From the NCBI GenBank assembly GCA_951406725.2, contig OX597817.1, forward strand, positions 72,912,001 through 72,976,000: 64,000 nt of DNA, in the 5' to 3' direction. The notes under the pieces are model-generated. The model searched no databases. It saw only the letters and a list, made by a program, of their open reading frames with translations, and had not been told where the DNA came from. The first letter of the stretch is position 1. Every line of letters begins with the position of its first letter. The position numbers and the translations under genes were made by a program. This DNA comes from Octopus vulgaris (lineage: Eukaryota). Shown in pieces: positions 1-64,000 of this stretch.

Positions 1-350
1 TCTAGCACAACATCACCTCCTTCAATGCCCCATCCGCTCTCAATGGATCTTTGTCTTGCAAGTTACTTGGTGACCCTGTCAGTGCTGGTGACACATAAAT
101 GGTATCCAGTCCAAACTGTAAATGGTTGGCAATTGAAAGTGCATCCAGCACTAATCTTGCCTGTGCTGGTGCCATGTAAAAAGCACTCAGTCCACTCTGC
201 CGAGTGGTTGGTGTTAGGAAGGGCATCCAGCCATAAAAACCATGCCAAAACAGACAGTGAAGCATGGTGCAGTTTTCTACCTACCCAGTTCCTATCAAAT
301 TGTCCAACCCATGCCAGCATGGAAAGCAGATGTTAAATGATGATGATGTT
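1..350 (+). mobile_element. 3' end of a retroposon with the shared tail ending in (GAT)n
   Basis: Contains GGTGCCATGTAAAAAGCAC...GAGTGGTTGGTGTTAGGAAGGGCATCCAGC...CCAACCCATGCCAGCATGGAAAGCAGATGTTAAATGATGATGATG, the same tail as at 42180-42365. The first 90 bp match the reverse complement of about 32725-32810. Confidence 0.75.
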
Positions 351-565
351 TAAATGATTGGAAATATAAGTCTGAGGTTTTGATGCTGTCCTAGTGAGGA
401 TCTGATTGAAGAGTTTGGAATTTAAAAAAGTAGGAAAAATCTTTTCAATATAAATAAAGTAGAAGTATACAAAAATAAACATTAGTTTTGTTTTACTTTG
501 AAAAATAAAAACTTACTTTATGGTTTAGTATTATTTATATATATGTGGGCACCAAAATTTTTCAA

Positions 566-574
<9 letters not shown>

Positions 575-621
<47 letters not shown>
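575..621. repeat. (TA)n microsatellite
   Basis: Direct read. Other long (TA)n tracts lie at about 33965-34000, 43185-43220, 46467-46537 and 52250-52288. Confidence 0.95.
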
Positions 622-626
<5 letters not shown>

Positions 627-1353
627 CACACACATAACCATTGGGATGAAAAAAATTATCATCTGAATAATATATATAATATAGCTGCTAACAAAACAGG
701 ATATATTACAGATCATATTTTCTGACAGATAAATCTATACCAATGTCCTTGTGCACTGCTATAGATTTAGTCTCAGATACCAAGATGTAGGTAAGTAGAT
801 AGATTGATAGTTGACAGCAGAGAAGAAAGGTACATAGGTAGAGAAATGATTAAGAAAGATAGACACATAGATGAAGACAGAGATGAAAATAGATTTTACT
901 TTATTTTATTATTCTTTTACTTTGTTTGGAGAACAGAGGTGACTTAAAGTGATTCCAACTGTGCCAAATTATGCAAAAATTATTTGGGAATATGAGAGAA
1001 AAAAAGAAAGAAAAAAAGGAAAATAATTGAAGGTGAAGGAAAGCTGATAGATAAGGATTAAAAGGTTTCTAAAACTGAATATAGTTTTAAAGAGTCCCCA
1101 TGATAAGCTTTTATAAAATAAAATAAAAATAAATTAATTAAAATAAAAAATAAAATTGGATACGCAGATTTTTATTTTATTTGAAGATTTCAATGAAATT
1201 ATGAGCTTGACATAGAAGCAGAGATAGAGAAAGAAAGAGAACATGAGAAAGCTAAACCATAGATATACATGTGTACATACCTACATATATATGTATGTGT
1301 TTGCATGTGTGCAAGGGAAGAGGAAGAATGTATCAAATGATTTAATTTCAAAC

Positions 1354-1355
<2 letters not shown>

Positions 1356-1418
<63 letters not shown>
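1356..1418. repeat. (GA)n microsatellite
   Basis: Direct read. Similar tracts at about 8059-8112 and 19575-19618. These are the source of the poly-ER and poly-LS pseudo-ORFs. Confidence 0.95.
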
Positions 1419-1421
<3 letters not shown>

Positions 1422-1973
1422 CACAACAAAACCAAAATAGAAAATAAACAATATTATTCCTGATTTATTTATTTATTAACTGATTTACTGGGAAACATTC
1501 TATGACATTATTGATTAGAATAAGAAAATAAATCAAGGACGGCAAATTGACAGAAACAGGAGAATGTGGAAACTAAATTCTTTACAGTTTACAATATTTA
1601 ATTTCACCTTTCACTGTTGAGAGAGTTTAAGCCTTGCTAGGTTTGAAATTACTATCTTTCTAATGTCAATAGCAAATGTCATAAGTACCAGTAATATCCT
1701 GGGACCAATATAATTGACTGCATCCTTCCACTTTCACTTTACTGGCCCCATAAACCAATAAGAGAACTTCTATGTCAATGGCTCTTAAATTTCCGTGTGT
1801 GACACATTGGAAATAAAGGAAACATTAAAAAACAATGAATAAATGTAAAAAAAAAATACTATTGTTTATTCTACTTTATTTGTTATGCTTGTGTATAGGA
1901 AAATTAATGCACCATTTGAGAAGTGTCCCTCTATATGATGACTCAAATTGCTTGGAATAGCTACAAAATCTTA

Positions 1974-2190
1974 AGGCAGTGAGCTGGCAAGACTGTTAGC
2001 ATGATGGACAAAATGCTTAATGGCATTTCATCTGTCTCCACATTGTGAGTTTAAATTCTGCCAAAGTCAACTTTGCCTTTCATTCTTTCAGGGTCAATAA
2101 AATAAGTACCAGTTGAGTACTGGGGTCAATGTAACCAACTTCCCCCCTTCCCCAAAACTGCTGGCTTTGTGTTAAAATTTGAAACCAATA
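1974..2190 (+). mobile_element. tRNA-derived SINE, family B (GGCGGTGAGCTGGCAGAA head)
   Basis: Head GGCAGTGAGCTGGCAAGACTGTTAGCA, B-box-like GAGTTTAAATTC, core CTTTGCCTTTCATTCTTTCAGGGTCAATAAAATAAGTACCAG. Many copies in the window. Confidence 0.8.
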
Positions 2191-3497
2191 TCTACAAAAT
2201 CTCCTCATAACCCTGCTGTCTTAATGAAGTCTGCAAAAAAGAAAATGTGATGTTGAAAAAATGTGATGGATAATTATCACAAAAAGTGGTCTATTCAATC
2301 AGAGGAAAAAAGATAGTGCAGTGCAGTGCAAACACCTAGGAGTTCAATCCCAGGCAAGGCACTAAGGTAATTCACAAAAAAATCAACTGAATCAAAAGAA
2401 TGTCACTAAACGCAGAGTGGAATAAGGACAGTGTACCCCCATGAATCAAATAAAGGGTTAGGTTCAAAATTACTATACAACAACTGAGTTCAATACAGGA
2501 AACTTGAAGAAGGCTGGAGCATACAATGGTCAAAACATGAAATCAATAATCAAGATGAGGACACTGGTCTGATTAATGTAAACAGTATACTTAATATAGG
2601 TTCCTCATCACACAATCATTCAGCCTGCTAGAAATACCAGCTAAATTTCCTCACTATCATTACAGAAATGGAAGAATATTCAGAACAAGCTAGTCTTAGA
2701 TAAAACAGAACAGAAGAAAGGAAGGTCATAGAAGGAGCACCTCTCTGACTACCTATGTGCCATTGCTCTGCTGGATCAGGCCTGACCTGTGGTAGGATGG
2801 GGAGGGGGGAGGGGGGGTCACACAACAACATTAACAATGGTTTCTAACATAGGCACAAAGTATCAAACAACTTGGAAAGACAGACATAGTCAATTAAATT
2901 GAAAACGGTTCTTAATAGTACTTCATTTTGTCCAATACCAGAACAATGAAAAAGCAACGTTGACCTCAGTAGGATTTGAAACCAAAATGCAATGAGGACA
3001 ACAAAATACTGTAAGACATTTTATTTTTCCCACCAGTCTATTAATTCACTACTTCAATTATAAATAGGAAAAATAGAAAAAAAACATGATGGCCATCACA
3101 GCTGAAATGCCACTCCACTATCTCCAATGGCTCAATTTGATGAGAGCTGACATGAGGTCACATAAAAATATCATAATGAGCCAACAAGTAAATCTCTCAG
3201 TGGTCGTTTAGCCTGCTAGAAATAGCAGTCAAATTTTCCTTGGATCACATTTTACTGTTAGAGTATTAGTTAATAAATACTGCATTACCCAGGGATGCTG
3301 CTTTTTTTTTTATAGTTTCTTTTGGATAAATTGAAAAATGGTTCTTATAATTTAGCCATGATAAATTGCATGCTGATTAAAAAAAAGCACACATTTTAAA
3401 TGCAGTAATAGATAAACATAGATATAGAATGGTGATGCTTTTGACAGTAGGTCTGCTGGATCAGGGCTGATCAGAGGATAAACAAAGTCATGTTTGA

Positions 3498-3929
3498 CTT
3501 TTTTTGTTACCATATTTCTGTTGAAATACACTGTCCATGTTTCAATTAACTTTGAAAATAATGAAAAATGTGGTAAACTTTGACAGTATTAAAATGTTTG
3601 CAACTTAGATTGATATGAAATTTTGATGGAAGGTTTTAATGCGGATAACCTTGAGATAGGAATTTTATATCATGGACAAGGGGAGTGTTTCAGGCTGGTT
3701 GATATCAAAATGGTTAACTCTTTTGTCACTATATTTCTGTTACACTAAACTGTGCTTGTTTCACTTAATTTTGAAAATAATAAAGAATTTAGTAAAAATA
3801 AATTATCATTAAGCTGGTTTTTTGAAGCATCAACATGAAATTTTGATAGGTTTTAATTTAGGTCACTTTAAAACAGGAAGTTTGTATCACAACAACAGGG
3901 TGGTCTCGGGTAGATTGGTATCAAAAGGG
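3498..3929 (-). mobile_element. Two tandem piggyBac-like MITE copies sharing a central TTAA
   Basis: Two similar units of about 215 bp joined at TTAA 3714-3717. The second ends AAAAGGG-TTAA. Both match the reverse complement of the TTAA-flanked element at 61937-62156. Confidence 0.7.
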
Positions 3930-6900
3930 TTAATAAAACACAAGTACACTACCTAAATAGTGTAGTAAGAAGAGGTATGCAAGAAGTGAAGTACTAGTAT
4001 ATAAGTGTGATAAGTAAATATCTACACAAAAGCACATACTAAATATTTGAAAGAAAATCAAGCCAAAATTTATATGAGATTAGGAAGCAAAACAGGGAAT
4101 ATTCTTCATACATTAAAAATGAACGTTGATTTATTTTATTTTAGTCTTTATTTCTTCTTATGTTTTCTTTTTTTTTTATCCTCCTTTAAATATTGTAAAT
4201 ATATTCAGCTGTTGCTTTGGAAATGTCAGATTACATTTGTATCATTAGATCATCTGGTCATTGAGGAAGGAATAGCTAAGCATACGTGTGCATACATCCA
4301 GATATTGATACAAACATATATACACATGCAAGCAAGTATATATATACACACACATTCATTCATACATGCATATATAAATACATGCAAACATATGCATATA
4401 TGTATAATACATACATGCATAAACATATGCATATATATATAAATGCAAATACATGCATATAGAATACACACACATATACATACATGTATACATTCACTCT
4501 TACCCACAATGTTTTTGGAAGATGATATAAAAGCATTTGTTATAGTGCCAACACTTGGAATTCTTCATCTATTTGACTCTTGTAGAGAAAGAACATGATA
4601 ATAAAACTGAGATTTAACAGAATTTCTTTTTCCACTCCCAATCAACAATAATTGTAGAGATTTAAAGAATTATCATATTGTGTCTTTTCATGATTAATTG
4701 CAGACAATGGAAGAGATATCTCCTTTGTTGTAGTTATTGGTCATAAGCAAACCTAGTTCAGATCAAGCAGAACTCTAGTTAAAAAGATTCCAGCCATAAC
4801 AGTTTAATCTCCTTTTCTCTTTTTTCTTCCAGCTTGTCCAATGAGTCTCTCATCCTTTTTCTAAGGATGGCAGGATGTGAAATGAGAAAGATTTGGCTGT
4901 TATTTCTTGCAGGACAAATGACCAAGTAGAGAATTTCCCTTATTGGCATGTCATGTAATATTACTGTATACAATACATCTCAACAAAGATGTTGATTTAT
5001 AACATTCTAATTACACACAACATAGGGGAAGTGACCATCTGACAGGCAAGTAACAGCAGCTAAATGCCCCTCAAATTACACTAAAATCTACAGAAAGAAC
5101 ACAATAGATAATGTAGTCTTAGATATGCCATGCCTGAACATAAATCACATTCGTCATATGCCTTGGGTCATAAATCTACAGGATGAGTGGATCTGAAGGT
5201 AAGCAACAATAACAACTGATTCATCACTGAGAAGCAGAATGGATTATATAAAATAAAATAAAACATTTAACCTCCCTTCATCTAGCATAAAGCAGCTGCC
5301 CTCATTACTGTAGTCCCATTCAGTGGGCTACCTCACTAGTACTGGTGCCATGAATAAATGAATAAACCATAGCTCCATTACTGGATATGGACAACAACAA
5401 TAATTGTTACATGTCAAACTTTAAGAAAGTCTTGCATATTTTTACTGTTCCACTTACAAGTTGAAAATCCAAGCTTCTCCAGATTATGACTTAGACATTT
5501 ACTGACAGAACCAGCTGTATATTTATGACCATGTTAGAAGAGTTGCAGTTTACAAAGCAGTTGTTCATAGAAGACATGTTCACATCTGCAGGGCAACTAA
5601 ACTATGACTGCACATGACATTTTGGTCCTAAATAACTATGTCAGGTCAGTTACATTTGCACAGGCTTTCACAAACGTTTCATCTACATAATTTCACTCAC
5701 AAGATAGAATTGGATCAAACCTAGAATAATATGGTAGCAAACCAAACTCCTAGACCACACAGCCATGCCTGCACACGTATCTTCATGTTATTAACACTTT
5801 GGGATCAACATGTTTAAGATGCTTTAAGTCTATACAACTTCAAAAGTAAATGCAAACAAAGAGCTTACACTGAAGCAGTCAAGTGTAACAGATTTAAGCT
5901 GACAAAGAAGCTAGATGTTAGCTCTGCCACAATTGCTTCAGTTATGAAATTGGAGGACTTCAAAGGGCAAAACTATCGATTATTTTCTTTTTTCCTATTG
6001 GGATGTTTTCACTGGGCCAATAGAATCATTGATTAGACTGAAACCATTGATGATTATTACAATGCTTTCAGCAAATCAATATAATATTGTATTAGTTTTC
6101 ATGGCTCATCATGTGAACAACCTGCTTTGTTTCCTTCAAAGCCCACAAACACACTGTTTATAAAACCATTTTCCCAACTGAAGGTAAAACGGTCTAAAAC
6201 AGCAAGGATATGATCTGAAAATAGAAAGCTGGGGATCCTGTTTCAAAAGAGAGACTAGCTTTAATTTAACTTTAAAAACTTTACTAAAAACCAATATGTT
6301 TCCTTTTTATTTCTAATTTATATTGTTGTATTCATGGATTTTATTTGTTTTGAACTACAATGACTCCCTAGATTAACAAACATTTGATTAAAATGAATAA
6401 CTTCTGAGTAATTTATTCTCTAAAATAGCATTTGAATAGCTTAGCTGTTATTTTTATTTTTGTAGTATTTGGAAGAGCAAAATATATTATTTATTTCTCC
6501 CATCTTCCTCTGAAAATTGGACTCAGATTTATTAAGAATTTAATTTTGAAAATAAACAGGAGTGGTACTGCTTTTTTTCTCTTTACCAACCTCTCAATTA
6601 CTCTGTTTCCTCACAGAGATATAAACTGAAGCAAGTAATATATACAACCCAAGAACACAATGAAGTATCTTTCAATATGATGTGAATTCCTGTCATAAAC
6701 ACCAAGCATTTTCTGATATGAGATCCATGGATTTATTTCCAATCCTATTTAGATTAGAAGTCTGTAGTGTCAACCAAATCCAAAGAGAATAAAAATGTCC
6801 ATTTGTTAAAGACTATCATTATATCATTGTTCAGTCTTTGGAAATAGCTGTCAAATCTCCCTCAAGTTACACTGTAGCATTTAAAAATACAAAAGGATTA

Positions 6901-7149
6901 AACAATGTGAATCTATATTTGAAAAAATGAAGGGATGGTCATCACTAGAATGTCTTTGTTCAAAGGTGTTTGATTAGTCAGGGCTGATCAGGAACAAAAC
7001 AACAACAATAACAAAATCCATACACAGGAATCAAATCTATCAAAAAGTTGCTTCTTAAGAAAACTAATCAAGAAAGAGCTAAACTAATTTCCATAAGAAC
7101 ATATATAATAACATTGTTGTTAAACCCCAGGTCAGTCCTGATAAGGCTG

Positions 7150-7498
7150 ACTTCTTTTATCTTTTTATTTATTTTAGTCATAAGACTATGGTCATGCTAG
7201 GGCATTGCCTTGATGAATTTTAGTCCACGGAATAAACCCTAGTACTCTTTTTTTTTTTAAATCTGGTACTTATTCTATCAGTCACTTTCATCCAACTGCT
7301 AAGTTATAGGGGATGTAAACACAAACAAACACACCAACACACATATATGATGGACTTTTTTCAGTTATCATCTCCCAATGCCACTCACAAGGTTTTGGCC
7401 ACCCTGGGGCTATAGTAGAAGACACTTGCCTAAAGTTCCACACAGTGGGTTCGAACCTGGAACCTTGTTGAGAAGCAAACTTCTTATTACACAGCCTT
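7150..7498 (-). mobile_element. tRNA-derived SINE, family A
   Basis: Reverse complement of the family A head (GGCTGTGT...GGTTCGAACCCACTGTG...GGCAAGTGTCTTCTACTATAGC) and of its tail. Confidence 0.8.
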
Positions 7499-7774
7499 GT
7501 TGACCACCTTACCCATTGTCAGATACACTGTATGCATCAAATGTTGAAATGGTCACTTGCTTGCTACATACAGTAGCCAAATCTCATTAAATGAAGAAGT
7601 TTTAAACATCAGTAAGAAGAAGAGATGTTCATCTCCTCCCCATTTACACATGTACATTCTTACAAAATGAAAGGACATATATGATAGTCTCAGAAGCTGA
7701 TAAATAGGATAATCATGGCTGGAATATTTTAATCCCAAATCTGCTCAATAAGGACTGACCAGGAGCTAAATAAC

Positions 7775-8056
7775 ACAGAATGAAATGATTGGGTGCAGTT
7801 GTGTAGTTGTTTTGATGCTAATGACTTGGCATGGCTGACAGAACATTCAACCTGTTTTGGTGACAGTACTTTTAGGAATTGGAGGCAAACACACACATTC
7901 ACATAAATGCATGCATGCATGGAAATATAACACATATAGAGAGAGGGGAGGAAGGAAAAGATTAAAATTTATTAACTGAATGCAACTGATATAAACATTT
8001 TCCCTCTCCTCACAAATTAAGAGAAATATACTTAACCACATAAAACGAAGAATGAT

Positions 8057-8115
<59 letters not shown>

Positions 8116-8225
8116 AAGAGAACATGAGAAACAAAAAAAAAACATTTGATGTCAAACAAGTCAGCAGTGAATCAGTGGTAGCAAACAGGCAGTACCAAAA
8201 TAGCTATCACAAAACATTTCAAACC
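7775..8225 (+). repeat. Unclassified old dispersed repeat, copy 1
   Basis: Collinear similarity to 29490-29860 (TTGGCATGGCTGAC, ACAGTACTTTT, AAAGATTA.AATTTATTAA.TGAA, TGAATCAGTG.T). Confidence 0.65.
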
Positions 8226-8369
8226 CCAAATAAAATATAACTGGTTGCCCATAGATTTTTAGCCAACACTGACCTGTTCTCCACAGCTGCAGTGCTAAGG
8301 CTGTATCATCTGGTGAAGAGGATTTACCTACTGACATGCACACATATTTTTCAACTTACATACATATAT

Positions 8370-8688
8370 AGGCATGGCTGTGTGGCAAGAAGCTTGCTTC
8401 CCAACCACATGGTTCTGGGTTCAGTCCCACTGCATGGCACCTTGGGCAAGTGTCTTCTACTGTAGCTCCAGACTGACGAAAGCCTTGCAAGCGGATTTGG
8501 TAGATGGAAACTGAAAGAAGCCTATTATATATACATATGTATGAAACTAATGCTGGTTTGTTTACATCCCTGTAACTTAGCATTTCAGTAAAAAAAGACC
8601 AACAGATTAAGAAAATAGGTACTGGGGCCATTTCATTTGACTAAAACCCCTTGAGGCAGTGCCCAAAGACTGAAACAAATAAAAGATA
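8370..8688 (+). mobile_element. tRNA-derived SINE, family A, near full length
   Basis: A-box-like TGGCTGTGTGG, B-box-like GGTTCAGTCCC, body GGCAAGTGTCTTCTAC...GGATTTGGTAGATGGAAACTGAAAGAAGCC, tail GACTGAAACAAATAAAAGA. Confidence 0.85.
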
Positions 8689-9601
8689 TAATTTTCAGCC
8701 TACATGCACATGTACATGCATACTTTTCTACCTACTTGTAAATGGTATTGATGTCTAAATTTGAATAAGACCTTTTTGTCTTAAAAACTGACATCAGTAT
8801 TAGGAGAAAGAAATATGCAAGCATGCACACACAAGTTTGTCAGTGAATATACATGTACACACACATTGACAAACTTGTTCTTTGTGTTATATTCAATTTT
8901 TCATTATTTATAAAAGCATGTTTAGAGTATTTTTATGTTCTACTTTTTTATAACACAACAAATATTACCATCTGTCTGTAGACATGTGTGTACATGTATG
9001 TGTAATGTGTGTATATATTTACAAGTTTTCATTTGTATGCACAACTTCGTTCAGACTCACATTATATTCTTAACATAACATCAAGACATTCATATATTTT
9101 CCAGTGCCTGTGTTTGTATACATGTACACACAGTTGTACATACATAAAAATAAAAGTTACAATACAGAACATAACAAATTAGTTTGAAAACAGAGATTAA
9201 TTCCACCCACTCAATTCACCCTACTCAACTCCTATATACCCGGTAATATCATAACCTTTGTCCACTGCTTCATCTCATTTACATTTTTTTCTTCCTTTTC
9301 TCTCCAGAAAAATTGTTTAAAACTAAGCAAACAAGGCCTGAAATGTTAGTTACAAAATGATGTACTGTCTAATTCTTTATTCTCATTCAGCTGGTTTCTC
9401 ACAAAATAAAAGCAGGAAGATAAAAGTAAATCAATAAATAAATAAGATGAAACAAAGCAAACCAAACTAATGCAAATTTAATGAGCTAAAATGAGATCTA
9501 TGTGGTCAGTAGTCAACCTGCTGGAAAAACACAAATAGCAACCAAATTTTTCTCTCAAATCAGACTACTATATTTTTTTCTTATGTTTACTGTATGTAAA
9601 G

Positions 9602-9636
<35 letters not shown>

Positions 9637-9681
9637 AAATGAGATGATAAAAGAATAAACAATAATCTTATGAATTTCATT

Positions 9682-9762
9682 AGCTTACAGCTGTTTCTGC
9701 TATAAGATGCAGTGGACTCGTAGTTGAGTGCCTGAATAACACCTTATCGTTTTATCAGAGTC
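9682..9762 (-). ncRNA. Degenerate type I hammerhead-ribozyme-like motif in a repeat fragment
   Basis: Minus strand reads GACT-CTGATAA...ATAAG...CTTAT...GAAACAGCTGTA-AG. It has a palindromic stem III (ACAGCTGT) and a GUA cleavage triplet, but G8 is replaced by A. Confidence 0.55.
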
Positions 9763-9993
9763 TTGAATATGAAGTGCAATTTATTTAGGAAAAGAATTAC
9801 ATTTATACATATATATAGGGGAAAGCATTATCAACGAGAAAGCCAATACAGATGTGTATAAAAAGTGTATATCTAAATGGTAATTAGATCTAACAGTAGA
9901 AATATATGTATATATACACGTACACATGCACTCAAAAACACATGTAGATACACAGACACACACAGAGACATACATACATACATACATATATAT

Positions 9994-10035
<42 letters not shown>

Positions 10036-10309
10036 AACAAAAATATATAGTTCAAAACATCACTATACATGTTTCAATGATATGGTTTCTTCCAAATATG
10101 AGAGTATTAAATAACTTGTAACAAAGCATTACATAAATTCATCCTGTTACATAACCATTCCATTCCATCTCTGAAGGAAGAGAATATTTATAGCAACGCA
10201 GAATGAAACAAGAAAATTGAATACAGAGTAGAAATATTAAATTTTGCAACCAATGGAACAGTTTGATTCTAAAGGCAACTGTATATATGATAAATATATA
10301 TATATATAG

Positions 10310-10628
10310 GTTCAGGTGTAACTATGTGGTTATGAAGCTTGCTTCCCAATGAAAAGTTGTGAATGTTTCATAGACAGAAACTGAAAGAAGCTCATAGTAT
10401 GCACACTTGTCATGACAACAAGTGAAGGTTATAAATGAGCATCACTGTCATACAAGTGATGTTTTCAGTCATCTGTGGAAAATATGTCTGGTCATGAGAA
10501 ATATTACCTAGTTTCAAGACAGGTGTGGGTTAGTCACAAGAAGGGCATTCAGCCTTAAAAAATCCACTTAGACAAATTCCGTCTGACTCATACAAGCATG
10601 GAAAAGTAAATGTTAAATTATGACGATG
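10310..10628 (+). mobile_element. SINE family A head with the alternative RTE-like tail
   Basis: Family A head followed by GAAATATTACC...GAAGGGCATTCAGC...CAAGCATGGAAAAGTAAATGTTAAATTATGACGATG. The same structure occurs at about 20070-20410(-), 39590-39955(-), 48630-49055(+) and 57400-57840(+). Confidence 0.7.
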
Positions 10629-11485
10629 CTTGTTTAGTCAGGAGGGAATGGCAGTGCCTTCAAGACTGGTGGGCGGGAATGAAAATTTCCTCAAACTAGA
10701 TACCTTGCCCAGTGGCTTGTTGCAAAGTGGGCACTGCTAAAGGCACCTAAGTACTAAGTGGTGGTGTTAAGGGTAGTGAAGGATTAAATCAACCACCCAA
10801 GTGAGCCATAGTGGGATTTGAACCCAAAAAGCAAAGAGTCAAAATAAATATTCTAACACCCTAAAGATTTCAGTTGTCTGCTGCCCTCAACTCATTGGCC
10901 CTGCTATATTCAGTAGTACAGTAACATTGAAACACACTGTTAATGCACCAATAATTCATTAATATAGATAAGGATGCATTATGTATGAATGTGCTTGTCC
11001 TCTCCCTAAACACCAATACTTGACAACTGGTGTTGGTTTGTTTACATCCATGTAACTTTTCAGTTTGGCAAATGAAACCAGACCAATAGAAGAAGTGTAA
11101 TTTGTTCAACTAAAACCTTTCAAGGCAGTGTCCCAGCATGGTCACAGTCCAATGACTAAAACAAGTATACGAAAGTAAAAGATGGAAAGCCTTTGACCAT
11201 GAGCCTATTTTGTCAAGCATAACAAAGTTAATAACTATTATTCACAGCCATAGATTCCAACTAAAAGAAAAACATACATCACTAAGCCATTTTTCATTCT
11301 TTTTGTACCACTGAAGATTGTCATATCCATTTAGATTATAATCCACTAGATTATTGGTATGAAGACATGAATTTAGTGGGTATATTTACTAAATAATACA
11401 TATACTTTCCCATCCTAACCATGCACTCTTACAAATAATACGCATATACACCTCAGACTCTCTACACTTCCTGTAAATGAATAAA

Positions 11486-12403
11486 CAGATATGTTCAGTT
11501 TTGCTCACAAATTTTAAAATTATACTTTTTTAACTAAACAGTTTGAAACTTCGTATACAGGTGTAATTTCTCATAGAAGTTATTTCATGTTAAAGTTGTT
11601 GTATTTGGGTAATTTTAACCTATCAATGACATGTATTCAGTTGAAGAAAGTTACTGCTGCTTGCAATAGTAACTGAAGAGGAACAACTTCCAGTTCATCT
11701 CAACTTAATTTTACCCCTCTGTTCAATTTTATTTTTGTTTACTGCCTGTGTTGCCTATTACATGCATTTTATTTTTGTGCTCGTGTCACAGTAACCAGTA
11801 AACATCGAAGAATCAACAGCAACAAGGAAAAAATATTATTTACATATATTTATTCGTTTGTCCAACATGTAGTTAGAAATACAGCAGAAATTGTAGTGGC
11901 AGTGACAAGTTTGCTCACTGGTTGGCAGTTAATAATGTAGAAGTGGCTGTCTGCCAGTAGAGAGGGAAAGAATAAGGAATGCATGGTGCTGACTAGAAAG
12001 GAAGAAAGGATAAAGGTGGCATCGTCTTTCTTGCTGCTGCAAGCTTTTCTTTTGTGTCAGCTATGACCAAAGAGCAATACTTTCCCTTCACCCTTTGCTT
12101 GATATACAAATAGAACAGAGTGGTGACATTTAGTAGAGATGACTTGGTAGTTGTTCTTCTTTGATTACTATTGCAAACAGCAGTAGCTTTCTTCAACTAA
12201 ATACACCTAATCGATTAGTTAAAATTACCCAAATATGACAACTTAAAGACAAAATAACTTCTAATATATGAAATTTTGTCAAAAATGTTGAAAGTAAAAC
12301 ATGTTGAGCATGAGAAATTGCACCAGTACATGAAGTTTCAAACTGTTTAGTTAAAAAAAAATAATTAAAATATCTGTGAGCGAAACTGATCAGATCTGAA
12401 TAA
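11486..12403. mobile_element. Non-autonomous DNA transposon/MITE with long diverged terminal inverted repeats
   Basis: About 11486-11725 is the reverse complement of about 12113-12403 (TTTTTTAACTAAACAGTTTGAAACTTC vs GAAGTTTCAAACTGTTTAGTTAAAAAA; TTTGGGTAATTTTAAC vs GTTAAAATTACCCAAA). Confidence 0.8.
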
Positions 12404-12629
12404 ACATATACCAACTGCCAATACTCTATCAACATTTCATTTTTGAAGAGTGTATTTAATGCCTTAAAATTTGTGCATGTATACAACCATAGAAACATAC
12501 ACACATCATATGCGTGTGTGTGAACAAGAGAGTAGAGGAAACAAATACCTCAGGAAAGTGATATGCATGCTAAATATGCATATAATAGAGATTTTACATA
12601 TTTAAATATAGTGAGTTGAAAAACTTCTT

Positions 12630-13000
12630 TCTTTTTTTCTTTTCTTACTTGTTTCAATCATTGAATTGCAGATATGCTGAGGAGCTGCCTTGAAGGGCTT
12701 AGTTGAACAAATTAACCCCAGTACTTATTTCTTAGTTTGTTACTTATTCAAGTGATCTCCTTTGTCAAACCACTAAGTTACAGGGATGTAAAAGAAAACC
12801 AACACTAGTTGTTAAGCAGTGGTGAGAGACAAACATAAAGATACACATATTCCCCACCACAAAAAAAAACAAAACACTTCCACATAGTTTCTACCAACCA
12901 AATCACTTATAAGGCACTGTAGAAGATAATTTCACAAGGTGTCACACAGTGAGAATGAACCCCCAACCATTTGGTTAAAAAGCAAGATTCTTAACCACAC
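12630..13000 (-). mobile_element. SINE family A, diverged
   Basis: Reverse-complement head and tail motifs as in 8370-8688. Confidence 0.7.
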
Positions 13001-13514
13001 AAACAGACCTATACCAATTATCTATGCTTGCATATATTAAATATCTTTATCACATTGTTTTGATTGATGGACCTCTGGGTTATTGGCCCAGCATGCTTCT
13101 ATTGTATCACTGTAAACTGAGAAATCTGAAAACTACATGCAACACTGATAATTCCTATAATAACAGCTAATCCAAATATTTTGGAAAATAAAAATGTTCA
13201 ATTCATTGTGTTTACAGTTGAGTAGTTATCATAAGGAAAGAAACCAGCTGTAAAAAAATATTTGTCCCAGAAACACCAATATCCAAATTTGATGAAATTG
13301 TCCTCCTGTAGTTAGCATGGATCAACAAATGGATGTAAAATAAGGGGGAAAAAAAACAAAACAAAAACAAATAAACCATTTATTTTTCTTTAAATCTATT
13401 CTTTTATGTATGTTTTGTTTTGATATTTACAGAAGAATAGTTACCATAATAATGCTTTACGGCTTGCTAACAATTTTATTGAAGTTATATGTGTGTGTTC
13501 CTGTAAACACCACT

Positions 13515-13549
<35 letters not shown>

Positions 13550-13980
13550 TGCATGCACATGTGTGTGTATAAAGAAATAGAGACAGAGAAGGCAGACATA
13601 CAAATTTATATAGGGAGGAAAAGAGAGAGTGTGATGGAAGGAGGGAGATTATCTACATTAATATCCATCATCACTGATTTTTATTTTCGTATTTCCACAC
13701 AAGATATAGGTTAGATATGCATACAGAAAAGTCAGACTATAAGAACATCTGTTTTCCAGGTGTGTCTATTCAGCTCTTCATCTGCTGAATGACTGACTGC
13801 AAATGTTGCCCTTACAAATCAGCTGAACTTTTGATTTAGCTGCATATTACATCATAGGAATGAACCTAGCCTAGGAAGAGAGGCTCTATGATGTGGTTTA
13901 TTGGCCTGCTAAAAAGAGCAGTCAACTTTCCCTCAAATTACACACTAGTCTTAAAAGTTCCTTAGCTGATTTTAAGTACG

Positions 13981-14578
13981 CTTTATTGCAAGTTAAATTC
14001 AACTTACATTGAAAATCAACAAAATTTGCTTTAGAAGCGTTGAGAGGTATTGAAAGATACAGATAAGGAAATAATTTTATTTTCAAACACAGGATAATGC
14101 TAATAATATAGCATGAACAGGATAAACTATCCACATTTTTCAGAAAAATCTGTTGGTGGCCAGCCATGAGACGAACTCACATCCCTGTGATTACATGTCA
14201 AATGCTTTACCATTAAGCTAAACTGCCCGAACGACAAACTCTTCTGCAAATTTAGGATATATAAATCTAGCTTTATAAGATGCTATTGCATGTTAAATTC
14301 AACTTACATTGAAAGCCAACAAACAAAGTTTGCTTTAGAAGCATTGAGATGCATTGAAAGATGCAGATAGGGAAATAATTTTATTTTCAAATGCAGGATA
14401 ATGCTAATAATAAAGCACTTGACGCGTAATCATAGGGATGTGAGTTTGAGTCTCATGGCTGGCCGCCGACAGATTTTTCTGCAAAATATGGATAGTTTAT
14501 CCTGTTCATGCTATATTATTAGCATTATCCTGCGTTTGGAAATAAAATTATTTCCTTATCTGTAACTTTATTGCAAGT
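13981..14578. repeat. Tandem plus inverted (foldback) repeat of a unit of about 300 bp
   Basis: 13984-14108 is repeated directly at 14284-14411. 14411-14564 is the reverse complement of about 14058-14210. CTTTATTGCAAGT is present at both ends (13981 and 14566). Confidence 0.85.
14154..14228 (-). pseudogene. tRNA-Thr-like (TGT) pseudogene / tRNA-derived Pol III cassette
   Basis: Minus strand GGGCAGTTTAGCTTAATGGTAAAGCATTTGACATGTAATCACAGGGATGTGAGTTCGTCTCATGGCTGGCCACCA. It shows a D arm (GCTT/AAGC), T arm (GTGAG/CTCAT) and acceptor pairing. The T loop is shortened and the anticodon stem is mismatched. A partial second copy (CGT) lies at 14411-14467 on +. Confidence 0.65.
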
Positions 14579-15443
14579 ATTTATGACAAGGTGTCGGATC
14601 TAGTTTTTGTCATTCGCAAAATGAGCCCCCTTTAATTTCACTCAGATTGCTTTCAGTTTTGGTGTATCAATACAACTCTGAATCATGATTATGATCAACC
14701 AATTACTTTATCTCGTAAATTAACGAATCTGAGGTTATTTGGAACTAAAGTTGGGAAATTTGGGTAATTTTAGCCAATCAACAATCAGCAAGACATTAAC
14801 AGCTTGTTACCATGACAACCGCACATTGTGTTGATTCTTCACACTATGAGATTTACTTCACCTGTGTATTTTGTTTTAATAAAAATTTATATTTATCAAT
14901 TAGAATTTTATTATAGTTATTTTTTATCAATTGTCTTAATATTTTGCATATTTTTCATATATAGCAAAAGTTGTTTGCAATGTTAATACAGGTTCTTGGC
15001 ATTATGAAGGTGAATGGAATATGTGGACTTAGTACAGATAATTTGACATTATTTTTGAATTCTGCATGCAAAAACATATAAGATACAGGTATGATTTTGA
15101 ATTAGAGCAAATGAAAGGGAAAACTCGTTGGGATACTAAAAGGAAATGGCATGTCCTTGGCACCCCAAAACAGCGATATCTCACTAAAGCAGTTTGTTTG
15201 TTTTACTCAAATTTGGCCGGAGTCAAAAACTCTGATCGACTATTTGATTCTGCTGTTAATGTGACTTTATACAATCTTCTGAAATATTAAGCAGATGAGA
15301 GACACATATCTCTACACACTGAACAATACACAAATTAAGTTTAATGCAGCTTGTTCTTTCCCAGATGTTCTGGGCCCAATTTCTGACAGCTACATTTAGT
15401 GAGGTACTTCAAATAAAGGGATCTGCTCAAAACCAGAGTTTAA

Positions 15444-15654
15444 CCCTTTAAAATTTAAATCAGCCATATCTGGACAAAATATTCTACCTGTTTTACACTG
15501 CAACTGGCCAGCTCTAGCTTCTCATATCTACCCTACAATGTCATTGTAAAAATAAACAATCACATCAACGAAATGTCAAAGATACAAGATAGGGCATGAT
15601 TAATTTAAAACGAATAATCGTAACATTTGACACAGCAATGTGAATGTTAAAGGG
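15444..15654. mobile_element. piggyBac-like MITE, second subtype
   Basis: Termini read TTAA-CCCTTTAAAATT ... AATGTTAAAGGG-ATAA, about 210 bp in all. Confidence 0.6.
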
Positions 15655-16722
15655 ATAAACATCTGCAAAGGATTATTTATTTATCTATTTATTTTTTTTT
15701 TTTGCTACTTAATCAGAGGGGGAGGTATCCCCCAATGACACTTTCTGTGACATCAGAAACTGGTGGAAAGAAGAGATGATGCTAAGCCCCAAACCGGAAA
15801 CAGCCTGAATGACTGCAAGAGAAAGTACCTTAGATAGGAGGTAGTGTTTAATAGGGAGATGAATTAAATCCATCTCCAAGGAATGGTCCCTTCAATAGGT
15901 TTCCACACAGTTTCTGTCTACCAAATTTTACCTTCTACAAAGTGTTCATCAATCCAAGATTATGATAGATAACACTTGCCCAAGGTACTGCATTACTGAA
16001 TCAAATTCAAAACTATGTAGCTGCAAGGGGAGTAACTTAATCACAAAGCTATGCCCGCACATATTTTGAACTCATGAACCAAGCATTTATCCATTCTGCT
16101 ATTCAGAGTGAGAGTAGTTGAATAAACAAGGTATTGCACAATTAACAGAGGAGTCAGAATATCATATTATCTAAAATTAATCAGAAGAGATGGAGAAATC
16201 CTAGGATCTACTCAAGCCCTCCTTTTACTAGTGAGACTACAATGTCTAATACCCAGCCCAAACATCTGTAGACTAATGTCAACAAGAAAATATTGCAGAT
16301 GGAAGAGAAAGTGGTTTGAAGGAGTTTGGTCCAAATGCTTGCAATAGAGTGAATTCTGCTAAATGCAAACAAGGACCTAAAATTGGATGTCATGTGGTCT
16401 TAGTAGCCCCACACCAACTATCAAAGTAATAATGAGGTCATGCTCTTCTCCTTAGAGATATATCTAAACCACCATTCTGCCTTATTGCTTGCTTTGTAAT
16501 AATGAATCAATAATATACAAAAAAATGGAGATCAAATTGAGGAGATTAAGTCAATTTATGGTGGTTCATAATTGTTATCTGCAAAAAAAAAAAAAAGACC
16601 CTATTGATTTGTGCATAGCTTATGGATGTCATATTGACTTATTTTATTCATTCAGTGACAGGACATCCATTACCTTCAAGGGTACAGTTAATGATATCAA
16701 TCTCCTTGTACACTAGAGTATA

Positions 16723-16723
16723 T

Positions 16724-16765
<42 letters not shown>
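16723..16765. repeat. (TAC)n microsatellite
   Basis: Direct read. Confidence 0.95.
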
Positions 16766-16767
<2 letters not shown>

Positions 16768-17476
16768 ATTTTATCGATTTTGGAAGGATGAAGGCAAAGG
16801 CAGCCTGGATAGGAGTTGAACTCAGAATATAAAAGAGCATAATCAAATACAATACAAAGTATTTTATCTCGTACTTCTGATTCTGCCATCTGTCCATAGA
16901 TAATAAATATTTTCTGATCCCAAAGACCAAAACACACATATGCATCAACACACACACACACACACTCACAGATATGTATCATCCTCATTTTAACATCCAT
17001 TATTTTCCTTGCTTGCATAGACCAAACGGAATTTGTTGAGGTAAATTTTCTACAGCTGGGTGCTCTTCCTGTCACCAACCCCCACCTACTTTCAAGCAAG
17101 GTAATATTTCCTTAACTGGACATTCTTTTCATGGAAGATTGGATAGTGATGCTCATTTACAACCATCATATGAAGTCAATACAAGGGTACACACAAACAC
17201 ATATTTATGGGTGTGTATGTGAGAGAATTTATTGAGTCAGATTTTCAATGGCTGTATAGGATTCTCACTAGTTTCCAAGGAATGTGATATTTTCCCATGG
17301 CCTGACATGCTTTCATGGGATACTGACAATGAATGATGGTGACAACAACAACTATCACATGACACTGGAACTAGAAGACACACACTGAGCTTTTTTCAGT
17401 TTCTAGCTATTAAATCAATTTACAAAGTTTTGGATGGGGACACATATCCAAGGTTCCATCAGAGAGATTAAACACA

Positions 17477-17662
17477 TAAAAGCACCCTAGTGTCATGCAA
17501 AAGCACCCATTACACTCTTGGAGTGGTTGGTGTTATCCAACCACAGAAAACCATGCCAAATCACACTGGAGCCTGATGCAGGCTTCCAGCGTGCCAGCCT
17601 AGTCAAACTGGTCAACTCATGCCAGCATGGACAATGGACATTAAATGATGATGATGATGATA
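17477..17662 (+). mobile_element. 5'-truncated retroposon tail
   Basis: AAAAGCACCCATTACACTC...GAGTGGTTGG...CATGCCAGCATGGACAATGGACATTAAATGATGATGATG. Confidence 0.75.
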
Positions 17663-17675
17663 ATATACGTGTGTG

Positions 17676-17714
<39 letters not shown>

Positions 17715-18195
17715 TATCAATGTCATGACAAGATAACTTTACAAGTTGAAAGTATTACTTGGCTAACTTTAGTGGAATCCATTCCTGCTACTAGCATTCA
17801 TATCAAGTGCTTCTGAGATCCAACTCAATGAATGTCTTCTTGTCGATATTGATCACACATCACCAAATCCCATCTCCCAAGCTCCACATACCTCAGTTTT
17901 TCCCTTCTCAGAATGGTAAACCTCTGTCTGATGTCGCAGAAGGTCCCCTTCTCAAATGGTACTTTTTCCTGCAGATATTGATCAATGCCATTGATTACAC
18001 CAGTTTGAAACTGGGGCCTTGCAAAGGTCATGTGCACTGCACTTTCATTTATAAAAGAAAATTTTTTAAAAGTGTTTAAAACAATTACTTGTGAACAAAA
18101 AAAAAAAACCCAAACATAATATCAAAGATCAACATTATATAACAAATACTATAACAAAAATAAAAAAAAAGATAGAGAAAAAAATGTAATGGATA

Positions 18196-18247
<52 letters not shown>

Positions 18248-19455
18248 TATAGAAAGAGCCAGCATGAGTGTTGTATGAGAGAAGAAGAGTGAGTAATATG
18301 TGATATGAATTATTAATGAGCTCCTTTGGTTTAGCACAAAGCTGGAGATAGTTTTCATTACACTGTGTGGGTATGAGTGTGTCTGAGTGTGCCTATACAA
18401 GTAACATACATATAAACACACACACACACATACATAAACAATGGGTGGGGTTAGTGACTGATCACTGTTTTATGCTTAGGCATATAAAGAGGAAATGACT
18501 TAGGATCTGTTGATATCCCTGTTCAGTTGTGTATGTGTGTGAAACACAGACAATATTTGCTTGTATGTATGTGTTTCTCTCTGCTTCTATTTAGCTATTT
18601 CCTATGTTAATCTGCTTATTTATTTGCAGGCCAACAGAGATATAGACAGGGAGAGAGAAACAGAAATATAGACAAATAATAGGAAAAGAGATAAAGTTCT
18701 TCTCATCTTGGATTGTGGGCAACTTTTGAAATATAACTAATATTGATAGTAATGATACAAATGATATTTCTACTCCATAGGGGGTAGAGACTGTTGAAAA
18801 ATGATACAAAAATAAATAAACAAATAAATAAAGAAAAAGAAGAAAAAAGCAGCAAAAATGTTTCTTGCATAAATAAATGTCTCATGTATCCCAGTTAAAG
18901 TTTTCAATGCCAGAAGACTTCAGAACAATTTGGGGAGTAAAATAGAAATATAATAAGACTGAGATGATAAAATACCTAATACTGATTGAACAGCCTTAAT
19001 ACAAACCATTTATTTCATCACCTCATGATAGAAGAGCCTCTATGAGGTAATTCAACCTGTTAAATATGATAACCACACATACACAGAGAGAGAACAAGTT
19101 TCCAGACATTTTCATCTGCCAATTTCCCTCACAAAGCATTTGTTGGCCTCTATCTACAATAAAAGAGTCTTGGCCAAGGTGTGGCATAGTGAGATAGAAT
19201 TTTGAGACCATGTTGTAACAAAGCAACCTTGTCACCATACCTGCAAACAATGTATATCTGTTTTTTCGAAGTAATTCAGCAAAGCTGCAAGTCCTTTCAT
19301 ATTTATCAGTAATGCTGTCTTAGCAAAACTTCATGCTTGAATAAGTGAATTGCAAAGAACATAGAGAAAGAGTTCTTTTAATTCAAAGAGTAAAGTATGT
19401 GTTAACAAACATGTGCATGTGTGTGAGTGTATATGTGCGTATAGATGTGTGCAGG

Positions 19456-19487
<32 letters not shown>

Positions 19488-19579
19488 GTGTGTGTGTGTG
19501 GTGTGTGTGTGTGTATACACATATATAAGTCTATATATGTATATGTGTAAGTATGTATATATATGTATATATTTAGAGA

Positions 19580-19622
<43 letters not shown>

Positions 19623-22144
19623 ATCATTTGAGGTTGCTGAGGTGAAGAAAACCGATTCAAAAATGGGCTTCCTATACATGAGAAGAATATCAAATTTGAA
19701 ATGATGCCTCTACAGCATTTGAGGGCTTTGCTGTCTTTCACAATAAATGTAATAAATATACTGGGAATGGCAAAATAAAGATAAGGGAAAACAAGAATCA
19801 GCTGACTTGGAATGATCCAATTTATTCACATGTACAAGGAAAACAGGATTTAAAAATCAATGAAATTTTGGTTTCTTTTCAAAGAAAAAGTTATTGTAAT
19901 AAATCAATTGAATTTCCTATTCTTTTGTCACTGTGACATTTGTTGCTTCGAATGGATGTACAAAAACTGTGGCTAAAACATCATAACTAGATGTTATAGA
20001 TAGTTTGCCTTTCCAGCCAACTTGAAAATGTTTCATTACACACACACACATATATCATTGTCATCATCACTGTTTTAATCTCCACTTTTCCATGCTTGCA
20101 TTGGTTGGATAAAGTTTACTGAAGCAGATTTTCTACAGCCAGGTGACCTCCCTGTCACCAATCTATACCTGTTTCCAAGCAATATGTTTTCGGAGAATAT
20201 TGAAACTAAATAACATTTATTTACAACAATTACATGGGGTGAAGATAATGAAACAACACACACACATAATAGGCCTCTTTCGGTTTCCATCTACCAAATT
20301 CCCCCTCAAGGCTTTGGTTAGTCTGGGATTACAGAAGAGACTTGTCCAAGGTGCCATGCAATGGGACTGAACCTGAAACTATATTGCTGGAAAGCAGGCT
20401 TTTTAGCCACACACACACACACACACATTATAAATCTATTGCAGTCAATGTTACCAACTGGTTTTGCAAAGGTATTAGATAACCAGATGTTAGATATTAG
20501 CATATTTAAGTAATATCATGTGCTCTGATCTTTTATCTGGTTATGTGCAAAACCAATTAGTAAGATTGGCCGAAATGGATCTACAATATTGGATACTTTG
20601 ATAAATATACCCCTACTATTAACAAATATATGAGTGTATATTTCTTTCTCCCGACTTATGGGTTCTTGGATGACTACATACAAAATATACCAGATTTAAA
20701 AATTGATAGATATTTAGTTTTTGAATAATGAATAGTTACTGTTCTCTATCACATTCTAGAAATAAACATCGTTTTTTCTTTTCCACTTATATTCTAATAA
20801 AGAATATAGTTTTATTAGTGGGGAAGTGTTGACCTAGAAGTTAATAGACTAAAGAATTAAGATTATTTAAGACTCAAGATGGTTTCTGCTGGATAAGAGA
20901 CCAGAGTTATAATTTTGACTACTTAAGCATGACAATAAAGAAAGCATGAATGTGAAGTCACAACCTGAACAGACACTGTCAGACAAAGTGAATTCCATGA
21001 CAAAGTAAAATAAAAGCAAGAGTCAACACTTTCCAACAATTTAACCATTTAATTCTATAAAAATAAATAAGAAATCATAACAATGTCTTGTGAATGGATA
21101 TAATGCATGGAAATTGTGTTGAAGCTTGGTTTTTTTTTGTGTGTGTGTGTGGATTTGTACTTGTTACCCTCGCTGTATGAAAACTGGTGTTGGTTTGTTT
21201 ACATCCCCATAACTTAGCAGCTTGGCAAAAAGGGCCAATCGAATAAGTACCAGACTTAGAAATAAGTACTAGGGTCAATTTATTCAACTAAACATATCAA
21301 GGCAGTGCCCCATCATGGCCAGAGTCCAATGACAGAAACAAATAAAGGATAACAGACAAAAGATATACATAATGACTAGAAAAATTAGTACATGATAGAA
21401 AAAACAGAACAAATAAATATTACAACATTTTTTTCCTCAAGGAAGTCAAGATGCAAACTGAAATGTTATTGATGAAATTCAGTAGAGGAATTTTGATACT
21501 GTTCTTGATATCTCAGAAAAAAAAAGTAGGACATAAGTGTGCCACAAGCATGTCAAGTGGGAAATGTATATTGGACTGGCTATGAAAGTAGAAAATAAAT
21601 TTGCAAAATGCATCCGATCCTACAACTGTTATTCATGGAAACTAAAGAGTGTCATGATATCACAGATGGAATGGCAACCACTTTGTAAATCTATGCTTCA
21701 GACTCAAGTTACAATGATAAAGTGTCAACTGAATTCTGTCACGATTTACAAGCAAAAATATACTAGTTGCAATGAAATGCTAAAATAGAAGACCTATGTA
21801 GGAAATGACCAAATTATACATAGCAGTATGATCTTGGTAAAAGCAAAGAAGATGGGATTAAGAACTACTGAAGCTCTGGGTATTAAATGGTCTCAGGATA
21901 ACAAATATCTTGTTTCACCAATTAATGAAGCGATAGACAATAGGGATTTCATTTGCAAATCAGATTCTCAGTTAGACAGATTATATGATTCCTCAGAAAA
22001 AATGGAAGCCATTTCTAAAGCACCATAGAGCAAACTTCTTGGTTGAGATAGGCTGAGACATTTTCTACTCATGGAAAACTTTGTACTCATACCAAAAACG
22101 TAAAAGAAAATACAAAAGTTTCTAAAACAATATGATGTAAATAA

Positions 22145-22360
22145 AACTGGTTTCAAATTTTAGTACAAAGCCAATAAGTTCAAGGGAGGTGGATAAGTCG
22201 CTTAATTTGACTCCAGTAACTGAATGGAACTCATTTTATTGACCCCTAAAGGATGAAAGGCAGTCAACCTCAGCGAAATTTGAATTCAGAATGTAATGAC
22301 AGATGAAATGCTGCTAATCATTTTGCCTGACGAGCTAACAATTCTGCCAGCTCACCACCT
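22145..22360 (-). mobile_element. SINE family B
   Basis: Ends in TTCTGCCAGCTCACCACC, the reverse complement of the family B head. Confidence 0.8.
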
Positions 22361-22639
22361 TACAAAATACAGTGTCCTCAAGGACACAATATGCCACTGA
22401 GTATTGAATTCACAACTTTACAATTGTAAGCTGAATACCCTAACCACTAAGCCTTCACAAATGTAAATGAAATTGCCAATAATAACCTACTTAAAAACCT
22501 AAAATACAGTTAGGCAGTGTAATGAACCTCCTAACCCATTACATCTTGCACTGCACCTCCTAACCCATTGCACTTCCTAACTTGCTCAAAAACAGATGAC
22601 AATAGGCAAGGTGTATGCATATTTCAAAGGAACAACATG

Positions 22640-24050
22640 AAATAACAGTAGAGACTGTCCACGTGGAAGCTTAGGAACAAAAAAGAAAGAAAAAGAAAAT
22701 GACAAGGCTCTCATAAGAAACAGTGGCAGACTGTGAACAAAGGTGAAAAATCAGAACAGGAACATTGAACAACTCATATGAACAAAGCAGTCAAAACAGA
22801 AGTCAAAATACAAAAGAACAAGAACCTACATGACAAAACAAAACTACTAGAAGGCAATTTCAAGAACAATAACAGTCACAATGTTTTCAAGTCCATGTAT
22901 GAAATGGAGGGAAAGAGCAGAAAACATACAGCACAATCAAAAATAAAGAATGTAACATAAGTACATACACAGCTGCAGTTTTCCAATAATGGAAAGATAA
23001 TTTCATACAACATTTTAACACTCAATTCCTACACAATCAAGAAGCTGTATCAGAAATCCTGGATGGTTCATCTAACGTAGATACTTGCACAGAAATAACA
23101 AAATATGAAATAGAAAAAGGCAATAAAAAGAATGAAAAACCATGAAGTCCCTAGAATAGATGTCATCAGTGATGAAGTACTAAACGCAGGAGGTGAGCAC
23201 ATGATTAACATGTTATATGTAATATTGAATGTAGTTTGGAAAGCAGAAAAGACAGCAAAAGATTGGAGCCATATACCAGTAACTCCAACATATAAAAAGG
23301 GTGACATGTAAAATCCAGAGAACTACAAGGTGATCCTTCTCTTATCAATACTAGAAAAAGTGTTCCGTAGAATCCTCCTTGACTGAATAAAAAGTAAAAC
23401 AGAAGAAGCAATAGGAAAGAATCAGTTAGGTTTCAGACTAAGTGGAGGAGGCACTTTCAATGCCATTTCCAAAATCAAACAGATCATTGAAAGAGTAAGA
23501 GAACATCAAGTGCCCTTACATTTCAACTTCATTATCTTTAAAGCTACCTTCAACATGATCTTGAGGAAGACCTTATAGAAAATGACAACAACAATAAGTG
23601 TAGAACCCCAAGACAGTGCAAATAATATAGGTACTGAGTATGACTGATCAAGAATGGTAAGTTCACGGATTCATTTGAAGCATGCATTTGTGTGAGACAT
23701 AACTGCATGCTTCTGCCACACTTTTCAACATCTTAATCATGAGGGAACTTTAGACCCAGATAAAAATCTAGCACTTACTGACTCCCTGTCCATAAACAGT
23801 GGACATACTGATGACATAACCCTAATATTCATGGTCTTTGACAACTTGAAAGTGTCCAGCAAACAGTTAGACAAAGTAAGTGAAAATAAATAGTGTGAAA
23901 TGCAAGATTCACTCACATAACAATGAAATTATCCAGTGAGATGTTTCAAAAGTAGAACATGTAAGAGAGTTTTGGTTTCTTGGTAGTATAGTTGCAAATA
24001 GATCAGATGTGAAAAGACAGGTTTCACTAGCATTGCCCACATCAAAAAAT
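22640..24050 (+). pseudogene. Decayed RTE-clade LINE reverse transcriptase remnant
   Basis: Manual translation from 23132 gives MKNHEVPRIDVISDEVLNAGGEHMINMLYVILNVVWKAEKTAKDWSHIPVTPTYKKGDM*NPENYKVILLLSILEKVFRRILLD*IK...NQLGFR...KQIIERVREHQVPLHFNFIIFKATF. This is the typical N-terminal RT region of non-LTR elements, with many stops. Confidence 0.85.
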
Positions 24051-25182
24051 TTGGAGAGCTAAGAAGTGTGAGTAGCTTTGAAATAAATAAAGACCCCCAT
24101 TCATATAGCTCACTGGAAGAAAGAGTACTGATAGCTAGTTTTATACAATATATCCAATAATGGAAGAGATAGAAAGCATGTAGAAGATACTTAATTTTAT
24201 ATCACATTTGGTTAACAATAATGTTGTTTGTTTCACATTTCCATTGAGCAACTCATTTCTTATAACATGCCAAGAATAACAGGAGTTTGTCTGTGCAACT
24301 CAAGTGGATCAAAATACAAAGAATTCTACTCCAAAGCACCAGTTTTTTTTTTTTTTTTTTCAATTCCTTTGTTGATATTTACATATTTTGCCAATATACT
24401 TTTGATACTTGATGAACAGTATGACCAAACAGAAAATCTGAGCAGAAATGAGTGGAGTAAGAGACCAAGAATCAAATAGATTTGATTAATGAGATATGAT
24501 GATATAGTGATGGTGGTGGAGGCAGGAACAGATGCTTGTAGTCAAGACAAACTAAGAAAGAGTTAGTAAGTAGTTAGATAAGATTGAGTACTATTAAGCC
24601 TTAGGGTAAAAACTGAGATACATATAAAAATGTTGTACTCTGTGTGTTTGTGTGTGAGCATTTTTCTATGTGAAATTGATATTATGTCTAACTGATATCA
24701 ATATACAAAAAAAAAAAGGCGTTAAAACAATTATGATGCATACATTTGTGCATGTAACTGCATGTGAATTTAATATGATTTATATTACATCAATAATCTT
24801 AACACCTAACATATCATAAACAGTGTATTTTCATTTTTATAGAGTTTACATTGTGTGTGTGCATGAGAGAGAGAGACAAACAGATAGAGAGAAAAATGAA
24901 AGGAAATGATGCACGAGAAGGTATGTGTAATAAATGTGGTCTGGTTGGTTGGTTCTTTAACGTGGTAACAATGAAAAGTGGTTTGTTGATAATGGCTGGC
25001 ACTACTCACTAGTAATGATGTTATCTTTATATTCTAACAGAAAATCTCCTTTTAGTTCACAAAACTTAATTGCAGATAAGAGAAACATACAGAGAAATCG
25101 ACAGACATAACTATCAGGGAGGTTGATCCAAAGATTTAATCCTCTTTAAAATGGTAGTGCTAGTAATAAATAAAGAGTAGAA

Positions 25183-25221
25183 TATCCAGAACTAAATTTC
25201 ACTGAAATTTAGTTCTGGATA
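25183..25221. repeat. Perfect palindrome with 19-bp arms
   Basis: TATCCAGAACTAAATTTCA-C-TGAAATTTAGTTCTGGATA. Confidence 0.9.
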
Positions 25222-25309
25222 GTACGACAAATGTCTGTGCTACCCAGTTTTTGAAGTTTGCTACAAATACCATATCATGATTTCTTCTAATCTTCTTCTT
25301 ATTACTTTG

Positions 25310-26104
25310 TGGGTTTGCAAAATCATTAGCATGCTAGCCGATATGCTTAGCAATATTTTGCCCATCACTATGTTCTGAGTTTAAATTCTGCCAAGGTTGA
25401 CTTTGCCTTTCATGATCGATAAACTGAGTACCAGTGAGACACTGGGGGTTGATGTAATCAACTAGTCCCCTCCCTACAAATTTCAAGCCTTATACCTTTA
25501 GTAGAAAGGATTATTATTATTGGGGTCAATAAAATAAAGTACCAGTGTCTGGTACTGGGGCTGAATAAATCATCTAAGACTCACCTTTCAGAACTACAGA
25601 CCTCATGCCTAAGTTATATCATTATCAGTGTAGTAGATTGGTAGAATCATTAGAGTACCAGACATAGTTTGTGATATTTCTTCTGACTGTTAATGTTCTG
25701 AGTTCAAATCCCACTAAAATCAACTTCACTTTTCATCCTTTTGAGGGTGATAAAATAAAGTAGCATTCAAGTATTGAGGCTGATGTAATCGACTAACTCC
25801 TTCCTCTCCAAACTTTTGGATCATGTGTCTAAATTAGAAATAATAATAATCCTTTCTACTATAGGCACAAGGCCTGAAATTTTGGGGGAGGGGGTTAGTT
25901 GATTACATTGACCCCAGTGTTCAACTGGTACTCATTTTATTGATCCTGAAAGGATGAACGGCAAAGTCAACCTCAGCGGAATTTGAACTCAGAATGTAAG
26001 GATGGACAAAATACCACTAAGCATTTTGCCCAGCACACTAATGATTCTGCCAGCTCGCCACCTTAAATTAGAAATAATAATATATTTTCTGTCAGCTTGC
26101 CATC

Positions 26105-26148
<44 letters not shown>

Positions 26149-26358
26149 CCTTTTCACTGGAGGCACAAGGCCTCAAATTTGGTAGGAGGGGACTAATTGA
26201 TGACATCGACCCCAGTGTTTCACTAGTACTTATTTTATCGATCTCAAAACGATGAAAGGTAAAGTTGACCTTGGCAGAATTTGAACTCAGAATGTAATGG
26301 TAGACAAAATACTGCCAAGCATTTTGCCCAGTGTGCTAATGACTCTGCCAGTTTGCTG

Positions 26359-26428
<70 letters not shown>

Positions 26429-26810
26429 GGTTTCAAATTTTGCCACAAGAGCAGCCATTTCGAGGGAGGGGATGAGTTGATTACATTGACCCCAGTGTTC
26501 AACTGGTACTTATCAAATCCAAAAGCATGAAAGGTAAAGTTGACCTCAGTGGAATTTGAACTCAGAACATGCAGATGGGTAAAATGTCATTAAGCATTTT
26601 ACCCAGCATGCTAACAGTTCTGCCAGCTCACTGATGTTTGTAATATAGATACAACACCTTAAATTTGGGAGAGTGGATAACAGTACTTGACTATTACATT
26701 ATTTTATCAACTCTGAAAGGATAAAAGGGAAAATTGACTTAGGCAAGATTTGAATAAAGAATATATGAACCAAAATAAATATTAAGAGACAATTTATCTG
26801 ATGTTCTAAA
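25310..26810. mobile_element. Cluster of at least six family B SINEs in both orientations with (AAT)n tails
   Basis: + copies at about 25310-25520 and 25630-25845. - copies at about 25850-26062, 26148-26361 and 26428-26632, with a decayed one to about 26810. Confidence 0.85.
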
Positions 26811-28253
26811 AATTACTAATAATTAATTCTATTACTAAAAAAAAAAAAGCAGAGTGCAGTTATTTGACTGAAGATAAACTAAAAAAGTTATACTTTACAG
26901 TAAAAAAAAAGAATACATAAGCAATTGTAAAATAATTTACTTATTACAAAATAATCTACTTATTATCCAAATCATATTAAAAACTAATTTACATAAGTTA
27001 ACTGAAGTTATTGATATAAGGTCAGAATCAACTAACTGCATTTTTATGACAAGATAAAAGTTACTTTCCAAGAAGATTTCAAGGAATTTAACTACAAATA
27101 TTAATATTAAGTATTGGAATTTTAAATTTATTTGCATAACATCTTTCACTGGTGATTTGAAATATGAATATGAAAATAACTTTTAAAAATTACCAAACAT
27201 TTTTTTTTTAATTTGGTAATTTAGACATATATCATTTGAGATAAATTTAACGAATCTTATTGAATACAGAAGTTACATTACTAGATTTTATTCGTGTTTG
27301 AGTGGATAGATAATAAATATTTGAAAACATAAAGTGGGAGAATAATAAAAAAAAATGTAAATGAAGTGGATGTAAAATAACACTGCTATTTAAACTTTAA
27401 GTATTTGGAAACCAATACTTAGTTTTCAAAGAATATTATGATTATCCAAACTATTAGATTTCTGTTAGAACATTTTATGAAAACTCTCATCTAAAGTCTT
27501 TAGAAAGTGATATGAACATGAAAAAATGGAAAAAGAAAAACAAACAAAAGCAACATTAATCTGTGTTCTAACTTCCTCCAAAAACATTATTACAACCCCC
27601 CTCCAATCTTTTAAATGTAAATAAATAAATTAAACAAACCAACTCTTAAAAAATGAAATATATGGTAAGAACTGTGTAGAACTTAATGGGAGTGAATGAC
27701 GTTTCCTGGTTGCACTTAATATACTTTCTCTATTGAAATATAGAAAGTATTTGCAATTCTTCTAGAAGTCTCAACCTTTTATACTTTCAAATTGCATTTT
27801 TGTCCCTAAAAGATGTATAAATTGAAAATTTAATTAAATTACTAATTTTGTAATTCATAGGGATTAATAACTCAAACTTATATTTCTAAGAGTAGAAAAC
27901 ATCTGAAGGTATTCTAGAAAAAAAGAAAAAAGTTTCAACAATATTTTTTGTTGTCCATTCTAAACAATAGACTTATAGTCTCAACAATGCATTTGGTTAA
28001 CCAACAATGTAGACTGTGCTGTCACTTGACCTGTTAGAAATAACAGGCAAATCACCTTCAAATCACACTACATAATAATGGAGACCAAGATACATTATAC
28101 CTTAGGAAAATAAAGATAGCCACAACTTGAAAACTATCCAATCAATACAGAATTAAGCTTACATTTACAGCACATTTAATTAGCATTCAATCAAGACTGA
28201 ACTTGGCTTACATTTAGAGCATATTTGATTAACAGTTTTTTTCCTTATGTTAG

Positions 28254-29429
28254 TGTAATAGTTGTATTGGGTTGCTGATTTTAGTATCCTGATATATATA
28301 TATATATATATAGAACTCTCAAGAGAAGTCCTGTGCAACCATGTGGAAATCATGGGATGAGAGATGAACGAGCTGGCAGCCTAAAAGGGGCGATAACACT
28401 ACACACGGGGAGGATGGTGCTAAGAACTGTATAGAGTGGCCCTTGGAAGTGAGGTCTTCACTCATTAAGGTGTGCCCACAGCTTTAGTATTGGACATTGG
28501 GCCTGAATTTGTTGCATCAAAGAATATGTTGTCATCAATGGGTTGCAGAAAAATTGAGACACCTGCTCACAGTCCAGCACCTAACGACACTGTTGAAAGG
28601 GTTGTACAAACTGTGGAAGCTGTACAGAAGCATTTTGATTTGAAGACAAGGAATTTTGGCAACTACTTGAACAAAATTCTGTTCAACTATTGGAGTTCCT
28701 TGGGTAGTTGTAAATTGTTACCAGCTGAAATGTTAATGAAAAGACCACTTAGGGTTGCTGTAAACCCATTCTTTAAAATAGGTGAGGATGTAATACACAA
28801 AACCATATTCGACAAGGTTGCATCCAAAGCAAAAGATGTGATTCATGCCAGAAAGAATACAGCATGTATTAAGAAGGAGGGTCGCCCACTGCAGTTAGAA
28901 GCAGTTGAGCAACTGGCCCCGCTAAGCACATGGAAATCAGAACCAAAATTGAGCACACCATCTGGCACAATGGTTCATGCTGAGTAAGCAAGGATGCCTA
29001 ACAGTGACAGTGCGACCATATCAAGTCCCCAGGCAAGGCATGACATCACCACCAGAGTTATAGAAGTGGAGCAGTTTATTATTAGCAATGCTAGCTGTTG
29101 AAGATTGAACAGGAAAATTTCATCAAGTCCTCAACTGAGATGAAGTGCAAGAATTGCAGCAGGATGTAAAAAGCTAAAATGTTTGAAAAGGAATAATGTG
29201 AGTAGCATTGGGTTGCTGATTTTGATATCCTGATATGTATATATATATATAGAACTCTCAAGGGAAGTCTTGTGCAACCATGTGGAAATCATGTGATGAA
29301 AGATGAACGAGCCGGCAGCCAGAAAAAGGGTGATACTGCTACACATGGGAAGGATGATGCTAGGAAGTGAGCTGTGTAACTTGCGGTTATGAACATTCAA
29401 TATATTTTCTAAATGAGTGAAACACAACA
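28254..29429 (+). mobile_element. Internally deleted Gypsy-type LTR retrotransposon
   Basis: Direct repeats at 28254-~28426 (truncated 5' LTR) and 29197-29429 (3' LTR, TG...CA). A purine-rich tract precedes 29197. Flanks GTTAG/GTTAA form a 5-bp TSD with one mismatch. An integrase fragment lies between the LTRs. Confidence 0.85.
28472..28987 (+). pseudogene. Retrotransposon integrase (rve) core and C-terminal remnant
   Basis: GVPTALVLDIGPEF...GCRKIETPAHSPAPNDTVERVVQTV...PAEMLMKRPLR matches the Ty3/Gypsy integrase pattern G-P-x-x-L-V-S-D-N-G-P-x-F...H-P-x-S-N-G-x-x-E-R...S-P-A-E-L-L. Confidence 0.85.
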
Positions 29430-29489
29430 GTTAATAAGAGGAGAAGGCGTTAAATGAGACTGATATAGTTTATGTCAAAAGAACCAAGC

Positions 29490-29860
29490 AGGTCAGCAGA
29501 ATGAGATGACTGGGCATAGCTGCTTGGATGCTGGCAATTTGGCATGGCTGACTGGACATTGAAACTTTTTTCATAACAGTACTTTTTGGCACTGAAAGCA
29601 AGCAAACACACACACACTTGGAGAAATATAGACGTACAAATAGAGTAAGAGAGAAAGAAAGGTAGAAAGATTACAATTTATTAATTGAACAGGATTGGCA
29701 TAAACAATTTCCCTTTCCTCATACATACACATGAAGAGAAATATGCTCATATATGTAAACAGAAAGAGAGAGATTAAAACATAAGCTGTGAAATGAATCA
29801 ATATTGAATCAGTGATGCTAAATGGATGGAGCCATAACAGTTGTGCTAAAACATCTCATA
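29490..29860 (+). repeat. Unclassified old dispersed repeat, copy 2
   Basis: Similar to 7775-8225. Confidence 0.65.
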
Positions 29861-30734
29861 TTGGTCTGAATTCTTGCAACAGAGTGAACACCACTAAGTT
29901 AAGTTTACCACTAGAAACACTGGGATTACTAAAACACTACAAATTACCACCAAACACAAAAGGAAACAGTACTATGCATTCTTGAAGTGTTCACAATGTC
30001 ATAGAGTTCAAATGATGACAAATGAACAAACCTACTGAAACAGGAATGAAATTGAAAAGAAACATTCCTAAGCAGTCATATTATGTCGATGATGATTAGA
30101 ATAATGAAAGTGATGCAGCTGTATTTCAGGATAGTTCATATTGTGAAGTAGACGGTGGGGGGAGGGATATTATTTCATTTGTTTCCAAAATAATGCGTCT
30201 CATAGACATCAAAACTACAAATCACAATATGACCATCTGCTTCTTGAATTGTGTTATTGAAAAGAAAGAAATATTTTGACAAGAGTGGGATATCAAAATG
30301 TATTATCTAAAGAATTGCTTTGTTTAAGTAGAAGTTTGCATCAAGTCATTAAGTTTATTAAAAAATAGTTCATGTTGAGAAATAAAGAGTTTAAAACAAA
30401 ATAGCTAAATATCTGAGTTGTGCTCATTTGGTAAGTGAACTGAACTGAGATCATGTGTTGGAACTAAAACAATTGCATTGCAATAGTTATTGTAGCTATG
30501 AAAAATAAAGCCAGCCTGAAGTATAAGAAAGCAGAGTTTGGTTATTAATGACCAGAGCAGAGAAGTACAACAAAATTGATAAAATAACTTAGATACTGGT
30601 TCCATTTAATTAGTAGTGCCTTCCTCATAAATTGTGGCCTTTGTAACAATATTGGAAATCCTCTTAAGCTGATTGCAAGTATAACCATTTGGTGAGAAGG
30701 AGAATAAAATAATTTTATGTAAATAATTACCTGT

Positions 30735-30935
30735 GTTGCCTTACTGGCACTTGTGCCGGTGGCATGTGAACAAAACATTCAAGTGAGGCTGTTGCCAGTG
30801 CCGCTGGATTGACTCCTGTGCAAGTGGCATGTAAAAAGCACCATTTGAGTGTGGCCGTTGCCAGTACCGCAAGACTGGCCCTCATGCTGGTGGCACGTAA
30901 AAGCACCCACTACACTCTCGGAGTGGTTGGCGTCA
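30735..30935 (+). mobile_element. Retroposon 3' UTR fragment with three GTGCCGGTGGCACGTAAAAGCACC-type modules
   Basis: Matches 42070-42220. Confidence 0.75.
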
Positions 30936-31469
30936 GCCCATTCTCCTAGACACTCACATACATACGTAGCACATGAGTACAAACATACATACATACCTAC
31001 GTATGGGCATACACACGTACTTACGCACGCACATGTACGCACACACATACATGGGCACATGCATACGTGCACGTATACATACATACGCACATGCGTACGT
31101 ATGTGCATACACACATACATACATACACACATGCATACGTATATATATTTAACCTGAACTAACTAGATGTAGGGGGAAAAAAAAAAACAAGTAATAGTAA
31201 AACAAAAGTTCTGTGATATAGAGATAAATGTCTGATAGTAGGTTTTAGGGTTTTGTTTTGGGGGTGAGGGTCGTAAATCACTTCCTAGTTTCGGCCGGGG
31301 GGGGGGGGGGTTGAAATTTGATATTATTGTGATGAGTGGCCAGTCTACATCTATCCATCACTACAGGTTTATAGCTTTAAGTTTATAGTGTGTATGTGCT
31401 TGCATATACACACACAACATCCAAGATTGTATCCAAAAAAAAAAAAAATCCACCTAACTCACAACTTTA

Positions 31470-31770
31470 ATTTCTGGCCCACAGGCAGAGACTTCTCTTT
31501 CTGCCTTTTCTACTACTACTGCTATAATGGTCTTTGCTCCATGAAGCTGGCCAGGCTCATAACCACCTCCACTCAAGCATTTTTGACCTACTCAACTCTC
31601 CTCTCATTAACCTTGCTGTGTTCAACTTTCAGACCCTACACAAATCTCTATGCCTATGCTCATGCTTCCGTCCCAGAATGTTGGCCCTACAGAATTCCCC
31701 ACTCGCTCATGTCTTAGAGGTCCAAGAGGAACACTAATGACATCAATCTCACTGACCTTGTAGGGCTTCA
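31470..31770 (+). pseudogene. C-terminal remnant of a CR1/L2-like LINE ORF2
   Basis: Translation CLFYYYCYNGLCSMKLARLI...CFRPRMLALQNSP resembles the CR1/L2-group C-terminal pattern LCLFYRYYNGxCSxELxxL...SFFPRTxxLWNxLP. Confidence 0.55.
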
Positions 31771-32086
31771 AAAGGTCATGGGCACTGCTCCTTCCTTCAA
31801 ACCCAGCAAGTAAAAAAAATATCCAAATGTGCTATTTCTTACTGCCGTGACCCAGGAACAACAATTTCTTCTTCCCTTTCCTTCTCTGAATAAGCCATAC
31901 ACAAATAGAAATTATATTCCTTGTCTCTACAAAATAATTACAGAGCCAATTGCTTAGTTCCATCCCATGACTTGTGAAAGATGAAATAGTCTAACACTGA
32001 AAGCACTTAATCCAAAAATATAACATTAATAATAAATTATGAGCATACTTACAATTCTCCAACAAGTCCTAAGACAATTAACATAC

Positions 32087-32244
32087 CAGGAATGGCAGGT
32101 ACGCTCACTCTTTTGTTGTAAGCAAACTCTCCAGGATCTTGGAGGTATTTCTGTTCTTCGTCTGAATCCTCAGATTCAACATCTTGCCCTTCACTATTCT
32201 GATGCACTAGACGGCGTTGGACACTTGTATCCATGGTTTCAGAT
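32087..32244 (-). CDS. Putative coding exon of an unidentified host gene (SETMDTSVQRRLVHQNSEGQDVESEDSDEEQKYLQDPGEFAYNKRVSVPAIP)
   Basis: Acceptor ttaattcctcttgcag|ATCT, donor CCTG|gtatgt. Open frame with protein-like, acidic, non-repeat composition and higher GC than its flanks. The internal ATG has Kozak context ACCATGG. A second donor ATT|gtaagt lies at 32052. Confidence 0.62.
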
Positions 32245-32587
32245 CTGCAAGAGGAATTAAATATTCTTTTAAATGGTTTAATATAGAAAAGACCTAAGCA
32301 TGTAAATGTTATTTTCATAACGTTTGATAAAATTGAAAAACCATAATTTTTTTCTTTTAACATGTTTAAGTGCTAATATTAATTTGATAGGTTTACATGC
32401 ACATGCATATATTAATTGCTGTTGTTGTTGCTAGCATTTCCAAATAGCTCTAAGATTGAGTCAGCTTATTAAACATTTGTGAAAGCAACCAACAGTCTAG
32501 GGTACTTGATATCTCATGCTTGGTTCAGTTGAAAGACCTGACTACAAATTATTGTATGTAATGTTTGGCTGTGTGAGATACAGAACA

Positions 32588-33115
32588 TCGCCATCATCCT
32601 CGTCATTTAATGTTCTCCTTCCATGCTGGCATGGGTTGGACGTTTTGACAGAAGCTGGCAAGTCAGATGCCCTTCCTAAAGCCAACCACTTTACAGAATG
32701 TACTGGGTGCTTTTTATGTGACACCGAGGTCACCAAATAACTTGAGACCAGACTCCTCAACCAAAGTGGGAGTAGTATTGAGGGAGGTGGCTTTATGCCA
32801 GGTGATGAGAAGTTAGAGTATCAACAGAGGGGCAGAAATAGGTGTCTTGCAGTGAAGGAGATACATGGCTACCTCAAAGAGAGAGATAAGATGGTGAAGA
32901 TATGACAGGGCATATACTCAAGTTACAGGGAGGTGTATGTAGTGAAGTAGACCAGGACAGGGCAAGTGGGTGGGTAAGTCTGTGAAATTGCAAAAGGGGA
33001 GTGGGAGATGGAGGGGAGGACGTAGTAAGTGTACACGGGTTGAGGGAAAAGGTGTTTGGAGGATATATTTTGAGGAAAGAGATTCAACAGGGACCTGTGT
33101 GCAGATGAGTTCATA
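32588..33115 (-). mobile_element. Retroposon 3' region with the shared tail, same family as 1-350
   Basis: Reverse-complement tail (CATTTAATGTTCTCCTTCCATGCTGGCATGGGTTGG...GGGTGCTTTTTATGTG) joined to a GC-richer body that differs from the RTE at 41410. Confidence 0.6.
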
Positions 33116-33961
33116 ACAGCTGTTCCATAAACAGAACTATTTACATGTGAAATTTAAGTAAGGGCTTGAGTATTCCACAGATATACGAACTCTTACCATA
33201 ATTCTCAAGTTGAATTAGTGTAACAGTGATGTGACAAGGCTGAAATTTTGAATGACAGGTATAATCCATTAAATGGGCTTCAACACAATCTTTGTTGATC
33301 CAATATCACTCACAATGTCAAGGGTATGGTAAATTTTTTCTCTTTCAGCATTGACAGTAACTCATCTCAAAACTTAGCTTTATAACCATGTTAACATTCT
33401 ATATTGCTAAAACACTACAATATCAGTGGGAAGATTATTACAGCAGTTATGAATACTATATTGGCATATCAAGCAACTACATAAAATTTTCCCTGCTATA
33501 AAGAATTCATTGTCAGTACTATCATAAATAATAAATTTATCTATTGCAAAATCTATTGATGATTATACCAGAGGAGCTGAACAGAAAAAAATATAATATC
33601 CTCATGCAACCATACAAGAATTTCCATAAAAAATATAAATTGGTCTCAAAATAGATGCAGTAAAATATGTTGTTGCTGCTGCTGTTGTTGCTTAGTGCAG
33701 TTCAAGCCTGAGACCTATAATTAACGATATTCTAGCCATGACCATTTTTCTTTATTTATTTAAAAAAAATTTTCAGTGGCTGTTCAGTAAAGAAATTTCC
33801 TTTGTAACAGAATGGTTTTGGGTCCAATCTGTCAACATGGTGCTTTGGGCCTATAGCCTTGGGCTGACAAATGCCTTGTGAGTGAATTTGATAGAATCTC
33901 TGTGAAAGTCTATCGTGTGAGTGTGCTTGTGTGTACACAAGTATGTGAGTGTGTGTGTATG

Positions 33962-34005
<44 letters not shown>

Positions 34006-34149
34006 GACATGTAGGAAGTAAATAGTTATCTTTCATTTTCAAAATTTCTGATCTAAGCGTCTTAATGTTTTCAGTGGTGTAGAATTTACAATGTAATTAT
34101 TATTTTTCATTTCAGGTGCCATTATATTAAACATTTGCATAGAGTAACC

Positions 34150-34732
34150 ATGTCACGCACAAAAAATACAGCAGAACTGTCAGATTTTCAAAGAGGTTGT
34201 ATTGTTGGGCAATATGAGGCTGGTCTTAGCCAGCGAAAAATTGCCGAAAACCTTCAAAAATTCCTCTTGCTACTGTTAATAGAATTATAGTGCAATTCAA
34301 AAGTCAAGGAAAAGAATCAACAGATTTTCATCCCAGCCGACCTGGGCCCTCGGAAAGGAAGCTTCACTGAAGAGAATTGAGGAGAACGAGCCCTGTTTGA
34401 AGGCTTCTGACACTGCAAAACAGCTAGAAGTTAGTCCAAGAACGTGTGTTACATATCTGCATAAGCTTGGGTATTATGGATGAGCAGCTAGAAGAAAACC
34501 TCTCCTTCAACTGATTAATATCATGAAAAGAAAGAAATAGGCTAAGGAGATGTCAGAAAAATCCAGTTCATTTTGGGATAGAGTGATATTTCTCAGATGA
34601 ATCCAGATTTGCATTATTTTCAGACAGTGGACGTGTTTGGGTCTGGAGGCTTTCCAATCAAGAATTTGATTTGAAATGACTCCAACAAACTGTGAAACAT
34701 GGCGTTATCTCTGTAATGGTATCGAGAGCTGT
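34150..34732 (+). pseudogene. Tc1-family transposase, N-terminal half, frameshifted and truncated
   Basis: [46 protein letters not shown] (paired-like HTH), ARRKPLL, FWDRVIFS/DESRFALFSDSGRVWVWR, TVKHGVISVMV. It has stops and frameshifts and is cut off by a SINE. Confidence 0.9.
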
Positions 34733-34741
34733 AACCAGCAA

Positions 34742-34895
34742 TGTTTCAGTTTCCATCTACCAAATCCACTCACAAAGCTTTAGTCAGCCCGAGACTATAG
34801 TAGAAGACACTTGCCCAAGGAGCCACACAGTGGGACTGAACCCGGAACCATGTGGTTGGTAAGCAAGCTGCTTACCACACAGCAACTCCTGCACC
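34742..34895 (-). mobile_element. SINE family A head
   Basis: TTTCAGTTTCCATCTACCAAATCCACTCACAAAGCTT...GGGACTGAACCCGGAACCATGTGGTTGG...CCACACAGC. Confidence 0.85.
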
Positions 34896-34944
34896 TATAT
34901 ATATACATATGTATGATATATACTTATATATACAATATACATAT

Positions 34945-35178
34945 ATCATCATCATCATCGTTTAGCGTCTGCTTTCCATGCTGGCATGGGTTGGACGGTT
35001 CAACTGGGGTCTGGGAAGCCAGAAGGCTGCACCAGGCCCAGTCTGATCTGGCAATGTTTCTACAGCTGGATGCACTTCCTAACACCAACCACTCCATGAG
35101 TGTAGTGGGTGCTTTTTACGTGCCACTGGCACAGGTGCCAGACGAGGCTGGCAAACGGCCACGATCGGATGATGCTTT
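34945..35178 (-). mobile_element. 5'-truncated RTE-type 3' tail
   Basis: Close reverse complement of 42130-42360. Confidence 0.85.
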
Positions 35179-35275
35179 TCCAGGCAGTGACCTGAATAAT
35201 AATAATAATAATAATAATAACAACAACATTGAAAAACACCTTAGGAATGAGAACCCAGGTTCAAAATTTCCCCTA

Positions 35276-35320
35276 GACACCTGATGAAGGCTATGGGTAT
35301 ATCAGCTGAAATGTTATGTC
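35276..35320 (+). ncRNA. Minimal type I hammerhead-ribozyme-like motif (C3-G8 core) in a Penelope-type terminal fragment (about 35225-35368)
   Basis: GACAC-CTGATGA-A-GGCT...AGCT-GAAA-TGTT-ATGTC. Core intact, stem II GGCT/AGCT, stem I GACAC/ATGTC with one mismatch, vestigial stem III. A decayed relative lies at about 2500-2540. Confidence 0.65.
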
Positions 35321-38300
35321 AACAACAAACAAGATGAGGGCAAATATCCATCAAATGTAAATAATGTAGGATAAGTACAGTTGGTCAACACCAACCCTAT
35401 TACTCTTCTGGTAATTATATCAATTTTTCATTGGTTTCTGTAATTAGGCAGTGGTCATACTGGGGCACTGCCACAGAAACGAAAGATGAAGCTGAACTGA
35501 GAGTCTGCCTCAAAGTAGAATGCAACTTGCTAGAAATAACAACCAAATTTCCCTTAAATCACACCCTAGCATCTTAAATAAGAATATGAAATGTTTAGAT
35601 AATGTAGTATGACATGCACACATTTAAAGAAACAGCTAGATTGTCCTTGATCATAGTTTAACTCAATTTAAATTGGGGCTAAACAATAACATAAGGCATA
35701 GTTGAAGCCCAGTATGATTTCAACTTAGAGGGCCGAGGAACAAAACTACATACTTATAGGGAGGGCAGTTTTTCATATTTTATTGCTCCTTTCTAGTATT
35801 AAATATGCAAAAGGATGGATGTCCACAGCTGGGATGTCCCTAGGTAAAAAGGTCTGTTTAATCAGGGTTAACCTGAGACTAAATAGCATATAGTATAAGC
35901 CAATGAAGGAGCTTTTATATGGTAAATCAGCCTGCTAGAAATAGCAACTAATTCTTTCTTAAATCACACCCTACATCTTAAAAAGAAAATAAGAAAAAAA
36001 CCATTCAGATAATAGAATCCCAGATTTACACAAAGACAAGTTCATCATTGTTGGAATGTCTTTAATCACAGGTCTATCTGATCAAGTTTGACTCAGGGGT
36101 TAAACAATATTCTCATCATTACATTATGTCTGTGGTGAAGAGGAATAAGTAGCCATAATAAAACAATGATAAAGTCAAAATATGGCACAAAAGGAAGTGG
36201 AGTACAGGAAAAATGAAAATAGAATTCATATATTACAGATGCAACACCATCCCTTCATCACCACCACCCCACATTGTTTCTCACAGATGCAACTCCACCA
36301 ACCTGTTTTTCTTTTCCCTTAGCGATGAAAAATATACTGAAACTTGTTATATTAACATGGTTGAATCTCAGACATAATCTAGAGAGAGAGAAAACACTTC
36401 AACTGACAACTATTAAGGGCTTGAGTACAATGGGTAGACTTATTTGCATAATTGATGGATTGGCTAGTATAATTACAAAATGATTAGCATGATAATTCTA
36501 CTCTACTGAATATATCTATAGATTTTAGCAAACATTCTATGTAATTGACAGATGTAAACAACTTAACACAGGTGTTAATCTAGTCTTTAAAGCCAGCTGG
36601 TGAAAACAATAGACATATTTCAGGATTTGGAGCACAGATTCAAGGTCTCAAATTTTGGAGAATGGTTTGAATTAATTGATTAAATCAACTCTGATACCTG
36701 ACTGGGACATTATTTTTATGACTCCTACAGAAAAGTGAATGATGAAGATTTTGTCAGAATGTAAAGGGATACAATTAACTACTGTAAAGCATTAAATCTG
36801 ATGCTATTCTGGACTCATTCATTTATTCAATGTCCATTTTCCATACAGGCATGATTTTAGAGGGAGCTCTTCCTGTCACCAACCCTTACCTGGTTTATAT
36901 ATAAAGGATATCTTTATTCTACAAATCTTCTATTATGAAATAATATAAATACAAAGCTGGAGACAAATTCAGACAGTGTAGGTATCCAACTAGCCCTTGG
37001 GTTAACATCATTACATGTATCCTACAATCCTGAAACACAACACTGTTTCCATTCTCTCTAGTAGTCTGTTTAAAGTTGGTTTACTTAAACCTATATCAGT
37101 TTCAAAATTATCAGTGGTTAGGGTATGCTAGTGTTTTACATCTAACTAAAATCCATCTACTTTTCTTTGAACATCAACAACATTAAATTTACTAGTCTCA
37201 GAGTACTCCTCCACTAAATGACCCTTCCCACCAAACATTTTTGTAATTACCCCACCATCTACACATACTCACTCACGCAACAACACCACCACCACATGCA
37301 AAAAGAGAAATTTAAGTATCCAAATAGAACACTTCCATAAGTTCTAGGATAGGAAATTAGAATTTTAAAAAATATTAAAAAAAAAAGACACAAATAAATA
37401 CCCCTAGTACACAATGTATCACATGAAGGAGGTTAAATTAAGACTCTTTATCATTGACTTGGTCTTTCTAAGCTATTTTCATTTTTCTTATAAGACATCT
37501 TAATTTTTCTTATAAAAATATTTTGGTTTTTCTTATAAAACATTTAATCAAAATATTCTGTAGAAATTTTGTATAAATTCATCTTTAGCAATCTCAATTA
37601 AAAGAAATTTGTCATATTAAGATTCACTACTCCACTTCATAAACACAATTACAATTTTGGATTTTTCATTTTCTCTTTTTCTTATTTTTAATATATATAT
37701 GTGTGTGTGAGTGAATGTGAGTAGGTTTGTGTATGTGTATTTCATTGTTTACTTGGTGATAAATCTATTTAAGAATTTAAGCTTTAACTCCTAATTGCAT
37801 TGCATGCAATATTCACTCTTTAACAGAATCTTCATTTTGTATGAAGGCGATTTTAATGCACTTGTAATATAAAGCAATTTGATGGTTGATTTCTGTTCGC
37901 AGGAAACACATTTAATTGAAGAAAAAAAAAACGCACAACAAACTACCAATTAAACAATTGAATAAATGTATACTTTGATTGAAGTTAAAATAAAAAATTG
38001 AAGAAAATTTTAGTTGTTATAAAGACAACTGCAGTGTGTTTGGAAATTAAGTGATGTTTGCCTTGAAGGGAGTACAACATACATTTTTTTTTTATTAGTA
38101 AATATCTCTAGTGATGGCCACTTTATAAAATCATAATTTTTAATACACTACCGTATTTCATTTTACAATAACCAAACAATAACTACTACTTTTTTAATTA
38201 CATTTATGTAGAACCTCTGCTATATATAGCGTAAACACTAGACACACACTACATTCTGTAGTATTCACACACACAACACTACAGAACAGAGAGATCAGTT

Positions 38301-38321
38301 TCGAACACCATTTCTCCAAAG

Positions 38322-38361
38322 ATTTCCTGAAGAAGGGGTCATGACCCTGAAATACTGAAAT
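38322..38361 (+). ncRNA. Minimal type I hammerhead-ribozyme-like motif (CUGAAGA core)
   Basis: ATTTC-CTGAAGA-A-GGGGTCATGACCCT-GAAA-TACT-GAAAT. Stem I is a perfect 5 bp and stem II is palindromic. Position 16.1 is C instead of U. Confidence 0.65.
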
Positions 38362-40851
38362 ACAAGCTAAAAATACAAACCAACAATTTGTATTTTTTCT
38401 TACAATCTGTATAATCTGTAAAAAAATTAAAATGTTCACATACACACATATATGATTTTTCCTCATATACATATATATATATGGCCTTGAAGTGTTAATT
38501 CAAATCAAACTGACCACCAGTACTTATATTTATGTCTGGTACTTATATAGGTTTCTTTTTGCCAGACTGCTAAGTTACAGGAACACAGACAGCCCCGAAT
38601 CATTGCAAGATAAGCATAAACACATACATATGTGTATATATATATAGTGAATTTGGAAAGCAGAAACTGCAGGAAGTTGTGTGTGTGTGTGTATGCACAA
38701 GTTTATATTCCATAATTGTCCCCACCTGATTGAAACAGTGATTATGTTGACATTATGACTAGTCACTCTGTGCTTTCAAAGACATCTGGAATAAAAGATC
38801 CTTAACTTCGAAAAGAAGAAAAAGTTGGCTGTAAAAATTCTGCTTTGGAAAACTTCCTGTGTAATTTATCCAAGCTAGCAAGGAAAAACAGATGTTAAAT
38901 GAATAAATGAATATCTTATAAATACACACACACACACATACACACACGTGTGTGTGTGTGCTTGCATATTACTATCTTTATGCTGAGTGGATTTGGCCAC
39001 TTTGATTGCTAAAAGGTTAATTCAAGCAAAGTAAAAACTATAGTTCAGTTCATAGAGTCAGCTTCACACACTGACAGTTTTGTAATTAAAATTGATTTGT
39101 TGCCACAGATTTTAACCATATAATCAATTAAATTGATGTCTCTTCCAGCTTCCAAACTGCAGCTGTGTTTTTATTTTTAATTTTTTTCTTTTAATTGATT
39201 CAGAAATGTCCCAATTCATTGTCAGTGTAGTCAAAAATGTCACTACAACTCATATATGTACTTGCTAGTTGCACTGCCTAATCTGTCAGATTAAAGTAAT
39301 TGTTCTCAAAAAGTATGAATATAGTGAATCACTGGTAGTCTCCACTGGTAGCCTATTTATACAAATTTCAAGAAACTAGCAAGGACACTCACTCACACAG
39401 GCACATGTGCTTTGCTGTCTTCTGAGACACATAATGAATTTTGTAGATGCTTAGGAGAGAAGTACTAAGTGGCTGTTGGATCTATTAGAAATAGCAAATT
39501 TCACTTCCTGCCAATTTGATCAAAGTAATGGTAAGGTTAACATTCCTTGCTGCCATTATGACCTGTTGTTCTGTGCTTTTGAAGACTTCATTGTCATCAT
39601 TTAACATCCATTTGTCCATGCTTGATGGAATTTGCTGAGGTAGACTTTCTATGGCTGGATGCCCCTTCTGTTCTAATAAGGCATTTCCCTCCAGTGGGAC
39701 AAGATTTTCATACCATACTTGTATAACAATAGCACTCATTTATAACTATCACACAATGTCTAGACAAGTGTATACACAAAAAACTATATATACAGAATGG
39801 GCTTCTTTTAGTTTCTGTCTACCATATCCATTCACAAGGCTTTGGTTGGTCCAGGGCTATATGAGAAGGCAGTTGCTGAAGGTGCTACACAGTGGGACAG
39901 AACACAAGACTATATGTTTGGGAAGGAAGCTTAGCCACACAGCCATGCTTGTGCCCATGGAATATAAAAGTTTGTTACCTGAAAAACAGGTGACAGTGAC
40001 AGGGAGAGCATCATTATCATCATCATTATTTTAGTCTACTTACCATGCTACCATGGGTTAGATGGTATGACAGAATCCAATGAGTCAGAAGATCATGTCT
40101 TACTATAATATCTCAGTCTTGGCATGGTCTCTCCAGCTGGATGCCTTCTTAACATCAACCACATTACAAAGTAAAATACCTGCCTCAAAAATTTGTGCTT
40201 AAGCCAAGCTAGTATGGCTTAGATGGAAATGTACAAGTGGTTGAGTATTTCATAGGCCTTAAGGCAATCCTCAAGCAAAGATAGCATAACATACTGTGTG
40301 ACAAGGGTGGCTGATCATTTGCATTATTTTTACAACAAAATTCCACTCATTTTCAATCAACCCGATTTTGCTACTGAGGCTTAGGTTTATCAAAGGCTAT
40401 AGTAAAAGACATTTGCCCAGGATGCCACAAAGTAGGATTAAATCCATGGCCTTATGATTGCAAAGCTATCTTCTACACCATTTGAACATACTGCAACTAC
40501 TATAATTGACTGCCATCATTATCATCCTCATTTGACATCCTTTCTCAATGTTGGCATGAGTTGGATGACTTAAACCAGAGGAGTGCATCATGCTTCATTG
40601 TCTGCTTTAGCATGGTTTTTACAGCCCTTAATGCCAACTACTATACAAAGTGTACGATAGAAGGCTTAACTCTTAATACCAACTCACCTAAGACCACCCA
40701 CGTTTATATAATACAAACTTCCAGTTTTAAAGGAGTAAATTAAAACCTTTCATCAAAAATTTACATTAATTTGTATTCCAAGCACCAGCTTCATAAGGAC
40801 AAAGTTATTTTACCAAATCTTCGTCATTTTCACGATTAATTGAAACAAAGG

Positions 40852-41070
40852 CAATATGAAACATGCAGCACAAAGTTTTGTCAGTGAACAGATCACGGTC
40901 TCAAAGCAACAAAAATATTTTGACATATTAAATTTAAATGTTGAAGTGAATCTAACGGTTTTTGTGTGTTTCTTAAATGGCTTATAAACACCTTCCACGC
41001 TGCAATTGTTTTCGTTCCAGCACACGATCTCAGATCAAGTCACTCGCTATGCAAGTACATCTCCGTAATA
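40852..41070 (+). mobile_element. Penelope-type terminal repeat fragment with a hammerhead-like motif (40880-40924)
   Basis: GTCA-GTGAACA-G-ATCAC...GCAAC-AAAA-ATATTT-TGAC. It adjoins a piggyBac-like MITE fragment at about 40725-40850. The family assignment is inferred. Confidence 0.45.
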
Positions 41071-41409
41071 TATATATACTTAAATTGAGGCACCTTGCTA
41101 GTTTGGTATAATCTGCACACTCAAACACTACTATTTGAATATTGAATATCAAGACTCTGTGTACGGGTATTTGTACCTAATATTCCTGTAGTATATGCAG
41201 ACAACACAACCCAGCTAAGTGGAGATGTCAGTTCTTGGTAATTCAAACATGTACTTTTTATAAAAGTACTTTCTATAGTATTTCTGAAGTGCAAATTCTA
41301 GGTTATAAATCAGTAACAAAGATGTACAGGTGTCAATTCATGAATTGGCAGCTGTACATCTTTGTTCCTTATTTATATTATATATATATATATATATATA
41401 TAATGTCAG

Positions 41410-42365
41410 TGTACATACTCGACAGAGCGTTAGCACCTTGAGAGAAATGTTGTACCTAAGAAGCATCAGTTGTGGTGTGCAAGAGAGACGATTGCGCTGG
41501 TATGGTCATGTGGCGAGAATGGATGAAGATAGGTGTGTGAGAAAGTGCCAATCCCTAGCAGTTGAGGGAACCCGTGGAAGAGGTAGACCCAGGAAAACCT
41601 GGGACGAGGTGGTGAAGCACGACCTTCGAACTTTAGGCCTCACTGAGGAAATGACCAGCGACCGAGACCTTTGGAAATATTCTGTACGTGAGAAGACCAG
41701 GCAGGACAAGTGAGCCCAGCCCACTTATGAATGCCTTTCCTCCCTTGGACACAAAGACCTGTTGAGGCAAGCGAAGTCGATATAGAACCTCATCCGACGA
41801 CAGACACCCATGCCAACCCCCCATGCTTGCGAAGACATGTTGGGGCAAGCGAAACCGAATTGAACCAGCCAGGATCCCTGGCCTGGTGGTACGTAAAAAG
41901 CACTATCCGACTCGTGGCCGTGGCACGTAAAATACTCCAATGCGACCGTACGACAGGCACCCATGCCAACCCCCTTTGCTTGTGAAGACATGTTGGGGCA
42001 AGCGAAATCGAAATCGAATTGAACCAGCCAGGATCCCTGGTCTGGTGGTATGTAAAAAGCACAATCCGACTTCGTGGCCGATGCCAGCACCGCCTCGACT
42101 GGCTTCCGTGCCGGTGGCACATAAAATACACCAATCTGACCGTGGCCGTTGCCAGCCTCGCCTGGCACCTGTGCAGGTGGCATGTAAAAAGCACCCACTA
42201 CACTCACGGAGTGGTTGGCGTTAGGAAGGGCATCCAGCTGTAGAAACATTGCCAGATTAGACTGGAGCCTGGTGCAGCCTTCTGGCTTCCCAGAACCCCG
42301 GTCGAACCGTCCAACCCATGCTAGCATGGAGAACGGACGTTAAACGATGATGATGATGATGATGA
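41410..42365 (+). mobile_element. 5'-truncated, relatively young RTE-clade LINE (ORF C-terminus, 3' UTR and (GAT)n tail)
   Basis: Open frame ...ERRLRWYGHVARMDEDRCVRKCQSLAVEGTRGRGRPRKTWDEVVKHDLRTLGLTEEMTSDRDLWK...* (stop at 41713) carries the RTE signature RLRWxGHVxRM...GxRxRGRPRKTW. CpG-rich. Confidence 0.92.
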
Positions 42366-43181
42366 TATATATATATATACACATACATACATATATACAC
42401 ATACATATATCCATACACACATGCATATATTTATATACTCACACATATATACATACAGTTATACATGCTCACACACGTTACTTTACATACATTTTTCTAT
42501 ATGGATAAGATATTTTTTGTATCTTCAAACATATGCATATTTTTTTTTTTACAGTTGATTGACTTTTCTATCACTAATGAGTAAGCTGGGAAATACGACT
42601 CAGGTCAGCTAGGTCATGTGTCTTTCCCAGGAATAACACAATGGCTATATTATTCTTTGAACTCCAGACTGTTAGGACAGTCATCCACTATATTTACCTC
42701 ACAGTTATTATTCCTCAGATGTTTCTTTCTCACTCAAACATATTTCTTAGTGTGTGTGTGTGTGTAAGTGTGTGTGTGTGTGTGCATACACACCAGTATG
42801 AACATGCATTTTATCACCTGCAATTCAAAGAGCTAGTCTTGTCATACACTGCATCATGTTGGTACTGTTTCAGGATTACCTTTCAAAGAAAGAACCTCTA
42901 CAATACAGTACAGACAATGATATAAGGAGTAGGTAGGTCCACTGATTGAATAACTAGAATACTTATTGTCTTCATAACTGATACGAGGTATATTTGCATG
43001 CGCATGCACACACATCCGCAATTTAACAGTATCATATGCTTACACACACACACACTCTCATGCACATGTTCAGATGTATTGAAAATATATATACAGCAAG
43101 ACAAAGATTCCACTGAATGGATAAGGTCATTTGAGAACCAGGTGAATAGCATTTTGAAGCAATATACATATACATAATATG

Positions 43182-43221
<40 letters not shown>

Positions 43222-45684
43222 AAATATGGATTAAGTGATAAATAATAATAACAACAATTAGAACAACAACAACTACTACAGCTAGAATAAAAATAAAATG
43301 ATATTTAAAGAAGACCATAACAGTATACATAATAACATCAGTGTGTTCTTCCCATTTGTTTTACTGCTGACCTCATAAAAGATGCTGTTAAATTTCATGC
43401 AACAAACGAGTGAGTGTACGAAGCACAGAGAAATGAGAAATCAATAAGAATGATACAGACTTTAAAGATGAACGGTAAAATTTGTTCTTGTCTTCCTTCC
43501 ACCATATGAATATAAATACAATAAAAACAATTTTTATGTTCAGCACGACTCTCTTGTTTTTATCTCCAAAGTCACTAGCTATCATACCTGACCACAATTA
43601 ATAGTTATGGGAACTGACTTTCAGTCAATTCACGCTCTATTATTTGATGAGAGTATTCTCGTTCTGGTTTCAACAATACACCAAAGCCCCTTTTATGGTA
43701 AAAAGAAGAAATGAAGTATCAGAAAGTAACAAGTGAAGTAAATATTTACCAAAGCTTTGAAGGACCTTTAAGAGTGTCTATGCTTAGCTCTGGTGTCATG
43801 GTATTAAGTGGAAGAAAAAGACATCTCCCTTGGGATAGGTTGCTTGTCTATTGCATGTAATGCTCTCAGAAGAAGATATGGCACTTATTCTTGAGAGCTA
43901 AGTAAATTGTCAGGGTAAATTTAATTACTATTCTGTCTGAAAAAAAGTATATGCTTGCAACAAATTTGAATTTAATTTATTTCTCCTTGAAATTCAATGA
44001 ACCATTGAAAGAATCTCAAGACTGCCCAATTTGCTGGTGATAACAGCTAAATCTTTTTGAAAACGCAGCCATTTTGGAAAACAAAAGGCACTGGATAATG
44101 TAGTTTAAAATATAAAATCTAAAGTGGAGGAAGAAGTTGGTCATAGATGGAATACTGAAGGTGATGATGATGATGGTCAGCATCATTGTAACCATCATTT
44201 TAATGTCTACTTTTCCTGAAAGAGATCTGTTATTATGAGTGTGAGTTGATGTGTTTGTTATACTCTGAACATTCTGAGCTACAGGCACTGACACTGTCAT
44301 TTCTCTGTCAACATATCACCCACTAGTTTCATATCTTGGAAGAGATGTGAAATAAGAGAACCCTTACTTGGGAAACGGGTGAGGGTTAGCAACAAGGTAT
44401 CTGGTTGTAAAACAATGCCTTAATAATACATTTGTCAAATGTATAACATGGAAAAATTAATATAAAAACAAAAACAAAGAAATAAGGGTCAGCTTGGCTG
44501 TGCTAATTAACAAGTACATTAAGGAAATTTATGCGAGATATCTACTTAAGTTGAATATGTTCTACTGGATGCGTAATGGTGATGGTGGTGTTTAACCCTC
44601 AGTCAATCCTCTATCTGAAAAGATAGATCTATGATGATGGGCAGCTTCATTAGATTGCCAAACAAAATGGTTTAGAGATCAAATCATGTAGAGATCAACT
44701 GTGCACTTCACCATTCTAAGTTCAATAAATAAAAGTATCAGAGTGAATCTGATGAACTATACTATCCATCAAAATATGTGGCCTTCTTTTAATTATACAA
44801 TCTTTCAGAGACCTTGAAAACAATATAAAAGTTGGTGTAGAGAGCTAGACAATGGTAAAGATGATTTATAAAGCAATATAGTCATACATTTTTTTGAGTG
44901 GTTAATAAAATGAACAGAATTAATCAGCCAACACTCATAGTTTGAATATCACCATTATAAAATATATTTTAGGCATTACCTCAGTATTAAATATACGTAT
45001 TCCTATTTGATACTGCCTCAATTTGGGTACACTAAAATCATTTCAATTACACTTTCCCTGGCAGACATGAACTTAAAGATTTTCTAAGGAAGATGTGGTG
45101 TTCATATAGTTCTCAAGGATTTTAACAATAGAAATGAATTATCACAGACAGTACCAAGAGATTGAAACTGTACTGCTTACATGAGAATTTACCTTTTATT
45201 TTGTTTGATTAGAATATAACTTGAAAAACAATAACCCAAACAATCATATTCACATGTTTTATAAACATTCATAAAATGCTTAATAATACTATCATTTAAT
45301 ATTTTTAATTGCAAATAAAATATGAATGTAAGAATTACAGCTGTGTAAATAAAATCGTTCTATGTACTAAGCTACCTACTAAATCTAAACTGACCTAATC
45401 ACTCTTCTGTTCCAAAAGGAGACAGAGCAGCTGCATAGACATAGGATAAGAAAGCTTTCTCTCATTTGTACATACAATCACAACCAACACACAAAAGAGA
45501 ATAAATACACAGAATACATGTGTAGTGTTTACATAAAATATACATAGATATATGTTGAATATAAATAGACACACTTTCACACAGCACAAGCACACACACA
45601 CACATTTTCACACAACACAAGTACAAAGACACAATACAACTTTCACTTTATTAGCAAAACATATATCATGGTATGTACAATATA

Positions 45685-45960
45685 TATATATATATAAAGA
45701 TGAGAATGTGTGTCTGTCTGTGTGTGTATGTCTATGTGTCTGTGTGAATCCCTAAAACTCGAGAACTACACAACCGATTTCATTCATATTTTACACATGC
45801 CTTACTTAGGGTCCATGCAGTGTCATGGGCCAAAAAATTCCAACTTCTTGCCAAATGCAAGCCCAGTGAAACAATAACATCTCTCTATTCTAATGTGAGA
45901 TACTTTCAGTTTAATAGTTTCACTATTAATACTGAAACTAGAAACTTTTGAAGTGAAACT
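45685..45960 (+). mobile_element. Probable non-autonomous Helitron-type 5' end
   Basis: TATATATAAAGATGAGAATGTGTGTCTGTCTG...AACTCGAGAACTACACAACCGATTTCATTCATATTTT resembles the microsatellite-bearing 5' ends of invertebrate non-autonomous Helitrons. Confidence 0.45.
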
Positions 45961-46019
45961 ATTATCTCACATATATACATGCATATATATATATATCATG
46001 TGTGAGTAATTGTGTGGTA

Positions 46020-46298
46020 ACTTGGCTTGTGTCTTCTGCTATAGCCTCAGACCAACCAAAGCCTTGTGAGTGGATTTGGTAGACAGAAACTGAAAGAAAC
46101 TCATCGTGTATATATGTTAGTGTATGTGAGTGTGTCTTTGTGTCTGTGTTTCTCCCTCACCACTGCTTGGCAACATCCCCATAACTTACTGGTTTGACAA
46201 GAAGAGACCGATATAATTAGTACCAGGCTTATCAAAATAATAAAGAAAAAAGCACTGAGGTTGATTCATTCAAGAAAACATTTTTCAAGGCAGTGTCT
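46020..46298 (+). mobile_element. SINE family A
   Basis: Body and tail as in 8370-8688. Confidence 0.8.
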
Positions 46299-46397
46299 TA
46301 TATTTTTGTTTGCCCACTCAATTGTATTTATCAATCTATCTTTCTGTGTAGTAGATGGTAAATATGCTCTGGAATAATCAGTCAAAGAGTTTTTTGT

Positions 46398-46463
46398 CAC
46401 ATGTTCTTACTGTTTTTGTTGAATAAAATCTGTTGAAAAAAGTTGCAATAATTATGCACCAAC

Positions 46464-46468
<5 letters not shown>
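46398..46468 (-). mobile_element. Solo mariner terminal inverted repeat abutting (TA)n
   Basis: Minus strand TATTGGGTTGGTGCATAATTATTGCAACTTTTT resembles Hsmar1/cecropia-type TIRs (TTAGGTTGGTGCAAAAGTAATTGCGGTTTT). Confidence 0.6.
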
Positions 46469-46532
<64 letters not shown>

Positions 46533-47429
46533 TATATTTGCTCGACTAAAGGCTGTGCTCTAGCATGGCCACAGTCAAATGACTGAAACAAGTAAAAGAA
46601 GAACATATATATAGATATATATATAGATAGATAGATAAATAGATATATAGAGAGATAGATAGAGAGGGAGAGAGAGAGATAGACAGACAGACAGATAGAT
46701 AGATAGATAGATAGATAGATGCAGAGCATGGTGCAGCCACTGGCTCTCCAGACCTCAGTCACACCATCCAACTATGCCAGCATGGGTTGGATGACTAGTA
46801 AGAAGAGAGGAAGTTATTCTCAGACAAGAGATCTGACCCATATGTTTGCAATAAAGAATACTCTACTCAATAATCTATGAGCCAGGCAATAGTGTTAAAT
46901 GAGATGTGAGATTAAGCCTACTTCCCAAGAACTATGTACCCACAATTATCCACACAGTTTCTGTCAACCAAATTCTACACAAGGCTTTAGTTGACCTAAG
47001 GGTATAGGAGAAGGATACTTAAACTAAGGTGCAGCACAAAAAGACAAAATCCAAATATTTGCAATTGCAAAACAAACTTTTTAACTACACAATTATGCCT
47101 CCATCCAGTATCTTACTAGTGTCCTTAGTGAAATGAAGAAGGATTAAGTAAACCAGGGTATCACAAAGAACGTGGTCATAATGAATTAATGCTAAAAAGA
47201 ATGATTGAGTATTTGTAAATGTTCATATTTCTACAGAAAAGGAATCTAAGACACAAAACTTATCTGATCTAGTTATCATTGTCAGACAGAGCAACATTTG
47301 GCTACTTACGTGACTTAAATATGACAAAGCATATTTTGAAAGAGCTGAAGAGCACTTAAAGATCAAAATGTATGAACTTGGAAGGAATACCAAATCATTG
47401 GAATTTGGAGTTCTAAAATAAAGGTGTAC

Positions 47430-47910
47430 ATTTCCAGGGAAGAAATTGAATTTTCAAGCAAATGAGTACAATGCTGAGAAAATGTGGGAATTTCAAGAGT
47501 GAATAGCAAAATAGCAACAGAGTAAATACACAAGCAAAGGAAAAAATCTATAAGAGAAACTGTTGGTTTCCAAATGAACAGGTTTCAAAGTAAAAAGAGT
47601 TTCCAGCTAAAGTAGTGCACTCAAAATGAAATGAATAAGTTACCAAGCTAAGTTAAGAGTTTCCACATAAAAGAGATAATTCCAGAGCAAAAAAGTTTCC
47701 TTTCTGAGAAACTTTTACTTTCTAAAGCTAATGTGTTTCTTTCAATGCAAAAAAGTTAAACTTCCAAGCAAAAGAGTTAATTTACTAGCAAAATCGTTGG
47801 TTTCCAAGCAGAAGCATACTTTCTCAAGTAAAGAGTTATATATTTTTTTGTACTAAAACAGTCACTTTTTAAACAAGAAAGATATTCCAAGTCAAATCAT
47901 TACTTTCTGG
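47430..47910. repeat. Degenerate minisatellite, unit about 20-21 bp (TTTCCAAGCAAAAGAGTTAA-like)
   Basis: Recurring TTTCCAAGC(A/T)AA...GAGTT at roughly 21-bp spacing. Confidence 0.55.
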
Positions 47911-48467
47911 TCAAAATTGTTACTTCCCTTTGTGAAAAAAAATTATGAATAGAAAAACAGGAAAGAAAAAAAATTATAAATAGAAAAACAGAAAAGAAAA
48001 AAAAAATTATCATATGTGTAAGTGATGATTGTGTTTTCATTCATGGATAAAGTGCAACAAACACTCAAGTGAAGAGTTGGGAAAAAGAGTATTCCCTTGC
48101 AAGTATGGCAATGTGCCCTTTTACAAAACACTTCACACAATTTGTACCCTCTCCAGCACCCTACAGTAAAACTGGTGCCAGACATTGTTTATATAACTCT
48201 TCGTCTAAACAATGGTAAGACTGAAAAGATAATCCTGGCATTTAGACAACATAAAAATCTCAGTAAGAAAGGAAGAAATGAAAAATGTTAAGAACAGGAA
48301 TAAAAACCCAATGCACTTTTGAGGTACTCTCCTTTGTCTACTGAAATGTGATAAACAGACAGATAATTAGATAGAGTGATATGCAAATGATTAACTAAGA
48401 TGATAGATAGACAAACAGATAGATAGATAAATAGATATAGGTGTATATTATACAGACAGACAGACAA

Positions 48468-48531
<64 letters not shown>

Positions 48532-48794
48532 CTTGGCATAGTCCTGTGTCATACCAGCTCATGAAACCATCCAATTCATGCCAGTATGGAAAATGGATGT
48601 TAAATGGTTATGATGATGATATATAACTATAGGCATGGCTGTGTGTTTAAGAAGTTCATTCCCAACCACATGTTTTTGGGTTCAGTACCACAACTTAATA
48701 CTTTAGGCCAGTGTGTTCCAATACAGCCCAAGTTTAACAAAAACCTAGTGAATGGATTTAGTAGCTGGAAATTGAAAAAACCCTCTCTTTATCG

Positions 48795-48836
<42 letters not shown>

Positions 48837-50064
48837 GTATTTTCTTATCTTGTCATTGTGTGACAATTGAATGAGTGACTCCATGATACAAATGGTGTCC
48901 TTCATCTCCAAAGGATTAGGGGAAGTATTACATTACTTCAAACAGGTGAAGGTTAGCAACAGGAAGGGTATCCAACTACAGCTATAAAAATTTGACAATA
49001 AATTTTGTCTGATTCATGCTAGCATGGAAAAGAGAATGTTAAATTGATGATGATGATAGATACATACATAGCTACAGAGACAGATAGATAAAGATATATT
49101 TGTAAGACACAAATCAAAACAAGTACCAAAGTAAATATCAGTGTATGTAATGGAAAAGAACACCCATAAAAGTGGAGCTGTTATCACTATATGAAATTCA
49201 ATGTATAAAGATACATGCATGCAGAAAAAGTAGATTGAGAATTGCATTCTGATGCCAATTTTTAGTATCTATACGAACACATACATACATCTGCACTTAC
49301 AATGCAAACTTGCAAACACATCTATGCACTTAGATGCACTAACACACATGCATTTACATGCACTCAAAAACACACATTCTCACACATTTGAATGTGAATA
49401 CTGATACATACATACACATATCATTACTCACATGAGCTAGTTACTATTTAAAATTACTGGGGCATTAGGTGCATTTTCAGCAGCCATTGATGAGGTTGGA
49501 ATGATTAAGTAAAAAGAAGAAGAAAAAGAGATAAAAAAGAGAGAGAAGAAAAGGTATACAGAGAAATAATCAAATAATTACTTTTGTTGTTGTTGTTATT
49601 ATTAATACGCTTTGTATATTTTCCACAGAAAAAAATACAGTATTAATGATATAAATATATAATTTTGGGTACAGAAGTATATTAATTGATTGAATCAACA
49701 AGCACCACACATTAGAAACAGTTACATTTATCTACCCACCTACCAATGACCCACATTCAACGAGAGTATCTTTACATAGTTGCTTAACTTGCTAAAAATT
49801 GCAGTCAGATTTTCATTAGATCACACCATATCTTCTTAAAAATGGGAGGACACATTGAATAGCGCACTAATGGGATGCCACAGCCAGTTACTGCGTGAAA
49901 CTTGCAATGAACCACAGGTAGTACATGTGGCAGTTAACATGTCATGTTATACCTTGCTCAATCATAGCTAGCATGGGGTTCAATATATACACACATACTA
50001 GAAAAATTGTGAGTAGGGAGAAAACTAGGGTTCTGGTTCAAATGCCTGCTACACAGAGTATGAA

Positions 50065-50428
50065 GGTAAAGAGTAAAGGGACCCTCTTCGGTCATGAATG
50101 ACCGTGGGATTGCACCTAGAATGTTCCGCTCCAAGGCACAAGTCCAGAAAAAGTTGTTTAATGGAAGAGTAACAGCCACTCATGCATACCAGCCTCCCCT
50201 CTCCATGCCAGCAATGTTGTCCAAGGGAAAGGTGAAAGCCAATACAGTTTGGCACCAGTGATGGTGCAACTCATTTCTACAGCTGAGAAAACTGGAACAA
50301 TGTGAAATAAAATGTCTTGCTCAAGAACACAATACACAACGCAGTCATGGAATCAAACTCACTGTCACATAATTGTGAGCCCAATGCTCTAACCACATTG
50401 TGAGCCCAATGTTCTAACCACTGAACCA
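50065..50428 (-). mobile_element. tRNA-derived SINE, family C
   Basis: GGGACCCTCTTCGGTCATGAATGACC...CAACTCATTTCTACAGCTGAG...TCTTGCTCAAGAACACAA...CTAACCACTGAACCA. Related copies at 56015-56265(-), about 54960-55085(+) and about 55118-55400(+). Confidence 0.8.
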
Positions 50429-51051
50429 TTAAATTATTGAAAAGGACTCAAGGACCAAGCAAATTATTATTACTATTATAGTAATATCACTATCACCACA
50501 TGTCACACTGCTTTTCTCTAAAAATATGTAACAGCTGCATAGGGGACCATTATTAATACTATTATTATTCAAATACCTCTTTAACAAAAAATATAAAACA
50601 CCAAAAATTGACACATCAGTAGTATAGCTGAATATTTTGTGGCTAATACAAAACTGAAGGAAGGTATAATGCACTGTGAGAAAATTTGAAGTCATGTACT
50701 ATAGTACTATGATCTGTCAATTGATACAACAGACAGGAATACTTTTAAATTAGTTGTGCTTGAATATAGTGACAATTAAACAGACAGATATTGTATGTGC
50801 GCATTATGAGTGTAGATATGGCTGTATGGATACAAAATTGATTTCGAAAAAATGTGGTTAATGGTTCAATCCCTCTGTGGGGTACCTCGTGCAAAAATGC
50901 CTTCTATTATAGCCTTTATTTTACTTGCAATGCTGATCAATGCCTTGTGAGTAAAGTTAGTCAAATGAAACCGGATGAAAGCTTGTCATGTTTGTGTGTA
51001 GTGGGAGAGGTATGCATGAATGTTTATTTTCCATGAGTCTGTGTAGGCATT

Positions 51052-51320
51052 TCGTTTCTGGATTTGGTTTGCAAGATTCTTTATATGAGTTCATGTGTTG
51101 AAGCATATTCTGTTGTGTTTGGGGAAAGTCATTTCATTTTTGCGCCTTATAATGTAACACACTCACCGGCAAAATTTCCACCTATTTCTTATTTTTATTT
51201 TCCTAAAATTTTCTTTGCGTCTTGCAACCTTTTTGCAACCTTTTGAAAAGGTTGCAAGACGCAAAGAAAATTTTAGGAAAATAAAAATAAGAAATAAGTG
51301 GAAATTTTACCGGTGAGTGT
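51052..51320. mobile_element. Penelope-type fragment with an inverted terminal duplication (about 75-bp palindrome arms, 51159-51320)
   Basis: Arms at 51159-51233 and 51246-51320 differ at two positions. The direct repeat GTGTAGGCATT occurs at 51041 and 51317. A hammerhead-like motif sits at the centre. Confidence 0.65.
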
Positions 51321-52245
51321 AGGCATTATTTGAGCAAAACAGTGATGTCATATTTATGCCTCGTGAAAACAATGTCCTGTTGCTCTGCAGTTTCCACTCA
51401 TGAAGACGCGTGGAATAAAAGTACAAGAAAGCATTGGCAGCAAGTAGAGTACTGAACCTTAGACAGCTACCTCCAACTCATGCTTGTACCAAAACAGCAG
51501 ATGTAAAAGCAGTTTGATGATAACGATCAGTACTTATGTAAGAATATATATGTGCATGTGTGTGTGTAAGGGAGAGAGTATGAGAAAGGGACAGAGTGTG
51601 TGTGTATGTAGTTTGTATTCGTGTGCACAGTTGGCTTCTTTTAATCTGGCTGATAGACTAATGTAATAATAATTACAGAGCACAAGGTTTGTGAATAGAG
51701 ATTAACAGAGGAAAAATTCAGATCAGAATATAACAAGATCAAAGATGGCAAATGTTTACATAAAAGTATTAAAATGCACATATATAAGTCAATTAAATAA
51801 TGTACTATGGAAAAAATGTGCCTATTTTGTTTGTGTCTTATAAAGTCAGTTGAATGTGTTTTAGAAATAAATGCACATGTATATTTTCTTCATTGAAAAG
51901 ATGGTAAATGTGCCGTCTTTCTATGATAGTAATAATACATTAAATGTTTATTTTTCACATATTTATTATGCCCACTGCAGAGATTGTATTGATCAAAGTC
52001 GTTTACTATTTTACTGACACATTGAAAAGTTTCAGAAATAAAATGTATAACTGAAACAGCAAAAGGACAAAATGTTAACTTTGTGTATGTACATATACAA
52101 GAACATATATTTCTTAGAGCAATGTTTCTCAAGGTGGGGCATGGTGGAGTGTGGGACTTTAGAATGGGGCATATATAAGTAACAAGTGAATAAAATATGC
52201 AATAAGTTATGTCATATACAAATAAATATCAAGTAATATACAACT

Positions 52246-52293
<48 letters not shown>

Positions 52294-52601
52294 AAATATA
52301 AAGTAATATACAATACAGTTTTAATCAAAACTTCTTTTGTGTGTGTGTGTATATATATATATCATAATTATCATCATTTAATGTCTGTTTTCCATGCTGG
52401 CACACACACACATGGCTAAAGGGTTATGAAGTTTGCACATATATATGGCTGAAGGGCAAAGAAGTTTGCTCACTAACACCATGGTTCTGGGTTCAATCCC
52501 ACTGTGTGGCACCTTGGGCAACAGTCTTCTGCTACAGCCCCAAGTCATCTAAAACCTTGTGAGTGGACTTGACAGACAGAAACTAAAAGAAGTCTGCACT
52601 A

Positions 52602-53140
52602 TGAGGGAGTACCCAAAAGAAACCGGAATTTTGAAATATCTTATTCATTTAGTTTTACGTGTTTACACTTTTATTGCCTTCAAAGTATTCTCCACTTGAA
52701 GCAATGCATTGGTCCAGACACATTTTCCAGTGTTCAAAGCAGTTCTGGAACTCTTGCAAAGTGATGCCTTTTAATGCCTCCATCGTTTATTTTCTTTACT
52801 GCTTCCACATCTGCAAAACGTTTTCCTTTCAGGATTTTTTTCATTTGGGATTACAAAAAAAGTTGCAGGGAGCAAGATTAGGTGAATAGGGAGGGTATGT
52901 AGGTGGGGGTCATGCTATTTTTGGTCAAAAACTGTCTCACACTCAAGGTGGTGTGTGCAGGTGCATTGTTGTGATGAAACCACCATTCTCCACCATGTGG
53001 CAGTATGACTTCACTCAACATCCCCAGTCAGCAGACTGATGTTTGAGGGTGGCATCAAGTGGCTTCTAGTGATGGAGGTCTGAACTACAACTGGCCTGCC
53101 TCACAGAGAACGTTTCCAGTTACTTTTGGGTACTCCATCA
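52602..53140 (-). mobile_element. Internally deleted mariner transposon nested in a family A SINE
   Basis: TIRs TGAGGGAGTACCCAAAAG / CTTTTGGGTACTCCATCA with TA on both sides. The minus strand gives WFHHNNAPAH...VRQFLTKNSM...PYSPNLAPCNFF...LKGKRFADVEAVK, matching the mariner HDNA and YSPDLAP motifs. Confidence 0.9.
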
Positions 53141-53574
53141 TATCTATGTGTGAGTGCGTGTTATTGTCTCCTTGGCTTGACATTGCATGACAGTTATAAA
53201 CAGATGATACCATCACACAAATGGTATTCTTCATTCATCTTTCATAAAAACATGTCTGGTCAAGAGGAACTATTACCTTACTTGGAAACATGAGGGCTGG
53301 CAACAGTAAAGATATCCAGCTGTAAAAAATCCACCTCAATAAAATTCTGTCCAACCTGTGCAAGCATAAAAAAGTAGGCAATAAATCGAATATATTTGTG
53401 AAACTAAGGATCTTTTGGATGATAACTGATGAGGAATTAACAACATACCATCGTGTGTGAATTTTCTGTTTGTTTCTTTAAGGTTTGTGTATCAAACTTG
53501 CTTTAATAAATAACAACACAATGGTTTTAATAGTCAATATTTTATATGGGCATTGTTGTTGTTGCTGTTTGATC

Positions 53575-53872
53575 ATCATCAAGTGTTTTAAATCCAGGTT
53601 TTGTCTCCATTAACAAGGGTGGCCGGATCTACCTCAATGTAACAGCAGCCACCTTCACACCATCTTGCCCAGCTTTGGGCGTCTTCCTTTATCAAACCAA
53701 CCCTCCCAATCTCCTCCTCCATGTTTTCCTTGGTCTACTTTGCTTTCATGGTCCATTTACCTTAAACTCAAGCACCATCCTCAACACATGCCCATACCAC
53801 CGCACTCTATTCACCCTTGCCAGGTGTTCCACTGATTCCTTTAACCCCAGCATCCCCATCCAGCTCCAAGAA
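53575..53872 (-). pseudogene. 3' end of a second RTE-clade LINE family
   Basis: Minus strand gives MLGLKESVEHLARVNRVRWYGHVLRMVLEFKVNGP*KQSRPRKTW. Confidence 0.8.
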
Positions 53873-55951
53873 AGCCTCATGAAAGCAAAGAAAGGATGTT
53901 TAATATTATGTTAAAATCAGCACAACTGACAATTGGTGAAATTACAGCTGCCTAACTTCAGTATGGAAGGATGCAAAAGTCATAATCCAAAATATAAACA
54001 TTTTCCTTATTGAATACATAAGTTTAAGAACTTTTATTATAGAGAAAGTAAATGTGTCATTTCAACTTCCAAATTTCACTTTCACATTGAATAATTATAG
54101 TATTTCAGAAAGAGAAATGTTTATTTTCTCTGGTTTATGTTCACATCTCATTAATGGAGTATTTGTAAGTTATACTTATCAATTGATTATTTATTAATTT
54201 TATCTTCACATTAAATAATTGAAATTGCATTTTTGATAATGAAAGTAATTTCATTCCAATTAAAGTAGTTAAAAAACAGAAATATTTCATTTTATGTTAA
54301 CATTGAAGTAAGGAAAATATATATATTTTTCCACAATGAAAGTATTACATTCTGCCCTTCCATGTCAAATGTTAATGACCATGACCCTACAGAACCAAAT
54401 ATTTGCCTGTTTTGCTATTAAGACACTGCTGGACACCTTTATCAGACTGCACTGGTAAAGATGAAAGGTCACTTTCAAAATTAAGCCATTTTTTGTTTTG
54501 TTTAGGATTTGTGAACTTTTTTTTTCCATATGTAATGTATATAACAATTATAATAAATCAGACTACTGTTCCATTCAACAGTAACATTAAGCAAAATGTC
54601 ACTGTACTGTATATCAGAGATATTTTCTGAAAGATTTCATGGACCAAAATTTGTGTTAAGTAGTATATGAGTTAATATATCTTATGCAAATAACTATAGT
54701 AATATACATGCATGTGTGTACTTTATTCTACCAAAACAAGTAAAATAAACTGCAAGTGGTGAACTTAAAGTCCCGGTCAACCAAAGAGGCACAATAAATA
54801 TGATTCTGCTACAAGTAGTGTACTATAATAGGAAAATGTATAATGTTATAATTTTATATCTTAACAATTCTACCATTAACGTTACATATACACTAGGAAT
54901 CTCATGAGGGCTCAATAGTATGAGTACAAAACTAAAGAGGAGATTTATGGACACATTTCCACCCAACTTCACAATTGATCGTAAGATCATGGTTTCAATT
55001 CCTGGACCAGGCAACGTGTTGTGTTCTTGAGCAAAACACTTTATTTCATGTTGCTCCAGTCCACTCAGCTGGCAAAAGTGAGTTTCACCTAACAGCGTAT
55101 TCAGTCAGAGTGTAGAAGGAACGTGGCCTAGTGGTTAGTACTTTGGACTCAAGATTGTAACTTCATGGTTCTGAGTCCCAGACTAGGCACCGTGTTGTGT
55201 TCTTGAGCACTTCAATTCACCTACATACACATATGTGTATATATGATCTAGTCCACTTTAGCTGAAAATGAGTACCAGCAACAGGTGGGAGTTAGTTAAT
55301 CCTACAATGGACTGGTATCCTGTTCAGGGCAAAGTATTGTACTCTCAGTCATATATATGCCATGGCAATCAGGATAAACTCTGGCCCATCACAGCAGCCT
55401 TGTGATAGACCCAAGCTATATATACATACACATCAAGTGTATGTATGCATGTGTGTGTATATGTGTGCATGTGTATGTGCATGTATTCAATACACTTTAT
55501 CAAAATCCATGACACTGACTTTTTTCCGGAGATTTTATTTTAGCTTGTTTTAGTTTTAATTATGTAAATTACCTGCTGGCTAAGAATGAACAAAACTTCT
55601 GTTTTTCTTTTTTTGTGTGTATTCTAAATTGACTACAGTTCATGGCTACAGTTCAGTAACTGAAACCAGTAAAAGAAAGAAAAGAATACAATAAGTCAAT
55701 GTCTTTTTTAACTTTTAACTTTATCACAATTGTAAACCTGATACCTTATTAAAAATGCTTATTTATTCCTCTGAAAATGCTAGATTATATAAAGTACTAG
55801 GAGAAACATTAAACATATCAGAAAAGAGAAGCTTTGAAACAATACATATGGTGTGTTTGTGTGTGTGTGTACATATCACAATCATCATTGTTTAACATCT
55901 GCCTCCCATGCTGGCATGGGTGATATATCTATATCTATCTATCTATCTATA

Positions 55952-55989
<38 letters not shown>

Positions 55990-56014
55990 TATATATATAC
56001 ATATATATCCGGGA

Positions 56015-56265
56015 TCCGGGACCCCCTTCGGTCACGACACTGACCATGGGATTGCACCTAGAAAGTTACCCTCCTAGTCACAAGTCTGGGCATGGTTGTT
56101 TATGGAAGACCAGCAGTCGCCCATGCATACCAACCTCCCCTCTCCACGCCACCAGTGTTATCCAAGGGAAAGGCAAAGACCGATACAGCTTGGCACTCGT
56201 GACGTCGCAACTCATTTCTACAGCTGAGTGAACTGGAGCAATGTGAAAATAAAGTGTCTTGCTCA
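56015..56265 (-). mobile_element. SINE family C, truncated
   Basis: High similarity to 50078-50325. Confidence 0.85.
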
Positions 56266-57890
56266 TATATATATATATATATATAATTATTAACACAGTT
56301 ATTTTATGGTCAAGGGACTAGTTATAATAGTAGGGCATCAAGCTGTAATAATCCACCACTCCTACAAACATATCACTCACCAATGTAAGCTGGAAAATGA
56401 ATGTGATGTGTGTGTGTGTGAGTATGTGCGTGCACACACATATGTGTGTTTATCTAGACACACACACTCACAAGAAAGGAAATATAGTAAAAAAGAGACA
56501 AAAATGATGGAAAATGCCAAGCTGTCACAGGAATTATACGAGACATCATAAAGTAACTGTAGAGGTCAGAATGACATAAGTGAGCAAAACTGAATGCCCC
56601 ACTTATACTCATATCAACTTTTTCTTTCTTCTCATTATGAAAATAATGATTTCTTTTGACTAGACGGATATATTCTTTCTTTTCTTTTTTCATGTTTCAG
56701 TCACTGAACTGTGACAATGCTGGGGCAACATGCTCAAGAATATTAATAATTACACCATTCCCAATACATATTTTATCAACTATTATTTATACTGTCAAAC
56801 CTGTATCAGAAAACTGAAAAGCATAGTTTACTAGTGCAGGATTTGTACACAAAACATACAGCTAGATAACCAGATGAAATATAGCTTAAGGTTTTTTCAT
56901 CTAGTGCACAACACATTCTTATTTCCAATCTGATTCATAGCCAATTATTCTCAGGGATTATTACAATAATTGATTGAAAGGAGGCCAGTATACAACTGGT
57001 ATACATTATGTTCGAACTCAGTCTATGAAAGTGTGGAAATGCAAGTTCAAACCTGTTGAAATTTGAAAACTCAATTGAAAATAGGATTTGAAGTCCAGAA
57101 CCTTGTGACTTATAGAAATATAACAAAAAGAATGAAAAGAAAGCAAAAAGTATACACACACACAAAGTAGTCAAGTCAAATTATACCATTTTGCAAACAT
57201 GTAAGTGGTTAATATGTTATTGCTCAGATCTGATCTCCAAGAATTTTTGCAATATAAATGTCTGTGGAATACTTATACTATATACTCTTATACTATAAAA
57301 CAACAAAAAAATAAGTAGTTCCATTAGTCACACAACTGAATCACTTATCAATCAACATAACTTGAGATCCCTCATATGTGTCGGCCATGTATAGGCACAT
57401 GAATGGGTGTGTGGTTAAGAATTTTGTTTTGCAACCACATAGTTTTTGGGGTTCAGTTCCCACTGTGCAGCACTTTAGATAAGTGACTAGTTACTATGAC
57501 CCCAGATCAACTAATGATAGAAGAAATTATAAGAAATCTGTTGTACACATACACACAAACACACACACACATACATGTGTGTGTGTGGATGTATGTGAAT
57601 ACTGACATGTATGTGAACACTGACATGCACAGCTTTACTTGTCACCACCAGTGATATGCTTACATTCTTTTTGACATTATGATCAATTGCTTTGTGTTTT
57701 TGAAGCCCTGAGAAATAATAAACTACTTGTAAAAAAAAAGGTAAGGGTTGGTAACAGGAAGTGTATGCAGCTGCAAAATCCTGTTTCAAATAAGTCTCAT
57801 CCAACCCATGCTAACATGGCAAAAGGGTCGGGTCATTAAAAAAACAAAAAAAAAACACATACATGCATCCATACACATATTAAATTAAGG

Positions 57891-57941
<51 letters not shown>

Positions 57942-58270
57942 AGCAGTTCTATGAATTACATAAGGAAACTTAATCCTTAGCAGCTATCAAAAGATAGCTG
58001 TACTCTATATAAAGTCTAGCACTCTTTGCTATCTCTGAATTGCCAATTCCATCAAGTAAAGATGACCATGGCAGGATCTGAAATCAAAATGTAAAAGGCT
58101 GCAAGGCATTTTTGACAGAAACTATGATGACTGGAATAATGCTTATTTGTAATGAAGGCACAATGCCACAAAATTTTGGATGGGGTTTAGTCAGTTATAT
58201 CAACTTCAGTATCTGGGTGGTATTCAATTTATCAGCATGCAGTATGTTTGAAAGGCTAAACAAATCCTGG

Positions 58271-58305
<35 letters not shown>

Positions 58306-60914
58306 TGATTTCCTTCATAGGCAAAAGGCCATACATATTTGGGATGGGATTTATTTGATTAAATTAAACTTGGTACTAATTTTATTGGCCACAAAAGGAT
58401 GAAAAATCATATAGCTTTCAAATGGTAAAAGAAACAAAACAAAAAAAAATGAGAGAACTAAAAGAGAGAGAAACAAAGCTGAGTCTTAGAATTAATCACT
58501 TCTCTGATATCTGATCAGGAAACAGCATTAAAATACATATATTATCTTAGTACATAAATAAACTGATGAATAAATAAAAGATAAATATAATTTCCATGAT
58601 ATCTGGACTTAATTTAAAAATACTTCCATTTACATATTGATTAGGTGAGGAATCTTAGGCCTACATTTCACATTCTGGTAAGTAGCAATAAGTTCTATGA
58701 AAAACAAAAAAACAAATAAGTAAATATATGTAGAGAAATATAAATTAAAAAAAGGAGAGTGGAATGTAATGAAAAGATAATCTAAAAATAATGTCTGTAA
58801 TTTAGAATTATTAGAAGGGAAAAAAGAAGAACAAATATGAAAATGAATGAATGAATAACTGAAATGAAAGAAATATTTCTGAATGATACATAAGTTACTT
58901 TATGCCTTATTTCATATTTAAATATAAATTGGTGTGTGTGTGTGTATGTGTGTGTGTGTAGTGGCTGTTAAAAGGATGATGAAATTAAAATTTCAAAAAT
59001 CCCAAATGTTAAAAATATGTGGAAAAAAACAAATAAAAACCAAAACTGTTTTATCGTTATGGCAATAAAGCTTGCTGTCTTGATATTTTTTAATGTGCAT
59101 GTGTACACACACACATACACACATATATAATTAAAAAAGAAGAGATAGATGTTATGCATTCAAGTAGAACTATGGTAAAATGAAATTACCATTATTCCAC
59201 ATTCAGAGCTGATCACGAGAGAAAGATTACAAAAAAAGATATGGTCTTTTTATATAATTAGATTTTTTCTTATTTTCTCTTGCAAACTATTTTATCTTTA
59301 GAATTAATTTTCTATGAGAAAATGGGCTGCATAGTCCTGAAAATGTTAGATAACTTTGACTAGTTCAGATTGAGATGTCAGTGGATGGTAAAAAACAAGG
59401 TGAAAAATGAGCAAGGAATCAATAAAGGGCACATTCTTTAGACCTGAGTTAACTCTGATTAAGCAAAGTTATGATCAAATGTGTTCTAGGTATGACCATT
59501 CTATCTTCCTTTTTTATTTTATTTTTTTTAAAAAAGCATCTCTCTAAGACTATAATATTCAATGTAAACTTTCCTGTTTTTTTTTAAACAGTTGTGAGTG
59601 TATTAAGCAAGATTTGGTTGCTATTTCTGACAAAGTTGTAGCAAGGTCATATACTTTATAGTGGAGGCTGACCAAAGTCTTGAGAAGAAATCAAAAGCAA
59701 AAAATCAAGATGAAACATTACAGGTGAGAGAGTGAAAGAAACAGAGAGAGGCAGGGAGGAGAAGGAGGATACAGAGACTTGGAAGTCAAATGTGAGACAA
59801 CACTTACACAAGAGGCATGGCAGAAAGAACTTGTATTGCAAACACAACACCATGTATTTTGACATCTGAATAAGGTTAAACTAGGTTCTGCCTAGTTACA
59901 GACAATAACATTTCAAGATTCTTTTGAACTTGAAAGTTAATGTTGACATCAAACCAATGAGGGTGCCTCTACATAAGCGTTAAAACTGCTAGACATAGCA
60001 ACTAAATCTTACTGAAATCATACCTTGCTGATTTAATAAAGGAATAATACATTGGATGATGTAATTCTAATATGGAGTATCTTTAAAAGAAAGAGTTATC
60101 ATAAATGTTTAGATTTTAGAAATATATAGGACATAGATGAATGAATAAGTGGTATTCATGACTTTCCAATAGCGAAGAAAATAAAACTGTCTCAACTAGG
60201 AATTGAAATTGAGCTCACTTTCACAATGGTAATTTTGATATCAAAAGGCATGGCTGTATGACTGAAAAGTTCACTTTGCAACGCATAGCACCAGGTTCAA
60301 TCTCAGCACACAGTACTTAAGACAAGTGGAATTTGGTAAATGCAAATTGTGTGAAAGTTCATAAATATATGTAAGTGAATGTATATCTTTCATGTATATC
60401 AGTGAAAAAATTTAAAACAGTATCAAGAAAACTAATATGGTGCTTTCTGACAAAAATACCTTGTGTAACATTTATATCACTTAAGCTATACAGTAAAGCT
60501 GCAAAGAACCAGAGAATGGTCCACTGGAAACCTATAACTAGTAACAATACTGTTCACAAAATGTGACTGTAAAGTGAAGAATAAAATAAGAACAGTGAAC
60601 CTTGCCGAAAATCTTTGTCTTTCTTATATTTATTTAAACTGTTTTGACAAGCGACATATGGAATCTCTCTGAAAAACAAGACAGTACAAAACAATTGTAT
60701 ACTTTTGGTAGACCTATGTAACTTTCTGGTTCAAGAACAGAGGCCTATTTTTGCAGCAGTTCCTTCCATATTATGCTTGATTTAACTGACAAAATCACCA
60801 TCACATTTAATTTACTCAGCTTCTTTTCTTTATTGTTTCTTTCCTCTATTGCACTTTAACAGATTTGGAAGAAGGACATAAATAAAATAGTGTGATTACT
60901 ATGCAAGCTCCTAA

Positions 60915-61378
60915 ATGGTTGCCTGACCTGCTAGAAATATCAGTCAAACCACACTTAACTCACATCCTATCACCTTAAAAAAACTGAAAGGACAACTTAA
61001 GTATAATATTAGATAACCAAAACAAAAAATAAAGACAGAACGGCTACAGCTGGAAAGCCTTTACTCATTTTGATATCAACCAGTCTGAGAGTGCCTGTTT
61101 TGATGATACAAAAATCTCTTGTTTTTTGAAGTATTCATACTTAAATTGAAACCTTCTGCTACACTTTCTTATAAGAAAGAACCTTTTGTTAATTCATGTC
61201 CCAGATGCCAGCTTAATAATGGAAAATTGAATTATTCTATTAAATCCTTCCAAATTCTTAATTGTTTTCAAAATTAAATGAAACAAATACGCATTGTATT
61301 TCATTAGAAATATAGTCTCAAAAGGGTTAATCATGGGTTTTTCTCACCAGCAATGACCTTGGGGCTAAATAACAACAC
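60915..61378 (+). mobile_element. Old short repeat (CCTGCTAGAAATAGCAG family) interrupted by a piggyBac-like MITE (about 61061-61330)
   Basis: Head CCTGCTAGAAATATCAGTCAAA and tail GACCTTGGGGCTAAATAACAAC are split by a MITE ending AAAGGGTTAA. The host family recurs at about 2620, 3205, 5035, 6835, 7555, 28025, 35525, 35925 and 59440(-). Confidence 0.6.
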
Positions 61379-61936
61379 TGGGACTAAGATTATACCTCCT
61401 CCTCCTCCTTTTAGCATTGTCTCGGTTTAGAGAAAAATCAAATTAACAGTCATACCACACCAACAATCTCAATTCCAGTGCAGGCATGGTGCTACCTTAA
61501 ACTTCAGCAGTTAAAAACTTAATCAAAGTCCATTGATTAATCAAGCTATTTGCATTAACTTAGATATTTATGTAACATGCAGAAATTTAATAGACTGAAC
61601 TTAGTCATAAATTAAAAAGATTTCGCAATGAAAGAAACATAATTCCATAAATTAATTTGGGCACATTTTTAAAGCAATGCACAGTTATGATCATGCAGTT
61701 ACCAAGCTTGCCATGAAAACTGTAGTTTTAGGCCTGGTCTCATAATGTAGCATCTTGGGCAAATGCCTTCTACAAAATTTCAGGGCGACCAATAACTTGT
61801 AAAAGTGACAGACCAAAACTATGCAGTTGCCCATCATGTGTGTATGTGTGAGAGAGAGAGAGAGAGAGTGATCGTCATTGTTTTTACATTCATTTCATTT
61901 CTATCATGCTAGCATGAACTGGAGGAGAGCTGTTAA

Positions 61937-62156
61937 CCCTTTCAATACCAACCCGGCTGAGACCACCTCTAGCTCAGTCATACAAATGTTTTGTTTTCAT
62001 AAGTTTTGAATTAAAATCTTCCACCAAACTTTAGTCATGATTTATGCTCTTAACCCTAGCTTAATGATAACTAAATTATTTTACTAAATTCTTTGTTATA
62101 TTTAAAATTAATAAAAAGAAACAGAGCATTTCAAAATAAATATGGTAACAAAGGGG
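61937..62156 (+). mobile_element. piggyBac-like MITE
   Basis: TTAA-CCCTTTCAATACCA ... TGGTAACAAAGGGG-TTAA, with the TTAA duplication on both sides. It interrupts a SINE tail. Confidence 0.8.
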
Positions 62157-62655
62157 TTAAGGCAGTTTTCTATAGCTGAATGCTCTTTCTGTCACCAACC
62201 CTTACTTCTTTCAAGTAAGGCATATTTTACTCTTCTGGTTTTCATGATTAAACTACAGAGCAATTTTGTTTTAGAAGAGAGGAAAATGCTGTTACCAGTT
62301 TTTCTCACAATAACAATGTGACAATGCACTGTAACACTCATAGATGTGACAAGCTTCTATACTATTCCCATCTAGAAAATTCCTTTCACAATGCATTGGT
62401 TGAAAAACTGTATAATAGAAGGCATTTGCACATGGTGGCATGCAATTATGACAGAAACTAAAACCATGCAGTTCTGAAATGAGTGTGTGTTTCATACTGA
62501 AACTGCTTGAAAAATGGTGCTCTGTTTGTACATCCTGTGACTCAGAGATTCAACAAATACAAAATGGTAAAATGTACCAGACTTAAAAAAATAAGTACTG
62601 AACTTGATATGAATGACTAAAACCCTTCCAGCTGGTGCCCCAATATGGCTGCAGT

Positions 62656-62828
62656 CACTAGTGTAGCCAGAGGGGGTGCGCAGAGGAGGAGGGGCACCCT
62701 GGATGGCACTTTTATGGGGGCGGCACCACTTTTGGGTCTGCTGTAGGCAATATGTATCTTTTTTGGGAGCCTGGGGGTGGAAAGCTAAAGGGCTGCCCCA
62801 TGTGGCACGCACTCTAGCTACACTAGTG
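62656..62828. mobile_element. hAT-like MITE (173 bp) nested in a family A SINE tail
   Basis: 17-bp TIRs CACTAGTGTAGCCAGAG / CTCTAGCTACACTAGTG (one mismatch), with a perfect 8-bp TSD GCTGCAGT at 62648-62655 and 62829-62836. Confidence 0.85.
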
Positions 62829-64000
62829 GCTGCAGTCCTTTGATTGAAACACAAAGGAATAAAAGACATCTTATGTCTCTGTATGAGTGTGTATGCCTAA
62901 ATATGGCTACATTTATTTATATATTTGTTTAGTTTGTTTTATACATTTAAACATTTCTTTAGATTGTTTTGAAAACAAGTGCCCCAGCATGACCAAGTCC
63001 TTGCTGGGGCTCTGTCATACTTACACATAAACATAAATATAAACATATGAGTAAACTGTGTGTGTGTGTGTGTGTGTGTGTGATATGCAAAGAAAATATT
63101 TGTATCAAAGAATTTTTATCAAAAAGTATACCATAGGGAATTATACTTCACAAAAAAAAAATACAAACAAAAAAACATGCAGAAAAAAAATTTGGTCTAG
63201 TGACTAATGAAAAATAAACAAAAGATATACACACGCATATATATATAGAGAGATATATACACACACACACATATATACACATATATATATCCATATATCC
63301 ATATACATATGAAGCACCAGCACACAGCATATCCATCTGTTTTACAATAGACTGCCCAGATCAGGAAGCAGTGATGGGTTGGCTGGTTGTCTGACTTGCA
63401 GACTGACTAATTGAAAGGCTCTTTGAGAACAGCTGACAATGAATAAATAAATAAATAGACAATAAATAAAACATGCTTCCCACTGAATGGAAGAGAGAGA
63501 AAGAGACAGACACTTTTAGTTCCAATGAATGAAAGAATGGTTATGAATGCTGAATGATGATGGTAGTATTAGTAATGGTAAGAAGTAGAACAACAACATG
63601 AATGATTTCCCATCATTGGCACAAGGCCACACACTATGTGGGTGGGGCAACTTTGTCATCCTTCCAGGGTGGTCTGGTCATATGATAAAGTATCAGTCAA
63701 ATAGTGGTAGCCTGTTTAATATTCCTATAAAATATTCTTAAAATGGCGACAGAATTGTAAGATCTCAGTAGAATTTGATCTTAAGAAATATATACTGCAA
63801 GACATTTTATTGGTTACTCTAACCATTCTGCCAATTCCCTGCTCTTATATTAGAATGATAATTTTTTTATGCATTTACTTTGTGAGAGAGAGAGGAGGGA
63901 GAAAGAGAGAGAGAAAGAGTACTTGATTATATCACCTTTGGTATTTGACTGGTACATATTTTATTGACCCTTAGAGGAATTAAAAGGTAAAGTTGAAACT

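What the first reader, a model, noticed from the sequence alone, without database searches (positions are those of the whole stretch)
35276..51277. Minimal hammerhead-like ribozymes in unrelated repeats appear to co-vary at the catalytic 3-8 pair (C-G, G-C, U-A)
Seen: four short motifs share one architecture: short stem I, 7-nt core, one extra purine, stem II, GAAA, tiny stem III (palindromic in two copies, one substitution from palindromic in the other two), cleavage site, then stem I'. Cores are CTGATGA (35281), CTGAAGA (38327), GTGAACA (40884) and TTGAAAA (51243). U4-G5-A6 and A9 are constant while positions 3 and 8 are complementary in every case. Established: the hammerhead core needs a Watson-Crick 3-8 pair, and Penelope-like elements carry minimal type I hammerheads that cleave as dimers. 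Inference: this genome hosts several Penelope or retrozyme-like families with core-variant ribozymes that CUGANGA-based searches would miss. All copies here have disabling or CpG-type substitutions, so the claim concerns the families, not these copies.
Basis: partly seen in the sequence, partly recalled or inferred. Interest (0 to 1): 0.8.

Follow-up and report, generated by a model that had tools for sequence, protein, structure and literature searches.

The report
Swapped-core hammerheads in sister Penelope retroelements
The four motifs are decayed copies of hammerhead-shaped RNA motifs from the ends of jumping genes, and related lineages of one Penelope-type element carry the core letter pair as C-G, U-A or G-C; the G-C form, in thousands of copies, is predicted but not shown to cut itself.

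Summary
Observation confirmed; interpretation largely supported, with one correction. All four cores are at the stated positions, each in a high-copy repeat whose majority sequence has full minimal-hammerhead architecture. Sites 35281 and 38327 are ordinary C3-G8, 40884 is G3-C8 (95 of the first 100 of 6,905 genome matches) and 51243 is U3-A8.

The last two are not unrelated. Both end in the N-terminal peptide of a Penelope-like (PLE) RT-GIY-YIG protein and flank decayed full-length ORFs. With a third lineage (C3-G8) they form one clade of about 50% identity, in which the 3-8 pair and all three helices change compensatorily.

U3-A8 in PLE hammerheads is published. I found no natural G3-C8 in the papers I could search, but Lünse 2017 was unreadable.

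Cleavage is untested. Against strict need: 220 exact G3·G8 copies (partly a subfamily), C at position 9 in the youngest intact lineage, and no pile-up of copy ends at the cleavage site. The window copies are all damaged.

The scan had already noted G3-C8 and U3-A8 cores elsewhere in this genome. I did not see the sister-lineage link in those notes. New variant of a known kind.

The parts
35177..35368 (+). F1 element: last bases of a tRNA-like head (35177-35194), (AAT)n spacer, then the hammerhead-bearing body
   Evidence: head is tRNA-like by A/B-box-like motifs and relaxed ARAGORN calls in 3 of 30 loci, no Rfam tRNA hit
35277..35319 (+). F1 minimal type I hammerhead, canonical C3-G8; this copy has C11.1>T, C15.2>T, G1.1>A and a 1-nt loss at stem II
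38270..38405 (+). F2 element, old PLE 3' end; relatives L037 and L046 carry a GIY-YIG remnant upstream on the same strand
   Evidence: profile E 1e-4 and 0.05
38322..38361 (+). F2 minimal hammerhead, canonical C3-G8; this copy has T at 11.1 and C at 16.1
40863..41069 (+). F3 solo pLTR of a Penelope-like element, followed by (TA)n
40877..40927 (+). F3 minimal hammerhead with G3-C8 core (40884, 40889); predicted cleavage after 40920; this copy has G10.1>A, G12>A and two further G>A changes in stem II
40977..41069 (+). 31 codons of the N-terminus of the PLE RT-GIY-YIG ORF, cut at the element's 3' end
51051..51233 (-). F4 left arm: inverted pLTR copy truncated inside the core, with the ORF N-terminus at 51132-51052
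51240..51320 (+). F4 right arm: 3'-truncated pLTR copy; with the left arm it forms a 75-bp fold-back
51240..51276 (+). F4 minimal hammerhead with U3-A8 core (51243, 51248); predicted cleavage after 51273; this copy has C11.1>A and its stem I 5' strand replaced by the inversion junction

Best explanation
The motifs are decayed copies of minimal type I hammerheads, three of them from terminal repeats (pLTRs) of Penelope-like retroelements, and sister lineages of one clade carry the 3-8 pair as C-G, U-A or G-C, likely through compensatory change while self-cleavage was still useful. Shown: the architecture, the three states, their homology, and the position 92-150 nt upstream of the ORF start. 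Inferred: a transcript of a tandem pLTR-ORF-pLTR array brings two hammerheads together through the palindromic stem III; they would cut after U17 and release a unit-length RNA, probably slowly and with protein help. Also inferred: insertion copies mostly uncut RNA from a start site inside the ORF's first 30 codons, which would leave thousands of short, often inverted, solo pLTRs. G3-C8 is predicted to be a weaker but working core. F1 is likely a non-autonomous, tRNA-headed element that uses the same route.
For: Homology: the F3 and F4 terminal peptides are 13 of 26 identical without gaps; 0 of 20,000 shuffles reach the score, and 8 of the 13 identical residues use different codons. The same peptide starts an intact 1,309-aa ORF in tandem arrays of lineage F7 (RVT_1 E 9e-4 then GIY-YIG E 3e-4, both under the curated cut-offs). 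G3-C8 pLTRs flank such an ORF at both ends in L350 and at the 3' end in L355 and L357; U3-A8-type pLTRs flank it at both ends in L363, L367 and L368 (5' cores of L367 and L368 each carry one substitution) and at the 3' end in L360 and L371. The protein tree separates three groups, 47-56% identical. Across 9 homologous pLTRs, 3-8 is paired in 8 with three Watson-Crick types, and pairs I.2, I.3, II.1, II.3, II.4, II.5 and III.2 each show two Watson-Crick types. With 3, 8 and 9 free, all 8 recurring families in 1.65 Mb of fetched loci have a Watson-Crick majority at 3-8 (5 C-G, 2 U-A, 1 G-C). Intact F3 copies fold with stems I and II as the lowest-energy structure. A separate young PLE (781-aa RT-GIY-YIG ORF) has U3-A8 too. 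In a PLE hammerhead, C3G/G8C partly restores cleavage and cleavage needs the element's protein (PMC11167929, passages).
Against: No cleavage data. 220 exact F3 matches have the mispaired G3·G8, and they partly cluster as a subfamily (linked upstream variant in 14 of 31 against 1 of 68; 17 label changes against 26.6 shuffled). The youngest intact lineage has C at position 9 in 44 of 49 local copies, while older relatives keep A9. Copy 5' ends do not pile up at the cleavage site (5 of 92 F3, 3 of 126 F7, 2 of 31 F4 within 3 nt), and 52 of 92 and 79 of 126 copies span it. F4's stem I is only 3 bp and is not predicted to form in a monomer, and F1's stems are not predicted to form with flanks. The double hammerhead lies 4-10 kcal/mol above the best dimer fold in all 6 cases (the energy model does not score the core). 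Only three well-sampled lineages carry the 3-8 comparison, the tree has no root, and R-scape was not available. The loci scanned were fetched by targeted searches and are not a random sample.
Confidence: 0.72

Rival explanations
1. The fold is a relic or a protein-binding structure. The hammerheads were inherited from a cleaving ancestor, but cleavage no longer matters in this clade; the helices are kept for another reason (RT binding, translation, splicing), and G3-C8 was fixed by drift through a dead intermediate.
For: G3·G8 copies partly spread as a subfamily. The most recently expanded lineage has C9. Inserted copies span the uncut site. In the anole PLE, catalytic mutants do not affect insertion in vitro and no RNA ends were found at the cleavage site (PMC11167929, passages).
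Against: Both derived lineages sit on a Watson-Crick double change at 3-8, and none of the three main lineages has a mismatch majority. U4, G5, A6, G12, A13, A14, the 15.1-16.1 pair and a non-G at 17 are kept in all three. A fold kept only for binding would not obviously need these (inference).
Confidence: 0.23
2. The variant cores are chance look-alikes in AT-rich repeats; the 51243 motif is just the centre of a fold-back (MITE-like) element.
For: A loose descriptor gives many hits in the window. F4's stem I is 3 bp and the window copy sits in a 75-bp fold-back. Rfam finds no hammerhead in the window.
Against: The motifs sit at the same place ahead of homologous ORF starts, with compensatory changes in all helices. 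Strict-descriptor background is 0.08 hits per 64 kb. The fold-back is two inverted pLTR copies, a known PLE arrangement (PMC8557442, passages), and F4 also occurs as direct repeats around an ORF. The same UUGAAAA core with a 3-bp helix I is among published PLE hammerheads (PMC4209133 Fig. S3).
Confidence: 0.04

Closest known systems
Minimal hammerheads (min-HHR) of metazoan Penelope-like elements, including the U3-A8 variant of Schistosoma Cercyon elements (Cervera and de la Peña 2014, PMC4209133; read: main text parts 1-2 of 4, supplement file 2 parts 1-2 of 3; supplement file 1 not searchable)
   Same: Architecture (short helix I, extra base after A9, G10.1-C11.1, GAAA, palindromic tiny helix III, H17), location in pLTRs, mostly solo or opposite-strand copies, and the U3-A8 core (about 1,300 hits there; the core UUGAAAA is identical to F4's).
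   Different: G3-C8 is absent from the 56 representatives of Fig. S3. The extra base is G in F3, F4 and F7 against consensus H. Three 3-8 states occur in sister lineages of one genome.
Natural hammerhead core variants (Perreault et al. 2011, PMC3088659; read: section 8)
   Same: Natural covariation of C3-G8 to U3-A8.
   Different: That section reports only U3-A8, not G3-C8.
PAc, the Poseidon PLE of the green anole (PMC11167929; read: passages)
   Same: Hammerhead in the pLTR next to the ORF start; element ends fall inside the ORF's 5' part; engineered C3G/G8C partly active.
   Different: There G3-C8 is a laboratory double mutant of a C3-G8 ribozyme, and the ATG is at stem II. Here G3-C8 is the natural majority and the ATG lies 92-150 nt downstream of position 3.
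Small hammerhead variants that cleave as dimers (Lünse, Weinberg and Breaker 2017; not held, seen only as a citation in PMC6765202)
   Same: Diminished stem III, PLE association, dimer cleavage (as summarised in PMC6765202, passages).
   Different: Cannot say. Its large collection may already contain G3-C8 examples.
Non-LTR retrozymes and Sm-alpha-like SINEs (bioRxiv 10.64898/2026.07.22.740005, part 1 of 5; PMC6765202, passages)
   Same: Non-autonomous hammerhead-bearing derivatives of PLEs; F1 has a promoter-like tRNA-type head before the hammerhead.
   Different: No head-to-tail arrays of short units were seen in 120 loci; partners are mostly inverted.

Membership tests
PLE minimal type I hammerhead | N3-UGAN-N8-A9 core with Watson-Crick 3-8 pair | tested here: met
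   Family majorities F1-F4. Related lineage F7 has C at 9 in its young copies.
PLE minimal type I hammerhead | Extra base after A9, stem II opening with G10.1-C11.1, then GAAA | tested here: met
   damaged in the window copies
PLE minimal type I hammerhead | A15.1-U16.1 with palindromic mini stem III and H17 | tested here: met
   ACGT, ATAT, AATATT, AATT with U17 in family majorities; F2 has C at 16.1 in 9 of 29
PLE minimal type I hammerhead | Stem I closing the junction | tested here: met
   4, 5, 7 and 3 bp for F1-F4; F4's 3 bp is within the published range but not predicted stable alone
PLE minimal type I hammerhead | Self-cleavage after position 17, as a dimer | not testable with these tools
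   Only assembled contigs were offered, which cannot show RNA ends
Penelope-like element (C-terminal EN) | ORF with RT followed by GIY-YIG endonuclease | tested here: met
   F7 intact ORF (Pfam scores under cut-off); F3 and F4 ORFs by tblastn to it. F2 remnant only; none found for F1.
Penelope-like element (C-terminal EN) | Direct pLTRs in partial tandems, inverted 5'-truncated partners, two discrete 3' ends (tail) | tested here: met
   L350, L363, L367, L368, L312, L313; inverted partners in 13 of 30 F1, 5 of 30 F2 and 14 of 29 F3 loci; ends near +128 and +187
Penelope-like element (C-terminal EN) | Clade assignment (Neptune, Nematis, Poseidon) | tested here: inconclusive
   Cys-rich linker before GIY-YIG resembles Neptune/Nematis types; no reference proteins were available for a tree
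Non-LTR retrozyme | Short head-to-tail non-coding tandem units, each with a hammerhead | tested here: not met
   Neighbouring copies in 120 loci are mostly inverted; F3 and F4 carry an ORF start
Rfam Hammerhead_1 (RF00163) | Covariance-model match | tested here: not met
   No hammerhead family among window matches at E<=10 or at gathering score in L350, L367 and seven F1 loci; other C3-G8 families of this genome do match

The most novel reading that the evidence does not exclude
F3 is a natural, genome-scale G3-C8 hammerhead that really cleaves, and one retroelement clade has walked through three Watson-Crick states of the core pair while also spreading G3·G8 and C9 versions. That would be a natural mutagenesis series showing when a retroelement needs its ribozyme and when it can lose it, and it would imply that CUGANGA-based surveys miss whole lineages.
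Probability: 0.4. Interest if true: 0.68.

Novelty: new variant of a known kind. Interest (0 to 1): 0.5.

Why it matters
The role of the hammerhead in Penelope-like elements is an open question (PMC8557442 and PMC11167929, passages). This clade offers intact natural variants (C3-G8 with A9 or C9, U3-A8, G3-C8, G3·G8) in homologous positions, next to a young lineage with intact ORFs, so the link between cleavage rate and spread can be tested directly. A natural G3-C8 family of at least several thousand copies would also extend the known natural core and justify relaxing 3 and 8 in ribozyme searches. The general concept and U3-A8 are already known.

Tried and rejected
Fifth candidate on the minus strand at 40756 (long apparent stem I): four relatives do not keep the core or stems; rejected as chance.

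Looking for an F3 ORF by open-frame length in the peptide search: none of 150 scored hits ran beyond 155 aa. The link came only through the sister lineage's N-terminal region.

A pairwise BLASTP of the two peptides found nothing, but its coordinates were three codons off; redone.

G3·G8 as the ancestral intermediate between C3-G8 and G3-C8: not supported. The one full-length G3·G8 copy (L353) nests among F3 copies with weak support, and the 31 G8 copies are not one clade.

Cleavage-defined 5' ends: no pile-up (the script's printed N17 offsets were wrong, so I recounted from its table with offsets 36, 34 and 31).

Expression: no RNA holder listed; contigs cannot show RNA ends, and no splice joint at the putative acceptor was seen.

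Pfam, NCBIfam and PDB searches of the whole or long F7 protein gave nothing.

Literature for natural G3-C8: searches 'hammerhead + G3-C8' (1 paper, an engineered variant), 'hammerhead + C3-G8' (2 papers), C3G/G8C/G3C8/U3A8 terms, 'core variant + Penelope' (0), and searches showed none. Lünse 2017 and Przybilski and Hammann 2007 were not held, and bioRxiv supplements were closed.
Full report
Observation. The window is AT-rich animal DNA (2.8-Gb genome) full of microsatellites and repeats. Searching the genome with each site gave four repeat families, here F1 (35281), F2 (38327), F3 (40884) and F4 (51243), with 1953, 354, 3446 and 1523 first-look candidates, of which 40 were scored and 30 fetched each. 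Their majority sequences have a complete minimal type I hammerhead. Positions 3/8 are C-G in 29 of 29 F1 copies, C-G in 18 of 29 F2 copies, G-C in 28 of 28 F3 copies and U-A in 19 of 19 F4 copies, after removing the window copy and 11 duplicate loci. Those loci were picked by likeness to the window, so I also used a genome-wide exact pattern with 3 and 8 free: 6,905 matches, control 0, and 95 of the first 100 listed were G3-C8. Contigs of four public runs under four organism labels cover the F3 core, and no other letter at 3 or 8 is listed at the 4% threshold (three rows were not shown, and mismatching ends can be clipped). The window copies are damaged: F3 has lost G12, F4 has lost C11.1 and its stem I, F1 has lost pair 1.1-2.1 and F2 has C16.1. 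None passes a strict descriptor and Rfam lists no hammerhead in the window.

Chance. A loose descriptor hits many places. A strict one with positions 3, 8 and 9 free gave 2 hits with A9 in 25 shuffled windows, neither Watson-Crick at 3-8. In 1.65 Mb of fetched loci it gave 155 distinct hits in 8 families plus 4 singletons. Every family has a Watson-Crick majority (five C-G, two U-A, one G-C), as do the 3 singletons with A9. These loci are a targeted sample, and one family came from an Rfam search that favours C-G.

F3 and F4 are sisters. Both families stop at two discrete points about 128 and 187 nt after position 3, and both carry an ATG-started frame that runs to the far end. The two peptides are 13 of 26 identical without gaps, no shuffle of 20,000 reaches the score, and 8 of the 13 identities use different codons (my notebook entries give 11 and 7, which was a miscount). 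A profile of these peptides found further elements with a hammerhead at the same place. One of them, F7, is young: all 150 scored hits to its endonuclease domain were identical. In tandem arrays its hammerhead lies 135 nt before the ATG of an intact 1,309-aa ORF that begins with this peptide and has RT then GIY-YIG (both under Pfam cut-offs, and the whole protein gave no hit). I searched the genome with F7's N-terminal region and fetched 40 of 152 hits chosen for low identity. G3-C8 pLTRs flank a decayed full-length ORF at both ends in L350 and at the 3' end in L355 and L357. U3-A8-type pLTRs do so at both ends in L363, L367 and L368 and at the 3' end in L360 and L371. A quick protein tree of the 21 rows with enough RT cover separates F3 and F7 with full support from the F4-type rows; identities between lineages are 47-56%. 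Over 9 homologous pLTRs the 3-8 pair is G-C, U-A or C-G in 7, U·G in 1 and C·A in 1 (two single decayed copies), and seven helix pairs in stems I, II and III show two Watson-Crick types. It rests on three well-sampled lineages and an unrooted tree.

The other two. F2 is an old PLE 3' end: L037 and L046 have a GIY-YIG remnant 200-360 nt upstream on the same strand. F1 has a tRNA-like head and an (AAT)n spacer in front of the hammerhead (Rfam does not call the head a tRNA). No ORF link was found for F1, but 13 of 30 loci have an inverted partner within 450 nt upstream, as PLEs do (PMC8557442, passages). A separate young PLE with a 781-aa RT-GIY-YIG ORF carries another U3-A8 hammerhead in 13 of 30 GIY-YIG loci.

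Mechanism. From the published model (PMC4209133; PMC6765202), two minimal hammerheads in one tandem transcript pair through the palindromic stem III and cut after position 17. Here that would free a unit RNA starting 50-100 nt before the ATG (inference). Intact F3 copies fold with stems I and II as the lowest-energy structure. F4 forms only stem II, and F1's stems are outcompeted when flanks are added. The double hammerhead is 4-10 kcal/mol above the best dimer fold in all six cases, closest for F3. Inverted pairs such as the window's F4 put the two motifs on opposite strands and form a long hairpin, so they cannot act as a dimer. In the anole PLE, reverse transcription starts inside the ORF's 5' part, cleavage needs the protein, C3G/G8C is partly active, and catalytic mutants still insert (PMC11167929, passages). 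That matches the ends seen here and predicts a weak but working G3-C8 core.

Evidence against a strict need for cleavage. 220 exact F3 matches (3.2% of 6,905) have G3·G8. They share an upstream variant (14 of 31 against 1 of 68, Fisher p 9e-8) and cluster on a tree with position 8 masked (17 changes against 26.6 in shuffles, 0 of 500 as low), so some mispaired copies were likely propagated. The young intact F7 has C at position 9 in 44 of 49 local copies, while older relatives L352 and L377 keep A9. Copy 5' ends are not enriched at the cleavage site, and most F3 and F7 copies span it. The 3-8 swap therefore suggests past selection for an active core but does not show present need.

Known and new. 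U3-A8 is a published natural variant, in general (PMC3088659, section 8) and in PLE minimal hammerheads (PMC4209133; Fig. S3 has the same UUGAAAA core). G3-C8 appears in what I read only as an engineered variant and is absent from the 56 representatives of Fig. S3. Eight library searches showed no natural case. Lünse 2017 and Przybilski and Hammann 2007 were not held, and unseen supplements may contain it. Two earlier notes of this scan report the G3-C8 family and U3-A8 cores elsewhere in this genome; the few lines shown do not mention the sister relationship or full-length elements. From recall the repeats look cephalopod-like; I did not test this.

Verdict. Real; a new variant of a known kind. 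The identity as PLE minimal hammerheads with a swapped 3-8 pair is well supported, and activity is untested. Interest 0.5.

Noticed in passing
L312 (minus strand, oriented 3663 and 8261), L313; older relatives L352, L377: A very young PLE lineage with many intact ~1,310-aa ORFs has C in place of the conserved A9 in its hammerhead core in 44 of 49 local copies; older relatives keep A9. Its stem III is also not palindromic.
   Followed up: partly
L384-L413, L353: 220 exact genome matches of the F3 family carry a mispaired G3·G8 core and partly form a subfamily.
   Followed up: partly
L350:470-490 and 4735-4750; window 40863: About 22 nt before the F3 core, full-length copies have a branch-point-like motif, pyrimidine tract and AG; 10 of 92 copies start exactly there and 9 of 38 have GAG in front. 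Possibly a 3' splice site as in fly Penelope, but no donor or splice joint was found.
   Followed up: partly
L151-L154: Young two-ORF PLE (479 aa without Pfam hit, then 781 aa RT-GIY-YIG) with a U3-A8 hammerhead that has no extra base after A9 and a very weak A-U stem I.
   Followed up: partly
L208, L209, L212, L221, L227: C3-G8 hammerhead family with a roughly 70-nt insertion in loop II, related to a shorter family (L213-L235).
   Followed up: no
L009, L011, L015, L029; window 35177-35228: F1 is a chimera of a tRNA-like head, an (AAT)n spacer and a hammerhead-bearing tail, often in inverted pairs; its autonomous partner is unknown.
   Followed up: partly
window 30415-30477 (-) and 19532-19574 (-): Decayed fragments of the same PLE clade's ORF start, without a recognisable hammerhead.
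   Followed up: no
window 28469-28984 (+): 172-aa frame with a weak integrase/transposase-like match (IS481 model E 0.003, far under cut-off).
   Followed up: no
window 11473-12411 and 14053-14569: Long inverted repeats (arms of 100-156 nt, 82-94% complementary), the second with a weak tRNA match at 14157-14227 between the arms; possibly further inverted retroelement pairs.
   Followed up: no
L139 (+27), L307, L190: Three further single U3-A8 hammerhead-like motifs with different stems, suggesting more U3-A8 families in this genome.
   Followed up: no
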